64,000 nt of DNA from NCBI GenBank assembly GCA_964588795.1, contig CAZPQN010000002.1, forward strand, positions 48,477 to 112,476, read 5' to 3'. Shown here one piece after another: positions 1 through 64,000 of this stretch; position 1 is the stretch's first letter; each line of letters opens with the position of its first letter. The notes below the pieces were generated by a model. The model saw only the letters and a list, made by a program, of their open reading frames with translations. It was not told where the DNA came from and ran no database searches. The stretch comes from an uncultured bacterium (GTDB lineage Bacteria > Fidelibacterota > UBA2242). A program made the position numbers and the translations under genes.

Positions 1-426
1 CTGGATGAATAAACCTACACGTCCCATGCCAGTGTCCACCTTAATATGCACTGTAGCCGGTTTACCGCTTCCTGCGGCATATTTCTGGATTGTCTCGATG
101 TCGTCCGGACGTGTTATGGTCAAGGCAAAACCATTATTGACCGCCAATTCCATCTCATCTGGAAACAGTCCGCCGAAAATTAATATTTCGCCCTTAATTC
201 CGGCCTCATGGAGTTCGAAAGCTTCGCTTAGCCGGGCAACTCCAAATAAGTGGACACCCTCGTCATTGAGGCACCGTGCGACTGGAATCGCCCCGTGTCC
301 GTAGGCATTGGCCTTGACGACCGCCATGACTTTTGCTGGTGCGACCCGTTCGCGGATTTTGTGATAGTTGTACCGCAAATGGTCGAGGTTTATTTCAGCA
401 ATCGTGTATTTTTCCTGAAAAGGCAT
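1..426 (-). CDS. alr: Alanine racemase (5' part, runs off window edge)
   Basis: Not in the ORF track. My translation from ATG at 426 gives MPFQEKYTIAEINLDHL...VMAVVKANAYGHGA...VHIKVDTGMGRVG, with the PLP-lysine and DTGMGR motifs. Confidence 0.95.
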   Translation of the reverse strand, partial: MPFQEKYTIAEINLDHLRYNYHKIRERVAPAKVMAVVKANAYGHGAIPVARCLNDEGVHLFGVARLSEAFELHEAGIKGEILIFGGLFPDEMELAVNNGFALTITRPDDIETIQKYAAGSGKPATVHIKVDTGMGRVGLFIQ

Positions 427-429
427 TTA

Positions 430-894
430 TTATCGACCGTATTTTGCCCGTAATGCTTGCTGGAGTTGCGGGAAATCGGGATAGATCGCGGTCGTGCATC
501 CCAAAATCCAGCCACTTATTTCACGAACCGGCAAAGTCGTCACCATATAGACTGGGATATTTCGGTAGAAAGCGACGGTCAATTCGCCGTACGTTCCCCC
601 CCCTTTCATGGCATACACGTCCCATAAACAAATGATGTAATCAATCTCGTTCATGAGCGCCTGCAGGTCGCCGCGGATGAGCTTTCGTACGATCGCCTGA
701 AAACGCGGCAGGTCGGATTCCTTGTAGGTACGGAATGTCGCCAGCTCAGCTGGAGTGAGATATTTATTTTCCTCGACGAGTGGATTATAATAGGTATGCC
801 CTAACTCAGCCTGTAAAAATGCCACCATGGCCTCACGCCAGGCCTGGCCGCGGTCCGGAGCATGTTCTATCGCCCCCGCTAAATAGGCTTTCAT
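430..894 (-). CDS. Nucleoside 2-deoxyribosyltransferase-like protein
   Basis: YLAG N-terminal strand, 'DYIICLWD', 'GTYGEL..A', 'IPVY' pattern of the NDT/DNPH1-like Rossmann fold. Confidence 0.6.
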   Translation of the reverse strand: MKAYLAGAIEHAPDRGQAWREAMVAFLQAELGHTYYNPLVEENKYLTPAELATFRTYKESDLPRFQAIVRKLIRGDLQALMNEIDYIICLWDVYAMKGGGTYGELTVAFYRNIPVYMVTTLPVREISGWILGCTTAIYPDFPQLQQALRAKYGR

Positions 895-1634
895 CGCTGC
901 AGTTTCCTACGAAAAAGATAGGTTCCACCGATAAAGATAAAAATATTCAAAACCACTACATATACCAGGGTAAATCCATTTATGGTATTGTTAATTGTTA
1001 TACTTTTACTCCCTTCGATGCTGACCGCCGTAGGCAGTAATGCGATCAACCAGTGCCCCACGCCCGTTAGATTCCCGACTGGGTAAAAGAATCCAGATAT
1101 AAAAAACAATGGAATGATGACTATCAGTAGGCTTAGGAAAATAAATTTCGGCCTGAAAAAAACACTTAAAATTAGCCCCAGCTGGATAAATAGCGCCAGA
1201 CAGAGCCAGAGATTGACCCAGAACAGTAACAGTATTCCAAATGAGAAATATACTCCACTGACCAGCATCAGGGTCACTGTTATCAGAACTAATAAAAGTA
1301 CACTTTCTGACAGGATATTCAGCACTAAATTTAGGTACAGCGAATTGACTTGAAGTCCAGCGGTCCGGAAAGTAGTCAGTATCCCGCCGGCCGAGTGCTT
1401 GCCTATTTCACCACAAGCGATTCCTAACGTAGATGTAATAATCAAAAAGGTTATGATCACACTGAAAAAATACACCCGGCTATCATGTCCTTGTATGACT
1501 GGTACTAAAGTACCCAACATTCGGTTAATACCTTGATCGAGAATAAGTGCGGCAACGATGACCAGTACAGCTCTGATTATGATTTGTTTATATTGCAGTC
1601 TCCAGTAATTCTTAAGCATGATCCAGGTTGTCAT
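891..1634 (-). CDS. ABC-2 type exporter permease
   Basis: About 6 hydrophobic segments, 'PLFFISGFFYPV..L' ABC-2 motif, adjacent to an ABC ATPase. Confidence 0.8.
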   Translation of the reverse strand: MTTWIMLKNYWRLQYKQIIIRAVLVIVAALILDQGINRMLGTLVPVIQGHDSRVYFFSVIITFLIITSTLGIACGEIGKHSAGGILTTFRTAGLQVNSLYLNLVLNILSESVLLLVLITVTLMLVSGVYFSFGILLLFWVNLWLCLALFIQLGLILSVFFRPKFIFLSLLIVIIPLFFISGFFYPVGNLTGVGHWLIALLPTAVSIEGSKSITINNTINGFTLVYVVVLNIFIFIGGTYLFRRKLQR

Positions 1635-1640
1635 AATTCT

Positions 1641-2561
1641 CTATTCCTCATCTGTCAACAGACGATTTAAAAATTCATCAATGCGCATAATTTGGCCTCG
1701 GATACCGACAATGTCGTGAAGATCGGTTTCGTGCATGATTTCTATAAAATCCTGCAAGGTTTCAGTCTGGACCCGAATGGTCAACCCAAAATCCTGAATT
1801 GTATGAATTTTTCGTGCCGTACTGAGTTTGGTGATTTTCTGCGGACTGGCCTTCTGTAGTTCCAGTTCGGCGGTAAAAGGAACCTCGATTTGCGTCAGCA
1901 TTTTTTCGATGGTACCGTCAAAGCGCACCATTCCCTTATCGAGAACGATCCAGCGGTCGGCGATGGTCTGAATTTCATTGAATTCGTTGGAAGCCAGCAC
2001 AATTGTTTTAGTCTGCTTTACCTCGGATAAATATCTTAACAGCACCGCCCGAGCATGATAATCCAAACCCAAAGTTGGTTCGTCTAAAATCAGGATTTCC
2101 GGGTCGGCCAGTATGATTAGTACCAAATCCAGGCAGCGTTTTGTACCCCGGGCATAAGTGACTGGAGCATTGACCAACTCCTCGGTAAGATTGAAATCCC
2201 TAATGAAAGAGTTGATCCGGTCCTGAGCTTTACTGATGGAAAGTCCCAGCAATTCTGCTCGCAATCTGATATTATCCCAGCCTGAAATCCAGGGATCATG
2301 CATGTCGTGATCCGGCAGATAGCCAACGATTTGACGAAGATCAGGATTGACCAATAAGGTATCTTCGCCATTGATAAAGACATTACCGGCATCGGGCATT
2401 AACATCGTTGCCATCGTTTGCAGGAGGACGGTTTTGCCCGCTCCGTTTCGACCGATAACGGCGAAGGTTGAACCTTTTTCGATGCCTAAATTCAGATTAC
2501 TTAGAATATAGTGCTTATGAAAATGCTTACTGACATTCTTTAAAGTGATTGATGCTTCCAC
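1641..2561 (-). CDS. ABC transporter ATP-binding protein (degenerate signature and H-loop)
   Basis: Walker A GRNGAGKT, Walker B ILILDEPT; GTG start overlaps the polA stop. Confidence 0.88.
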   Translation of the reverse strand: MEASITLKNVSKHFHKHYILSNLNLGIEKGSTFAVIGRNGAGKTVLLQTMATMLMPDAGNVFINGEDTLLVNPDLRQIVGYLPDHDMHDPWISGWDNIRLRAELLGLSISKAQDRINSFIRDFNLTEELVNAPVTYARGTKRCLDLVLIILADPEILILDEPTLGLDYHARAVLLRYLSEVKQTKTIVLASNEFNEIQTIADRWIVLDKGMVRFDGTIEKMLTQIEVPFTAELELQKASPQKITKLSTARKIHTIQDFGLTIRVQTETLQDFIEIMHETDLHDIVGIRGQIMRIDEFLNRLLTDEE

Positions 2562-5251
2562 TAATGCGCCTCATACCATGAATTGCCAACACCAACATCT
2601 ACCCGAATAGGAACCCGCAGGGGCAAAGCCTGTTCCATTTCTGTGGCTACGAGCGTTTTAACTATCTCTATCTCTTCATTTGGAACTTCAAACAGCAGTT
2701 CGTCATGTATCTGTAAAATCAACATGCTCTGGAGTTGCTTTTCGTTCAATAATCGCTGAATGCGGAGCATGGCGATTTTGATCATGTCCGCGGCAGTGCC
2801 CTGGATCGGCATATTGATCGCCATACGTTCAGCCGCTTCCCGAATGTTACGGTTTTCACTGTTGATGTCCGGAACATAACGCCGACGACCTGATAGGGTG
2901 TGCACAAAACCTTGTTCACGCGCCGCGGTAAGGGTCTGCAAGATATAATCGTTGATGCCGGGATAGGTCCGGAAATACTGTTCGATCAGCCGGCTGGCGT
3001 CACCACGCGGGATACCCAGTTCTTCCGACATCCGAAAAGGACCGGCACCGTACATGATCCCAAAGTTGACGACTTTGGCAACCCGACGCATCTCCGGCAG
3101 TACCGCCTCTTCCTCGACACCATAAACTCGAGCGGCTGTCCGGGTGTGAATATCAACGTTCTCCGCAAATGCTCTCACCAGTTCCGCATCACCGGACAAG
3201 TGCGCCATAATGCGCAGTTCGATTTGAGAATAATCGGCGGATAGCAGTTGCCAACCGGATTTCTGGGGAATAAATGCTTTCCGGATTTCACGCCCAATTT
3301 CGGTCCGCACAGGAATATTTTGAAAATTCGGATCACTACTGCTCAGACGTCCGGTCGCCGCGACTGTTTGATTAAACGAGCTGTGCACACGTCTGGTTTG
3401 TGGATTGACTAATTGCGGCAAAGCGTCCAGGTAAGTACTCTGCAACTTGACCAGTCCGCGGTATTCCAGCACGGCATCTGGTAACGCATGTTTATTGCGC
3501 AGTTTCTCGAGCACCGTAACATCGGTCGAGTAGCCCTTGATTTTGGGCAGATTCAATTTGTCAAACAGGATCTCGCCGAGTTGTTTGGGTGAGTTGATAT
3601 TAAATTCTACACCGGCAATTTTATATATCTTCCCAATCACCTGCTTGATCTGCCCATCGAGCACTGAGGACATTTTTTTGAGGAGTTCTATGTCCAGGAA
3701 AACACCATTTTCTTCCATCTGCATCAAAACGGGCACCAAAGGCATTTCGATATCACGAAAGACATCCCAGGTCTGGTCGGCTTTTAATTTTTCTTCAAAA
3801 ATCGGTTTCAATTGAAAGGTCACATCAGCATCTTCAGCGGCATAAAATGTCACTTTTTCTACCGCGACCTCGTCCATCCTGATCTGCGTCTTGCCCTTGC
3901 CGATAAGTTCTTCGATCGGTTGCATCTGATATTTCAGATACTGCTGGCTGAGTTTATCCAACTTGTAAGATCGGGCATCAGGCTGGATTAAAAAAGCCGC
4001 CACCATCGTATCAAACAGGAAGCCTTGGAGATTGATTCCGTGACGCTTTAGAATAAGCATATCGTATTTCAGATTCTGCCCGCATTTGCTAACCGATTCA
4101 TCCTCTAACAAGCCTTTTAAAAAGGTCAAATAATGCCGATTATCGGTCTCGGCAAACAGCTGCCCGGCCGCTGCCGGAAATTTGATGGGTACGTAGTAGC
4201 CGGTATTGGCCTGAAAGCTCAACGCAATTCCGACGATCTCGGCAACGTGAGGATTTAGTGCATTAGTTTCCAGATCCACTGCACAGGCTCCCGTTTCCCG
4301 AATTTTTCCGATGAGCGACTCCAATTCAGAAACCGAATTGATTGTTTGATAATTCTTTACCGGTCGCACTTCTTCCGGGGCCGGTTCGGATCGCAGTAAA
4401 GAAAAAAACTCCAACTCGCGATAAAGTTGGGTTAGCTGTTCCGTGTTTTCCGCTTTAATAGCCAAATCGGTAATATCAAGGTCGAGTGGAACATCGGTCT
4501 TAATCGTCGCTAACATTTTCGAGAAGCGTGCTGATTCGGCACCTTCCCTGACCAGCTGCGCTATTCGGGGATTGCCGATCCGGTCAGTATTGGCCAGAAT
4601 CGCCTCAAGCGAGCCAAACTCAGCCAATAAGGGTTGGGCTTTGGCGGGGCCGATCCCGGCTACGCCCGGAATATTATCCGAAGAATCGCCAGTCAATGCC
4701 AGATAATCGGGAACCTGTTCAGGCAGGATGCCCAGTTTTTCGATGACCTTCTGACGGTCAATTATTTCTTCTTCCTTCTGCCAGTTGCCAGGTTTGTAAA
4801 TATAAATATTGCCATCAAGCAATTGCATGAAATCCTTATCGCCCGTAACGATATAGACGTCCATACCCGCGCTCTCAGCCTGGCGCGCCAGTGTTCCAAT
4901 GACATCGTCGGCTTCGAAACCCGGTTTCGTCAGCAGAGTAATATTCATCGCTCGTACAACATCAAACATAATCGGAAATTGAGTCACCAGCTCCTCAGGA
5001 GTTGGCGGGCGTTGGCTCTTATATTCGGCGAAGGCGGCATGCCGGAAGGTTTTTTCCGGTGCGTCAAAGACGACCCCCAGGTAATCCGGTCGAATCTCAT
5101 GGGCAATTTTTAAAAGAGAATTAACGAAAACAAAGGTAGCACCGGTCGGCTGGCCTTTGGAGTTCGTCAACCGATTGCGGATTGTCCCAAAATAGGAGCG
5201 ATACGCTAACGCTGAACCATCAATCAGAAATAAGGTCGCTTTCTTTACCAT
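2561..5251 (-). CDS. polA: DNA polymerase I
   Basis: 5'-3' exonuclease (LIDGS, EADDVIG), 3'-5' exonuclease (DLET), motif A DYSQIELR, motif B AKVVNFGIMYG, motif C QIHDEL. Confidence 0.99.
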   Translation of the reverse strand: MVKKATLFLIDGSALAYRSYFGTIRNRLTNSKGQPTGATFVFVNSLLKIAHEIRPDYLGVVFDAPEKTFRHAAFAEYKSQRPPTPEELVTQFPIMFDVVRAMNITLLTKPGFEADDVIGTLARQAESAGMDVYIVTGDKDFMQLLDGNIYIYKPGNWQKEEEIIDRQKVIEKLGILPEQVPDYLALTGDSSDNIPGVAGIGPAKAQPLLAEFGSLEAILANTDRIGNPRIAQLVREGAESARFSKMLATIKTDVPLDLDITDLAIKAENTEQLTQLYRELEFFSLLRSEPAPEEVRPVKNYQTINSVSELESLIGKIRETGACAVDLETNALNPHVAEIVGIALSFQANTGYYVPIKFPAAAGQLFAETDNRHYLTFLKGLLEDESVSKCGQNLKYDMLILKRHGINLQGFLFDTMVAAFLIQPDARSYKLDKLSQQYLKYQMQPIEELIGKGKTQIRMDEVAVEKVTFYAAEDADVTFQLKPIFEEKLKADQTWDVFRDIEMPLVPVLMQMEENGVFLDIELLKKMSSVLDGQIKQVIGKIYKIAGVEFNINSPKQLGEILFDKLNLPKIKGYSTDVTVLEKLRNKHALPDAVLEYRGLVKLQSTYLDALPQLVNPQTRRVHSSFNQTVAATGRLSSSDPNFQNIPVRTEIGREIRKAFIPQKSGWQLLSADYSQIELRIMAHLSGDAELVRAFAENVDIHTRTAARVYGVEEEAVLPEMRRVAKVVNFGIMYGAGPFRMSEELGIPRGDASRLIEQYFRTYPGINDYILQTLTAAREQGFVHTLSGRRRYVPDINSENRNIREAAERMAINMPIQGTAADMIKIAMLRIQRLLNEKQLQSMLILQIHDELLFEVPNEEIEIVKTLVATEMEQALPLRVPIRVDVGVGNSWYEAH

Positions 5252-5442
5252 AAACTATCGGAAAATTTCACCAATAGTCGGCAAATTGCCAAGTGATTTG
5301 ATAGGATTCCTGCTTGGGCTGTTTCCTTCCGTCCCTTACAGCAAAGAAAGGCGTCTTGGACTGGGCTTACTCGAAAAATGCTGAACCATTAAGATGACCA
5401 ACTCCTCGAACGCGTTTACCTGCACGGACTCTGAGACAGGTA

Positions 5443-7803
5443 TTATTCACCAATAAGATAAGCAATGCTGAAAAACCCGTTGCGAGTTGCCCCCGGCCAG
5501 TAATAAGCCTGATAACCATTCCATTCGTAGCCATAACCGTAAGTCGCATACAGGGTGTTCAGCAGATTGTTGACCTTTACATTGAACGCTAATCGTCTGA
5601 TTTTATAGTGTAAGCCAGCGTCAACCAGCCAGTAGGCCGGATTAACTCCAATATTCTGCTCATCCAAAAATTGCTTTCCAACATGACGTATTAAAAGTGC
5701 TAAGGACAAATTTTTCATCAGATTGACACTGCAAATGCTATTAAAAAGCACTGCCGGGACATTGGGTAAAGATTTCCCCCTATTCGGCCCACTTAGAAAT
5801 TTATTACGGCTCCAGCTTCCGTTCAGAACAACGTTCCAGCGATAGGTCGGCTGATAACGCATTTCCCATTCCAATCCGGAATGATCGGTAGCCGCGGCGC
5901 GTTTATAGCTGTACTCGCCCTCCTGCTCCACATCTATATTTTTCAACTGTTCATTACGGTAGCGAATGCCATAAAGATTCAAATCAATGGTGATTTTATT
6001 AAAAATAATATTGCATCCTGCTTCATAGTCGTCAATTAACTCCGCGGCCGTTTGCTGGGGTTGGCTCCAGACATCGTCAGCAGAAATGATCTGATCGTCA
6101 GCGGGTTCTCTTTGAGCACGTCCATAGTTAACAAACACAGCGCTATGGTCTGAAACCGAATAAATTGCCCCTAACCGGGGATTGACAAAATTCCAGAAAG
6201 CCGATACATCATAACCCACAGCGTGTCCGATTTTGTGCTGGTCCAACCCCCATTTCACCTGCTGGAACTGCAAGTCGGAAATCAGTTTTAAACGATCAAC
6301 GGGATTATAAGCTATATGAGCAAAGGCGGTCGCGATCGATTTTGTGCCGAAATAGCGATAGTAGCGAAACCAACTTCTGCCTATTAAGTCGGACAGTTCC
6401 GCGTCAGAAAAATGGGCGATTTCGCCGTGATGATCTCCAGCGTAGAATCGTAGTTCACCGCCCACATCCAACCGCATGTTGTTACTTAGCCAGGTCATGG
6501 TCGGAATGACGCCGTAATATTCGTTTTCAATCCATTTGCGTCGCGTAAATGTCAGAGTCCGTTGCTGGTGATCATTGGTTAATCGTCCGTCGAGATTATA
6601 GGCATAAAGGAAATCCCGGAAGTCAAACCAATCGGTCGAATCGCTATCCGATAAATCATACCCCGTGGATTTTCTAGTCTCGTAATAGCCCCGCCCTTTG
6701 ACCAAATAAACGACATTGTTAAATAAAACCTGCTCACTTATCTTCCAGCGACTGGAGAGTGAGTAGATTTGTTGAAAAAAATCATCAGTATATGATTTGT
6801 AACCTGCCCGGCGGCGTTCGCGATCATGAATATCTTCCGCGGCGACACCATCCCACATCAGATGGCAGTTTTCGTAACCGAGTAAGGTACGGAATTGATG
6901 ATCGATATTTTTACCTTCGTAGGTAATGGCTCCCGTAGCCGCGCGTTGAAAGGAACTATGCTCTTCCCGATAACCATCGGATGTCACTTGGGCCAAACGG
7001 GTCGAGCACCGCCACCGCCCCCGGCGACCGGATGAAAGGCTGAGGTGCATTTTGGTCGTATGGTAGGAACCACTTCCAATTTCGATTTTCATGACAGGAT
7101 TATCTGTACCCGGCGCAGACTGGACATTGATGGAACCTCCGAATGCCGCCGAACCATACAGGCTATTGCCAATTCCCCGTTGAATCTGTACATCGCCAGC
7201 ATCCGACAATATATCGGTATGATCAACCCAATAAACCTGATGACTCTCGTTATCATTAAGGGGTACATCGTTAAGCATGACCGCAATGCGACTCTGGTCA
7301 AAACCTCTAATCTGCACATAGGAATAGCCGGTACCATTACCGCTCTCGCTGTAAGCAAACACACCCGGTTCCTGAGCCAAGATCATGGGTACATCTTCGA
7401 CGGTATATCGGTCGTGAATTTCAGCTGACGATACTTCGGAAAAGGCAACCGGAGTTTTACCTTTGACCGCGCGAGTGGCCGTAACGATCACTTGATCAAT
7501 AGGTAGATAGGTAGGTGTCAGCCATATTTCACCGCAATCTCCTTTGAGTACAAGCAGAACGGTGTCACAGTAAGCGATATGTGCAATAGTTATTCGGATC
7601 GGGATTTGGGATGTTGCGATAACGAAGCGGCCTTGCTCATCGGTATAAGTTCCCCGTCCATCCTCGAGAATGATATTGGCCAGTTCCACTGGTTTACCAT
7701 TCGTGTGCGATCTTACTATGCCGGTAATAGTTTGTTCCTTCCCGAACACGGAACTGACCAGTAGAGGCAATACAAACAAAACAGATAAGGATATTTGGTA
7801 CAT
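5443..7803 (-). CDS. TonB-dependent receptor, probably thiamine/TPP uptake
   Basis: Signal peptide from ATG 7803 (SD GGAGG), carboxypeptidase-like N-domain, plug motifs (IRGF, SLYGSAAFGGSIN), barrel end VNNLLN..Y; directly behind a TPP riboswitch. Confidence 0.9.
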   Translation of the reverse strand: MYQISLSVLFVLPLLVSSVFGKEQTITGIVRSHTNGKPVELANIILEDGRGTYTDEQGRFVIATSQIPIRITIAHIAYCDTVLLVLKGDCGEIWLTPTYLPIDQVIVTATRAVKGKTPVAFSEVSSAEIHDRYTVEDVPMILAQEPGVFAYSESGNGTGYSYVQIRGFDQSRIAVMLNDVPLNDNESHQVYWVDHTDILSDAGDVQIQRGIGNSLYGSAAFGGSINVQSAPGTDNPVMKIEIGSGSYHTTKMHLSLSSGRRGRWRCSTRLAQVTSDGYREEHSSFQRAATGAITYEGKNIDHQFRTLLGYENCHLMWDGVAAEDIHDRERRRAGYKSYTDDFFQQIYSLSSRWKISEQVLFNNVVYLVKGRGYYETRKSTGYDLSDSDSTDWFDFRDFLYAYNLDGRLTNDHQQRTLTFTRRKWIENEYYGVIPTMTWLSNNMRLDVGGELRFYAGDHHGEIAHFSDAELSDLIGRSWFRYYRYFGTKSIATAFAHIAYNPVDRLKLISDLQFQQVKWGLDQHKIGHAVGYDVSAFWNFVNPRLGAIYSVSDHSAVFVNYGRAQREPADDQIISADDVWSQPQQTAAELIDDYEAGCNIIFNKITIDLNLYGIRYRNEQLKNIDVEQEGEYSYKRAAATDHSGLEWEMRYQPTYRWNVVLNGSWSRNKFLSGPNRGKSLPNVPAVLFNSICSVNLMKNLSLALLIRHVGKQFLDEQNIGVNPAYWLVDAGLHYKIRRLAFNVKVNNLLNTLYATYGYGYEWNGYQAYYWPGATRNGFFSIAYLIGE

Positions 7804-7807
7804 AAAA

Positions 7808-7892
7808 CCTCCCTTCGCTGGTATTATCCAGATCAGGTTCAAAGGGTATCTTCTCAGCTTTCCGTCCCATGCGGGAAAGCACCCCTGGACCA
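7808..7892 (-). promoter_or_regulatory. TPP (thi-box) riboswitch
   Basis: Minus strand reads GGGGTGC...CTGAGAAGATACCCTTTGAACCTGATCTGGATAATACCAGCGAAGGGA, matching the TPP aptamer consensus; its 3' end overlaps the SD of the receptor. Confidence 0.96.
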
Positions 7893-7967
7893 TCACGATT
7901 TTAAAAACCCGGTTTAAATTATACCGTAAATTTAATCGTTCGATTCAAACGATTCAAGTGTATCTTG

Positions 7968-8059
7968 CGGGAACGCCTGGGAGTCGAACCCAGCTTCCGC
8001 CAGTCGGCGGAACAGCGATTTTGAAGACCGTGGCCCCCACCGGGGTGACATTCATTCCC
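7968..8059 (-). tRNA. selC: tRNA-Sec (anticodon UCA), structurally irregular
   Basis: GGGAAUG/CGUUCCC acceptor, 4-nt D loop CGGU, anticodon loop CU-UCA-AA, 7-bp variable arm, T arm CUGGG-UUCGACU-CCCAG, discriminator G; CCA not encoded. Confidence 0.88.
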
Positions 8060-8062
8060 ATT

Positions 8063-8920
8063 TTATTTACTGATAATAACAAAATCAAGATTGTGTTCAC
8101 TTTTCATACGAGCACCGGCTTTTTGCGCCGCTTCCCGACTCTCGTAACTTCCGGTTTTCACCGTATAAAAATCATTTGCTCCTCGCCGGTTTTTTTCAAT
8201 ACTGACTGAAAAGCCCAATTTCTCGAGGCGCTCCTTTAGTAATGACGCGTTGCTGAATTTTGAAAAAACCCCCATTTGCAAAGTGTATTTCCCCGGCATT
8301 GCGGTAGCAGTCGCGGAGGGCGCTGATATAAGGTTTTTTTTAGTTTCTGACTCCTTACGGGGTGTCTCCGGCGGTTTCTGCTCAGGTGCTGTCCGGGTAT
8401 GCAATTCGTCGGCCATATTATACTGAGGCGCAGTTCGGTAATCGAGATAATAGAAGTTAGCCTCCGGATAAAGATTCATGTAATATTGATAGAAAAAATT
8501 AACCGAGTCCTTCTGGTTCAAGGCATTTAAACTGGAGAGTAGAAAATAGACCGTTTTTTCCACGAGGTTTGTTTCCGGGTAGACTTTAAGTAACTCGCGA
8601 CTGTATTTGGCTGACTTGTTGTATAAGCCTTTGGTGTACAGATACTCGACAATCTTCAGCAGGGCATCGTCCGCAACCGCGCTCTGGGGGTACTTACTTA
8701 GCAACTCCCGATAGATAAATAAAGCCTTTTCCCCTTCCGGCTCGACTAATCCCCCAAGGTACAATACTTCCGGATGCTGGGGGTACGCGCTCATCAACAT
8801 CGGCAAGGCTTGGCGAACAGAATCCGCATGCCCGGCATTAATTAACTGATATTGTCGGCTAAAATCTTGGGCGAACAGCAGGCCCGGGACAAAAATTAAA
8901 ATAACTAGGCTTTTTCTCAT
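8063..8920 (-). CDS. Secreted TPR + SPOR domain protein
   Basis: Signal peptide, TPR-like 'KYPQSAVADDAL', C-terminal YTLQMGVF...VKTGSYESREAA SPOR motif. Confidence 0.85.
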   Translation of the reverse strand: MRKSLVILIFVPGLLFAQDFSRQYQLINAGHADSVRQALPMLMSAYPQHPEVLYLGGLVEPEGEKALFIYRELLSKYPQSAVADDALLKIVEYLYTKGLYNKSAKYSRELLKVYPETNLVEKTVYFLLSSLNALNQKDSVNFFYQYYMNLYPEANFYYLDYRTAPQYNMADELHTRTAPEQKPPETPRKESETKKNLISAPSATATAMPGKYTLQMGVFSKFSNASLLKERLEKLGFSVSIEKNRRGANDFYTVKTGSYESREAAQKAGARMKSEHNLDFVIISK

Positions 8921-8923
8921 GAA

Positions 8924-10063
8924 CTAACTGAAAAATGTATCCGCCATTCCGCAGTTGGGGCATAACCACTGGACTTCGGAGCTGACTGTGTTACAGTTGC
9001 TACAACGGAATTCTTCTTTCGTTTCCATCTGCTCAATCAATTCGTTCAATACAGCCGTCACACGTTCCGTGTTGTTTAATCCAACCAGTAGTTTACAGAG
9101 AGCGATTTTAGCCAGAGTGGTATGCGGATTTTTTTCGAGCAAATCTTCCAAAATGCTCGTCGCCCGAGGCAAGTTCCCTTTCTTTTCGTAAAATCCAGCC
9201 AATGCTATCAGGGTGGCCGCATCGCCGGGACGCCGTTTGAGAATGTTCTGATAGAAGCTTTCAATATTTCCAAAACTACCTAAATTGAACAGAATTGTCT
9301 GTAATGGACGAAAAACAAGAGCGGCTTTTTCCGGAGCGAGGTCCGCAAATTTAACGAACCAGTCTACTGAATCCACCTCACGTTTATCATAAATGTATGA
9401 CTTGGCGATATAGTAGTGAGCCGATTCGCAGTTCGGGTCAATTCTTATCGCCTTACGGAAAACTAAACGGGCATCGTGATATTGTCCAGCGTTATATTTT
9501 TCCAGACCTTCCTGAACCTTGAAGATCGCTAATAAGCGGAGGTTTACAATCCCTTTTAATTGCATGACTTTTTCCAGGTATTCATAGGCACTTTCCCAGT
9601 GCTTCAAACCGCGTTCGATATCGCAGATTCTTTCGTGAGCGAGGACATTTTTCCGATCGAGAGATAACATTTCCTGAGCGTATCGTAAAGCCATGTTCTT
9701 ATCATCGATGCCAATGTAATCTTCAACAAGGTTACGCAATATTTCCATGCGCTGGGCTTTCGTCAGATTCTGCCGGTACAATAACCCCTGATGAATTTGG
9801 ATCGCCGAATCAGTCTTACCGGTTCGACGTAACAGTATGCCTAAGTTGATATAGGCATCGAGATTGTCCGTATTTTTCTTGATAACGTCTTTGAAAGTTC
9901 TGATAGCGGCTTCATTCTCACCGTGCAACATATGATTGAGGGCGATGGTGTAAGGATCCGCGTTGGCTACTGTTGGTATTTTCTTCTTACCAAACAGATT
10001 CACGATAATGAATACGATCAGAACGATCAGAACTAAGGTCAATAGCAGGTCCAGCAATTCCAT
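8924..10063 (-). CDS. lapB: LPS assembly protein B-like (TM + TPR + rubredoxin)
   Basis: N-terminal TM, TPR repeats incl. 'AIQIHQGL', C-terminal CSNC...CPNCG; follows lapA. Confidence 0.85.
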   Translation of the reverse strand: MELLDLLLTLVLIVLIVFIIVNLFGKKKIPTVANADPYTIALNHMLHGENEAAIRTFKDVIKKNTDNLDAYINLGILLRRTGKTDSAIQIHQGLLYRQNLTKAQRMEILRNLVEDYIGIDDKNMALRYAQEMLSLDRKNVLAHERICDIERGLKHWESAYEYLEKVMQLKGIVNLRLLAIFKVQEGLEKYNAGQYHDARLVFRKAIRIDPNCESAHYYIAKSYIYDKREVDSVDWFVKFADLAPEKAALVFRPLQTILFNLGSFGNIESFYQNILKRRPGDAATLIALAGFYEKKGNLPRATSILEDLLEKNPHTTLAKIALCKLLVGLNNTERVTAVLNELIEQMETKEEFRCSNCNTVSSEVQWLCPNCGMADTFFS

Positions 10064-10080
10064 GGTTCTCCTGTCATAAA

Positions 10081-10389
10081 CTAATTCATATTGCCGACAT
10101 CTTCGATGCCCTGATTACGTAGCAAATCAATTTCTTTTTTAAGATTACGATATTCGTTATTTAGTGAGCGTAATTGGTTTTTAGCGATGAGGATTTGAAT
10201 GCCCGAAATCAAGAATCCCAGTAGCAATCCTATCAGAAAGGTAATAAATACCAAAATAATCATATCCATTTCGATCACCTGAGAGGTGAAAAGCAAACGC
10301 AATTTCACATTTTGACCCTGGTTCTGGGTGATGAATATGACCAGCAGGAAGATCACGACAATCAATGCAATTAATCTGATAAACTTCAT
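10081..10389 (-). CDS. lapA: LapA family membrane protein
   Basis: Two TM helices with 'FITQN', coiled-coil tail; upstream of lapB. Confidence 0.8.
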   Translation of the reverse strand: MKFIRLIALIVVIFLLVIFITQNQGQNVKLRLLFTSQVIEMDMIILVFITFLIGLLLGFLISGIQILIAKNQLRSLNNEYRNLKKEIDLLRNQGIEDVGNMN

Positions 10390-10402
10390 ATTTGCCTCAA
10401 AT

Positions 10403-11701
10403 TTAGGTGATTTTTCCGAATAATGTCACTCCGGTCGCCTTAATAATTTGCACCGGTACGATTTCACCGACATTACATTTAGCATTTTTGACAACTACGA
10501 GCTTGTTCGAATCAGTACGACCGATTGGTTCCTCAGGATTTTTACGACTGACTCCTTCAATCAGGATGGTTTGGTTCGTACCTATCAAGGCCGTATTTCT
10601 CAACAATGTATGCTGTTTTTGGAGGGTGATGATCGTTTTTAAGCGTTGGGCTTTGACTGCCTCCAGGACATCATCTGGGAATCGAGCCGCCTTAGTTCCC
10701 GGTCGAACGGAGTACTTGAACATAAATGCCGCATCAAATTGTACGATTTGCATAACTTTCAGCGTCTCTTCGAAATCGGCATCCGTCTCGCCAGGAAAGC
10801 CGACAATGATATCCGTGGTAATTGCCACCGATGGAATATACTCGCGGATACGCGCCACAGTGTCCAGGTAATCCTGTTGAGAATAGTTCCGGTTCATGGA
10901 TTTTAGAACCGCTGACGAACCGGCTTGTAGTGGAAGATGTATGTGGCGACAGATTTGACGATTGTCCCGAATTACAGTCAGAGTTTTCAGGTCGAAATCG
11001 CTGGGATGGGGCGAGGTAAACCGCACGCGCTGAATCCCCGTAGTGGTGGCAACAGCCTGCAGTAAATCAGGAAAGCGCCATTCTGAATGATGGTAAGCAT
11101 TGACATTTTGCCCTAACAAAGTCACTTCCTTATAACCTTGGTCAACCGCTCTGCGGACTTCGTCAATGATACTTGCCGGAGGACGACTGCGCTCCCGCCC
11201 TCTGACCAAAGGCACGATGCAAAAGGAGCAGAATTTATCACATCCCCGCATTATCGAAACCCAGGCATTGACCTTAGTCTGGCGCGAAGGGACCAACTCA
11301 GAATAGGTTTCAGTCCGGGAAAGTCTGACATCCACCGCCGGGACATTATTCTGACTGATTAAATCAACCAAATTCCGATAAGAATCCGGTCCAATGACCA
11401 AATCAATGTACGGGCGTTCCGCCAACACTTTACCTTTATCACGTTGCGCTACGCAACCCATCAGGCCTAGTAATAAATCCGGTTTCCGTAGCTTGAGAGA
11501 TTTAAATTGCGACAGACGGGCAAGAGCCCTTTTATCCGCGTTTTCACGAACGCTGCAGGAGTTGACCAGGATCAGGTGCGCCTCGGCCGGTGAATCGGTT
11601 AATTGATAGCCAGCCTGTTGTAAAATACCGCTGACTAATTCCGCGTCGGCCTCATTCATTTGACAGCCGTAGGTTTCTAAATAGAACTTTTTATCCTGCA
11701 T
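10403..11701 (-). CDS. miaB: tRNA-2-methylthio-N6-dimethylallyladenosine synthase
   Basis: TYGCQMN, radical SAM GCDKFCSFC, TDIIVGFPGET, C-terminal TRAM domain. Confidence 0.97.
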   Translation of the reverse strand: MQDKKFYLETYGCQMNEADAELVSGILQQAGYQLTDSPAEAHLILVNSCSVRENADKRALARLSQFKSLKLRKPDLLLGLMGCVAQRDKGKVLAERPYIDLVIGPDSYRNLVDLISQNNVPAVDVRLSRTETYSELVPSRQTKVNAWVSIMRGCDKFCSFCIVPLVRGRERSRPPASIIDEVRRAVDQGYKEVTLLGQNVNAYHHSEWRFPDLLQAVATTTGIQRVRFTSPHPSDFDLKTLTVIRDNRQICRHIHLPLQAGSSAVLKSMNRNYSQQDYLDTVARIREYIPSVAITTDIIVGFPGETDADFEETLKVMQIVQFDAAFMFKYSVRPGTKAARFPDDVLEAVKAQRLKTIITLQKQHTLLRNTALIGTNQTILIEGVSRKNPEEPIGRTDSNKLVVVKNAKCNVGEIVPVQIIKATGVTLFGKIT

Positions 11702-11767
11702 TGCCGAGGGAAATTTACAGAATAAGCAGTGAATTTTCTAAATAGTTTTGGATCTAGGGTGCAGGGT

Positions 11768-12685
11768 TTAGCGAATGAAACCGGTAAAGAAGAAATCCAG
11801 CGGATTTTTATTGATATTGAATTGGGTGACTTCGTAATGTAAATGCGGTCCGGTACTACGTCCGGTGCTACCGACTTCACCTAGTTTCTGACCGCGTTTA
11901 ATGGTATCGCCAACCTTGACATTAATTCGCGATAGATGCGCATAAAGTGTCGAATAGCCAAATCCGTGATTGACTTCGATAAGGTTACCATAACTGCCTT
12001 TATAACCGGCTCCACCTACGACACCATCAGCCGTGGCGTAAATGGGCGTTCCTGCGGGTGCCGCTATGTCAATACCGTAGTGAAATTCACGCCGGCCGGT
12101 AAATGGATCCCGCCGGTAGCCATAGCCATCAATAATAAATCCAACATAAATCGGGCGAATCGAAGGCGTGGATTGAATTTGGCTGGATCGGTGTTTGAAA
12201 GCATCATAAATCGTTTCGTAACTGATGCGTTCGAATTTAAGCTCCCGGGCTAATCGATCAAGATTGTTGGCAAGTGCAGACACTTTCATATTGTCGCCGG
12301 GTAACAATCCATCTAAATCATCGGATCTGACGGTGCGTCCACCGATACCGAGTTTACGGATATCCTGATCAATTGCCGGAAGGTCAACATATGTTCTTAG
12401 CGCCTTGTCTTTTTCAACCAGTACACTGATTTCAGACTCCATTTTCTGAACCCGGTTATTTAAATCATAAAAAGTGCTAACTAAACGATTGTTATTCTTG
12501 CGCAGGTGGTGTAGTTTGGTTTTGTAGACAACGCCGGATAGCAGATTAGCCCCAAAAATCAATACGAGGATGACCGTGATTGTCGTGATACTCAGAGCAG
12601 TAACCAGCTTACTCCAATTCAGGGAAAGTGAGCGAACGCCTTTTTTTGTGTGCCAGACAAAAACGAATTTAGGCGCTTTCTTCAT
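11768..12685 (-). CDS. M23 family metallopeptidase
   Basis: HYGIDIA, LYAHL, STGPHLHYEV motifs; N-terminal TM and coiled coil. Confidence 0.93.
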   Translation of the reverse strand: MKKAPKFVFVWHTKKGVRSLSLNWSKLVTALSITTITVILVLIFGANLLSGVVYKTKLHHLRKNNNRLVSTFYDLNNRVQKMESEISVLVEKDKALRTYVDLPAIDQDIRKLGIGGRTVRSDDLDGLLPGDNMKVSALANNLDRLARELKFERISYETIYDAFKHRSSQIQSTPSIRPIYVGFIIDGYGYRRDPFTGRREFHYGIDIAAPAGTPIYATADGVVGGAGYKGSYGNLIEVNHGFGYSTLYAHLSRINVKVGDTIKRGQKLGEVGSTGRSTGPHLHYEVTQFNINKNPLDFFFTGFIR

Positions 12686-12730
12686 TTAATTTTTTCTGCT
12701 CTTTTATACCCGGTTCCTGATGATGGTCGG

Positions 12731-12759
12731 ATATTAACCATTTGAATCGAATTTGTCAA
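12731..12759 (-). promoter_or_regulatory. Sigma70-type promoter for the M23 gene
   Basis: TTGACA-17 nt-TAATAT on the minus strand. Confidence 0.7.
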
Positions 12760-12767
12760 CCATTTTT

Positions 12768-13640
12768 TTACCCTAAAAAACCTCGTAAATGAAGAGAACG
12801 GCGCGTATGCCGCAGTTTTCGGATGGCTTTCTCTTTAATTTGCCTCACTCGCTCCCGAGTCAAATGTAGCTTTTCACCAATTTCCTCCAGCGTCATGGGG
12901 AGCTCTAAGCCGATTCCAAAATACCATTTGACGATCAGTGCTTCCCGGCTATCGAGACTACTCAGGGCGCGCTGGATTTCAAAATGAAAAGATTCTTCGG
13001 TCATCAGTCGGACAGGATCATTGTCTTCCATGCCAGGTAGTATATCCAGAAGAGTATCATCTCGATTATGACCAAGCGGTGCATCCATGCTCACCGTTCT
13101 CTCGCCCACCTGGGTTACCAAATCCGGATCGATCTTTTCATGGATGAGGATATCTTCAATTTCGCTGGCGCTTGGTTCTCTCTCGAAATCCCGCTCGAAC
13201 TCTGAGGCAATCCTGGATATTTTTTGGAGATTTCCGATGACGTTTAATGGTAAACGTACTAAATGCGAATACTCGGAAATAGCCTGCAAAATAGTTTGGC
13301 GAATCCACCATACGGCATAGGAAATGAATTTAAAACCACGGGTCTCGTCATAGCGTTTGGCTGCTTTTATTAATCCGATATTCCCTTCGTTAATTAGATC
13401 CTCCAGGGAAAGTCCATGTCCCTGGTATTTTTTAGCTACCGAAACAACGAAACGCAAGTTAGCCTTCAACAAGCGGTCCAGAGCCTCAGAGTCGCCGGCT
13501 TTGACTTTATGGGCTAATTCTATTTCTTCTTCCGGCGTTAGCGGTTTTTCCGCGGCGATTTCCTCAAAGTAACGACGAAGTACTTCGCTGTTTGAAAATG
13601 ACTTAGGTCGTCGGGAATCATTTCTGTCAACCGCCGTCAT
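12768..13640 (-). CDS. RNA polymerase sigma factor, RpoD/SigA family (short, no region 1.1)
   Basis: ANLRFVVSVAKKY, DLINEGNIGL, FISYAVWWIRQ, TRERVRQIKEKA. Confidence 0.93.
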   Translation of the reverse strand: MTAVDRNDSRRPKSFSNSEVLRRYFEEIAAEKPLTPEEEIELAHKVKAGDSEALDRLLKANLRFVVSVAKKYQGHGLSLEDLINEGNIGLIKAAKRYDETRGFKFISYAVWWIRQTILQAISEYSHLVRLPLNVIGNLQKISRIASEFERDFEREPSASEIEDILIHEKIDPDLVTQVGERTVSMDAPLGHNRDDTLLDILPGMEDNDPVRLMTEESFHFEIQRALSSLDSREALIVKWYFGIGLELPMTLEEIGEKLHLTRERVRQIKEKAIRKLRHTRRSLHLRGFLG

Positions 13641-13660
13641 GGGACTATTTTCATTGTAAA

Positions 13661-14035
13661 TTACTGGGACTCAGCCGGGGTTTGCTTTGGTTTCTCGGTT
13701 TTTGCGGCCTCTTTAATCTGCTGATACTGATTTTCTTTTTCTTTTACTTTAAGCTCCAGCGTTTTGATGTCTTCGACGATGGCTTTGACTTTCTCGTTGC
13801 GGGCAAACTGGGCTTCTTCTGTTTCATTCAGCAAGGCATATACGGTCTGCCCGAGCTCAGTCATTTTCTTATCGATGTCGCGTTTCAGTTGGAAAATGTC
13901 CAGCTTTACCTTGCCCAATTTGGTCATTTCTTCAGCTTTGTCGGCGGCTTCCCGGGTGATTTCGGATGCTTTCACAGCCGCCTTGGAAGCCAGGTTGCCG
14001 ACTCCCTTTTTCAAGTCGTTCCATAATGCTGCCAT
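13661..14035 (-). CDS. Hypothetical coiled-coil protein
   Basis: Charged helical ORF with SD GGAGG, co-oriented with neighbours. Confidence 0.75.
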   Translation of the reverse strand: MAALWNDLKKGVGNLASKAAVKASEITREAADKAEEMTKLGKVKLDIFQLKRDIDKKMTELGQTVYALLNETEEAQFARNEKVKAIVEDIKTLELKVKEKENQYQQIKEAAKTEKPKQTPAESQ

Positions 14036-14114
14036 AGCGCCTCCATTAAAAGTTATTTATTGTATTTCTAAGATATATTTACAAAAAAATACTGGGAAAA
14101 AAAATATTTATTAT

Positions 14115-14147
14115 AAAAAAGCCCCTGAGGGTTCCCAGGGGCTTTTT
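14115..14147. terminator. Intrinsic terminator after groEL (bidirectional shape)
   Basis: AAAAAAGCCCCTG-AGGGTTCC-CAGGGGCTTTTT. Confidence 0.85.
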
Positions 14148-14165
14148 ATTACCAAGCACTGATGA

Positions 14166-15854
<1,689 letters not shown>

Positions 15855-15875
15855 TTATCTCCTTAACTGTTTGGT

Positions 15876-16160
15876 TTAGAGGATCGCGAAAATATCGCTT
15901 TCCCGCATGATTAAATGTTCGACCCCGTTGATTGTTACTTCTGTCCCGGAGTATTTCCCATACAGAACTTTGTCGCCTACTTTTACTTCCAGAGGTATTT
16001 TCGTCCCATTATCGGTCACTTTCCCCGGACCAACCGCAATGACTTCGCCTTCCTGCGGTTTCTCTTTGGCAGTATCCGGCAAATAGATACCACCGGCAGT
16101 TTTCTCCTCCATCACAGAAGGTTTAACGAGCACACGATCGTGCAAGGGTTTAATTGGCAT
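15876..16160 (-). CDS. groS: Co-chaperonin GroES
   Basis: [10 protein letters not shown]...[13 protein letters not shown]. Confidence 0.99.
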
Positions 16161-16248
16161 TTCATGCTCCTTTCATTTTGTTATTAATTTTTTCACGAAT
16201 TTGCATCATCAGATCAACCTCACGTACTCAAAAAACGCTGTCCCAATT

Positions 16249-16264
16249 TACAAATGACGTGCCA
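16249..16264 (-). promoter_or_regulatory. Putative sigma54 (-24/-12) promoter for groESL
   Basis: TGGCACG-TCAT-TTGTA versus consensus TGGCACG-N4-TTGCW (one mismatch). Confidence 0.5.
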
Positions 16265-16368
16265 GCTCAGGCATAGGACATAAAGGCAGATTGGCTCGAC
16301 TCTCATTCAATCAATCAGCATCTTTCGATTAAACATCGGATTGTAGATTTCCTATTTCTTTTGTATGC

Positions 16369-17160
16369 TTGGATATGTTTCTGGTAGAATTCGGGTATTT
16401 CATAGTCGGTTTAATGGCGGGGGTTCTTTCCGGCATGTTTGGTATCGGAGGAGGAATCGTCATTGTACCTGCTCTACTTATCTTTTCTCATTTAAATCAG
16501 ACCGTGGCTAATGGTACCTCCCTCGCGGCTTTATTGTTGCCAGTCGGAATCCTCGCGGTCATTGAGTATTACAAACAAAGATTAATCGACGTCCGCGGAG
16601 CTTTTTTAATCGGACTGGGTATCAGCGCTGGGATCATAATCGGAAGCGAAACTGCCCTTTTTCTACCGGGAAGTATACTTCGCAAACTATATGCTCTTTT
16701 TCTGTTATACATGGACTATCAGTTCCTCGACGTCCCGACACTATTAAAGAAAAAACGCAAAATGCAGTCACCTGTCAAAGAAGATGATCGCCTGGCAGTC
16801 CGACCTGTAAAAGTCCCCCAGGCACTTCTGATTGGTCTACTGGCGGGACTACTGGCGGGTCTATTCGGAATAGGCGGCGGCATAGTAATTGTCCCGCTAC
16901 TTTTCTCAATTTTCAAATATCCATACCAAAAAGCGGTGGGCACATCTTTATGCGCCCTATTATTACCAGTTGGATTACCGGGTGTAATGATTTATCATCA
17001 AGCCGGAGCAATGAATTTCAAAATCGCCGTACTGATCGGTCTGGGTTTGACAGTCGGAGCGTTAGGCGGAGCAAAGCTAGCCCTCAATATACCCGCCGAC
17101 CGCGTGCAAAGACTGTACGGTTTATTTTTACTGTATGTCGTGGTGTATTTAATAATTTAA
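16369..17160 (+). CDS. Sulfite exporter TauE/SafE family membrane protein
   Basis: Duplicated G(M/L)FGIGGGIVIVP and A.GTSL motifs. Confidence 0.92.
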   Translation: MDMFLVEFGYFIVGLMAGVLSGMFGIGGGIVIVPALLIFSHLNQTVANGTSLAALLLPVGILAVIEYYKQRLIDVRGAFLIGLGISAGIIIGSETALFLPGSILRKLYALFLLYMDYQFLDVPTLLKKKRKMQSPVKEDDRLAVRPVKVPQALLIGLLAGLLAGLFGIGGGIVIVPLLFSIFKYPYQKAVGTSLCALLLPVGLPGVMIYHQAGAMNFKIAVLIGLGLTVGALGGAKLALNIPADRVQRLYGLFLLYVVVYLII

Positions 17161-17177
17161 ATCTCGCCGAACCCAAA

Positions 17178-17525
17178 CTACTGCAGGTTCTCATCCTTGA
17201 TTTTGGCGGCTTTACCCTTGAGGTTGCGCAGGTAGTATAGTTTCGCCCGTCGGACTCGCCCTACCGAGATACGTTCGATTTTAGAGACTTTGGGTGAATG
17301 CAAGGGAAATACTCGCTCGACGCCAATACCATTGGAGATTTTCCGGACAGTAAAAGTTGCTCCGACTCCACTGCCTCGTCTGGCAATCACGACTCCTTGG
17401 AAAACCTGATTTCTTTCCTTGTCTCCTTCAATGATTTTTACTTCGACCGCGACGGTGTCACCCGGTTTAAAATCCGGTATTTCATTTTTCAATTGATCAG
17501 CTACTGCTGTGTCAAGCTTATTCAT
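17178..17525 (-). CDS. rplS: 50S ribosomal protein L19
   Basis: [30 protein letters not shown]. Confidence 0.99.
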
Positions 17526-18233
17526 TCAAACCTCCATTTCGGCTATGTTGATCTTTTTCAATAAATCGGTGCGGCGTTCTCGGGTACGCTCTATACGCTG
17601 TGTGCGACGCCATTCTTTAATTTCGGCATGATTCCCTGATAACAAGACTTCTGGTACATTTTTACGGCGATAAGTCCGGGGTTTGGTGTACAGTGGGCCT
17701 TCCAGTAAATTATCCGCCAGGGAATCGCTGGCCGCGGATTCATAAGAATGCAAAACACCCGGGACATGGCGTATAATGGCATCAATCATCAACAACGCGG
17801 GGAGTTCTCCACCGGTGACCACGTAATCGCCAATACTGATTTCATCCGTAACGAGATTGGCAATAACCCGTTCATCCACTCCTTTATAATGACCACAGAA
17901 AAACGTCAGGCTGGCATGCTGAGCCAATCTGAGCGCCAGCGTATGACTAAACAGCATCCCTTGCGGAGAGGGAAAAATCACACGCGGTGACTTTTCACCC
18001 GCGACCTTTTTAATTCTGTCAAAGGCACGGAAAAATGGCTCCGGCTTGAGAACCATTCCCGCCCCTCCACCGAAAGGTTTATCATCTATCTGCTTATGTT
18101 TGTCCCGAGTGAAATCACGCAGGTTCCAGACCAGATATTCGACACAACCCTTCTCTGCGGCTTTGCGATACATCGTTTCACTCAGGCAGGCCTGAATTAT
18201 CCCCGGAAAGGCGGTAACGATAAAAATTTTCAT
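17526..18233 (-). CDS. trmD: tRNA (guanine37-N1)-methyltransferase
   Basis: DDKPFGGGAGM, CGHYKGVDER, SIGDYVVTGGE. Confidence 0.98.
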   Translation of the reverse strand: MKIFIVTAFPGIIQACLSETMYRKAAEKGCVEYLVWNLRDFTRDKHKQIDDKPFGGGAGMVLKPEPFFRAFDRIKKVAGEKSPRVIFPSPQGMLFSHTLALRLAQHASLTFFCGHYKGVDERVIANLVTDEISIGDYVVTGGELPALLMIDAIIRHVPGVLHSYESAASDSLADNLLEGPLYTKPRTYRRKNVPEVLLSGNHAEIKEWRRTQRIERTRERRTDLLKKINIAEMEV

Positions 18234-18748
18234 TCGGGGAGCAGACCTTCCACTTCCTTAAGGTAAAGAATGCGTTTGGCATGGTCTACCGATTCGAGCA
18301 ATTCAGGCACAGCGGGAATCAGAACTTCCTTACCCGCAATATTGACGACATACTGTTTTTGTGCTTGATTGCCAGTAACAGCGACTATTTGACCAGATCG
18401 TTCTTTGCATCCGGGCATTTGGACCATGTAATTTAAAAATTCGAACGGGGAGGCAGTTCGCTTCTGCGGTCGCTTGACGAACACCTGTAAACCCTTTAAA
18501 TACGCGGCTTGGGCCGGAGAGTTAATTGCTTCTAATTGAAGAAACAGCCTGGTATTGACCCACTGCCGGGATTTCACGATCCAACGTTGTGCCTGTACAG
18601 CATTTTCTCCCAACCATACGGTGTTTAATCGGAGTAACTCATCTTGTCCGATAATTGCGCTGACCTTCAATTCACCTTTGAGGCCGCGCCAGCCGGTGAT
18701 GGTGCCAATTAAAAACAGAGAAGTGGGTTTATGCCGCATCTTATTCAA
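18230..18748 (-). CDS. rimM: Ribosome maturation factor RimM
   Basis: IG.I...RGLKGELKV, EVLIP; position between KH protein and trmD. Confidence 0.88.
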   Translation of the reverse strand: MNKMRHKPTSLFLIGTITGWRGLKGELKVSAIIGQDELLRLNTVWLGENAVQAQRWIVKSRQWVNTRLFLQLEAINSPAQAAYLKGLQVFVKRPQKRTASPFEFLNYMVQMPGCKERSGQIVAVTGNQAQKQYVVNIAGKEVLIPAVPELLESVDHAKRILYLKEVEGLLPE

Positions 18749-18974
18749 TGATTTCTAGGATTGCTCTCTTCTGACCTTGTTTGACAGAAATGGCCGTGAT
18801 CAGCGTCCGCAAGGCCTGGGCGGTATGCCCCCGTTTACCAATTACCTTGCCCAAATCACCTTCTTTGACCTTCAATTCCAAAATGATCGTTTTTTCACTG
18901 TCAATTTGCGTCACGTGGACATCTTCAGGGTGATCCACCAACTTTTTCACGATTGATTCGACGAACTCTTTCAT
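18741..18974 (-). CDS. khpA: KH-domain RNA-binding protein
   Basis: LVDHPEDV, DLGKVIGKRG motifs. Confidence 0.93.
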   Translation of the reverse strand: MKEFVESIVKKLVDHPEDVHVTQIDSEKTIILELKVKEGDLGKVIGKRGHTAQALRTLITAISVKQGQKRAILEIIE

Positions 18975-19074
18975 GACTTTTTCTCCTTATTTCTGCTGCC
19001 ATTTTGTATTTTGAAAAAAGCTCGTGTTAATCAATGATTGTACAATCAAATTCTTTGATAAGTAAAAACCTGGA

Positions 19075-19521
19075 TCAGTCGCTGTTATCAGAATTAGGTT
19101 GGCTCGGTTCGCCCGGTTCATCTGGAGTACTCTCCGGGACAATTGGTTCAGCTGTACCGGATTTTTCGATGGATTCCTTTGGAACCTGGGGCGCGTGCAT
19201 CTTTTTAGCCATTTCCCATTTCTGTATCTCAATGTTGCGGGTTTGCTCGCTGACTTTATTGCGAATCAAATGATATTCCAGCGCAATACCTGCCTTCTGC
19301 AGTAGATTAAAAACGGTTTCTGTGGGAACCGCACCCTGATCTAACCATTTGGCTATTTTTTCTTTCTCAAGCTGCACGGTGGCGGGCTTGGTCAGGGGAT
19401 CATAATAACCCAACTTATCGAGATATCGTCCATCACGACGACTTCTTGAATCAATCGCGACAATACGATAAAACGGTTTTTTCTTTCTTCCTAGTCGAAG
19501 CAATCTGATTTTTACTGCCAC
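19075..19521 (-). CDS. rpsP: 30S ribosomal protein S16 with C-terminal extension
   Basis: VKIRL.RLGRKKKPFYRIV, RDGRY. Confidence 0.98.
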   Translation of the reverse strand: MAVKIRLLRLGRKKKPFYRIVAIDSRSRRDGRYLDKLGYYDPLTKPATVQLEKEKIAKWLDQGAVPTETVFNLLQKAGIALEYHLIRNKVSEQTRNIEIQKWEMAKKMHAPQVPKESIEKSGTAEPIVPESTPDEPGEPSQPNSDNSD

Positions 19522-19545
19522 GCAATTTCTCCTTTAGTTATTTCC

Positions 19546-20865
19546 TTAAAACGATATCGATGCTAAATTTTTAGGAATTTTAAATTTCCCCATTTGGCGT
19601 GTCATATTGACAATCTGCCAGTACTGATTGAGAACGCGGTTGACATCCTGCGGAGTTGTTCCGCTGCCCCGCGCAATACGCCGACGTCGGCTACCATTGA
19701 GAATCCCGGGATTGTTACGTTCTTCCAACGTCATGGACTGAATAATTGCTTCTGTTTTTTTTAATAATTTTTTATCGGGGGTGGTTTGATACAATCGTGT
19801 TCGCAAAACATGTGGTAGCATATTCAAAATCGAATCCATTGACCCAATTTTCTCTACCTGCCTAATTTGGATCAGAAAATCCTGCAGAGTAAAATTTTCT
19901 TTCCGTATTTTTTGTTCAATCTTGCTGGCCTGTTCCAAGTCAACGGATTCCTGGATTTTCTCGACTAGGGTGACAATGTCCCCCATTCCTAATATCCGGT
20001 TGGCAATCCGCTCAGGGTCAAACGCCTCCAAATCGCCTGGTTTCTCCCCTTTTCCGATAAACATTATCGGTTTCCTTATTGCCTGGACCATCGATAATGC
20101 GGCACCACCCCGTGCATCGCTGTCCATTTTGGTAAGTAGAATACCGGTCAAATCCAACAAATGCTCAAATGCTTCGGCAGTCTGGACGGCATCCTGACCC
20201 GTCATGGCATCCACGACCAGTAATATATTCTGCGGATGGACGAGTGTCTTGAGCATTTTTAACTCGTCCATCATTTTTTCATCAATATGCAGACGTCCGG
20301 CGGTATCAATGATCAACGTATCAAGATGCTTATGGCGCGCATATTTGATCGCACAACTAACCCTCTCACTGACCGCCGCTTGCTCGCAGTAGACTGGGAT
20401 ATTCAGCTGTCGTCCCAGGATCTTTAATTGCTCTTCGGCGGCTGGCCGGTAAATATCAGCCGGAACAAGTAAAGGATGTTGATTTCGACGATTAAGATAA
20501 GCGGCCAGTTTGGCGGCCGTGGTGGTTTTTCCACTGCCCTGCAAACCGACCAACATAATAACCGTCGGAGGAAAAGTCGCGATATTAAGTTCCTTCTTCT
20601 GCGAACCCAGCAAGGCAACCAGCTCATCATTGATGATTTTGACCATCAATTGCCCCGGGGCCAGGCTGTTACTAAACCGCACTCCCAGGGACTTAGTTTT
20701 AACAGACTGAATAAAATTCTTTACGACTTTATAGTTGACATCAGCGGATAGCAGAACTCGTTGCACTTGACGGAGAGTATCACTAATGTTTCCTTCAGTG
20801 ATTTTACCTTCTCCACGTAATGTCCTTAATATCGTTCCGAATCCGTTTTGTAAGTGCTCAAACAT
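19546..20865 (-). CDS. ffh: Signal recognition particle protein
   Basis: GLQGSGKTT, DTAGR, TKMDSDARGG, SRRRRIARGSG. Confidence 0.98.
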   Translation of the reverse strand: MFEHLQNGFGTILRTLRGEGKITEGNISDTLRQVQRVLLSADVNYKVVKNFIQSVKTKSLGVRFSNSLAPGQLMVKIINDELVALLGSQKKELNIATFPPTVIMLVGLQGSGKTTTAAKLAAYLNRRNQHPLLVPADIYRPAAEEQLKILGRQLNIPVYCEQAAVSERVSCAIKYARHKHLDTLIIDTAGRLHIDEKMMDELKMLKTLVHPQNILLVVDAMTGQDAVQTAEAFEHLLDLTGILLTKMDSDARGGAALSMVQAIRKPIMFIGKGEKPGDLEAFDPERIANRILGMGDIVTLVEKIQESVDLEQASKIEQKIRKENFTLQDFLIQIRQVEKIGSMDSILNMLPHVLRTRLYQTTPDKKLLKKTEAIIQSMTLEERNNPGILNGSRRRRIARGSGTTPQDVNRVLNQYWQIVNMTRQMGKFKIPKNLASISF

Positions 20866-20894
20866 TTACTGTCTCATAACCATTTTAGCGTATA

Positions 20895-20923
20895 AATTTA
20901 CTCCACAAGGCGACCTTATGCAA
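20895..20923 (-). promoter_or_regulatory. Putative sigma70 promoter for the ffh operon
   Basis: TTGCAT-17 nt-TAAATT. Confidence 0.55.
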
Positions 20924-21047
20924 GAAATTATCTCGGTAAAAACCCTTAATCAGAAGAGTCTTCTTCGCCCTCCAAAACGCGGCCGGTATGCTGACGGGAA
21001 CCAAATGACAATGGGCAATTTGAAGTAATAGGTAACTTGACAGTCGA

Positions 21048-21076
21048 TTGCATAAGGTTCCGAGACGATGTAAATT
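21048..21076 (+). promoter_or_regulatory. Putative sigma70 promoter for porU
   Basis: TTGCAT-17 nt-TAAATT. Confidence 0.55.
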
Positions 21077-21092
21077 TCCCGTCGTTTACAGC

Positions 21093-24000
21093 ATGATTAA
21101 ATTAAAAACAGTCACTCCTTTGTTTATCGCGGTTATTTGGGCTTGCGCCCTCAGCGGAGCAGAAGCAATCCGTTTAAACATTATTGAAGAGACACTTTCA
21201 TCGCTGCAGTTGGAAATCGATTTACCAGATCAATTTGAATGGCGGGCGGCTGACCGCTATCCGCAATTCGAGAGTACGATGATCCTTGGAGAATCCAGTA
21301 GTGAACGTTTGAGTAACCGTTTTTATATTCCTTATTTTGAATGGAAAATCGCTCTGCCGGATACAGTAAAACCAGAGATTCGGATTATTTCTTCGCAATT
21401 CCGAACGTACCAGCTATCACGGTCAATCAATCCGGCAGATATGCATCTTATTAATCAACGCCCGCTTGCTGCAGTTACTGAAGTCGGCTTCCAAAGAGAC
21501 ATTCCAACGGGCATCCTGCGTATATATCCCCTCCGTGCTTCGCTTTCAGCCCGGGAAATGCAAATTTTATCCAAAATCGAAATCCGGTTGATCATACGTA
21601 ACTCAGACAGCCAAGGTAAATTGTCGAATCCACCATCACCAAATGCAGTTCATCTTAATGCTCGATCGGCATCCGTTTGGAGACGACCACTTTCCAAACG
21701 GGTGTCCAAAGCGGCTCTACCTCCCACGGGCAAATGGCTGAAATTATCGGTAGCGAGCGACGGTTTATATTATCTTACTGCACAGGATGTGGAAGCGGCG
21801 GGTATCTCGGCCGCCAATCTCGATACGAATTGCCTGTTCATTTTTTCGAATGCGACCGGCGGTCGTGAACAGTCAGCAACCCCTGGACTGGAAGTGCCGA
21901 ATAACTTAGTCGAAAACAGTCGTCTGATCTTAGGCGACCGTGACCGGTACTTTGAAATCGGCGACACTCTGATTTTCTACGGACGGGCCACCAGCGGTGT
22001 GGAAGCTAACTCGCAGGGCAGACTTTATTTCAACCGTAATGCCTACGCCAAAACCAATTTTTACTGGCTTCTAATTGCCGATACACCGGGTACACCGAAG
22101 TCGATGCTACTTTTTCCTTCTCAGAGTACCACTCCTACCGCGACTGCCAACTCCACCGAATGTCTCGAACGCCACGAGCAGGAACTGGTCAATTTTTTAC
22201 ATTCAGGAAAATCCTGGTATGGCGAAAAATTTGCCGGCTCTGGTAGCAATGTCACTCTTTTAAAAAATATGCCAACGTCGCAGAGTAGCAATTACCCGAC
22301 GATGTTAACTATTAAGGTCAGAGGAGCGACCAGCGATAATGTGTCTCACTCCTACAAACTATACATTAATAGCTCATCGGAGGCCATTGCCAACTGGTCA
22401 AGTAGTGAATTTTACAGCGCTACTCGCTCGGTCTCGACAAATTTACGTCCAGGTCCGAATCTGCTCCGTATTAATTATACCGCGTCACAGTCAGCGGCGA
22501 ATGCTTATCTGGATTATATTGATTTCAGCTTTACCAGTCCTTTGGACGCAGGCAGCCTGCCATTTCGATTCTGGGCTCCGTCAGGCAATGGCAATTACCG
22601 ATTTCAGATCCGGCAAATTGGTACAAGCCGTCCCTTAATTTTTGATATTACGGATTTCGCGAGTGTCGCGGTTCAAAATTATAGTATTAATTCCGATTCA
22701 GCATCATTCACCCGAACGATCGAGTCAAGTCATCGTTTGCAGTTCCTGATCGTCGCTCGCAGTGATTTTCAAAAACCAGACAAAATCGAATCACTCGCAC
22801 CGGAATGGAACCTGATCCGCGATCCCGGTAATGGAGCTCAGTATGTGATAATCACGAACGAGAGCCTGCTTCCCACCGCTCAAAGCTTGGCGGATCTTTA
22901 TTCAAACGAACTGCGTCCTGCCGACCGCCTCTCCACAAAAGTGGTCACCCAAAATCAAATCCTGCGGGAGTTTACTGGTGACGTAACCGATCCGCACGCG
23001 ATTCGATATTTTTTAAAATACGCTCTTACTAATTGGGTGGTCGCTCCCGAATACGTATTGCTTTTCGGTGACGGAACCTATGATTACCGCGGTCTCGAAT
23101 CCACCACTGGAAATCTTGTCATGACTTATCAGATCGAGCCGGATTACGAGTCAGGTGACGGTTACAGCTCTTATGTTTCAGATGCACGGTTTGTCTATTT
23201 AATGGGAACTGATCGCCTGATGGATATGGCCATCGGTCGCCTGAATGTGCGTAATCTGGCCGAAGCCAACGCCGTCACGCAGAAAATCCGCCAGTATCTC
23301 ACTGAACCAGAGTATGGCGATTGGCGGAGCAAAGTTACGCTGGTTGCCGATGATCCTCAACGTCCGCTTAACGATGAGCAGTATCATCTGAGTGATACCG
23401 AAAACTATTTAGTCAAGTACCTGGCCAAATCTCTGGTCGTTAATAAACTTTATCTGCTGGAGTATCCGGAAGTGCAGGATGCTTCGAGCTATGGAGTTAA
23501 AAAACCAGCGGCGACTGAAGCCATTCTGAAGCAACTGGAGACCGGTACAACAATCATCAATTACCTCGGTCATGGCAGTCCCAGTGTCTGGGCTCAGGAA
23601 TATGTCCTGGTCAAGGATCGTGATATTGGCAAAATAAAAACCGGTGGCAAATTGCCTTTCTGGATTGCCGGAACCTGCAGTTGGGGTCAGTTCGATGAAA
23701 TTAACACCGAATGCATGCCTGAAGCCCTGATCAGAAAGGCCGCTGATGGAGGCATTGCGGCCCTGGCGGGTTCCCGTCCAACCTATGGAAGTGCTAATCG
23801 TGCATTTATCAGTCAACTTTTTCAACGTTGGTTTGCAAATGGAAAAATCAACCGTTATCGCCTTGGCGATTTAATAATGAGTATCTTTAACGGGCAGAAT
23901 GAGAATACGGAAAAATATATCCTTTTTAGTGATCCTGCGCTTTATCTCGCCCTGCCTTACGAATTTTCCTCACTTGACAAAATGCCCTCCGATACACTCC

Positions 24001-25001
24001 CGGCGATGACCAACGTACTGGTCACTGGTACAATCTCTACCGATACCGACCGATTTGATGGTAATGGCATCCTGACTGTTTTTGACAGTCAGCGTTTCGT
24101 AACCCGTTATTACCTGAATGACGACAAGGTCAAGCGCAGTATGTCTTACTTTTTGCCCGGTGAAGTCCTGTTTCGTGGTAACATACAGGTAATCAATAAT
24201 GAATATACCGGTCGGTTTTATGTCCCCAAAGACCTGAACTATGAAAAGTACTACGGGCAAATCAAATTCTACGGTTACAACCCCGCCAATGGTCAGGAAG
24301 CTGGCGGCCATTATGATTCACTGGTTTACACTGGTTCATCCCCACTGATTGATACCGTTGGCCCGGAAATCAGAATCGGATTTAAAAATCAGAACTTTGT
24401 CTCCGGTGACCCGGTTACTCCTTCTGCGATCTTGAATATTGAATTCCGAGATGCACATGGGATCAACATCGCCGGGCAAATTGGACATGATATTACGTTG
24501 AATTTTGATAACGACGCTCTAAATCTGTATAACCTCACTTCAGATTTTATTTACCATACGAATAGCGATTCTTCCGGGCTAATTGAGCGCAAATTACCCG
24601 AATTGGAGCCGGGAAAGCACTCCGTGACGGTCAAAGCCTGGGACAATGCCAATAATCCTACCAGCGTTTCTGCTGATTTTATCCTGTTAGCCTCGGACAA
24701 GTTTAAATTGGAAAAAGTCTACAATTATCCCAATCCTTTCAAGCATAATACCGATTTCACTTTCTACCTGACCCAACCGGCCAAGATTAAACTTACCATT
24801 TACACTGTGCGCGGTCTCGTTATCAAAACCATTGATCCGGGACAGACGTTTGACACCGGATTTAACCAGATCAACTGGAATGGTGAAGATGAATTTGGCG
24901 ATCCCATAGGGCACGGGATTTACCTGTATCGGATCAGTGCTATTGCAGAGCTTTCGCGACAGAAAGACCAATTTATTGGAAAATTAGTCCGGATCGAATG
25001 A
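21093..25001 (+). CDS. porU: Type IX secretion system sortase PorU (peptidase C25 family)
   Basis: Signal peptide from ATG 21093, YVLLFGDGTYDYR, IGRL, catalytic GHG and GTC, KAWDNANN, C-terminal YNYPNPF tail. Confidence 0.88.
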   Translation: MIKLKTVTPLFIAVIWACALSGAEAIRLNIIEETLSSLQLEIDLPDQFEWRAADRYPQFESTMILGESSSERLSNRFYIPYFEWKIALPDTVKPEIRIISSQFRTYQLSRSINPADMHLINQRPLAAVTEVGFQRDIPTGILRIYPLRASLSAREMQILSKIEIRLIIRNSDSQGKLSNPPSPNAVHLNARSASVWRRPLSKRVSKAALPPTGKWLKLSVASDGLYYLTAQDVEAAGISAANLDTNCLFIFSNATGGREQSATPGLEVPNNLVENSRLILGDRDRYFEIGDTLIFYGRATSGVEANSQGRLYFNRNAYAKTNFYWLLIADTPGTPKSMLLFPSQSTTPTATANSTECLERHEQELVNFLHSGKSWYGEKFAGSGSNVTLLKNMPTSQSSNYPTMLTIKVRGATSDNVSHSYKLYINSSSEAIANWSSSEFYSATRSVSTNLRPGPNLLRINYTASQSAANAYLDYIDFSFTSPLDAGSLPFRFWAPSGNGNYRFQIRQIGTSRPLIFDITDFASVAVQNYSINSDSASFTRTIESSHRLQFLIVARSDFQKPDKIESLAPEWNLIRDPGNGAQYVIITNESLLPTAQSLADLYSNELRPADRLSTKVVTQNQILREFTGDVTDPHAIRYFLKYALTNWVVAPEYVLLFGDGTYDYRGLESTTGNLVMTYQIEPDYESGDGYSSYVSDARFVYLMGTDRLMDMAIGRLNVRNLAEANAVTQKIRQYLTEPEYGDWRSKVTLVADDPQRPLNDEQYHLSDTENYLVKYLAKSLVVNKLYLLEYPEVQDASSYGVKKPAATEAILKQLETGTTIINYLGHGSPSVWAQEYVLVKDRDIGKIKTGGKLPFWIAGTCSWGQFDEINTECMPEALIRKAADGGIAALAGSRPTYGSANRAFISQLFQRWFANGKINRYRLGDLIMSIFNGQNENTEKYILFSDPALYLALPYEFSSLDKMPSDTLPAMTNVLVTGTISTDTDRFDGNGILTVFDSQRFVTRYYLNDDKVKRSMSYFLPGEVLFRGNIQVINNEYTGRFYVPKDLNYEKYYGQIKFYGYNPANGQEAGGHYDSLVYTGSSPLIDTVGPEIRIGFKNQNFVSGDPVTPSAILNIEFRDAHGINIAGQIGHDITLNFDNDALNLYNLTSDFIYHTNSDSSGLIERKLPELEPGKHSVTVKAWDNANNPTSVSADFILLASDKFKLEKVYNYPNPFKHNTDFTFYLTQPAKIKLTIYTVRGLVIKTIDPGQTFDTGFNQINWNGEDEFGDPIGHGIYLYRISAIAELSRQKDQFIGKLVRIE

Positions 25002-25597
25002 TGCATTCAATCAACTGGCATGAGCGTCAAATCATACTGGCTTCGCAATCTCCCCGGCGACGCAGTATTTTACAAATGGTCGGATTTAATTTTCGTGTTC
25101 ATGAACCCCAGTATATTGAAGAGACGCAAAAATTTCTTCCTCCGCGCCGCATTGCTCGTCGACACGCGATTCGTAAAGCCCAAAGCATCGCCCAGTACTA
25201 TCCAAAAGCCTGGCTGATCGGCGCCGATACCATCGTCGTGAAAAATGAAAGAATCCTCGGTAAACCCTCTTCACGGACAGAGGCCATTCATATGTTAAAG
25301 ACCCTGGCCGGTACCAGCCATTACGTGTTCACCGGCTATTGTCTGCTTAACTCGGAAAATGGTAAATATTTAAGCAATGTCATTCGGACAACAGTGTACT
25401 TTCATCCTATTCCAGACCATACAATTGAGTACTATGTTGACCACGATCAACCCTATGACAAGGCCGGAGCCTACGCCATTCAGGATTTCAGCGCGGTTTT
25501 CGTAAAAAAAATCAACGGTTGCTTTTATAATGTCGTGGGTTTTCCGTTACCGGCTTTCTATGAACAGGTCAGTCGGCAAATTGACCACCTGCTATAA
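24998..25597 (+). CDS. maf: Maf family nucleoside triphosphate pyrophosphatase
   Basis: ILASQSPRR, GADTIV, DKAGAYAIQ, NVVGFP. Confidence 0.96.
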   Translation: MMHSINWHERQIILASQSPRRRSILQMVGFNFRVHEPQYIEETQKFLPPRRIARRHAIRKAQSIAQYYPKAWLIGADTIVVKNERILGKPSSRTEAIHMLKTLAGTSHYVFTGYCLLNSENGKYLSNVIRTTVYFHPIPDHTIEYYVDHDQPYDKAGAYAIQDFSAVFVKKINGCFYNVVGFPLPAFYEQVSRQIDHLL

Positions 25598-25666
25598 AAG
25601 AAGTCTTTGGATATAATGCCATTTTTAAGGATATTATTTCAGTAATTGAAACAGTAAGATAAAAAT

Positions 25667-26458
25667 ATGTTCTACGAGAAATTAAAAGCGCAACGTGAAC
25701 AACTCGGAATAACGCTTGAACAGCTGGCAAGCAGAACGAAAATCAGTAAAGACCTGCTCTTCAACTTTGAACAAGGCAATTTCTCCAACCTGCCCAGAAC
25801 CTACGCCCGTCTTTTTATAAAAGCGTACGCTCTTGAGGTCGGTTTGAATCCGCAGGAGATCCTCAACGCTTTGGAAGCATACATCGGCAAGAACCCGGAT
25901 CTACCGGCTATCCCTCCTGATCACCCCAATCGATCGGAACCTTCTTCAGTGAATGCTACTCCTAAACCTGCCACTCCCCAACGTCGAAATTTTGCGACCA
26001 TCGTAACTTTCTTTGTCATTGTTATTTTCCTGATCTCAATCCTTAAACAGATTTTGACCGAAGATACCGCAGGATTAGCTAACTATAATCCACCAATTCT
26101 ACCTCCCTCCTCTTCATCACAACCAGATTCATCCACATCCGGGAATCCGGTGGCAAATGATAGTCTGAGCTTAGAACAGCAAAAACAGAACCTGCGCTTG
26201 ATTCTACTAACCAAAGATAGTTGCTGGGTCAAAATTATCACCGACAATCGGGATACCTTTGAAGCTAATCTCCCTCCCCACTACCGTAAAGAATCAGTAG
26301 CGGTTACACAATTTGATCTGCGCGTCGGACGTCCCGCCAGTATCAATTTGATTCTAAACGGAAAAGACCTTGGCAAAGTCGGTGAACCGGCAATCCCCAC
26401 CCGGATAATGATCACCAAGGATGGCATTATTCGTCGGCAATCGTTTACAGTAAGATAG
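25667..26458 (+). CDS. rodZ: RodZ-like cytoskeleton protein (HTH + TM + periplasmic domain)
   Basis: N-terminal HTH 'YARLFIKAYA', single TM, 'CWVKI' periplasmic domain. Confidence 0.82.
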   Translation: MFYEKLKAQREQLGITLEQLASRTKISKDLLFNFEQGNFSNLPRTYARLFIKAYALEVGLNPQEILNALEAYIGKNPDLPAIPPDHPNRSEPSSVNATPKPATPQRRNFATIVTFFVIVIFLISILKQILTEDTAGLANYNPPILPPSSSSQPDSSTSGNPVANDSLSLEQQKQNLRLILLTKDSCWVKIITDNRDTFEANLPPHYRKESVAVTQFDLRVGRPASINLILNGKDLGKVGEPAIPTRIMITKDGIIRRQSFTVR

Positions 26459-26541
26459 CCAGTATAAAACAAACAAATAACCTGCTCCGCGGAATTTAAT
26501 CCCGCACCTCGGCCCCGTCAGAAAAAAAGTGAAAATAATTC

Positions 26542-26615
26542 TTGACAATTAGTTTTTTTTGTCCTACTTTGTGGGGGAATGTGGGGCAAATTCCCAGAAT
26601 ATCCCAAATAGTGAG
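26542..26615 (+). promoter_or_regulatory. dcw promoter and MraZ-binding repeats
   Basis: TTGACA-17-TACTTT followed by GTGGG boxes at 10-bp spacing (26571, 26581). Confidence 0.8.
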
Positions 26616-26621
26616 TAAGCA

Positions 26622-27074
26622 ATGATAACTTCCTTCGCCGGAGAATCGCAACATCCACTTGATGACAAAGGTCGTCTGAGTATCCCGGCTAAATATCGCC
26701 ACTGGCTCGAGGGTGAAGACGCCGAATATGTTTTCGTGGTTACCAAAGGGTCGGATCCGTGCCTGGTCGCGTACCCTGCTATCGAATGGGAAATGCTCAC
26801 CCAGAAACTGATAAAACTTTCGCACTTTAAAAAGAAAAACCGGGCGTTTATTCGTACGATAACCCGCAGTTCCGCTCGGCTTAAATGCGATGGGCAGGGA
26901 CGTATCTTTATTCCTCAACCGCTCCTTGATTATGCACATATTAAAAAGGATGTTGTGATAATTGGAGCAATAAACTACTTAGAATTCTGGGACCCTGATA
27001 CCCTCAATCAGCACAGTGAATCTCAGATTCCACTTGATGATGATTACTATGAGGATCTCGGAGATATTTTATAA
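26622..27074 (+). CDS. mraZ: Transcriptional regulator MraZ
   Basis: DDKGRLSIP and DGQGRIFIP repeats. Confidence 0.97.
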   Translation: MITSFAGESQHPLDDKGRLSIPAKYRHWLEGEDAEYVFVVTKGSDPCLVAYPAIEWEMLTQKLIKLSHFKKKNRAFIRTITRSSARLKCDGQGRIFIPQPLLDYAHIKKDVVIIGAINYLEFWDPDTLNQHSESQIPLDDDYYEDLGDIL

Positions 27075-27098
27075 GGTATCCATCAAAATAGCCATGCT

Positions 27099-28034
27099 AT
27101 GATCAGTATCCACACTCCCGTTATGGCAGCGACCACGATCAGATACCTGCTCACTAAACCTGCGGGAGTATACGTTGACGGTACCTTAGGCACTGGTGGT
27201 CATTTGTCAGCGCTTTCAGCAAAGCTGCACCCGACAGCATTTTTAATCGGAATCGATGCCGATGCGAAGGCCGTAGAATACTGCCAGAAAAATCTCAACC
27301 TGCAGCAGAAAACCAGATTCGTCAATGCTAATTTCGAAGAACTTATGCGAATTTGTTATAGAGCCGGTTTTACTCAGGTTGATGGGATTTTGCTTGATTT
27401 GGGTCTGTCCTCTTTCGCCCTTGATAATCCCCAGAGAGGTTTTGCATATGCCAGTGATGGCCCCCTGGATATGCGATTCTCAACTACCAATACCCTGACT
27501 GCGGCAGATTTCATCAACGATTCCGATTTGCCATCTCTGATACGAGTATTTACTGAATTCGGTGAGGAACGTCAGGCAAAGCAGATTGCCCGGCAGATAA
27601 TTAAACACCGCGCACAAAATCGAATCCAAACGACCAGACAGCTGGCAGAGATTATAAAAACGTGCGTAGCAGGAAGTTATCAGTCAAAGACGCTAAGTCG
27701 TATCTTTCAGGCCATCAGGATTAATATTAATCGGGAATTAATCGTATTAAAAAGTGTCCTGGCTCAGGCGGTTGATCTCCTGGCTCCCGGTGGGCACTTG
27801 GTTATCCTTACTTACCACTCCCTAGAAGATAGGATCGTTAAACAGTACTTCAAGACCGAATCCTCGGATTGTCTCTGTCCGCCCGAATTTCCCGTTTGTC
27901 AATGTCAGCACAAAGCCCGGTTGAAAATCCTGACACCTAAACCTATCACGGCCGAAAAAGCTGAGATCCAATCCAATCCGCGAGCTCGCAGTGCCAAGCT
28001 TCGGGCCGTAGAAAAAATCAGGGTTGTCGCATGA
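27099..28034 (+). CDS. rsmH: 16S rRNA m4C1402 methyltransferase
   Basis: HTPVM, DGTLGTGGH, LLDLGLSS, NPRARSAKLR. Confidence 0.98.
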   Translation: MISIHTPVMAATTIRYLLTKPAGVYVDGTLGTGGHLSALSAKLHPTAFLIGIDADAKAVEYCQKNLNLQQKTRFVNANFEELMRICYRAGFTQVDGILLDLGLSSFALDNPQRGFAYASDGPLDMRFSTTNTLTAADFINDSDLPSLIRVFTEFGEERQAKQIARQIIKHRAQNRIQTTRQLAEIIKTCVAGSYQSKTLSRIFQAIRININRELIVLKSVLAQAVDLLAPGGHLVILTYHSLEDRIVKQYFKTESSDCLCPPEFPVCQCQHKARLKILTPKPITAEKAEIQSNPRARSAKLRAVEKIRVVA

Positions 28035-28354
28035 ATAAAATTCCCAAAAGGAGAAATCTACAGAAGCGTCGCCATAATCTGGTATTGTTGACGATCTTTT
28101 CCCTGCTCGTTGGGTCAATGCTGTTTTACCTCTGGATATACAATTACACCAACCAACTTTATCGAAATATCGAGCAATTGCGTCGTCAGGAAAGCAATCT
28201 GGTCGCTCGTAACAGAATGACCATGATCGAAATTGAGACTCTCAATCGTACAGACCGGATTAAAAACATTGCCGCTAACGAAATAGAAATGGTTACGCCG
28301 GTCCCCGAAACCTTAGCGGTCGTCATTGATCCTAAAACCATGGTGACCCGCTAA
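28031..28354 (+). CDS. ftsL: Cell division protein FtsL
   Basis: Basic N-terminus, one TM, coiled coil; position between rsmH and ftsI. Confidence 0.8.
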   Translation: MNKIPKRRNLQKRRHNLVLLTIFSLLVGSMLFYLWIYNYTNQLYRNIEQLRRQESNLVARNRMTMIEIETLNRTDRIKNIAANEIEMVTPVPETLAVVIDPKTMVTR

Positions 28355-30370
28355 ATGCCCAACCCATTTAAAAAAATCAGAATCAAGACTCTCTGCGTCG
28401 TAGGATTGCTGGTATTTGCCTGGTGCGTGTTGATAGGTCGTCTGTTTTTTATCCAAATCATCGATGCTAAAACCTACCAGGCGAAGTGTAATAACCAGGC
28501 AAATCTTAAAAAAGAGACTAAGCCGCTACGGGGAACGATCTATGACCGCAATGGTAAAGCCTTGACGATTGACGTGGTCAACTTTTCGATTGCCGCTCAT
28601 CCTTATCTGATCAGAAACAAAACTGAATTAGCCATGCATCTCAGCCAGGACCTGAAGGGCAACGCCGAAAAATATCAGTCCTTGCTCAGTTCTGATAAAA
28701 CTTTTGTCTGGCTGGAAAAAAATGTCACTCTGGCCCAGTTCCAGAACTTTGAATATTATGAAAAGTATCCCGGACTGGCGATTGAAAAGAAAATCACTCG
28801 TTATTATCCTCTGGGAGAAGTGGCAGGTCAGTTGTTGGGTTTTACGGATGTTGACAATCGCGGCATCGGCGGTTTGGAACTGCAGTTCGAGAATATATTA
28901 GGTGGCGTTCCCGGTTGGGTTACGGTGCAGCGCGATGGGTGGGGACGCTATTTTAACCGTCCTGACCTGCCTTCGAAAGAGTGCATTGATGGCAATGACC
29001 TGACTTTGACCATTGATCAGGAATACCAGAATATCCTGCATGAAGAAATTGCTTTAGCATATACGCGCAACAAAGCCGATAAAGCTTTGGGAATCGTTAT
29101 CAATCCCAATACTGGCGAAATCTTAGCCATGGCCAATGTGCCAGCTTTCGATCCCAATAAACCTTCAGAATATCCACTTTCTGCCCAACGGAATGCGGTA
29201 ATCTCGGATATTTTTGAACCGGGCTCAGCCTTCAAAGTAGTTACCGCTACCGCCGCCCTTGAAAATCGAGTCCTGCAGACTAACCGTAAAATTGATTGTA
29301 ATCCGGGTTATATTCAGGTCAGCAACCGCATCATCCACGACCATAACCGGTACCAAATCTTAACGTTTGCCGAGGTGATTCAGAACAGCAGCAATGTCGG
29401 AACAATTAAAGTTGCACAAATGGTTGGTCGGGAAAACCTATTTGGGTTCATTCGAAAATATGGATTCGGAGCGAAGACAAATATCGCTTTCCCCGGCGAA
29501 GAGAATGGTATTCTGCATTCCCTTAAAAATTGGACTGATCTGACATTAGCCCAGGTAGCTATTGGGCAGGGTGTGAGCGTCACGGCTCTGCAGTTAGCTT
29601 TTGCCTATGCGGCAATTGCCAATGGCGGACTCCTTCTGAAACCACAACTAATAAAATGTATCAAGTCCAAAGACGGTCTCACTATTTACGAAACCAGGCC
29701 GTCTTTTATTCGCCGGGTCGCCAGCGCGGAAACGATGTCACAATTGCGGGAATTACTGCGCCTGACAGTTCGTCAGGGTACGGGAAAATTTGCCAACATC
29801 AATGGGCTGGCGATCGCCGGAAAAACCGGTACATCTCAGAAAGTTATTGGGAAAATATACAGTCAGACTGATTATATGGCAACATTCGTAGGTTTTTTCC
29901 CGGCCAATCGTCCAAAATTACTATGCGTTGTCGTTCTTGATAATCCCAAGGGAGCGGTGCACACCGGCGGAGGGGCAGCGGCTCCCGTAGTTCGCGAAAT
30001 ATTTAAACGGATAGTGAATCAGTCGGATGAATTGTTTTTCGAAGAACCCGAAACGCCGCCTGTCACACAGCCACCGACTAACTTAGTCCTGGAATCTAAA
30101 CCAACCAGCAGTTTACCAGGTAATCATGAGGCTCCGACCAGCGGTTTCCGCACAGCCCTTTCCTCGATAAATCAATCTTCCCGGATGCCAGATTTGTACG
30201 GAAAAACTCTGCGTCAGGCATTAGCGATTTTGCAACAGACGGGGCTGGAAAAAATCGAAGTCGAGGGCACGGGCGTGGTCGTATCCCAGAATCCCCCGGC
30301 TTGTACGCCCGTACATGCCGGTACTGCATGCCGGCTTATTCTCGAATCGTCAGGGAGTCTGTTTGAGTAA
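28355..30370 (+). CDS. ftsI: Class B penicillin-binding protein with PASTA domain
   Basis: RGTIYDRNG, EPGSAFK (SxxK), SSN, KTG motifs. Confidence 0.95.
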   Translation: MPNPFKKIRIKTLCVVGLLVFAWCVLIGRLFFIQIIDAKTYQAKCNNQANLKKETKPLRGTIYDRNGKALTIDVVNFSIAAHPYLIRNKTELAMHLSQDLKGNAEKYQSLLSSDKTFVWLEKNVTLAQFQNFEYYEKYPGLAIEKKITRYYPLGEVAGQLLGFTDVDNRGIGGLELQFENILGGVPGWVTVQRDGWGRYFNRPDLPSKECIDGNDLTLTIDQEYQNILHEEIALAYTRNKADKALGIVINPNTGEILAMANVPAFDPNKPSEYPLSAQRNAVISDIFEPGSAFKVVTATAALENRVLQTNRKIDCNPGYIQVSNRIIHDHNRYQILTFAEVIQNSSNVGTIKVAQMVGRENLFGFIRKYGFGAKTNIAFPGEENGILHSLKNWTDLTLAQVAIGQGVSVTALQLAFAYAAIANGGLLLKPQLIKCIKSKDGLTIYETRPSFIRRVASAETMSQLRELLRLTVRQGTGKFANINGLAIAGKTGTSQKVIGKIYSQTDYMATFVGFFPANRPKLLCVVVLDNPKGAVHTGGGAAAPVVREIFKRIVNQSDELFFEEPETPPVTQPPTNLVLESKPTSSLPGNHEAPTSGFRTALSSINQSSRMPDLYGKTLRQALAILQQTGLEKIEVEGTGVVVSQNPPACTPVHAGTACRLILESSGSLFE

Positions 30371-31826
30371 GAACTTATTATCCGTACTGAAAGGAATCAC
30401 CTATACCCAGAGCGGTGTTCTGCCCGAAAAGATTGAGAAAATTACCTGCAGTTCAAAAGATACCGTTCCCGGAGCATTATTTTTTGCTATCCGGGGAGAA
30501 AACGCTGACGGTCACAATTTTATAACGGAAGCAATCAACAACGGCGCCTGCGCATTGGTCGTTGAGGAAATAGTCGAACCGACTCGGGTTCCCCAGATCA
30601 TCGTCAGCGACACCAAGGCTGCCCTCTCACGTGCCGCCGCTAATTTTTTCAATCATCCAACCCAGACCATGACCATCGTTGGAGTAACAGGCACTAACGG
30701 CAAAACGACGACTGTTTACCTGCTGAATCATATCCTGATCACCGCCGGTCATCGTTGCGGTACGGTGGGCACGCTGGGCTATTCCATCAATGACCAGTGG
30801 TTTCCATCCAATCTGACCACTCCGGACAGCATTACAATCCAGAGTATTTTCGCCAAGATGCATGCCGAAAATGTAAGTGTGGCGGTGATGGAGGTTTCTT
30901 CCCATTCTCTGGCTTTGCACCGGGTGGCAGATATTCGGTTCCAGGGTGGAGTTTTTACCAATATTTCCCAAGATCATCTCGATTTCCATAAATCCCTGAC
31001 CGATTATGCGCAGACCAAAGTGCGCCTCTTTCAAATCGTTGAGCCTTCCGGTTTCCTGGTCTACAACCGCGATGATCATTATGCTCCAATTTTCATGCAG
31101 GCGGCTAAAGCTCGTGCATACTCGTTTTCATTAAGCCCCAAAGCCGATTATTACTGGTTGTCCGGTGTTGAGTTCAATAATGGAATTTCGGGAACTATAC
31201 ATACCCCCACCCAAAATATCGCTATCACCAGCAAGCTCTCCGGAGAGTTCAATCTCAGGAATATACTCGGCGTTGTGGCCGTTGCGGAAAATTTAGAGAT
31301 TGCACCGGCTATCATTCAAAAATCGCTGGCAGAAGTGCCATTCATTCCGGGACGCCTGCAGGAAATATCCCAAAGCGGGCAACCGCGTGTTTTTATTGAT
31401 TACGCCCATACACCGGATGCCATTAGCAATGTCCTGAAAACTCTGAGAAGCATGGTGATTGCTGGTGGTCACCTGATCGTTGTTTTCGGCTGTGGCGGCA
31501 ATCGTGATAAAAGCAAGCGTCCGTTGATGGCTCAGGCTGTCGAGAAATTTGCCGAGTTGGCGATTGTAACGACCGATAATCCGCGTTTCGAGGAGCCGCA
31601 TTCCATCATGCAGGACATTATCCCGGGCTTTTCTAAAAGCTATCACTATCTTTTAGTCGAAGATCGTCGCGAGGCAATCCGGCAAGCGCTTATTCTGGCT
31701 CAACCTTTGGATATAGTGGCTATCCTCGGTAAAGGTCACGAACCCTACCAGGAAATTAAAGGTGTGCGACACCCGTTTCATGATAGTATTATTGTAAAGG
31801 AATATTTCAATGCCGCCGGTTCTTGA
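30363..31826 (+). CDS. murE: UDP-MurNAc-tripeptide synthetase (meso-DAP type)
   Basis: GVTGTNGKTT, MEVSSH, DYAHTPDA, DNPR; TTG start at 30363 preferred (SD GGGAG). Confidence 0.96.
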   Translation: MSKNLLSVLKGITYTQSGVLPEKIEKITCSSKDTVPGALFFAIRGENADGHNFITEAINNGACALVVEEIVEPTRVPQIIVSDTKAALSRAAANFFNHPTQTMTIVGVTGTNGKTTTVYLLNHILITAGHRCGTVGTLGYSINDQWFPSNLTTPDSITIQSIFAKMHAENVSVAVMEVSSHSLALHRVADIRFQGGVFTNISQDHLDFHKSLTDYAQTKVRLFQIVEPSGFLVYNRDDHYAPIFMQAAKARAYSFSLSPKADYYWLSGVEFNNGISGTIHTPTQNIAITSKLSGEFNLRNILGVVAVAENLEIAPAIIQKSLAEVPFIPGRLQEISQSGQPRVFIDYAHTPDAISNVLKTLRSMVIAGGHLIVVFGCGGNRDKSKRPLMAQAVEKFAELAIVTTDNPRFEEPHSIMQDIIPGFSKSYHYLLVEDRREAIRQALILAQPLDIVAILGKGHEPYQEIKGVRHPFHDSIIVKEYFNAAGS

Positions 31827-33168
31827 CGCAAATTTCATCCGGGCAATCGGACTCGGTCGGTTGGTCAACTTTGAAGGTACTCTTCAAGGGGCGGTAATTG
31901 ACAGCCGGAAAATTCGTCCCGGCCTGGCTTTCTTTGCCCTGCGAGGCGAGAATGAGGATGGCCATTTGTACGTCGACAAGGCACTGGTTGCCGGCGGCAG
32001 TCTGGCAGTCGTAGCATCAAACTGGTCCGGAACAGCTGAGCATAATTGGCCGTTGTGGATCGTACCCGATCCTGAACAAGCCTTACAAGCGCTGGCCGAG
32101 CGCTGGAGAGTGCAATTTAATATCCCCTTCCTGGCCATAACCGGCACCAATGGTAAAACCACAACCCGGGCAATGTGCGCGGCAGTTGTAGGCACGCAAT
32201 ACAATTTGCATTCGACCAGCGGAAATTTGAATAATCAGCTGGGTCTGCCATTGACTCTCCTCGACCTGACTTCAGGGCATCAGTTTAGTCTTTTGGAGAT
32301 GGGTACCAATCATTTTGGCGAGATCGCATCCTTATGTCAGATCGCCCACCCGACTGCAGGACTGATAACCAATATCGGGCATGGACATCTTGAGTTCTTC
32401 GGCTCGATCGATGGAGTCCGGCGGGCAAAGGCGGAACTGTTTGAACGACTTCCGTCGGACGGGATCGCTTTCGTCAATACTGACGATGAAAATATTAAGC
32501 GGATTCCAATATCCCAAAAGAGATTCACGTTCGGGTTTAATTCCCATAGCAATGACGTCAACGCCCGTCTGATAAGCTTTGACGAAAATGCCTGCCCGCA
32601 AATTGAAGTCAACGGGCAATTCGAAATAAAATTAAAGGTTAGTGGTTACCCCGCCGCTCAAAATGCCTTAGCGGCAGTGGCAGTTGGTTTATATTATCAA
32701 ATCGCTCCGGAAAATATCAAAGCCGCTCTGGAGAACTTTACGGCGATTAATCAAAGGTTTATAGTGCAGACTGACGGGCCCTGCCGAATCATCAATGATG
32801 CCTACAATGCCAACCCCGATTCGACGCTCGCGGCTTTGCGGACTTTCCAGTTGATGAAACTGAATGGACGACGGATATTTATCATGGGCGATATGCGGGA
32901 GCTGGGTGATTTCAGCCTTGCCGGCCACGTAATGGTCGGTGAAGCGGTGGCCGCGATGGGAATAGATGCTTTTTATGGCGTCGGTGAATTGACGAAAAAA
33001 GCGATCGAATCGGCCTATGCCTCAGGATTGCGCGAGGCGCGTCATTTCCCGGATAAAACGGCACTGGTCGCTCATCTGCATCGTACCCTGGACCCTGAAG
33101 ACACTGTCTTAGTCAAGGGATCACGCGGCAGTCGTATGGAAGAGGTCATTACCAAACTTAAAGGTTAA
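31810..33168 (+). CDS. murF: UDP-MurNAc-tripeptide--D-Ala-D-Ala ligase
   Basis: ITGTNGKTTT, NNQLGLP, NDAYNANP, VKGSRG. Confidence 0.97.
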   Translation: MPPVLDANFIRAIGLGRLVNFEGTLQGAVIDSRKIRPGLAFFALRGENEDGHLYVDKALVAGGSLAVVASNWSGTAEHNWPLWIVPDPEQALQALAERWRVQFNIPFLAITGTNGKTTTRAMCAAVVGTQYNLHSTSGNLNNQLGLPLTLLDLTSGHQFSLLEMGTNHFGEIASLCQIAHPTAGLITNIGHGHLEFFGSIDGVRRAKAELFERLPSDGIAFVNTDDENIKRIPISQKRFTFGFNSHSNDVNARLISFDENACPQIEVNGQFEIKLKVSGYPAAQNALAAVAVGLYYQIAPENIKAALENFTAINQRFIVQTDGPCRIINDAYNANPDSTLAALRTFQLMKLNGRRIFIMGDMRELGDFSLAGHVMVGEAVAAMGIDAFYGVGELTKKAIESAYASGLREARHFPDKTALVAHLHRTLDPEDTVLVKGSRGSRMEEVITKLKG

Positions 33169-33169
33169 C

Positions 33170-34273
33170 ATGTTTTATCATTTTCTCTATCCGTTAAAAA
33201 ATCTCTTCTCAGGATTCAATCTTTTCCAATATATCACTTTCCGTGCGGCGATGGCCGCGATTACAGCGCTTTTGATCAGTTTTCTCATCGGGCCTTATAT
33301 TTTGAAAAAACTGCATCTCTATCAGATCGGAGAATTGATACGGGAAGACGGTCCGCAGACTCATTTGTCAAAAAAAGGGACACCGACAATGGGAGGTCTA
33401 ATTATTCTTTTCTCCGTGCTGGTGCCGGTTCTGCTATGGGCCAATTTGCGCAATACCTATATCAACTTGGTGCTGCTTAGCACAGTCTGGATGGGCGTCA
33501 TTGGTTTTCTGGATGATTATCTGAAAGTAATCAAGAAACTGAAAAAAGGGCTGATTGCCCGCTATAAATTGATCGGACAGGTCACCTTGGGACTGCTGAT
33601 TGGAGCTTACCTGACGTTTTCTCCGGAGCTAGGCGGGATCAACACCGTGACCTCAGTTCCGTTTCTGAAAGACACATTGATCGATTTGGGCTGGCTCTAC
33701 ATTCCTTTCATTGTCATCTTTATCACCGGAATTTCCAACGCGGTCAACCTCACCGATGGACTGGATGGTTTGGCGGCAGGATTAATGGGAATTGTAGCTT
33801 TGACCTTTGCCGTGATTGCTTACGTATCGGGCAGAGTAGATTTCAGTGATTATCTGAATACGATTTACCTGCCTGGTGCCGGTGAGCTGACGGTTTACTG
33901 CATGACTTTCGCGGGAGCAATTCTTGGTTTTTTGTGGTTCAATAGCAAACCTGCTCAGGTTTTTATGGGAGACACAGGTTCATTGGCTATGGGCACGGCG
34001 ATTGCGACGTTAGCAGTGCTCCTCAGAAAGGAAATTCTATTCTTCATCCTCGGGGCGATATTCATTGCCGAGGCACTTTCCGTCATGTTACAGGTTACTT
34101 ATTTCAAATGGACGAAAAAGCGGACGGGTACCGGTCGGCGCATTTTTAAAATGGCACCCCTGCACCATCATTTCGAAATGCAAGGCCTCGATGAAAGCAA
34201 GATCGTCATTCGTTTCTGGATTATCGGAATACTTTTAGCGATTTTCAGTTTAAGCAGTTTCAAAATTCTATGA
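33170..34273 (+). CDS. mraY: Phospho-N-acetylmuramoyl-pentapeptide transferase
   Basis: KKGTPTMGG, NLTDGLDGL, FMGDTGS, APLHHHFE. Confidence 0.99.
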   Translation: MFYHFLYPLKNLFSGFNLFQYITFRAAMAAITALLISFLIGPYILKKLHLYQIGELIREDGPQTHLSKKGTPTMGGLIILFSVLVPVLLWANLRNTYINLVLLSTVWMGVIGFLDDYLKVIKKLKKGLIARYKLIGQVTLGLLIGAYLTFSPELGGINTVTSVPFLKDTLIDLGWLYIPFIVIFITGISNAVNLTDGLDGLAAGLMGIVALTFAVIAYVSGRVDFSDYLNTIYLPGAGELTVYCMTFAGAILGFLWFNSKPAQVFMGDTGSLAMGTAIATLAVLLRKEILFFILGAIFIAEALSVMLQVTYFKWTKKRTGTGRRIFKMAPLHHHFEMQGLDESKIVIRFWIIGILLAIFSLSSFKIL

Positions 34274-35670
34274 TCAACTTGACTTCTATCCCTTTTACCC
34301 TCGCGGGTCAAAAAATTACCGTCTTAGGCGCGAGACGCAGTGGAATATATGCCGCGCTCTTAGCCCGGTCAAAAGGTGCGCAGGTTCTGTTATCGGATAT
34401 CGAAACCGTGACAATTGATGACCGCTTAGCATTAGCCTTAGCGGTAGCCGGCGTAAAAATCGAAACCGGCGGTCATTCTCCAGCGGCCCAGGACTGTGAT
34501 TTGGCCGTCCTCAGTCCGGGTATTCCCAATAATGCGCCAATTTTACAATCACTTGCCGAGAAACGCATACCAGTAATTGCGGAAGTCGAATTAGCATATT
34601 GGTTCTGCCCGACAGCGGACATCATCGCGGTCACAGGCTCAAACGGGAAAACCACTACCACGACCCTGATCCAGGCTCTTTTCAAGGGCACCGCTTACGA
34701 ACCTTATTGCGGCGGCAATATTGGTACAGCTTTCAGTCAACTGATATTGGAAGCGGAAAAGTCCTTGCATCCCCGAAAAATATTCATTCTCGAGCTGAGC
34801 AGTTTTCAACTCGAAAAGATCGTGCATTTCCGCCCCAAAGTCAGCGTCATTTTGAATATCACGCCCGATCACATGGATCGTTACGAACACAGTATGGAAT
34901 TATACCTGTCGGCCAAATTACGCATTACCAGGAACCAACAAAAAAACGACTATTACGTTTACAATGATGACGATGCTCTGCTTCTTTCGCACCTGCCACA
35001 GAATTGTACCCTTATCCCGGCGGGACTCTATTCATCATCGGCTAAACGCTTCTTGGTTGATCCGCAGAGAATTTTTTCAGATACGAATCAAACCATCATC
35101 GAGCGAGAGCGACTGGCGATTCTTGGTGAACATAACCTCTATAACATTCTCGCGGCCCTGAACACCGCCTGGTTATTCGGACTGGATGTCACACACCTGA
35201 CCCAGACTCTGACAGATTTCCGACCGATCGAACACCGGCTCGAATATGTTGCGACCATTAAAGGTGTAGAATATTACAATGATTCCAAAGCGACTAATAC
35301 CGATGCAGTCAATTATGCCCTGCGGAGTTTTCAAAAACCGATCGTTCTGATCCTTGGTGGTAAAGACAAGGATTCCGATTTCTCCTTGCTGATCCCAGAA
35401 ATCAAACGGCATGTCCGGGAAGTAATCCTCATCGGCAAGGCCGCGTCTAAAATAAAAGCAGCCCTAGCCGGGGTAGTACGCTTGCACGAAGCCGGTTATT
35501 CGATGCCCAAAGCGCTGGAAATTGCCCGGGCGATCGCGCAGGTGGGCGATGTCGTATTACTGTCTCCCGCCTGTGCCAGTTTCGATATGTTTGACAATTA
35601 TGAGCATCGCGGTCAGGTTTTTAAAGAAATCGTCATGCATTTAGCCCAGGAGACCGGCAATGCAGGTTAA
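34270..35670 (+). CDS. murD: UDP-MurNAc-L-Ala--D-Glu ligase
   Basis: VTGSNGKTTT, ELSSFQL, NDSKATN, SPACASFD. Confidence 0.98.
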   Translation: MINLTSIPFTLAGQKITVLGARRSGIYAALLARSKGAQVLLSDIETVTIDDRLALALAVAGVKIETGGHSPAAQDCDLAVLSPGIPNNAPILQSLAEKRIPVIAEVELAYWFCPTADIIAVTGSNGKTTTTTLIQALFKGTAYEPYCGGNIGTAFSQLILEAEKSLHPRKIFILELSSFQLEKIVHFRPKVSVILNITPDHMDRYEHSMELYLSAKLRITRNQQKNDYYVYNDDDALLLSHLPQNCTLIPAGLYSSSAKRFLVDPQRIFSDTNQTIIERERLAILGEHNLYNILAALNTAWLFGLDVTHLTQTLTDFRPIEHRLEYVATIKGVEYYNDSKATNTDAVNYALRSFQKPIVLILGGKDKDSDFSLLIPEIKRHVREVILIGKAASKIKAALAGVVRLHEAGYSMPKALEIARAIAQVGDVVLLSPACASFDMFDNYEHRGQVFKEIVMHLAQETGNAG

Positions 35671-36802
35671 TCTCAATACCGGTAAAATTGACCAGAAATT
35701 TCTGTTTGCGTTTTTGTTTTTGCTGGGATTGGGCATTGTTTTTCAATATAGCGCCAGTTCTTCGCTGGGTGCGGCAAAATTTGATGACTCGACCTTTTAC
35801 GTTCGCGGTCAGGTCATCAGGATTACCATTGGTTTATTGTTTGGGGCGTTTTTCGTTTTCCTGAAATATCAGCATCTGAAGCCCGCCGCGTTCTGGATTG
35901 CTTTAGCGGCGATCTTCTTCCTGATCCTTACGCTGGTCATGCATAAAATCAATGGTGGTCTGTCGACTGCCCGCTGGTTTTCAATTGGGGGATTCAATTT
36001 TCAGCCGTCAGAATTCGCCAAGCTGGCGTTGATTATTTACATCTCTTCCTTTCTGGAACGCCATCAAAAACATCTGGGTGATTTCAAACGCGGATTCATT
36101 CCTCCAGCTCTGATGATTCTGAGCATGGTATTTTTAATCATTATCGAACCAAATTATAGTACCGGAGCAGTTTTTTCCCTGTTCGGATTTTTAGTGCTTT
36201 TCATCGGCGGTACAAGGTTACTGCACTTCACTCCCTTTGGGGTCTTGTTTGTATTAGGCTCAGTGTTTACCATATTACATTCACCATACAAGCTCCGGCG
36301 CATCCTGACTTTCATGGCCCCGCAAGCGGACTTGCAAGGAGCTGGTTATCAAATCCACCAATCAATCATCACTTTGGGTAACGGCGGCTTTTTCGGACGC
36401 GGTCTGGGTGGAAGCGTCGAGAAAAACCTGTTTCTTCCGGATCCACATACTGATTTCATCTTTTCGGTTGTAGGTGAAGAGTTTGGCTTCCTCGGAACGG
36501 TCGTGTTGCTGAGTCTGTACCTCTTTCTGTTCATTCGTGGTATTCAGATCGCCCTCCGCGCTCCCGATATTTTTGGTAATCTGCTCGGAGTCGGCCTGTC
36601 GGCTTGCCTGTTCATTTACGTCCTTATCAATGTGGGTGTGACCTGCGGACTCTTGCCGGTAACGGGATTGCCCTTACCGTTTATCAGCTACGGTGGTTCA
36701 TCAATGATTTTCAACTTCGCTGTCATCGGTATTCTTTTGAATATCTCCAAGCATGCGATACCTAAAAATAAAACCTTAAAACTGGTAGTGACCAATGACT
36801 AA
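35660..36802 (+). CDS. ftsW: SEDS peptidoglycan polymerase FtsW
   Basis: FQPSEFAK, HTDFIF, LPFISYGGSS. Confidence 0.96.
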   Translation: MQVNLNTGKIDQKFLFAFLFLLGLGIVFQYSASSSLGAAKFDDSTFYVRGQVIRITIGLLFGAFFVFLKYQHLKPAAFWIALAAIFFLILTLVMHKINGGLSTARWFSIGGFNFQPSEFAKLALIIYISSFLERHQKHLGDFKRGFIPPALMILSMVFLIIIEPNYSTGAVFSLFGFLVLFIGGTRLLHFTPFGVLFVLGSVFTILHSPYKLRRILTFMAPQADLQGAGYQIHQSIITLGNGGFFGRGLGGSVEKNLFLPDPHTDFIFSVVGEEFGFLGTVVLLSLYLFLFIRGIQIALRAPDIFGNLLGVGLSACLFIYVLINVGVTCGLLPVTGLPLPFISYGGSSMIFNFAVIGILLNISKHAIPKNKTLKLVVTND

Positions 36803-37940
36803 TACCGACCAGGCCGCAAAATTCAAAATCCTGATCTGTGGCGGTGGAACGGGCGGACATTTGTACCCAGCTATCGCCCTGGTAGAAGAGCTAAAAAGTC
36901 GGGAACCTGAACTGGGCAAGATTGAATTCACCTTTATCGGCACGCGGCGCGGTTTAGAATACAAAGTTCTCCGCACTCTGGGCTATGATCTCCGGACTAT
37001 CTGGATCCGCGGTTGGCAAAGAGGCTGGACACCACGTGATATGCTGATTAATTGCTTATTCCCCCTCCGATTAATCGTCAGTTTCGTACAATCGTACCTT
37101 ATCATCAGACAAATCCAACCTGAATTGGCGATTGGAACTGGTGGGTACACCGCCGGTCCTCCTTTGCGGATCGCCGCCTGGTTGGGCATTCCTTATGTTC
37201 TGCATGAACAGAATGTCTTTCCCGGTGCCACTACCCGTCTGTTGGCCAAGCACGCCCAACGCGTTTATACGTCTTTCTCTGAATCCCAGGCCTATTTTGA
37301 ACAGTCGGTATGTTTCGGAACGCCCCTGCGCCGATCTCTTAAACATATTCGACAGGATCAGGCGCAGTACTATTTCGATCTGGAGCCGGGAAGAAAGACT
37401 ATCCTGATTTTCGGTGGTAGTCAGGGCTCGCAGGCTATTAATAATTACTGGGCGGAAAATATCTACTCCCTGCTCGAAAAAGGCAACTGCCAGTTCATCT
37501 GGCAGACTGGACAGAGAGATTACGAAACGCTGAAAACTATTTTCGACGATAATCCTGTGGTTCATATTACACCTTTTATTCATGAAATGGGGATTGCCTA
37601 TTGCGCAGCGGACTTAGTCGTGAGTCGTTCAGGCGCCATTTCACTGGCTGAACTCTGCCTGTACGGCAAGCCGGCAGTATTGATTCCACTCCCAACCTCC
37701 GCCGGCAATCACCAGGAACTTAACGCCCGCAGTATGGAAAAAAACGGAGCCGCAGTCGTGGTTCTGCAAAGCGAGCTTACAGGAACACGATTAGAGCAGG
37801 CGATAGTCGAAATACTGAACGACGAAAATAGACTGTCGGCGATGAAAGAAGCCGCCCTGCGCTTAGCTCAACCGGATTCAGCCCGGCTGATAATCGACGA
37901 TATCATTAAAATAATCAAAAAAGATGCACAACCAGAATAG
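36795..37940 (+). CDS. murG: Lipid II GlcNAc transferase
   Basis: GGGTGGH, HEQN, GGSQGS, HQELNA. Confidence 0.98.
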   Translation: MTNTDQAAKFKILICGGGTGGHLYPAIALVEELKSREPELGKIEFTFIGTRRGLEYKVLRTLGYDLRTIWIRGWQRGWTPRDMLINCLFPLRLIVSFVQSYLIIRQIQPELAIGTGGYTAGPPLRIAAWLGIPYVLHEQNVFPGATTRLLAKHAQRVYTSFSESQAYFEQSVCFGTPLRRSLKHIRQDQAQYYFDLEPGRKTILIFGGSQGSQAINNYWAENIYSLLEKGNCQFIWQTGQRDYETLKTIFDDNPVVHITPFIHEMGIAYCAADLVVSRSGAISLAELCLYGKPAVLIPLPTSAGNHQELNARSMEKNGAAVVVLQSELTGTRLEQAIVEILNDENRLSAMKEAALRLAQPDSARLIIDDIIKIIKKDAQPE

Positions 37941-39312
37941 ACATTACCACTTTATCGGTATTGGTGGAATCGGTATGAGCGGTTTAGCCGAGCTTTTATT
38001 ACACTGGGGATACCGGGTGACCGGCACGGATTTGCTAATGTCCGAAAACACCGCGCGTCTGGTGCAACTGGGCGCCGACATAAAATCAGGGCACGATCGA
38101 AATTATCTTCCGCCCTGTGATGTCGTGGTCTATTCTGCCGCGGTAAAACCGGATAATCCGGAACTACAGGAGGCACGCGCTCGCAATTTAAAAACCATCC
38201 GCCGGGCAGAATTGTTAGGCGAAATTTTTGCCCTGAAAAAACAGCGGATTGCCGTCAGCGGGACGCACGGTAAGACCACCACGACTGCCATGACGGGAGC
38301 AGTTTTAACCGCCGCCGGATGCGATCCGAGTATCATCACGGGTGGCGTCCTGAAAACCAAGGACAGTCCTCTGCAGGTCGGACAAGGAGATTATATCGTG
38401 GCGGAAGCTGATGAATTCGACCGCAGTTTTCTGCAGTTAAGACCGACTCACACGATTATCACGACGATCGAGGCTGAGCATTTAGATTGTTACGCTTCTT
38501 TAGATGACATCAAGCAGACCTTTATTCAGTTTGCGGAATATGTGCCACGAGACGGTAAAATCATCCTTTGCGGGGACGAAAGCGAAGTGCGCTCCATCCT
38601 GCCCTCGCTGACCAAGCCTTGTCTCGTTTACGGACTGGCCGCCGATAATACGCTGACGGCTACCAACCTCTGTTTGGACGAATTACAGTCGGAATTCAGA
38701 GTGAGCTATGCCGGAAAGTCTGTAGGCCAGGTCCGTCTGCAGGTGCCGGGCAGACATAATATTAAAAACGCTTTGGCGGCAATAGGCTTGGGATTGACCT
38801 ACGATTTACCATTCAGGGCTATTGCCGATGGGCTGAGCGCTTTTCGAGGAGTCAAACGGCGCTTTGAGGTGCTATTGCAGACCGATGAACTGATGCTTGT
38901 TGACGACTATGCTCATCACCCAACAGAAATAGCGGCAACCCTGCAGGCGGCACGGCAAGGCTGGAAGCAACGTCGGCTAATCGCTGTTTTTCAGCCGCAT
39001 TTGTTTACTCGTACTCGTGATTTCTACCCTGATTTTGCCCGGGTACTGCAAGGTGCTGACATCGTGTTACTACTCGATGTCTATCCCGCACGCGAATTAC
39101 CGCTGACCGGGATCAGCAGTCAGTTGATTTTTGACGAAATGCGTAAAGCCAATTTTGGTCAGGTGTATTTTGTCCATGATCGCCAGACAGCGGTCCGACA
39201 ATTTTTTAGCCTCCATCAGCCCGGTGATATGTTAGTGACATTGGGCGCCGGAGATGTCAACAAAATGCATCAGGAAATAATTGCCAATCGGCATAATCTT
39301 GAAGACAAATGA
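37924..39312 (+). CDS. murC: UDP-MurNAc--L-alanine ligase
   Basis: IGIGGIGMSG, GTHGKTTT, EADEFD, DDYAHHPTE. Confidence 0.98.
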   Translation: MHNQNRHYHFIGIGGIGMSGLAELLLHWGYRVTGTDLLMSENTARLVQLGADIKSGHDRNYLPPCDVVVYSAAVKPDNPELQEARARNLKTIRRAELLGEIFALKKQRIAVSGTHGKTTTTAMTGAVLTAAGCDPSIITGGVLKTKDSPLQVGQGDYIVAEADEFDRSFLQLRPTHTIITTIEAEHLDCYASLDDIKQTFIQFAEYVPRDGKIILCGDESEVRSILPSLTKPCLVYGLAADNTLTATNLCLDELQSEFRVSYAGKSVGQVRLQVPGRHNIKNALAAIGLGLTYDLPFRAIADGLSAFRGVKRRFEVLLQTDELMLVDDYAHHPTEIAATLQAARQGWKQRRLIAVFQPHLFTRTRDFYPDFARVLQGADIVLLLDVYPARELPLTGISSQLIFDEMRKANFGQVYFVHDRQTAVRQFFSLHQPGDMLVTLGAGDVNKMHQEIIANRHNLEDK

Positions 39313-39557
39313 TTCAGTTTAACAACCACAGTGCAACATTAATTATACAGGGTTCCCGACGAGTACGGGGGGTTATAATCCGCATCGCCGGCTCTCCTGC
39401 AGCGTCGCTATCGCGGCGGGCAGACTTTTCCCAAGCGAGAGCGTTAACAACTAATCCGATTAGCAACGCCGGATTTGTCTTTGGCTCACAAATCGGGAAC
39501 CCTGTCTTTTTTATCATTTCTGCTTTTATAATCCTGGTGATCGCATGGAAAATGTAG
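39309..39557 (+). CDS. Possible small membrane protein / leader ORF overlapping a structured element
   Basis: ATGA overlap with murC stop, stop overlaps the ftsQ start, C-terminal hydrophobic stretch; no recognisable family. Confidence 0.35.
   Translation: MIQFNNHSATLIIQGSRRVRGVIIRIAGSPAASLSRRADFSQARALTTNPISNAGFVFGSQIGNPVFFIISAFIILVIAWKM
39347..39512 (+). ncRNA. Candidate structured RNA between murC and ftsQ
   Basis: Perfect 13-bp IR ACAGGGTTCCCGA/TCGGGAACCCTGT followed by CTTTTTT, with nested internal helices. Confidence 0.5.
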
Positions 39558-40351
39558 CTGTACACGAAGAAAGTGTCACTGTCGAAAGTCAACAATCCCG
39601 GGTAAAAATGATCCGGAACTTGCTGGCCGGACTGATTTGTATCGGTGTGCTGACGGCAATAGTCCGCGGGGCGATCAATTGGTGTGAATATACCGACTTG
39701 TTTAATCTGCGTACAGTGAAAATCAGTGGCCTTGCAATCCTGAAGGAGAAGGATGTTCGGGCTTTAACGCAGATCAATTTAGGCTCCAATCTGTTGAGAA
39801 TGGATTTACGTGCTATTCAAAACCGGCTTGAAAAAGAACCGTTCATCAAAGCCGCGATTGTCAGCCGCGATTTTCCGCACACTCTCCAGATTTTAATCAA
39901 AGAACGACAGCCGGTGGCCTATTTAAACGTCAAAAGTCTGTTCCTGATTGATGGCGAGGGTGTCGTTCTGCCCCTGCCGGCGGAGAAACTGGCTGATATT
40001 TATCCTGTAATCACAGGTTTCGAAGCAGATTCTGGCCGCGTCCATCCCGGTCGTCCAACCACAAATTCAGACATCCTCACCGCTATTGGGATCATCGAGC
40101 TTGCGGCTTCCCGCCTACCGGCGGTCTATGCCGAAATATCCGAATTGTACCGGTGGCATAACAATGAATTCGTCATCTACACAGTCAACGGCGGGACACC
40201 GATCTATTTAGGTAACCGCGAACACTTTAAACGTCTGTTTATCCTCAATCAATTTCAGACCGTCATTCAGAATAAACGTACCATGGCGGATTACCGGTAC
40301 CTTGACTTGCGGTGGGATAAACAGATCATTGTCAGGGAGCGAAATTCGTAG
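39545..40351 (+). CDS. ftsQ: Cell division protein FtsQ
   Basis: TM, POTRA domain, 'RDFPHTL.I.IKERQP', 'YLDLRW'. Confidence 0.92.
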   Translation: MENVAVHEESVTVESQQSRVKMIRNLLAGLICIGVLTAIVRGAINWCEYTDLFNLRTVKISGLAILKEKDVRALTQINLGSNLLRMDLRAIQNRLEKEPFIKAAIVSRDFPHTLQILIKERQPVAYLNVKSLFLIDGEGVVLPLPAEKLADIYPVITGFEADSGRVHPGRPTTNSDILTAIGIIELAASRLPAVYAEISELYRWHNNEFVIYTVNGGTPIYLGNREHFKRLFILNQFQTVIQNKRTMADYRYLDLRWDKQIIVRERNS

Positions 40352-40356
40352 GAAAG

Positions 40357-41619
40357 ATGCTTAAACTAAAAAATCAGATCATTACAGCTCTGGACATCGG
40401 ATCGTCGAAAATCTGTGCCATCATCGCTGAAGTTGATCAGGAACGCCAGCTACCGCTAATCAAAGGTTTTGGGACCGTTCCTGCCAAAGGAATTAACAAG
40501 GGTTTGGTCATTGATATTGAGCAGGTCACTGATTCAATCATCAAAGCCCTGACCCTCGCCGAAGAGATGGCTGGTTTTCCCGTCGAATCCTGCATCGTCA
40601 GCATATCGGGCGAGCACATTCGGAGTATGAATACCAAAGGCATGGTTGCTATTTCCAGTGATAATCGGACCGGGTTGGGAGAATCGCGCGAGATCGAAGA
40701 AGAAGACATTGCCAGCGTGATTGAACATACCAAAGCCGTGCCTCTGCCGATTGAGCGGCAGATTCTACACGTACTTTCGCAGGAATTCATCGTCGATGAG
40801 CAAAGCGGGGTAAAAAACCCGCTCAATTTGAGTGGTCGACGTTTAGAAGCCAAAGTGCATCTCACGACTTACAGTACTACGGCGGCTTCGAATTTAGCGA
40901 AATGCATCAAGAACGCGGGTCTGGAAGTGGAAGGTTTTGTCTTCAGCGCCTTTGCGGCCTCTTACGCCTGTCTCGAAGAAAGCGAAAAGGATATGGGCAG
41001 CATTCTTTTGGATATTGGAAGCGGCATTGTAGACGTCATCGTATTTTACGAGAGCGGCGTGCATTACACAGGGGTCATCAATTTGGGTGCAGCGAACGTA
41101 ACGCACGACATTTCGATCATGCTGAGGATTCCGCCGGTGCAGGCCGAACAACTCAAACGTGAGTACGGTTTCGCCAAAACCTCGCTGACCGACAAAGAAG
41201 CTTTCTTTAAACTGAATGGAATCGCTGGCCGGCAGAGCCGGGAAGTCGCCGTTTACAATTTGGCGGAATGGATCGAACCTCGGATGGAAGAAATCCTACG
41301 GGAAGCTTTCAACGAAGCCAGCAAGGCGGATATTCCACTGACAAATATTTTATCGGTGACCTTAGTCGGAGGCGGAGCGTTGCTGAAAGGTACCGATGAG
41401 TTGACCGAAATGGTTTTCAACACTCCGACCAAAGTCGGTACGCCGAAAGGCTTTGAAGGGTACGAGACCGAGCTGAGCGATCCCTCCTATGCCGTCGCCA
41501 TCGGGTTATTGAAGTATGCGGTAGCGGAGTTCGGCAGGCGTGGTTTTAGTGGAAAATCAGGTGGCCCGATAAAACGATTCAGCTCATGGATTAAACATTT
41601 AACTGAAAATATAATGTAA
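40357..41619 (+). CDS. ftsA: Cell division protein FtsA
   Basis: [29 protein letters not shown]. Confidence 0.97.
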
Positions 41620-41638
41620 CAATTTCCAGGAGGTAATT

Positions 41639-42844
41639 ATGTATTTCGAATTCGAAGACCTTGAAAATCAAAGCGCGCGTCTGAAAGTCATTGGCGTCGG
41701 TGGAGCGGGCGGTAATGCCGTCACTCGCATGATCGACTATGGACTCCAGGGTGTCGAATTTATTGCTTTGAATACCGACATCCAGGCGCTGGATAAATGC
41801 AAAGCCCAGACCAAATACCAGATCGGGCGCGAACTGACCCGTGGGCTGGGTGCCGGAGCGATGGCTGATATTGGTAAAAAAGCGATTGAAACCGATCGCC
41901 AGGCAGTGCAGGCTTTGATCGGCGGGGCCGATATGGTCTTTATCACTGCCGGTATGGGCGGTGGTACTGGAACTGGTGCGGCACCGGTCGTCTCCGAAAT
42001 CGCTCACGAAATGGGTTGTCTGACCGTCGCGATCGTCACCAAACCGTTTGCCTTTGAAGGTGCCCGACGCATGGCCCGCGCCGAACAAGGTATTCGCGAA
42101 CTCAAGGAAAAAGTCGACACTTTAATAGTCATTCCGAATGAGAAATTGTTAAGCATCGTTGATACAGAGACGATTATTGGTGACGCTTTTAAAACTGCCG
42201 ACAGTGTCTTATATCAGGCCACGCGGGGCATTTCCGATTTGATTAACCGGCATGGAGTAATTAACCTGGACTTCGCCGATGTGCGAACTATCATGAAAGA
42301 CATGGGTGAAGCCCTGATGGGTACCGGTCTGGCTTCCGGCGAGGAGCGGGCCGTCTTAGCCGCGCAACAGGCAATTTCGAGTCCCCTTCTGGAAGATATG
42401 CATATCAAGGGTGCGAAAGGTTTGCTCATCAATGTCACCGGAGGCAAGGATTTACGGCTGAACGAAGTCGACGCCGCCTGTCAGATTATTACCGAAGAGG
42501 CCGGTCAGGACGCGGAAATTATTTTCGGAACCGTGGTCGACGAAAATTTGGGTGACGAGATCATAATTACGGTGATTGCTACGGGTTTCAATCTGGAACG
42601 GGCTCTGAAACCGATTACTCCCACCACAAGCACTTTTTCTTACCCTCCTAAAAAGGAGACGATTAAACCACCGGTCGCGTCAGCGCCGGCACGTGATATA
42701 AACGTTTCAGGCAATCTTTTCGAGCAAGATAGTGCGCAGACACAGGATCCGAATTTTGTGCTTGAAACGGCTCCGGCACCGGTGATCAATAATGACCGGC
42801 GGAATATGATCCCCACCTTTCTGCGTCAGCAGGGAGCAAGTTAA
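41639..42844 (+). CDS. ftsZ: Cell division protein FtsZ
   Basis: [26 protein letters not shown]-terminal IPTFLR. Confidence 0.99.
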
Positions 42845-42876
42845 ACCGGCACTCCTTTTCCCACGTTCTATAAAAC

Positions 42877-42903
42877 AAAAGCCCCGGCCAAACCGGGGTT
42901 TTT
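42877..42903. terminator. Bidirectional intrinsic terminator between ftsZ and rpmB
   Basis: AAAAGCCCCGG-CCAAA-CCGGGGTTTTT. Confidence 0.85.
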
Positions 42904-42928
42904 GCCTTTAAATGTTTACTTCAGCAGT

Positions 42929-43117
42929 TCAGACTTTCTTGAGATTGCTGCTCTTCAGACAGGATAAGCAAACCTTGACTGTCTTGAGCGACCCATGGTC
43001 ATCAATACGGACTTTGCGCAGATTCGGTTCCCATCTCCGACGGGTACGATTATTGGCATGGCTAACATTATTTCCGTATTGAGGTTTTTTACCGCATATT
43101 TCACATACTTTTGACAT
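42929..43117 (-). CDS. rpmB: 50S ribosomal protein L28 (Zn-binding form)
   Basis: [10 protein letters not shown]...[18 protein letters not shown]...CLSC; SD AAGGAG favours ATG 43117. Confidence 0.97.
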
Positions 43118-43232
43118 CTGCATACTCCTTTAAAAAGCGCCGCAAATTTGCCGAAAAATTACGGGATAGGCAAATATTTTCTTAAGCGGATTAACATTAA
43201 TCAGCGGATTTCTGGTTTGACTGTCTTTGATT

Positions 43233-45533
43233 TTAGTTAATCGTAACCCAGATGGGACTGCTCCAGGCCATTTCACCATCCTCCTGGACAACCCGTAAAT
43301 AATAGTAATACGATCCTTTTCCAGCGTCCTGATCAACGAACAATCGGTTGACGCCCCGACCTTCATCGGTATCTTTGCCGAGGATAAGAACCGGCTCGCA
43401 GTCGCGCAGGAGATAGACATACGCCAGTTTGCCTGTTCCAATGACTTTAATCGAGATACTCGGAGCCGTATTGATGGATATACTTTCTCCCATCCAGTGC
43501 TCATTGATCCTGAAATCAATCAATATACGTTTACCAGAAGTGGCATACACCCGACGGGCTTTGAAAGCTTCAATAATTGCCGGCAAGGAATTCTCCCGGG
43601 CAATTACCGCCGTCAAGCCGCAGACCCACTCCGATTCCTTCACTCCCACCCCGTGATGCCAGAGCAAACCGTGACCATCCGATCCGCCAATCAATCCGAA
43701 CTGTTTCCCTTGTTTGAAGCCATCCTGGATAAAATAGCCCGGCAACCCGCCACGGTGGCGGATGGGTTCATTGCCCATGTATTCATTAGCACCGTGGGCG
43801 GAAACGATTTCGAAAACGGGTTGGATCTCGGGTTGGTAATTTTCCCAGTCGGTACCGCTCCATCCGATATGATGAGGAATAGCGATACCGCCCGAGCGAG
43901 TCAACGCCGCATACAAATCGGGAGCCTTTTTAGCATCGGTTCGCAGCCCAAAAATGGGTTTATCCCAAACTGCATGATAAACATTTTTATGCCCAGAGCC
44001 GGCTGGAACTCTGGCACTGGTCCATTCATAGCCCGGAATTACAGTGCGTCCGGTTTTAGCGGAGATCGCCCGGCCCATGATTTTAATCCATTCCCATTCA
44101 GAGGGCGTCAATCGGTTGCTGGTAAACCATTCATGGTCGGTCAGCGCCGCAAAGTCATACCCCAGAACTTTAAAAGAGCGTGTATAACAGGCGTCAATCG
44201 TGCCGGCCCCATCCGACAGAAGAGAGTGCTGATGCGGATCCCCAAAGAAAATCTGGTAGCCATCCGGAAGTTGCAGAACGGATTTACCCACCTCTTCTTT
44301 GGTCGTGTTTCTTATACCCTGGTTCGTATAATTTGACTGAACTGGCGGGAAGTCTGCCATTTCCACCCGCTCCGGCTCGAAACGGTTGAGGTAGATGTAC
44401 TTCAAATCGCGCCGAACTGAATAAATGGCCCCATCCTGCCCGAGAAGCGCTCTGATTTGGTCTCCCCTTCCACCCCAACCCCCGATATCGAAACGGTACA
44501 ACGAACTTTTCTGATTGCCTTGCAGGCACTGGACATTGAAACTCTGTGAAGCCCGGCTAAATATCCACAACCGATCCTGGCGGTCAAAAATAGGTGTGGG
44601 CAGTTCTAAACCCTGATCCTCCCCGGTTTTCCGACGATCGCCGATGGTCTCCGAATAGGTCGGTTTTCCCCAATCAGTTTTCAACAATGCACAATAAACC
44701 AACCAGGGATTATAGGCAATCTGACCAGTGGACAGAAGGTCAGTTTGCCAGACAGCCGTGAGATTATCGCGGGAATCAACCTGCATCATGGGCGCCTGAT
44801 TAAAACCCCAGTTCGGACTAAGTATTTGTTCTGCCATCCATTTATTCTGTAAAACCTGCCGGGCAATGATCTGATAACCTGCATTCACCTGGCGATCCCA
44901 CACTACCCACAAAGCTCCGTTACGCTGGCAGATAATCTGTGGGCGTAGGTCCAGCCCCTCGGCATTGCTGATATTCTGAATTTTCTGCCAATTGGTTGAG
45001 TTAACTGCATAAATATCAAAATCGGCCTCCGTTTGTCTTTCCCAGGCTACCCAGATTTCATCATTTTTCCCACAGCAAAGCACGGGATTCAGATCAACCT
45101 CTGAATCATGTGTCAGTTCAATCTCCTCGGATAATTTTCCACTCTGCAGACTGCGCAACTTTATATCCCAAATATTCCCCTGACGCGACGACCAGCAGAT
45201 CCAGAGCCGGTTTTGGCGGTCGCAGACGATGCGGGGTTTAAAATTACCCTCGCGAGGCTGACTGATGATGATCGAATCAGTAACGGTCATATTTTCGATT
45301 TTTTTCAGGACGACTTGTTCGACTGAGTCTTTTATTTCCGAATAGACAATCCAAAGCACACCACCACGAGTTTGGCAAATATCGGGATACTCGGCAAAGT
45401 AATGCTGAGTGACCGGCACATCTTGTGAGTTCAGGTCGCTAATACTACGAACCGGGGTTGGTGGCGTTCCGGCTGATAAAACAACCGATAAACCCATAAT
45501 CAAGATACTTTTCCAGAAACAATTGTCAGTCAT
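43233..45533 (-). CDS. Secreted PHP-fold metallohydrolase (CehA/McbA / DUF3604-like) with N-terminal beta-repeat region
   Basis: Signal peptide; GDPHQHS..SDG, LTDHE, GYEWT, PHH, GGSDGH, RRVYAT, AWSSPIW. Confidence 0.8.
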   Translation of the reverse strand: MTDNCFWKSILIMGLSVVLSAGTPPTPVRSISDLNSQDVPVTQHYFAEYPDICQTRGGVLWIVYSEIKDSVEQVVLKKIENMTVTDSIIISQPREGNFKPRIVCDRQNRLWICWSSRQGNIWDIKLRSLQSGKLSEEIELTHDSEVDLNPVLCCGKNDEIWVAWERQTEADFDIYAVNSTNWQKIQNISNAEGLDLRPQIICQRNGALWVVWDRQVNAGYQIIARQVLQNKWMAEQILSPNWGFNQAPMMQVDSRDNLTAVWQTDLLSTGQIAYNPWLVYCALLKTDWGKPTYSETIGDRRKTGEDQGLELPTPIFDRQDRLWIFSRASQSFNVQCLQGNQKSSLYRFDIGGWGGRGDQIRALLGQDGAIYSVRRDLKYIYLNRFEPERVEMADFPPVQSNYTNQGIRNTTKEEVGKSVLQLPDGYQIFFGDPHQHSLLSDGAGTIDACYTRSFKVLGYDFAALTDHEWFTSNRLTPSEWEWIKIMGRAISAKTGRTVIPGYEWTSARVPAGSGHKNVYHAVWDKPIFGLRTDAKKAPDLYAALTRSGGIAIPHHIGWSGTDWENYQPEIQPVFEIVSAHGANEYMGNEPIRHRGGLPGYFIQDGFKQGKQFGLIGGSDGHGLLWHHGVGVKESEWVCGLTAVIARENSLPAIIEAFKARRVYATSGKRILIDFRINEHWMGESISINTAPSISIKVIGTGKLAYVYLLRDCEPVLILGKDTDEGRGVNRLFVDQDAGKGSYYYYLRVVQEDGEMAWSSPIWVTIN

Positions 45534-45583
45534 GATAATCCTCGCTTATTTGTATACTAATCTACACCACAGTAACTAAAAAG

Positions 45584-45619
45584 AAAAAGGCTGTCACGCC
45601 AATCGTGACAGCCTTTTTT
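45584..45619. terminator. Intrinsic terminator after the 1767-aa gene
   Basis: AAAAAGGCTGTCACG-CCAAT-CGTGACAGCCTTTTTT. Confidence 0.9.
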
Positions 45620-45641
45620 GGATTATGGGTTTATCTTTTGA

Positions 45642-48600
45642 CTACTTCAGAATCGTCATCTTCTTGAGCGCGGTGAAGTTATTCGCCTGCACTTTATAGA
45701 AGTAGATACCGCTGGCAAGGTTGGCGGAACTGAAGTTAAACACATGGTTACCAGCCGGCAGATGCCCGCGATGGATAGTCGCAACCTCCTGCCCGATCAT
45801 GTTGTAAACCACCAATTTGACATCTGCGGGTTCCGGAAGAGCCAGCAGAATGTTAGTGGTCGGGTTGAACGGGTTGGGATAGTTCTGATGCAAAGCGTAC
45901 CTCGTCGGCAGGACGTCGGTTTGGCTCTTGATACTGACTTCCGGACCTTGGATATAGAAAGCCGAAATCCACAGGTCGATATCAATGCCCCAGGAATAGC
46001 TGGGATTGAGTACTGTACCAAAGTCGTTATAGCCGCCATCCGCGAAACGCTCCCAAACGCGGTTCTGGCCATCACCTTCTCCGTTCTTATCCGACAACAT
46101 TGCGAACTGATCATTAGCAGTCGCCGGCCATTCGAAACCAACGAAGAAATGCGGAGGAACAGGAATCGGCGACGGGAGACGGAAAACATTATGAATTCCG
46201 AGAAGTGCTGTATCAATTTGTGAAGTAGGCACTTTGATCGAGAATAACAGTTCACCCGGGACACCCTGGGCGCCGATACCCTTGACCACCAAGTCAAGCG
46301 TATCCGGCTCGTCAACAATATTCATGACCCCAAACTGCAGCATGAATCCGTACAGGAAATTGAAATTATTCGCATTCAGGTCGAAACGCTGATACTTGCC
46401 GAGATCGCCATAGGCGTTACTACCGCAAATGTAACCCGCACCGTACGGATTGTTGAGCACATTGGGTGTGGTACCATAGAACTTGACTTTCACATTTGGT
46501 GGCAGTAAGTCCTTGGCATTGGTGAAAGCCGCCAGGCCGTTATTGGTACCCATGATAAACGCCACCCAGGTATGCTCATCAATGGGCATGACGTCAACTG
46601 ATCCCGTCCCATTGAGATTGGCGACGTTACCGATGGAATGGCTGAATCTGACCAATTTAGCCTTGGCAGGTCCTTCCGTTACATCGATGACGTGGAACTT
46701 TTCCATGCCGGCATCGGTCGCGAAGTTATAGTAATAGACCAACAAGCATTTCTTGACACCATCATCGAAATACTTGATCTTGGACGAGCTTGTTCCGACG
46801 ATTTCTGTCGATACGGTGTCCAGCGTTGTGCCATCAATGCCCAGATGCATGAGTGGTTTCCCGGCGGATTTGATCCACAGTGAACCGTCGGCATCCGGAG
46901 CGACATTCGGTAAGGAGCCCATGGTTCTGGACAACGTAATTTCAGTCGGGGTAAAAGTTGCGCCATGGTCAGCCGTGGAGAACTTCACGATCTTATCGGA
47001 GCTCGGCGCCGCTGCATAAATCGTCAGACTATTGTCTGCCGCCGAGCCATAGACGCTGAACATGTCGCCGAAGCGCTTGTTGAGTCCGGTATAGGAAATA
47101 ACCGGCACCGGCGTCGCATTCTCATTCAGATATTGATAAACTGTGAAGGCCGTTGTACTGGCATCAAGGGTCATGTTGCACACATAAATACGGCCATCAT
47201 CCGAAACATCCACGGCATTGACTGGGAAAGTGCCCACCGGATTGGGCGGAGCCGGGATTTCTTTCAGACTATCACCCGTCATGGCGTCATAGACCACGAT
47301 GCGATGAGCGCCACTGCGGGTCACGACGTACACCCGATCATTACCTTCAACTTTTCCGTATGCCATGCCCCGTGTGTAATTGCCAGTAGACATATAGGCT
47401 GGGAAGTTCATGGTAGCCTGGGTTTTTGCCCAGAATGGAACGAGTGGTTCGGGTTTAAAGGGTTCCGGATACAGATAGAACAGGTCTTTGGCTATGCCTT
47501 GAATCTGGTACCCATCGTTCGGCGGCACCTTGGCGGTGTACTGGTTACCGACGGCAATCACACCGAAAATACCCCTTGGCCAATCGGCCCAGTCATCGAC
47601 ATCCGAATCCTTATCAATCCGGAATGTTACGGTATCGATACCATCGGTGACTTGCAAATTGGCATTATTGGCAGGTGCCGGCCAGGTCGTGGGTTGCACA
47701 AACCAGATGCTGTCAACCTGCACGAGGATGCTTTCAGTCTCCTCACCGATGTCCGCCAGCTTGACTTTACGCGGAGGTACCAAATTGCCGTGTGACAGGA
47801 CTTTAACATGGCTCAATGAATCGGGAATGATTTCGGTCAAACCCCTGTAGAATGTCAAGATACCATGCAGTTCGATCTCGTCACCGATCGTGATCGGGCC
47901 TTTGAATTTGCTGGAATAGATATTGAGGCCACCCGTTGTATCCTGGATAAAGACATTCCAGAAGGCGGGGTTCAGACTTTCGAAATCGGTCGTGGTGATG
48001 ACACCCCGTACCGCTACCCGCTTATTTTCCAGATCCGGACGGAAATTGCCATCGCCGTCAGCTTTAGCTTCGGCAATGGTCAGGAGTGGAATGTGGATCG
48101 GCGGAGTCAGATTCCAGGCCGCGATGCCGTTATTGGTAATCAATTCGAAGACGGTGATTGTCCCGTCCACATTTTTCCTAAATGCCAGATCGCCGCAGGC
48201 GTTTGTGTTGGCGTTATAGCCACTGGTCAGATTGACCGTATCAACCAGCACCGGAGTGGTCTCGGATTCACTGATGTTCCAGACCTGAACCTGGTTGCCG
48301 CGGAAGGCATTATTCTTGCCGACGATAGCGATCATTTTCTTGGTGAAAGGATAATTCAGGTAACCAACGTTGTGCCAGCCACCGTCAATCAAGCCACCAT
48401 CAACTGCGGCGATTAAGGCACCGTTCGCATCAATGTGCGAAGTCGCCGTGCCAGCGCCATTGACCCAGAAACTGCCATCTTCTGCGGGTGCGATGCCACC
48501 GCGAGCTAAGCCAGTAGCCACCGGAATGGGGGTTCCAGCGGTGAACGCGACCCCATCCACCGTATTGAATACACTGATCTGTGTCGAGTTCGATCCGCTG

Positions 48601-50945
48601 GCATACAACACCGTATTGACGCCATTGCCAGCCAGCGCGAAGGCATCACCAATCCGTAAGGTTGGCGCCGCAATCTCGGCTGCGACGGTAGGTACGGCGG
48701 CTTCATTTTCCCAGCGATAGATTTTGAATGGCGCGGTAGCACCGGTACTCAGGTTACAGACATAAATCACGCCATCCGCTGTCACACGTGGAATATTAAT
48801 CAGGAAGGTTCCACCGGTTACGCCAGTCATATCCAGACGTCCGACGGTGTCGCCATTGGCCGCATTCAGAATCCAGACGAAGGCTCCACCGGTGCGACTG
48901 GCGACCAGCAGGTGATTAGTGGCGGGATTATACGCCATACCGCGCGTGTTGTGGTCATTCTTGAAGAACGGATAACTGGAAATGTCCTTTTCCCACAGGA
49001 AGCGGGATGTAGGCTGACTGACAACCTCAATATCGGCGGCAGAGCGTGGTTCAATCTTGTAGTTGCTGTAGGTGTAGTTGGTGACGCCCGTGATGTTGTA
49101 AACCCAGTTGAGTTTACCAACCGAAACGAAAAGCTGGTCGTCGACCCGGGTGACACCCGAAGCGTCGGTGATTTCCCACTCGCCACTGCCCAGCGACGGG
49201 TTCGTGCAGGTCACATTCATTATTTTGACCAAAACACCTTCGTATTTTTCCTGCTTGAGTTCATTGGCGGTGACCACCACAGGCTCCGGCAACGGACGAT
49301 TATGCTCAATCACAGTCGTGATCGCGCTGTCTATCTCGGTCAGGTTATAGTATTCGGCCATCCGACCTTCGACAACAACCGAATCGCCCACCAGGACACC
49401 AGGAGCAGTATTGGTATAAACATAGACTCCATTCCAGGCACCGGGCGCATCCTGCAGATAATAGGCATTCGAGGCGACACCGGTGACAATACCGGTCGTT
49501 TTTACCCGCTGACCTTTGAGGGGTGAATCGCCAGGCGTCTCGACGACCTTGCCCGTCGTATCCTGAATCGCCGCAATGAATGTGATATACCTGGGCGCTT
49601 CAAAGGTAATATTGACCTTGATCGTATCCGAAGCAATATTATTCACCGAGGTCAATTTGCCGGCATATGAATAAGCCCCGAGTAGATATGAACCCTCGAT
49701 ACGCAGAAATTCATCCGGTTGAGCAATAGCTTTTACCAATCCATCAACTAATGTCAAATTACCACCAGTATCAGCTTTGACGTAGAAGGTTGGCAGATTG
49801 CCATTGATGATTTTCCAGGCTTCGGCCTGCCAGGTTCCGGCAGCAGCACTGGCATCCACGCCCCGTCCGGCCCAGTATTCAAAGAAACCAGTCGGATAAG
49901 ACGTAATTGTGAACCCGTAGTATCCTTCTTTAATCTTTACATTCGTCGCGGTGGCCGCGCTGAAATTCATGTAATAGAAAGCGACGGATGGATCGAGCGT
50001 CATATTAAAACCGCTTGACAGAGTGCCAGGCAATACCGTCCAGGCGATTTTATCATCCGACTTGTCGATCGTACAGGTTGTAAAAGTAGGTTTAATAGTG
50101 ACGGTTGGATGTTCACCCAGATAATTGAAAGTATTTTGCGGATATACTTCCCATTCCGAATCAGTAGTGTTAGTTCCGGATGACAATCCCCAGTCAATAT
50201 TACCCGTCTTGACTGCGGTCTTGCGCACCAAGGTAAATTCAGAGGTTGCTCCGACTCCCCCGGCTACCGGCCAATTAGTTCCCGGATCTACAGTCGGAAC
50301 TCCAATGACGTCGATCAGAACATCATTGAAGAACAGTCCCATGGCATCATCACCGTTGAATGAAGCCACATTCGATCCGACGGCTCCATTGGCAGTATTA
50401 TTATAGGTCAGTACCAGATCTGCGACCGCTTTTATAGCCGCATTAGCCTGATCATTGGTTATGACATAAACATCACCGGCGGCTAATGTTCCAGTTAAGG
50501 GTAAGGCATACCGGGTATCGGCACCCGCAGAAGTACTACCCCAGCCGAAACCGTTATTGGCCTGTTTTACCGTGAATTGACTTAAATCTACGGGCGCATT
50601 AGTACCGTTGTAGATTTCGATTGCCTTGTTATTACTACTGCCTTCGATGTATTCGGAGAAAAAGACATCCGGAATTACAATCGGATTTTCGACATATAGG
50701 TTTTTACAGTTCTTACCAGAACCATCCAGAATGACATCATATCCATTCCGAATAGTGACATTATTGGTCGCGCTCGGGGCAGCAGTAGCGGTTGCCCAGC
50801 TGGTACCGTCGAATTTTTCCCAAGTTCCGACGGTAGACCAGTTGCCACCGTTGACTGCCGACCGGTAATCGCCTGATACCTGTGCCCACAGGGCAGAAGA
50901 CGCCAGCAGGCAGGTCAAAATTAAAAAGGTCAGTAACCGTTTCAT
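45642..50945 (-). CDS. Large modular T9SS type-A cargo protein (lamin-tail domain, OB folds, two DUF4623-like propellers)
   Basis: Signal peptide; FFSEYIEGSSNNKAIEIYN (LTD); EYYNLTEI and FYRGLTEI OB folds; two TRGMAY...TNNG units; HQNYPNPFNP...SGIYFY...KKMTILK tail. Confidence 0.85.
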   Translation of the reverse strand: MKRLLTFLILTCLLASSALWAQVSGDYRSAVNGGNWSTVGTWEKFDGTSWATATAAPSATNNVTIRNGYDVILDGSGKNCKNLYVENPIVIPDVFFSEYIEGSSNNKAIEIYNGTNAPVDLSQFTVKQANNGFGWGSTSAGADTRYALPLTGTLAAGDVYVITNDQANAAIKAVADLVLTYNNTANGAVGSNVASFNGDDAMGLFFNDVLIDVIGVPTVDPGTNWPVAGGVGATSEFTLVRKTAVKTGNIDWGLSSGTNTTDSEWEVYPQNTFNYLGEHPTVTIKPTFTTCTIDKSDDKIAWTVLPGTLSSGFNMTLDPSVAFYYMNFSAATATNVKIKEGYYGFTITSYPTGFFEYWAGRGVDASAAAGTWQAEAWKIINGNLPTFYVKADTGGNLTLVDGLVKAIAQPDEFLRIEGSYLLGAYSYAGKLTSVNNIASDTIKVNITFEAPRYITFIAAIQDTTGKVVETPGDSPLKGQRVKTTGIVTGVASNAYYLQDAPGAWNGVYVYTNTAPGVLVGDSVVVEGRMAEYYNLTEIDSAITTVIEHNRPLPEPVVVTANELKQEKYEGVLVKIMNVTCTNPSLGSGEWEITDASGVTRVDDQLFVSVGKLNWVYNITGVTNYTYSNYKIEPRSAADIEVVSQPTSRFLWEKDISSYPFFKNDHNTRGMAYNPATNHLLVASRTGGAFVWILNAANGDTVGRLDMTGVTGGTFLINIPRVTADGVIYVCNLSTGATAPFKIYRWENEAAVPTVAAEIAAPTLRIGDAFALAGNGVNTVLYASGSNSTQISVFNTVDGVAFTAGTPIPVATGLARGGIAPAEDGSFWVNGAGTATSHIDANGALIAAVDGGLIDGGWHNVGYLNYPFTKKMIAIVGKNNAFRGNQVQVWNISESETTPVLVDTVNLTSGYNANTNACGDLAFRKNVDGTITVFELITNNGIAAWNLTPPIHIPLLTIAEAKADGDGNFRPDLENKRVAVRGVITTTDFESLNPAFWNVFIQDTTGGLNIYSSKFKGPITIGDEIELHGILTFYRGLTEIIPDSLSHVKVLSHGNLVPPRKVKLADIGEETESILVQVDSIWFVQPTTWPAPANNANLQVTDGIDTVTFRIDKDSDVDDWADWPRGIFGVIAVGNQYTAKVPPNDGYQIQGIAKDLFYLYPEPFKPEPLVPFWAKTQATMNFPAYMSTGNYTRGMAYGKVEGNDRVYVVTRSGAHRIVVYDAMTGDSLKEIPAPPNPVGTFPVNAVDVSDDGRIYVCNMTLDASTTAFTVYQYLNENATPVPVISYTGLNKRFGDMFSVYGSAADNSLTIYAAAPSSDKIVKFSTADHGATFTPTEITLSRTMGSLPNVAPDADGSLWIKSAGKPLMHLGIDGTTLDTVSTEIVGTSSSKIKYFDDGVKKCLLVYYYNFATDAGMEKFHVIDVTEGPAKAKLVRFSHSIGNVANLNGTGSVDVMPIDEHTWVAFIMGTNNGLAAFTNAKDLLPPNVKVKFYGTTPNVLNNPYGAGYICGSNAYGDLGKYQRFDLNANNFNFLYGFMLQFGVMNIVDEPDTLDLVVKGIGAQGVPGELLFSIKVPTSQIDTALLGIHNVFRLPSPIPVPPHFFVGFEWPATANDQFAMLSDKNGEGDGQNRVWERFADGGYNDFGTVLNPSYSWGIDIDLWISAFYIQGPEVSIKSQTDVLPTRYALHQNYPNPFNPTTNILLALPEPADVKLVVYNMIGQEVATIHRGHLPAGNHVFNFSSANLASGIYFYKVQANNFTALKKMTILK

Positions 50946-51003
50946 AGTGACTCCTTTTCCTTTGATTGAAATTTTAATATGGGTTTTTGATTGAGGAAGC
51001 TTT

Positions 51004-51141
51004 GATGGCGAATTGGGTTATTTAGGATCATCCACAACCTAAATGATACCGGGATTAATCGTGGTAGCCGTAATTCGCAGACCGAATTCACTGACAGAGT
51101 GTATCCTGCTCATGACTAATCCCGTTATTCGTTTCACCATC
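51004..51141 (-). ncRNA. Candidate structured 5' UTR RNA
   Basis: Nested 9- and 11-bp helices with G-U pairs on the transcribed strand, plus hairpins. Confidence 0.55.
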
Positions 51142-51176
51142 TGCTTGATTTGTTTACTGAAATTACTTACGGTGCT

Positions 51177-51205
51177 ATTTTAATATGCCCTTTTTTTAAA
51201 TTCAA
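51177..51205 (-). promoter_or_regulatory. Putative sigma70 promoter for the 1767-aa gene
   Basis: TTGAAT-17 nt-TAAAAT. Confidence 0.65.
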
Positions 51206-51267
51206 GGAAAATTTTCCGCCAGCCTCAAAATAGTGGGTGCCAAGTCACAGTACTATGCAAAATCCTG

Positions 51268-51296
51268 TTGAAAACAAGGCTTGAGTTACTTACATT
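51268..51296 (+). promoter_or_regulatory. Putative sigma70 promoter for the rightward operon
   Basis: TTGAAA-17 nt-TACATT, ~30 nt before ATG with SD GAGGAG. Confidence 0.6.
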
Positions 51297-51327
51297 TGAG
51301 TAGTTAATTATATGAGGAGCAGTCACG

Positions 51328-52695
51328 ATGAAAAAGATTATTGCCTGTAGTAGTGTAATCTTCGGGCTTGTCGCAACTGTTGTTGGGCAAGCCGGTCCAT
51401 GGGTGTACAGGCCGGAAAGTGATATAACGTTCAGTTTAGCGGATTCACTCAGTAACCCTTTCCTGTGCGCTACTGACTCAACCGGAAATCTCTGGGTCCT
51501 TTCTTCGACCTCCACTTCTCTGCATGCGATCAATGCCCTGTACAAAGCCGCTCCCGGTGATACAGTATTCACGTTGATTGACGATTACACCGACGATGCA
51601 CCGGTGCATTCGGCCCGCGGCATTTGCGCTATAGGCAATGATATTTTCGTAGCAGTCCGCAAAACTACTACCGATATGACCGCCATGTTCAAATATCCGC
51701 ATGGAAATTTTTCCGAGCGTGTAGCTTATTCGCTGGATACCTATGTTTCCGGCTACGGAACGTATGTATACGGAATTAGTGGCACCAAGGATGGTTTTAT
51801 TTACGGTGGAATTGGATATCTGGGACCGCGAATTCGGCTGTACGATTTTACCGGATTAGCCAGTCCGGACGGAAAATATGTTGCTCCCGAATGCTCAGCG
51901 GTTGATCCCGGTGGTTCGTCACCAACTGGTCAGGATGTCATCCGCGACGTGGCTACCATACCAAATGCCGATTATTTCGCCACCGCGACACCCATCTATA
52001 CTTCACGGAATAGTCTGTCGGGCGGTAATACCGGTGGCGTAACCAAATGGACCGGTGGTACGCAGAACGCGCCAGCCGGTTACACCTGTGTAGCCATCGA
52101 AGACGCCGACAGCTACTTGAAATGGACCAGCAACGTCCCTAACGGTCTCACCTGTGATGCGCAGGGCAATCTCTGGGCTGTCGGGACTGACACGACCCGT
52201 CGCTGGGTCAAATGCTTCGCGATTGACGGTAACTGGGCAACGCAGATCGCCGAACTGCCCAGTGCGACCAGCGCGGATCTTCCCAATGTTTGGGGGGCAC
52301 CTTTTGTGACGCCCGAAGATATAGCGCTTAGTCCGGATGGTAACGTCGCCTATGTAATTGACTGCGGAGCCCGGCGTTGCTTTGCATTCCAGAAGGAAAC
52401 TGATGACGTGCGAGCGAGTAGCACGCCGAACTCAAAATTTCGCCTCTATCCGGCTTATCCCAATCCGTTCAATCCCGTCACTTCGCTAAAATTTGACCTT
52501 CCGGCGGCCGGGCAGGTCAAAGCCCAGCTTTTCGACCTCCACGGCAAGCTGGTCAGGACGCTGTATGCCGGTGAGCGACAGGCAGGGCTAAATGTATTGA
52601 CATTTAATGCCGCTGAACTACCGACCGGTACCTATCTCTTTCAAATTTCCACTGCGTGGGGCACCCAGTCCAATCGGATCACATTATTGAAATAA
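51328..52695 (+). CDS. Secreted beta-propeller-like protein with T9SS type-A CTD
   Basis: Signal peptide, NHL-like blades (D..GNLW, PEDIALSPDG), AYPNPFNP tail. Confidence 0.8.
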   Translation: MKKIIACSSVIFGLVATVVGQAGPWVYRPESDITFSLADSLSNPFLCATDSTGNLWVLSSTSTSLHAINALYKAAPGDTVFTLIDDYTDDAPVHSARGICAIGNDIFVAVRKTTTDMTAMFKYPHGNFSERVAYSLDTYVSGYGTYVYGISGTKDGFIYGGIGYLGPRIRLYDFTGLASPDGKYVAPECSAVDPGGSSPTGQDVIRDVATIPNADYFATATPIYTSRNSLSGGNTGGVTKWTGGTQNAPAGYTCVAIEDADSYLKWTSNVPNGLTCDAQGNLWAVGTDTTRRWVKCFAIDGNWATQIAELPSATSADLPNVWGAPFVTPEDIALSPDGNVAYVIDCGARRCFAFQKETDDVRASSTPNSKFRLYPAYPNPFNPVTSLKFDLPAAGQVKAQLFDLHGKLVRTLYAGERQAGLNVLTFNAAELPTGTYLFQISTAWGTQSNRITLLK

Positions 52696-52699
52696 TCCA

Positions 52700-55240
52700 A
52701 TGCGTTCGGTCGTAACCGCGTGGTATCTGTCGCTACGAATATCTTTATTATTCCTGTTAACTTTCAATTATAGCCAGTCCCAAATTTCTGAGTTACGCGG
52801 TGTCTGGCTGAGTCGGGACGTTGTCCGCCAGGGGCGCAATTCTATCCACGATGCATTTCTACACCTGAAGCAGGCTGGATTCAACGCGGTGTTTGTCAAC
52901 AATTGGTATCAGGGCTCGACAATTTATCCGAGTCAGGTGTTAGCTAGTTATGGTGGAGATGAGCAACTGGATGATTACGCAGGTTGGGATCCAGTCAGAG
53001 TTTGCGTTGAGGAAGGACACGCACTTGGTTTGGAAGTGCACCTGTGGTTCGAATACGGATTGATCGCCCATTTCAATTATGCTACGCCCAATCCCGATCC
53101 CGGACCGATTCTTACTCATCATCCCGAATGGCGGATGAAAAACCGATCGGGAAAAACCTATGCGACTGATAGTTTTAATAATCTGCAATTCTGGCTTGAT
53201 CCGGCGGATTCCACGGCTTGCGGCTTTATAACCGAGCTCTTTGCAGAGTGTGCCCGGCTTTATCCGGAGCTCGATGGCATCCAGACCGATCGCATCCGCT
53301 ACCCGGATACCAGCTATTCTTTTTCAGACGTCGCCCGGCTGAAGTATCAGCAGGAAACCGGGGGCACCGATCCACTGTTAATTGACAAATCACACAGCGA
53401 GTGGACGCAGTTCATCAGCTGGCGTGAACGCCAGACCAGCAACCTTGCCCACCAAATTTACCAAACTATTAAAAGTATTAATCCCCGTCTTTTGGTTTCC
53501 GCGGCTGTCGCTCCGCCCTATATGCTGGAAGGCGCACAGGACAAAATGCAGGATTGGCCGACCTGGTTCATGGAAAAATCGATAGACCTGCTGTGTCCGA
53601 TGCTGTATGGTCTGCACAATGATATGCCTTACTGGCTTGGCAGGTGTTTGGCGGCAGTTCCCTCATCCTTAAATTTCGCCGCGGGTGTGGCGATCGCAGA
53701 CCTTACCTCAACTCAACTGTCCAATGTCTATAATTCCATTCGCGACAGAGGTTTTGCCGGAAGTGTGGTCTGGTACTATGGCGACCTGAATGAATCGAAC
53801 CTTAGCACCTTCGAAAATGATCTTTTCATCCCGCCCGCTCCGACGCTAAATCAGCAGATCATCGTTGACGATTCTTACTCGGCCTATATCTCCGCCCGCA
53901 ATACATTCTCCGCTCCTGGTGGCTATAGAGACAGTTATCAGATTGCCACGTCCGACGATGCTTTTCTTCAATGGCGGATCCCGGTCTTCCTGACCGGCAA
54001 CTATCAGATCGCGACCTTTCTCCCGGTATCGGCGCCGCAACTGGATTCATTGATTTATATCATCAGCCTCAACGGCAATGCTGAGTCACCCAAATCCGTC
54101 GCTACTAATCAAATGACAGGTGCCTGGTTGACTTTAGGAAATTATCACCTGCAGTTCAGTGACGACCTGTCAATCCGGGTGATTCCCAACCATAATAATC
54201 AGTTAATCGCCGATGCCGTGCGACTTGAGCGGCTCAAGCCTCTGGCCATCGTCGAAGGTTTGACTCCTGATCAGACCACGCTGATGGTTAAATTCGACCG
54301 GAAATTGCGTGCTGAAAGCGCCGGCAATGCGGCGAACTACCGACTGTTTCCGGATGGAATAATAGAAAAAGCAACCCCGGACGCCGGCGATCCTCAGGTC
54401 GTCAGGTTAAAATGTTCCTCCCTCTCACCTGATAAAAACTACCGTCTTAAGGCCTGGGATTTGGTTGATCTTGCGGGGCTGGTCAGTGATACGGTTACTT
54501 TCGATTTCGAATATACTCCCGGATTGTCGGCAATAATTGATGATGAATCAACCCTGTTCGGCACGACCGGTAATTGGTCAATGAGTGCAGATGGTCAACC
54601 GCTCATCGGCACTGCATATCACCGCACCCCAGCCGGTGACGGTGCTAACCGGGTTTTTTGGCGTTATCCGGCACCGGCTTCCGGCTATTACATAGCCTAT
54701 GCCCTGTTTCCGGACTCTTCGATTTTCGTTGACGATGCCATGTATATCGTTAAGAACGGTGCGAATTTCGACACCGTTTTAGTCAACCAGCAGGCGCCCT
54801 GCGCGGCAGGAATCCCGCTCACAATTACCTACGCCGAAAAAGGCAGCAATTTAGTCGTGAAACTACACAATCAGTCCCGCAACCCAAGCGACCATTGGGT
54901 CGTAGCGGATGCGGTACGGTTCGAAAAAACTTTCATCCCTGCGACAGTCATTGATACGCCGCTTAACGACCAACCTGCCGACTTCAAACTTTTCGGCAAT
55001 TTTCCCAACCCTTTCAATACCGGCACGAATATTTTCTTCAACCTTGAGCAGTCCGGCACAATGCGCTTGGCTATTTTCGATTTATCCGGCCGCCAAATCA
55101 AAGCGGTGGTTAAAAATTATTCAAGCGGTGGAAAATACATCATACCGGTTGCTTTGAACAACCAACCAGCGGGCATTTACCTATATCGGATTTCCAATGG
55201 GACAAGGACACAGGCCGGTAAAATGCTGTTAATCAAGTGA
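52700..55240 (+). CDS. GHL10 (DUF187) glycoside hydrolase with two golvesin/Xly-CBD-like modules, Ig-like domain and T9SS CTD
   Basis: ELRGVW, LEVHLWFEYG, DGIQTDRIRYP, QDWPTW, PMLY; two 'IxDD...ADAVR' modules; NFPNPFN tail. Confidence 0.82.
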   Translation: MRSVVTAWYLSLRISLLFLLTFNYSQSQISELRGVWLSRDVVRQGRNSIHDAFLHLKQAGFNAVFVNNWYQGSTIYPSQVLASYGGDEQLDDYAGWDPVRVCVEEGHALGLEVHLWFEYGLIAHFNYATPNPDPGPILTHHPEWRMKNRSGKTYATDSFNNLQFWLDPADSTACGFITELFAECARLYPELDGIQTDRIRYPDTSYSFSDVARLKYQQETGGTDPLLIDKSHSEWTQFISWRERQTSNLAHQIYQTIKSINPRLLVSAAVAPPYMLEGAQDKMQDWPTWFMEKSIDLLCPMLYGLHNDMPYWLGRCLAAVPSSLNFAAGVAIADLTSTQLSNVYNSIRDRGFAGSVVWYYGDLNESNLSTFENDLFIPPAPTLNQQIIVDDSYSAYISARNTFSAPGGYRDSYQIATSDDAFLQWRIPVFLTGNYQIATFLPVSAPQLDSLIYIISLNGNAESPKSVATNQMTGAWLTLGNYHLQFSDDLSIRVIPNHNNQLIADAVRLERLKPLAIVEGLTPDQTTLMVKFDRKLRAESAGNAANYRLFPDGIIEKATPDAGDPQVVRLKCSSLSPDKNYRLKAWDLVDLAGLVSDTVTFDFEYTPGLSAIIDDESTLFGTTGNWSMSADGQPLIGTAYHRTPAGDGANRVFWRYPAPASGYYIAYALFPDSSIFVDDAMYIVKNGANFDTVLVNQQAPCAAGIPLTITYAEKGSNLVVKLHNQSRNPSDHWVVADAVRFEKTFIPATVIDTPLNDQPADFKLFGNFPNPFNTGTNIFFNLEQSGTMRLAIFDLSGRQIKAVVKNYSSGGKYIIPVALNNQPAGIYLYRISNGTRTQAGKMLLIK

Positions 55241-55250
55241 GGAATCATTC

Positions 55251-58200
55251 TTGACAGCTGGACGAAAAAAAATACGCCAGCAACCAGCACGTTTCTTTCC
55301 GCGGGTGGATCATATTTTCCGATGTATCACCGACCCGTTTTTACATCTGATCATCTTATTTGCCCTTCTGACATCCGAGCTCCTACCCCAAAACACAGGT
55401 AAAATCTCCGGGCGGGTTTTCGATGCGGCTGCGCAGAAGGCCTTGCCAGGTGCCAACGTCGTTATTCCCGAATTACAGACCGGAGCGGCGACGGATTTGA
55501 ATGGCCATTTTGCCATCATGCGGCTCTATCCCGGCAGTTATACGCTTAAAGTTACCTTTATCGGTTACTCGCCAATTACTATTACCGATGTAAGGGTCAG
55601 CATTGACAAAACGACCTTCCTCGAGATTCCAATGCAGATACAGGGCATCGCCACTCAGGAAGTGGTTGTCACAGCTAAAAAGCCCATTGTCGAAAAAGAC
55701 AAAACTTTCAGCTCCACCAACTTCGAAGCGGATGAAATCAGCGAAATACCGTCCGAGGGTTTGCGCGACATTCTCGACCTGAACGCCAGCCTGCAGCGCA
55801 ATGCGAATGGAACTTATTCCCTGCGCGGGGGTGGCAGTTTCGACATCAACTTCATGATTGACGGGGTGAGTCAGGAAAATTCCAACACCGGCGTTCCTGG
55901 TACAAATTACATGGGTGAGAAGTCGAATACGTCCTGGAAATATGACTTCAATCCATTGGGCGTCAAGCAGATGGAATTAATTTCCGGAGGATTCAGTGCC
56001 GAGTATGGCAACGCCCAATCCGGTGTCGTCAAAATCGTGACTAAGGAAGGTACCCCCGCATTTCACGGCGAGATGCGCATCGAATACCGCGGGCCGGGTC
56101 AGTATCACTTCGGTGATTATCTCTACGGGCGTAACAATTTCGAATGGCAACGCTGGGGACAACTGGAAAACTGGTTCACTGCGACGGCCTTTCAACTCCC
56201 GCAGAGTAGTCAAATCGGCACACCTTCCTATATAGACGGAATACCTGTCAATCTGTTCTATTTCTCCGACTCCCTTCATACCTACCTGCCTTATAGTCGT
56301 TCAATCAACGACTCACTCGCTGTCGCTTATTACAACCAGTGGCTGGCCTCCCACTCACCCGGCGGAAAAATCCTGTCGCAGGTTACCGATTACAACTGGA
56401 CTGTTAGTGGATCGGGTCAATTAAGTAGCGGTGATTCGGTGATGCTCTATCGCAAAAACTGGCTTTATTCACAGGTCAAGAATCCCACGAACAAGTTAGG
56501 AGTGTATGATTATCGCCAATTGTCCTTTGTGCGTTACCTGTTTGGTTTAGGCGGGCCGATCGGGCAACTGGAGGGTTGCACCTTCTTTCTATCGGGGGAA
56601 AAGCGCCGCAAGCCTACACGCCTGCCTACCTATGAAAAATACAACGACTATGAAAATATCAATCTGACGACTGTTTTGCGGGTAAGCTCGGCTCTGCGGG
56701 TACGGACAATGCTACAGTATCAGCACAGCCGCAATGGCGTTTTCTCGGGATCGGATGACATTCGCTGGGCTTCGCCGGTTGGCAGTGTTTCCTTCAACAC
56801 CGGAAAACAAAAATACCTGCTGATTTCTATTGCCCCGAAAGATGAATATGCCTGGATTCAATCGCTGATGCTGACTTACGTCTTTCGACCGGAAACTTTC
56901 TTAGAATGGACGATCTCGCATACCTACGAACAGTACGCGATGAATACCGAGCCACTTTCCACCACCTGGCAGGCGCCTCAGGGAGTGTGGGACGAAGGTT
57001 ATACACGCCTGGTCTGGGATCCTTCGGCCACGGCCTACAATCAGGATGTACGCACCGATATTTACGCGACAAAATTAGATTTCACCCACCAGTTCAGTCC
57101 TCAGAACCACCTCAAAGCCGGCCTGCAGGCCACCGGCTGGAAGATGCATTACAGTTCGGTATCCAGTGCGTATGCCAACGCGCTTATCTATAAATCCGGA
57201 TTTGCCGAATACTATAAAGCCAATCCAATCTATGCCGCCGGTTATGTGCAGGATAAAATGGAGTACAAAGGTCTGATTGCCAATCTCGGTCTCCGGTTGG
57301 AGGGATTCAACAACAACGCGGATGTCCCGGCTGACCCCTATGACGTCTTTTATCCGGGTACGATGGGACCAACGGACGTCGGCAGTCCGGAAACACAAAA
57401 ACCCCAAACCCATTGGGCACTCTCGCCGCGGGCCGGACTGTCATTCCCGATCGGTGAACGCACGGCGTTTCGTCTGCAATATGGTCATTTCTATGCCATG
57501 CCCATCTTTCGGCACACTTTATCGCGCTCTACCTGGCAGGGTTGGATCATGGTCGGTAACCCGAACCTGGATTTTCGAAAAACAATCAGTTATGAATTCG
57601 GACTTCAGCACAGCCTTTTCGGGACGCATCGCCTGGACGTAGTCGCCTATTATAATGACCGCACCAGTCAAACAATCAACATCCGCCGCCACTTTGATCA
57701 GGGAAGTTACGGTCGTAGCGTCACTGATCCTTACGCCGCGACCTATGTCAATACGGGTTACGGCGCCACCCGCGGCATTGAAATAGCCCTGGATCGAGTC
57801 GCCGTTTCCAATTGGCGCTACCGCTTCAAGTACGCTCTGTCCCGCACCTCGTCAGGGGCTTATGGTCCCTGGGAAATCTGGGAAAAAGATGACCCCAATA
57901 AACCCTTTGATATGCGTCCGTTCATTCTGCGCGCCAATGATAATATCACCTCCGAAGATAAAACGCACGCTTTCAGTGCCATAGTAACCTACTCCTGGGC
58001 CAAGAAAAGTGGACCGCATATCGGCAGTTTCTTCCCGCTGGCCAACTCCGCCCTTTCACTCAGCTACATGTTTCGCAGTGGCAGTCCGTTCACCTACGTC
58101 ACGAGCTACGATGAATTTTTCGATGTGGAAAATAACCGCCGTTACCCGCTCGAATATGAGACCGATTTGAGTTATCTGAAAAGTGTCAAGATGTTAGGTT

Positions 58201-58415
58201 TCGAGGTGACGATCGCCTGTCGCATCCAGAACCTATTCAATAACCGGTGGCTGACGCCCTTCGATGCGACGGTCGAGAAGGATGACCTGAACCGCTGGGT
58301 CCTGACCGGCCTGACTTGGGACGATCCAAACCATCCTAATTATAAATATAACTATCACCGCGCGTACCGCAACACGCCACGGGAAATTTATTTTAACTTG
58401 GGACTCGGATTCTAA
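55251..58415 (+). CDS. TonB-dependent receptor
   Basis: TGKISG.V.D, GGFSAEYGNAQSGVV plug motif, SPRAGLSFPI, C-terminal PREIYFNLGLGF. Confidence 0.92.
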   Translation: MTAGRKKIRQQPARFFPRVDHIFRCITDPFLHLIILFALLTSELLPQNTGKISGRVFDAAAQKALPGANVVIPELQTGAATDLNGHFAIMRLYPGSYTLKVTFIGYSPITITDVRVSIDKTTFLEIPMQIQGIATQEVVVTAKKPIVEKDKTFSSTNFEADEISEIPSEGLRDILDLNASLQRNANGTYSLRGGGSFDINFMIDGVSQENSNTGVPGTNYMGEKSNTSWKYDFNPLGVKQMELISGGFSAEYGNAQSGVVKIVTKEGTPAFHGEMRIEYRGPGQYHFGDYLYGRNNFEWQRWGQLENWFTATAFQLPQSSQIGTPSYIDGIPVNLFYFSDSLHTYLPYSRSINDSLAVAYYNQWLASHSPGGKILSQVTDYNWTVSGSGQLSSGDSVMLYRKNWLYSQVKNPTNKLGVYDYRQLSFVRYLFGLGGPIGQLEGCTFFLSGEKRRKPTRLPTYEKYNDYENINLTTVLRVSSALRVRTMLQYQHSRNGVFSGSDDIRWASPVGSVSFNTGKQKYLLISIAPKDEYAWIQSLMLTYVFRPETFLEWTISHTYEQYAMNTEPLSTTWQAPQGVWDEGYTRLVWDPSATAYNQDVRTDIYATKLDFTHQFSPQNHLKAGLQATGWKMHYSSVSSAYANALIYKSGFAEYYKANPIYAAGYVQDKMEYKGLIANLGLRLEGFNNNADVPADPYDVFYPGTMGPTDVGSPETQKPQTHWALSPRAGLSFPIGERTAFRLQYGHFYAMPIFRHTLSRSTWQGWIMVGNPNLDFRKTISYEFGLQHSLFGTHRLDVVAYYNDRTSQTINIRRHFDQGSYGRSVTDPYAATYVNTGYGATRGIEIALDRVAVSNWRYRFKYALSRTSSGAYGPWEIWEKDDPNKPFDMRPFILRANDNITSEDKTHAFSAIVTYSWAKKSGPHIGSFFPLANSALSLSYMFRSGSPFTYVTSYDEFFDVENNRRYPLEYETDLSYLKSVKMLGFEVTIACRIQNLFNNRWLTPFDATVEKDDLNRWVLTGLTWDDPNHPNYKYNYHRAYRNTPREIYFNLGLGF

Positions 58416-58429
58416 AGGGTAATTATACG

Positions 58430-60457
58430 ATGCCAGACCGCAAGAAAATATCGCTCTCCGTACCCTTGACCTTGACCTCGACCTCAGCCTTAATCTTGAC
58501 CCTAATCTTTTTCTCTCTTCCCCTCCTATCTTACGCCCAGGATAATGTACTTTTTTTACGGGAAGGGCGGCTCTGGGAAACCATCAACCTGGCAAAGATC
58601 GGTCCCACTTTCAACAACTGGGCACGCAGTGGATATGGCATGGATCATCCTGGTTACGAACCCAACTGGATCGCCGGTCATACGGGACTTGCACCTTCTC
58701 ACCATTGCGGAGGTGGATTCTGGATCACGGCCCTTAGTCCGAGCGGTTCAGTTTGGGGTGTGGAGGATTTTGCACTGTATGCCGGTTCGGTGGGTTTCGA
58801 ACCAACTGCCAAGTATATCGCCCAGACAAACCGTTTTGTCTATCCGGATAAATCCAACTACTTTCAGCAAACCAACCCGCACGCTGGTGAGCTTTGCGTC
58901 GAGACAATTTTTCAATGGAATCCGCAGTATATATTCCCCTATACTCGCCAGGCTTTCCTGCCCATTCGCGTCAGCCGCAGGATCCACCAGTGGGTCACGC
59001 ACGAAATTGACCAGGATTATATCATTTGTGACTATGTTATTACGAATGTCGGCGACTCTACGATGCACAAGACTTATCTGATGTTTCTGTACGGTTTTGC
59101 CATAAATGCCCGGGGTTGGTCAATTTTGTTCCCTGACTACAACCAGGGAGCGCGGAATACGCGCATGGTTTGGGATGGCACCCGGCGTCTGATGTACGGC
59201 TATGCCGCCAATTTCAGCGAAACTCCCGGCGATGATGCCTATGATTACTGGGAACAGGGCGGCCCTAACCGTCAGGGAGAATATCTTGCGCCCGGTTATG
59301 CTGGATTGAAATTCCTCTACATCTCCCCCGACTCAAGCGGTCGGGCCAATCGCATTCATAAATACGGCTGGGCGGCTTCGCATCCCACCCAAGCCAGTCA
59401 TCCCTTCACCAATCAGGGCACTCTCGACGCGGAATATCAGATTATCCGTAATCCGGCTCTGGCGACGGATGCTATTACCTCGATGGGTGACACGCGCTGG
59501 GGTTCAACCCGCGTCTGGACCATGCTAACCGTGGGACCTTGGGACCTCGCTCCGGGGGATTCCATCCGGATTGTCCTGGCGGAACTTGTCGGGAGTGTAC
59601 CGTATGAAACGGTCATCAATCCGGCCACTCAGGTGACGCATATCGCTAAAGGGAAAAACATCCTGCTCGATCTGGCCGCCAGAGCCCAGGCTTGCTTCGA
59701 TCGCGATTTCGATCTGCCTGACCCGCCGGCACCGCCATACGAATTTCAATTGAATCACTTGGCAGAAGACAAAGTCGGCGCCCGCTTGAGCTGGTCGGAC
59801 GCCAATGAAGCCATTCCCGACCCGGATTATACCGGTAGTGCAGCCCTAGACTTCGCGGGATATAAAATTTACCGGTCAAACTATCTGCCCATCGGACCGT
59901 GGGATTCTATTGGAGTGATTGCGCGCCACGATCCGCAATACTTCGACAATGCCAGCGGTAAGTATTCTTTCATTGATTCGGCTCTGACAATTGGCGAAAG
60001 TTACTACTACGCGATTACGGCTTACGATCAGGGACATCCGCTCTGGCCGCCCGATCCGGGCAGCTATCCCAGTGGCGTTCCCCCGCTCGAGAGTTCCAAG
60101 TATGTCAATCGTACGATCCAACCTTTTCGTGCCGGATTGGGGCCCAGTAAAAACCTGGCGCGGGTTCTGGTTGTCCCGAATCCGTTTATCATGTCCTCAG
60201 GACTGACGATACCGGGAGACGAGGATATTATTCAATTCGTCAATGTACCAAGCCCCTGCACGATCCGCATCTATACCGTGCGGGGTGATCTTGTTAAAAT
60301 AATCGAACATAAGGAAGAGGTCGGCACGGCTACCTGGGATCAGGTGACCAGCTGGGGACAATTCGTCGAAAGCGGCATTTATATTTATCATATCACCTCA
60401 CATGCCGCCGATTCCAAAAACCAAACTGTAATCGGGAAATTCAGCATTATCCGATGA
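58430..60457 (+). CDS. Secreted TBDR-associated protein with Fn3-like region and variant T9SS CTD
   Basis: Signal peptide; DFAGYKIYRS, YYYAITAYD; tail VVPNPF...CTIRIYTVRGDLVK...WD...SGIYIYHI...GKFSIIR. Confidence 0.75.
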   Translation: MPDRKKISLSVPLTLTSTSALILTLIFFSLPLLSYAQDNVLFLREGRLWETINLAKIGPTFNNWARSGYGMDHPGYEPNWIAGHTGLAPSHHCGGGFWITALSPSGSVWGVEDFALYAGSVGFEPTAKYIAQTNRFVYPDKSNYFQQTNPHAGELCVETIFQWNPQYIFPYTRQAFLPIRVSRRIHQWVTHEIDQDYIICDYVITNVGDSTMHKTYLMFLYGFAINARGWSILFPDYNQGARNTRMVWDGTRRLMYGYAANFSETPGDDAYDYWEQGGPNRQGEYLAPGYAGLKFLYISPDSSGRANRIHKYGWAASHPTQASHPFTNQGTLDAEYQIIRNPALATDAITSMGDTRWGSTRVWTMLTVGPWDLAPGDSIRIVLAELVGSVPYETVINPATQVTHIAKGKNILLDLAARAQACFDRDFDLPDPPAPPYEFQLNHLAEDKVGARLSWSDANEAIPDPDYTGSAALDFAGYKIYRSNYLPIGPWDSIGVIARHDPQYFDNASGKYSFIDSALTIGESYYYAITAYDQGHPLWPPDPGSYPSGVPPLESSKYVNRTIQPFRAGLGPSKNLARVLVVPNPFIMSSGLTIPGDEDIIQFVNVPSPCTIRIYTVRGDLVKIIEHKEEVGTATWDQVTSWGQFVESGIYIYHITSHAADSKNQTVIGKFSIIR

Positions 60458-60576
60458 TACAAATTATTTTTTCTAATCATTCGAACTGTTCAGCTATACA
60501 AAGTATTCAGTGTGATACTCGTTTAGATTCAATCAGCCGTCGGAAAATAACCCTGCACTCGATTGGCCGTGAACGG

Positions 60577-61548
60577 ATGATGTATTGCTCAACTTTAATT
60601 CATCACGGGCGGATTTCGCTTCGCTCAACCTTAGTCTTGGTCCTGACCTTGTCCCTATCTTTCCCGCCTGGGCTTTCGGCGCGTTTTCGCAAAACCGGTA
60701 CGGTCGGTTATAGCTTTTTAAAAATTCCTGTCACCGCCCGGCATACAGCTTTGGGCGAATCTATGGGAAGTATCACGGATAACGCCGGCATCACACCGTT
60801 GTTTTTAAATCCAGCTGTTTTAGGTTTCCAGACCCATAAGACCGTCGGGTGCAGTTATTCCACCTGGATCGCCGATATAAATCATCAGGCTGGCGGGGTG
60901 ACCTCTGACCTCGGGTATTTTGGAATAATCGGCATTGGAATCAACTATTTAGATTACGGCGAATTTACGCGGACTGCACACGGTGCAAACTTAGGCGAAT
61001 ATTTAGTAACCGGCACGTACCAGGCTCAAGCTTTAGCGATCGGTCTGACTTATGCCCGTCGGCTCACTGACCGCTTCGCGTACGGACTCAGGCTCAATCA
61101 CGTGCGCGAGACGATCGCAGAGTATACCTCGACCAATTTCCTGCTCGATATGGGAGTTATTTATTTCACCGGCTGGCGTTCCTTGCGAATCGGTGGTTTT
61201 ATCAACAATTTCGGAGTAGACGAAAAATATATCGGAGACTCCTTCAAAATGCCGACTGAATTGCATCTCAGTCTGACTTACGACCTTTTCGACATAACCC
61301 ACCATAAGTTGACCCTGACAAGTGAATTGTCCCATCCCAGCGACAATCTGGAAAAAATTCACGTGGGTGTTGAGTATCAGTTGTACCGGACTATTTTCCT
61401 GCGCGGCGGTTATAAATTTCAGACCGATGAAGACCATTTTGCGTTCGGCGGCGGGATTCTCTGGCAAGGTTTTTTACTCGACCTGGCTGTGACACCGTTC
61501 GGCAGGTTCCCGACCATTTACCATTTAACCCTCCAGAAGGAGTTTTGA
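60577..61548 (+). CDS. PorV/PorQ family outer-membrane beta-barrel
   Basis: FLKIPVTAR..ALG, NPAVL, GVEY...LRGGY, terminal Phe; start uncertain (60454 also possible). Confidence 0.85.
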   Translation: MMYCSTLIHHGRISLRSTLVLVLTLSLSFPPGLSARFRKTGTVGYSFLKIPVTARHTALGESMGSITDNAGITPLFLNPAVLGFQTHKTVGCSYSTWIADINHQAGGVTSDLGYFGIIGIGINYLDYGEFTRTAHGANLGEYLVTGTYQAQALAIGLTYARRLTDRFAYGLRLNHVRETIAEYTSTNFLLDMGVIYFTGWRSLRIGGFINNFGVDEKYIGDSFKMPTELHLSLTYDLFDITHHKLTLTSELSHPSDNLEKIHVGVEYQLYRTIFLRGGYKFQTDEDHFAFGGGILWQGFLLDLAVTPFGRFPTIYHLTLQKEF

Positions 61549-61594
61549 TATCCAACCCGGTTTTCTAAAACGTATTTGTCTCCGAGGTTCTGGA

Positions 61595-62305
61595 TTGGTC
61601 GTGATGGCGGTTTTTATTCTCGCAGTTCAAGCCAATCCCACCCCCCGAGTGCATTTAACCAACATCATCCTGAACGGAGGCTATTCTAAGGCAACCGGGA
61701 TTGACCGAAGTTACACTAAACTCGATGGATACGGATTTGAAATCTGCGCAAACTGGCAACTGCGATCCCGATTATCCGCCGGATTAACGACTGACCATCA
61801 TTACTATACTATCGAACAGCAGGACGCTGTAAAAAATTGGGGCTGGTCTTACTGGCAAAAAATATACAACGGTGTCATCGCGACTCTGCAGAACGATCCG
61901 ACCTACGATGTACGCCTGCAACCCCACCAAATCCTCAAGACCAAAAGCATCGATCTGAATGGCGAATTACGTTTGCCATTCGGTAAATATTTGACCGTCC
62001 GGTCTGATGTACGAGGCGGATTGGTTTGGTACTCGCGCCAGCTCTGGCTACATGAATTCTGGACCCGCTATTACCCTTCTATTGACTATACCTTTAAATA
62101 TGACTTCCGGAATTATGCGAACGCCCGCTGGGGATGGGTCTATGACCTTGCCGCCAGCGTCGGGGCGGAATTATACCTGACGCACTCGGTTAGTGTCTCG
62201 GTTCAGGTGGGCTATACTCACTATTTACGTGAGCGGCGCGATGCTGAGTTCTTCCCCCTGCGCAATAACATTTTAATAAACTACGGTGTAATTCTGAATT
62301 ACTGA
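61595..62305 (+). CDS. Putative small outer-membrane beta-barrel
   Basis: Alternating beta-strand pattern, aromatic-rich, terminal Tyr; true start may lie upstream. Confidence 0.6.
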   Translation: MVVMAVFILAVQANPTPRVHLTNIILNGGYSKATGIDRSYTKLDGYGFEICANWQLRSRLSAGLTTDHHYYTIEQQDAVKNWGWSYWQKIYNGVIATLQNDPTYDVRLQPHQILKTKSIDLNGELRLPFGKYLTVRSDVRGGLVWYSRQLWLHEFWTRYYPSIDYTFKYDFRNYANARWGWVYDLAASVGAELYLTHSVSVSVQVGYTHYLRERRDAEFFPLRNNILINYGVILNY

Positions 62306-62306
62306 T

Positions 62307-62972
62307 ATGTTGCAAAAATATTTCTGGTTCAAATTATATATCGTTCTTTTAGCCGCGCTTGACCTGAATCCGATCAACGCTCAGACATATTGCGGAGGCG
62401 GTTTGGGATGGCTAAACCCGGTTGGCGGACTGACTTCGCGGTTTAGTTCTGCTTTTGTACCGATTCTGGAAGGTGGTTATCAGCGTGATGAATCCTCGAA
62501 AATCATTTTTCAGTATCAACCGGTGGTCCTGCACAAAGTTAACCGTGCTTATTTGTACTATGACAAATTAGATATGCGCTTGAATAATCACAGCCTGGCG
62601 TTACTTTTCGAGCGCTCCGTCTGGAAGCCGGTGAATTACTGCGCGGTATCACTCTACGGTGGTGTATCATTAAATCGCTGGAGTTACAGACTGAAAGGGT
62701 TTCATCAGGCCGATACGCTAATGGCGGTCGGAGGTGAGGACTCGGTAGTTGTAGTCGATAATCCGCCTTTCGGCCAGCAGGATTGGAGCTGGGGTGGTCG
62801 AATCGGCGCCTGTGTGACTTTGACTCCAATCCGATTTCTCGAATGCGGTTGGCGTTGCGATTACCATTTGCTCATTGCCGAACTATGGCCGCTTCTGAAT
62901 GTCCGCTTAGAGAATGTGAGCGGTTTGCAAACGGCGACTCTGCAATTCTTTGTCAGGTTTAAAATCAATTAA
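62307..62972 (+). CDS. Putative small outer-membrane beta-barrel
   Basis: Signal peptide, 'GLG...PVG.L', amphipathic strands, C-terminal LQFFVRF. Confidence 0.6.
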   Translation: MLQKYFWFKLYIVLLAALDLNPINAQTYCGGGLGWLNPVGGLTSRFSSAFVPILEGGYQRDESSKIIFQYQPVVLHKVNRAYLYYDKLDMRLNNHSLALLFERSVWKPVNYCAVSLYGGVSLNRWSYRLKGFHQADTLMAVGGEDSVVVVDNPPFGQQDWSWGGRIGACVTLTPIRFLECGWRCDYHLLIAELWPLLNVRLENVSGLQTATLQFFVRFKIN

Positions 62973-62991
62973 ACTCAGGGGAATCCCGTTT

Positions 62992-64000
62992 ATGCGTTTC
63001 CTGATTATTACCCTATCCACCGTCTGTTTGACATTGCTCGAGTGCGCACCTTCGCCAAAACTAAAGTTTTTATGGATAGACGGTTCCGCCAATTTCCGAC
63101 GGCTAAGTTGCAGTGATTCGATCCGGACAGTCATTGCCAGAATCGCCACGCATGGCTTTGACGGGATTATCGTCGATTTGAAACCGATTTCGGGTGAGGT
63201 GCTCTATCCCAGCAAAATTGCGCCGCAGATTGTCGAGTGGAAAGGGGCTTACCGGGACCGCGATTTCAACTATCCGGAAATAATCTTGTCCGAAAGTAAA
63301 AAAAACCACCTGAAAGTCTACGCCGCCGTCAACGTCTTTTCCGAAGGCTGGAAAAGCCAGCAACGCGGACCGATTTACCGCAATCACCCCGAGTGGCAAA
63401 CCGTGCTTTATCTGCCGCCTGATACTCTTGTACCTACGACCCAGTACTCCGAAGGTTATGCCGCTTTCGTCAATCCTGCCGATCCGCAAGTCCAGGAGTA
63501 TGAAATCAGTCTCATGGAGGAGATCCTGAATAATTATGATTTCGATGGCATCGTCCTGGACCGGGCGCGTTATGACAATATCCGCGCGGATTTTTCTGCA
63601 TTTTCGCGGACCCAATTTGAAAAATGGTTCGGGCAGACCATCGGTCACTGGCCGGCGGATATTTTCACCTGGCAGAAAGATTCCCAGAATCAATGGCAAC
63701 CGGTTCCCGGGAAACTTTTCAAATCGTGGCTGGAATGGCGGGCCGGGATCATCTATGCGTTTTTCGCTAAGGCCCAACAGCGCCTGAAAAATGTCAACAA
63801 GGACCTGACTTTCGCCGCTTACACCGGTGCCTGGTACGGCACCTATTATGAGTTGGGCGTTAATTGGGCCAGTCAAAAGTACCAGCCTGTCCGCGACTAC
63901 GAATGGGCTTCGCCGGATTATCAACGCACGGGCTACGCCGAATTGCTCGACGGCCTTTTTTCCGGTTGTTACTTTTATCACGTTGATCCACAGGAATTAA
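62992..64000 (+). CDS. GHL10/DUF4985-like glycoside hydrolase, probable lipoprotein (runs off window edge)
   Basis: Not in the ORF track. My translation: MRFLIITLSTVCLTLLEC...LWIDGSANF...VDLKPISGEVLYPS...FVNPADP...DGIVLDRARYD...WLEWRA...YYELGVNWAS, open to the window end. Confidence 0.85.
   Translation, partial: MRFLIITLSTVCLTLLECAPSPKLKFLWIDGSANFRRLSCSDSIRTVIARIATHGFDGIIVDLKPISGEVLYPSKIAPQIVEWKGAYRDRDFNYPEIILSESKKNHLKVYAAVNVFSEGWKSQQRGPIYRNHPEWQTVLYLPPDTLVPTTQYSEGYAAFVNPADPQVQEYEISLMEEILNNYDFDGIVLDRARYDNIRADFSAFSRTQFEKWFGQTIGHWPADIFTWQKDSQNQWQPVPGKLFKSWLEWRAGIIYAFFAKAQQRLKNVNKDLTFAAYTGAWYGTYYELGVNWASQKYQPVRDYEWASPDYQRTGYAELLDGLFSGCYFYHVDPQEL

Follow-up and report, generated by a model that had tools for sequence, protein, structure and literature searches.

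A conserved trio of TonB-dependent receptor, CTD protein and PorV-family barrel as a candidate SusD-less uptake unit in Fidelibacterota

Three tightly packed open reading frames on the forward strand of the window, that is, of the whole 64,000-nucleotide stretch analysed, encode a TonB-dependent receptor (1054 aa; 55251-58415), a partner protein called X here (675 aa; 58430-60457) and an outer-membrane barrel of the PorV/PorQ family (364-aa ORF; 60454-61548). The gap between the receptor and X is 14 nt, and the ORFs of X and the barrel overlap by 4 nt. This gene order had been proposed in a first-pass annotation of the sequence and was borne out. A literature search found no paper describing the trio.

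The first gene is considered a TonB-dependent receptor because it carries a CarbopepD_reg_2 domain (PF13715, E 1e-18, residues 52-140) and a Plug domain (PF07715, E 5.7e-9, residues 149-258), which are followed by a large barrel. The order of these domains, a CarboxypepD_reg-like N-terminal domain and then the plug, is SusC-like. Membership of the SusC/RagA class was rejected on score: TIGR04056 gave 87.7 bits where 368.25 are required, and the match spans only profile positions 2-218 of 981, which correspond to the N-terminal domain and the plug.

Concerning X, no Pfam family was matched over its 675 aa. The protein consists of a signal peptide without lipobox (residues 1-36), a beta-supersandwich (~37-430), an FN3-like domain (~440-570) and a C-terminal domain (CTD, ~575-675), and there is no cysteine before ~residue 93, in agreement with its earlier description as a non-lipoprotein. 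The AF2 model (pLDDT 84, pTM 0.81) is all-beta, with supersandwich, FN3 and Ig-like CTD. The N-terminal domain is modelled as a galactose-mutarotase-like supersandwich (Z 18.2 to 5nz7_A over 271 aligned residues, rmsd 3.9; Z 17.9 to 1lf6_A), and its best matches are the N-terminal domains of GH94, GH15, GH116 and GH65 enzymes (Z 16.6-18.2); the model of X lacks a catalytic (alpha/alpha)6 domain after it. Judging from the model, this fold would be of the carbohydrate-binding type, and a supersandwich by itself is no proof of sugar binding. Invariant residues of the domain include D72, R183, R228, E284 and E385. X was also considered as a SusD/RagB protein and rejected, since it has no PF07980 or PF14322 match and no signal-peptide cysteine and is all-beta, not helical and TPR-rich. 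Supersandwich domains are used catalytically in some enzymes, such as aldose epimerases and a GH174 fucanase (Z 13.1).

The tail of X reads VVPNPF...GKFSIIR, versus YPNPFN...K[ML]xL[LI]K in the neighbouring proteins, so the variant tail seen at first reading is indeed present. Its best family matches are the tails of PorZ (E 1.2e-6) and PorU (E 7.8e-6). Among the type-A models, TIGR04183 scored 17.3 bits (cut-off 23) and PF18962 gave no hit; the tail was retrieved by an iterated HMM built from CTDs of the same genome, and the structural model of X ends in a beta-sandwich (residues 601-673). Neither a type-B CTD (TIGR04131) in X nor PorP/SprF in the barrel was among the matches listed at E<=0.01. 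An HMM built from orthologous X tails, with the window's own tail left out, scores the 11 CTDs of receptor modules of the genome at 50-160 bits; of the remaining 64 CTD proteins the top scorer is PorU itself, at 33.9 bits. By this sequence comparison the X tail is a distinct CTD class tied to co-encoded PorV/PorQ barrels.

The third gene belongs to the PorV family, as had been stated from the sequence (NF033709, 170.6 bits, cut-off 90), and the profile of its orthologues hits the solved PorV 6h3i_F (E 1.6e-21). It was identified neither as PorQ proper (NF033711, 128.7 bits, below 220) nor as PorV proper (NF033710, 52.5 bits, below 250), both equivalog cut-offs being missed. The orthologues are ~305-335 aa long, and the true start probably lies near 60577 (Met42/43), which would leave room for a signal peptide, the mature barrel then beginning at ~residue 77.

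Complex prediction, one of the checks proposed with the first-pass annotation, placed the CTD (residues 572-675) on the barrel (residues 77-364) with ipSAE values of 0.92, 0.91 and 0.92; the best of three controls reached 0.00. The runs covered the trio's own barrel, one of ~14 PorV-family barrels in the genome. With the mark used for ipSAE, 58 of 80 solved complexes pass and so do 2 of 110 mismatched pairs, counts that are rough for the present runs, which used our own alignments. The runs share at least 95% of contacts, partner pLDDT is at least 82, and the modelled interface takes in nearly invariant residues of both chains. The result may stem from solved PorV structures that the model has memorised (PorV is present in 7 entries). 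Anchoring of X on the barrel is put forward here as an in silico prediction.

The trio stands at the centre of a conserved locus of eight genes, which is rich in GHL10 hydrolases and has all its genes on the forward strand. The locus starts with a secreted 455-aa protein (51328-52695) that has a generic type-A CTD (Por_Secre_tail, E 1.5e-7) and weak beta-propeller-type signals (SGL and Reg_prop, under the cut-off). It is followed by an 846-aa GHL10 hydrolase (52700-55240; GHL10 E 7.4e-35, Golvesin_C E 1.2e-31) with another generic type-A CTD (Por_Secre_tail, E 2.5e-8); the hydrolase reaches 121 bits on GHL10 PF02638 (gathering cut-off 27.9). Its sole solved relative is Cwp19 (5oq2, E 9.8e-6), the characterised GHL10 member that was checked, and this enzyme cuts peptidoglycan. 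Downstream of the trio are two small proteins without a Pfam or NCBIfam family. The 236-aa product of the first (61595-62305) is a small OmpA/OmpX-like beta-barrel according to AF2 (pLDDT 93) and Foldseek (OmpA transmembrane domains, E 3.5e-10, target TM 0.70-0.72), and the second (221 aa, 62307-62972), which has a signal peptide, is probably another small outer-membrane barrel. The last gene encodes a 452-aa protein with GHL10 and DUF4985 (62950-64000; DUF4985 E 1.6e-33 and GHL10 E 3.7e-17, read from locus L100) that extends 308 nt past the window end, to G000:C2:112784, and also exceeds the PF02638 cut-off (62.8 bits vs 27.9). There are 10 GHL10 matches in the genome.

Conservation of the triplet across genomes, a further check proposed at the outset, was found to be strict. 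The species-genome collection holds 311 loci encoding a relative of X. Among the best 80 of these 311, and always on one strand, a receptor orthologue lies directly upstream of X in 77 and a PorV/PorQ barrel directly downstream in 79, with median gaps of 2 nt (receptor-X) and 5 nt (X-barrel). The three loci without a receptor match have less than 400 nt of upstream flank; at locus L026 the flank was available and gave no barrel hit, and at locus L035 the barrel is 1 kb off. The arrangement is far beyond chance, and within the same best 80 of 311 its carriers include Marinimicrobia, Calditrichota, Kryptonia, KSB1 and Ignavibacteria/Melioribacteraceae. The other genes of the locus recur in the same sample: a relative of the 455-aa protein (E<=1e-30) in 44 of the 80 flanks, a GHL10 ORF (E<=1e-24) in 50, the 236-aa barrel downstream in 66, and the 221-aa protein in 56 (E<=1e-5) to 60 (E<=1e-4). 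Many Ignavibacteria loci have an additional CTD-bearing GHL10 enzyme downstream. Moreover, in a complete Ignavibacteriaceae genome with 20 Plug hits, 7 of the 11 PorV-family genes have one of these hits upstream of them on their own strand, at a distance of 0-6.9 kb, versus a chance expectation of ~0.2. PorV-family matches number 2-25 per genome in all 81 sampled genomes.

The module also recurs about 9-10 times within the genome studied (2.3 Mb, 97.11% complete), which has ~14 PorV-family genes; 10 paralogues besides the trio barrel score 94.5-220.3 on NF033709. Nine PorV-family genes follow a receptor and share their module with a large CTD protein that is unannotated. In eight modules this protein comes after the receptor and before the barrel, and in the module on C31 it stands upstream of the receptor. 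In the C18 module a single barrel is common to two X paralogues, and in the C31 module and one Ignavibacteriaceae module the barrel comes directly after the receptor; therefore, the stoichiometry is not always 1:1:1. The X slot of other modules is occupied by proteins with unrelated N-terminal regions. The module receptors form their own subfamily, the full-length ones scoring 139-848 bits to the trio receptor and other receptors below 70 bits. A type IX secretion system, or T9SS, is present, with SprA at C1:93545-99657 and PorU in the window (720.8 bits). Finally, the absence of SusD reported for the window was confirmed there with PF07980 and PF14322 (0 matches), none was seen on the rest of the contig, and a search of the whole genome with the same families found no match, and so no SusD/RagB lipoprotein gene next to the receptor; the positive control with Bacteroides thetaiotaomicron gave a signal. 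SusD was likewise not found in 5 of 5 other locus-carrying genomes.

Compared with the SusC/SusD (RagA/RagB) systems and utilisomes of Bacteroidota, the trio likewise has a receptor with a CarboxypepD_reg-like N-terminal domain directly before a surface partner, is accompanied by secreted glycan-active enzymes, and is multiplied in the genome with varied partners. It differs in that the receptor falls below the SusC cut-off (87.7 vs 368 bits), the partner is all-beta, without lipobox or SusD homology, and there is an obligatory third gene, the PorV/PorQ barrel. Where SusD has its lipid anchor, X would be exported by the T9SS and then kept in place through docking to another protein. A precedent for such docking is found in the attachment complex of Porphyromonas gingivalis, where, according to the review PMC10202324, the CTD of PorU stays bound to PorV and that of PorZ is retained and binds PorQ; the same review puts forward the hypothesis that cognate PorV-like barrels shield CTDs from cleavage. 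These pairs also join a type-A-like CTD to a PorV/PorQ-family barrel, the docking being a model in the present case, but they belong to the secretion machine itself, as housekeeping components in single copy, whereas the present genome has ~9 such pairs, set in nutrient-uptake loci behind a receptor, with a sugar-binding-type domain as the passenger. The first-pass annotation had drawn a parallel with type-B CTD cargos, which, according to PMC9143113, are followed by their own cognate PorP/SprF-like surface-anchoring barrel, as in SprB-SprF. The logic of cargo and then cognate barrel is shared, and the parallel stands as an analogy only, the tail of X being probably a type-A variant and its barrel a member of the PorV/PorQ family. 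In BamG-BamH, a surface-exposed protein is attached to a 14-stranded FadL-family barrel that acts as its platform (PMC12578637). Unlike X, BamH is a lipoprotein; its complex has the task of assembling outer-membrane proteins and comprises no CTD, T9SS or receptor; the BamG profile gave a weak, sub-threshold hit to one paralogous barrel of the genome only.

It is fairly probable that the trio forms the centre of a PUL-like outer-membrane uptake unit without SusD, in which X is a T9SS-exported, barrel-anchored glycan-binding partner of the receptor. X would cross the inner membrane via Sec and be exported by the T9SS by means of its variant type-A CTD. This CTD would not be removed, keeping X at the cell surface, and would attach non-covalently to the PorV/PorQ-family barrel of the trio, in the way that PorQ holds PorZ and PorV holds PorU. 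The supersandwich could then capture glycan fragments made by the secreted GHL10 enzymes of the locus and pass them to the adjacent receptor for import; a role of X as a lid over the receptor, as put forward at first reading, is a further conjecture. The original proposal of a functional analogue of SusCD is in part supported by the conserved and iterated triplet, the lack of SusD, the distinct and highly conserved CTD class, the modelled docking of the CTD on the barrel and the carbohydrate-binding-type fold. Export by the T9SS, retention of the CTD, binding of glycan and a physical or functional link to the receptor are inferred. A bolder version, which seems unlikely, is a lipid-free, T9SS-built "two-barrel utilisome" in which X is a movable receptor cap with its CTD plugged into the packed barrel. 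It would serve general glycan import in the SusD-less FCB phyla (Fidelibacterota, Calditrichota, Ignavibacteria, Kryptonia, KSB1), the present version taking peptidoglycan-type strands freed from other bacteria by Cwp19/DigH-like GHL10 enzymes.

The modelled contact between CTD and barrel suits a transient shuttle equally with a stable anchor. The barrel could be a private secretion shuttle that takes X at the SprA translocon, as PorV does with ordinary cargo, after which PorU removes the CTD and X, LPS-linked or free, serves the receptor by binding glycans at the surface or as a soluble scavenger. By family the barrel is PorV-like as much as PorQ-like, PorU is present in the window, and the C18 module has its two X paralogues on one barrel. 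However, a general shuttle needs no copy per cargo gene, yet nine barrels lie in receptor modules, and the best family matches of the tail are CTDs reported as uncleaved. Removed signals are, in addition, usually poorly conserved, whereas the CTD has the highest mean pairwise identity in X (59%, against 48% for FN3 and 43% for the N-domain; 26 sequences); in the same 10 genomes it is 65% identical, versus 34% for the generic CTD of the neighbouring GHL10 protein and 54% for its catalytic domain. This reading is considered distinctly improbable.

There is also little probability that X has a catalytic role, with the supersandwich as the scaffold of a new glycoside hydrolase, lyase or epimerase that the barrel only displays beside the receptor. 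Catalytic supersandwich proteins are among the structural matches (GH174 endo-fucanase, Z 13.1; aldose 1-epimerases, Z 11.9-12.8; polysaccharide lyase domains, Z ~12-13), and several acidic, basic and aromatic residues of the N-domain do not vary, but the top matches are non-catalytic domains, GHL10 enzymes are already in the locus (two here, one more in many Ignavibacteria loci), and unrelated N-terminal regions in the X slot are the pattern of binding proteins. Even less probable, and in fact very unlikely, is that the receptor is linked to X and the barrel in regulation only, these two forming a surface adhesin or cell-wall-related unit without a transport role. The C50 and C1 loci do carry a PorV-family barrel and a CTD partner without a receptor, but the partners of these barrels are generic or PorZ-like and do not have the X-class CTD. 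Furthermore, the 2-nt median gap between receptor and X holds in 77 loci from several phyla, and the receptor subfamily of this genome is confined to receptor/CTD-protein/barrel modules.

The GHL10 content of the locus suggests the harvest of bacterial cell-wall glycans, which is relevant to the phylum because its only cultured member relies on external muropeptides (PMC11652737).

In Bacteroidota, the SusC/SusD pair is the textbook model of glycan capture, and the trio appears to be a counterpart, so far undescribed, of the Bacteroides pair. To our knowledge, sister lineages that are large and abundant in the environment (for instance Marinimicrobia/SAR406, Ignavibacteria, Calditrichota) are mostly without SusD, and these SusD-poor lineages nonetheless have many TonB-dependent receptors. 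If X is exported by the T9SS and docked on its private barrel, this would explain the large expansion of the PorV family in these phyla, give a rule for locating their polysaccharide-utilisation loci, and mean that PorV-like barrels serve nutrient uptake besides the secretion machinery.

The three genes that the first-pass annotation had described as a triplet were found as open reading frames at exactly the positions proposed, all on the forward strand. These are gene 1 (55251-58415, +), gene 2 (58430-60457, +), encoding the 675-residue partner protein X, and gene 3 (60454-61548, +), encoding a barrel; 14 nt lie between genes 1 and 2, and genes 2 and 3 overlap by 4 nt. The product of gene 1 is a TonB-dependent receptor, as indicated by its CarboxypepD_reg-like and Plug domains. 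On the SusC/RagA model it reached 87.7 bits against a cut-off of 368.25, with only the N-terminal fifth of the profile matched, and a sequence search of solved structures returned only 6ytc, a fragment covering the N-terminal domain. X has a signal peptide without a lipobox, in agreement with its description as a non-lipoprotein. With the PorV/PorQ family model the barrel obtained 170.6 bits, above the cut-off of 90, which supports its proposed place in the PorV family; its scores stay below the equivalog cut-offs of both PorV and PorQ. Its annotated start is probably too early, since the alignment with the orthologues, which are about 305-335 aa long, begins near residue 43. The comparison with a C-terminal domain (CTD) of type B and its PorP/SprF barrel could not be kept as an identity for X and gene 3, as the family-model search ruled out a type-B CTD/PorP pair. 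Promoter and terminator scans were at chance level (18 sites found versus 15.6 expected, and 16 versus 14.9, respectively).

The gene neighbourhood was surveyed using one genome per prokaryote species, where 311 loci encode a relative of X. Among the best 80 of these 311 loci, a receptor orthologue is found directly upstream of X in 77, and a PorV/PorQ barrel directly downstream in 79. The three loci without the receptor (L012, L038 and L047) have an upstream flank shorter than 400 nt. Locus L026 gave no barrel match despite the flank being present, L027 retains the barrel as a weak fragment only, and in L035 it is located 1 kb farther on. The genes are co-stranded in the related loci, with median gaps of 2 and 5 nt, and the objection that the triplet might not be conserved therefore fails. 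A co-phylogeny of the three genes would not be discriminating, since neighbours duplicated as a unit give mirrored trees even if their products do not interact. The closest relatives of X belong to Marinimicrobia/Fidelibacterota (a UBA2242 MAG with 74% identity and Fidelibacter multiformis with 64%), and the host labels comprise Marinimicrobia, Calditrichota, Kryptonia, KSB1, Ignavibacteria, Melioribacteraceae and various 'Bacteroidota' MAGs.

The set of receptor, CTD-bearing partner and PorV-family barrel, hereafter the module, is repeated in this genome (2.34 Mb, 75 contigs, 97% complete), in which the window corresponds to positions 48477-112476 of contig C2. About 14 PorV/PorQ-family genes are present (18 matches, individual genes checked), and nine of them come after a receptor in modules that also encode a large CTD-bearing protein (675-1319 aa), on contigs C2, C14, C18, C8, C31, C26, C4, C25 and C30. 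The CTD protein lies between receptor and barrel except on C31, where it is upstream of the receptor. Two further receptor-partner pairs, the second module of C18 and that of C65, reach contig ends. The module receptors form a subfamily, with full-length scores of 139-848 bits to the window receptor versus less than 70 for the other receptors of the genome. No Pfam family was assigned to any of the nine paralogous partners tested, which gave a single sub-threshold FlgD_ig match. On C18 (1-14500, locus L090), a receptor is followed by a tandem of two partner paralogues, then a 229-aa ORF and a single barrel, so the partner:barrel stoichiometry is not always 1:1; a second receptor comes directly afterwards and its partner runs off the contig. 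The ends of C41 (1-2233) and C30 (26342-26887) encode overlapping parts of one receptor, and the peptide common to both indicates that the contigs probably join inside this gene, which would complete the C30 module.

The barrels outside the modules look like housekeeping copies. They include the best family match, on C7, and, on C1 (87300-99840, locus L098), a tandem pair next to a 522-aa protein whose tail is PorZ-like, all a few kb away from the gene of the T9SS translocon SprA; these are probably housekeeping attachment-complex genes. All 81 phylum genomes sampled have PorV-family matches, from 2 to 25 per genome, and the count of 2 corresponds to streamlined 1-Mb genomes. Outside the phylum, the receptor-barrel pattern is likewise seen in a complete Ignavibacteriaceae genome with 20 Plug matches, where 7 of the 11 PorV-family genes are 0-6.9 kb downstream of a Plug match on the same strand, versus a chance expectation of about 0.2 by our own arithmetic.

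Concerning secretion, the genome encodes SprA, which is split over two frames (880 and 1272 aa), suggesting a frameshift or an assembly error. The PorU sortase is encoded within the window (21048-25001, +; NF033707, 720.8 bits, cut-off 420) without an adjoining PorV-family gene, and a second, weaker PorU-like gene is located on contig C12. Two Pfam models found no SusD in the whole genome while matching the positive control, and none is present on the remainder of contig C2, which extends the absence noted in the window. In the sample of 81 phylum genomes, to which this one belongs, SusD_RagB gave a match in 15 and none in 66; five other genomes examined that carry the locus have no SusD match (0 of 5).

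The trio forms the centre of a compact eight-gene cluster on the forward strand, from 51328 to beyond 64000. Its order is a CTD protein, a GHL10-Golvesin_C-CTD enzyme, the receptor, X, the barrel, the small outer-membrane protein d236 (61595-62305), d221 (62307-62972, +) and a GHL10-DUF4985 protein. The predicted fold of d236 is an OmpA/OmpX-like barrel (pLDDT 93); d221, adjoining it on the 3' side, is a small conserved protein with a signal peptide and no family. Neighbours were counted at strict thresholds because, at E<=1e-4, shared CTDs produce cross-matches that raise the counts. In the set of 80 related loci, whose flanks are often short, d236 was found in 66 (E<=1e-9), d221 in 56 (E<=1e-5), a GHL10 ORF in 50 (E<=1e-24) and the first CTD protein in 44 (E<=1e-30). 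The module on C14, which is the closest paralogue, shares this layout and contains three GHL10 genes. Divergent to the locus, a gene at 45642-50945 (-) encodes a CTD protein of 1767 aa that contains Lamin-tail, DUF4623, DUF5018 and DUF5689 domains.

The genome contains ten GHL10 (PF02638) matches in its 2.3 Mb, several with CTDs, which is many for a family with few characterised members. We take DigH of E. coli to belong to PF02638 as well, our one ground being the match of the E. coli control in the GHL10 search. Among solved structures, the GHL10 domain has a single relative, Cwp19 of Clostridioides difficile (E 9.8e-6). Cwp19 is described as a GHL10 protein (PMC5765458) and as a peptidoglycan lytic transglycosylase (PMC6016235), and DigH is reported to degrade denuded peptidoglycan glycans (PMC12288456). 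By analogy with both enzymes, this version of the module could have a peptidoglycan-type glycan as its substrate, as a reasonable guess and no more. Such a substrate would be of interest because the cultured relative depends on external muropeptides, according to a report whose available text does not mention receptors or the T9SS (PMC11652737). Elsewhere in the window (27099-42844, +), the gene of RsmH (TIGR00006, 326 bits) precedes a series of ORFs on the same strand that, judging by the RsmH match alone, looks like a division and cell-wall (dcw) cluster; if so, this organism would make its own peptidoglycan, contrary to the report on the cultured relative Fidelibacter.

Regarding the CTD, an iterated HMM found 75 CTD proteins in the genome, 8 of them with a PorV-family gene immediately downstream. 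For the last 100 residues of X, the PorZ and PorU tails gave the better matches (E 1.2e-6 and 7.8e-6, respectively), whereas TIGR04183, the generic type-A model, gave 17.3 bits (cut-off 23). A model was then built from the tails of X orthologues, leaving out that of the window. Eleven module partners scored 50-160 bits on it, versus 33.9 bits for the best of the remaining 64 CTD proteins, which is PorU; the C50 protein, the only one with a generic CTD and a barrel, scored 26.7 bits. The tail of X is a variant CTD, as the first-pass annotation had pointed out. By eye, the class is characterized by an insertion after PNPF, an FxNxP..CxIRI[FY]T strand and a GK[FL]x[IV][IV][RK] end. In the partners at C4:45909-49301 (L094) and C25:29756-33061 (L096), a conserved stretch of about 10 residues extends past the usual last CTD strand and ends in ERLDVY and ERLDAY, respectively, a sub-variant of the docking tail.

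The complex prediction that had been proposed for CTD and barrel was run with the mature barrel (77-364) and the CTD (572-675), supplying our own alignments. The two are predicted to dock, with ipSAE values of 0.92, 0.91 and 0.92 versus 0.00 for the best of three controls, a contact agreement of at least 95% between the runs and a partner pLDDT of at least 82. Of 80 solved complexes, 58 attain this mark, as do 2 of 110 mismatched pairs, figures that are only rough here because own alignments were used. Nearly invariant residues line the modelled interface on the barrel side (the N-terminal F78-K80-T83-G85 stretch, T174, E219-I221 and R351) and on the CTD side (V581-P585, R613-G619, S648-G649 and K670-F671). 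PorV is present in seven solved entries, so the result may reproduce PorV-type complexes that the model has memorised, and it says nothing about specificity for the trio's own barrel.

The AlphaFold2 model of X (pLDDT 84, pTM 0.81) divides into a large beta-supersandwich at about 37-430, followed by an FN3-like domain at about 440-570 and the Ig-like CTD. X has no Pfam family, and the ESM Atlas offered only 'hypothetical protein' clusters. When the N-terminal domain alone was searched against 1.84 billion representatives, it matched 26 proteins at E<=1e-3, 16 at <=1e-10 and 9 at <=1e-30, a small and unannotated family; the full-length matches have about 570-760 aa, which is consistent with the architecture of X. 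The partners of the other modules have only the FN3 and CTD part in common with X, the pattern of exchangeable heads, each specific for its substrate, on a shared anchoring stalk.

Regarding these data, X would be exported by the T9SS, its uncleaved CTD would dock on the private barrel and keep it at the cell surface, and there it would capture glycan released by the GHL10 enzymes for the receptor. This course of events is considered rather probable. Retention of this kind has been described for PorU, whose CTD remains on PorV, and for PorZ, whose CTD remains on PorQ, in a review that also hypothesizes that cognate PorV-like barrels shield CTDs from cleavage (PMC10202324). It is unlikely that the barrel acts only as a private shuttle, X being cleaved afterwards. 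Across 26 sequences, the mean pairwise identity of X is 59% in the CTD, 48% in FN3 and 43% in the N-terminal domain; in the GHL10 neighbour from the same ten genomes, the ordinary CTD has 34% versus 54% in the catalytic domain. Being the best-kept part of X, the CTD fits a permanent docking module and not a signal that is cut off and discarded.

It seems just as doubtful that X is an enzyme and not a binder. The best structural matches of the supersandwich come from enzymes and are their non-catalytic N-terminal domains, according to a Foldseek-independent search with which Foldseek agrees: 5nz7_A, among cellodextrin and cellobiose phosphorylases (Z 18.2, rmsd 3.9 over 271 residues), the glucoamylase 1lf6_A (Z 17.9), and GH116 and GH65 enzymes; galactose-mutarotase-like proteins follow at Z of about 12-13. 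No catalytic (alpha/alpha)6 domain follows the supersandwich in the model of X. The predicted fold is of a carbohydrate-binding type, although the fold alone is no proof of binding, and an enzymatic X would be compatible with anchoring on the barrel. That the linkage between the receptor and the X-barrel pair is regulatory only appears very improbable. X might also cap the receptor as a lid, as SusD does in SusC/SusD, which is a candidate role only.

Full-text searches of openly accessible main articles brought up no description of a receptor/CTD-protein/PorV-like-barrel unit, and one may exist elsewhere; the available text of the Caldithrix abyssi genome paper mentions TonB for vitamin transport only. 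The parts are all of known kinds, namely a TonB-dependent receptor, a type-A-like CTD, a PorV/PorQ barrel and CTD retention. The novelty would be in their combination, a multiplied nutrient-uptake module taking the place of SusC/SusD.
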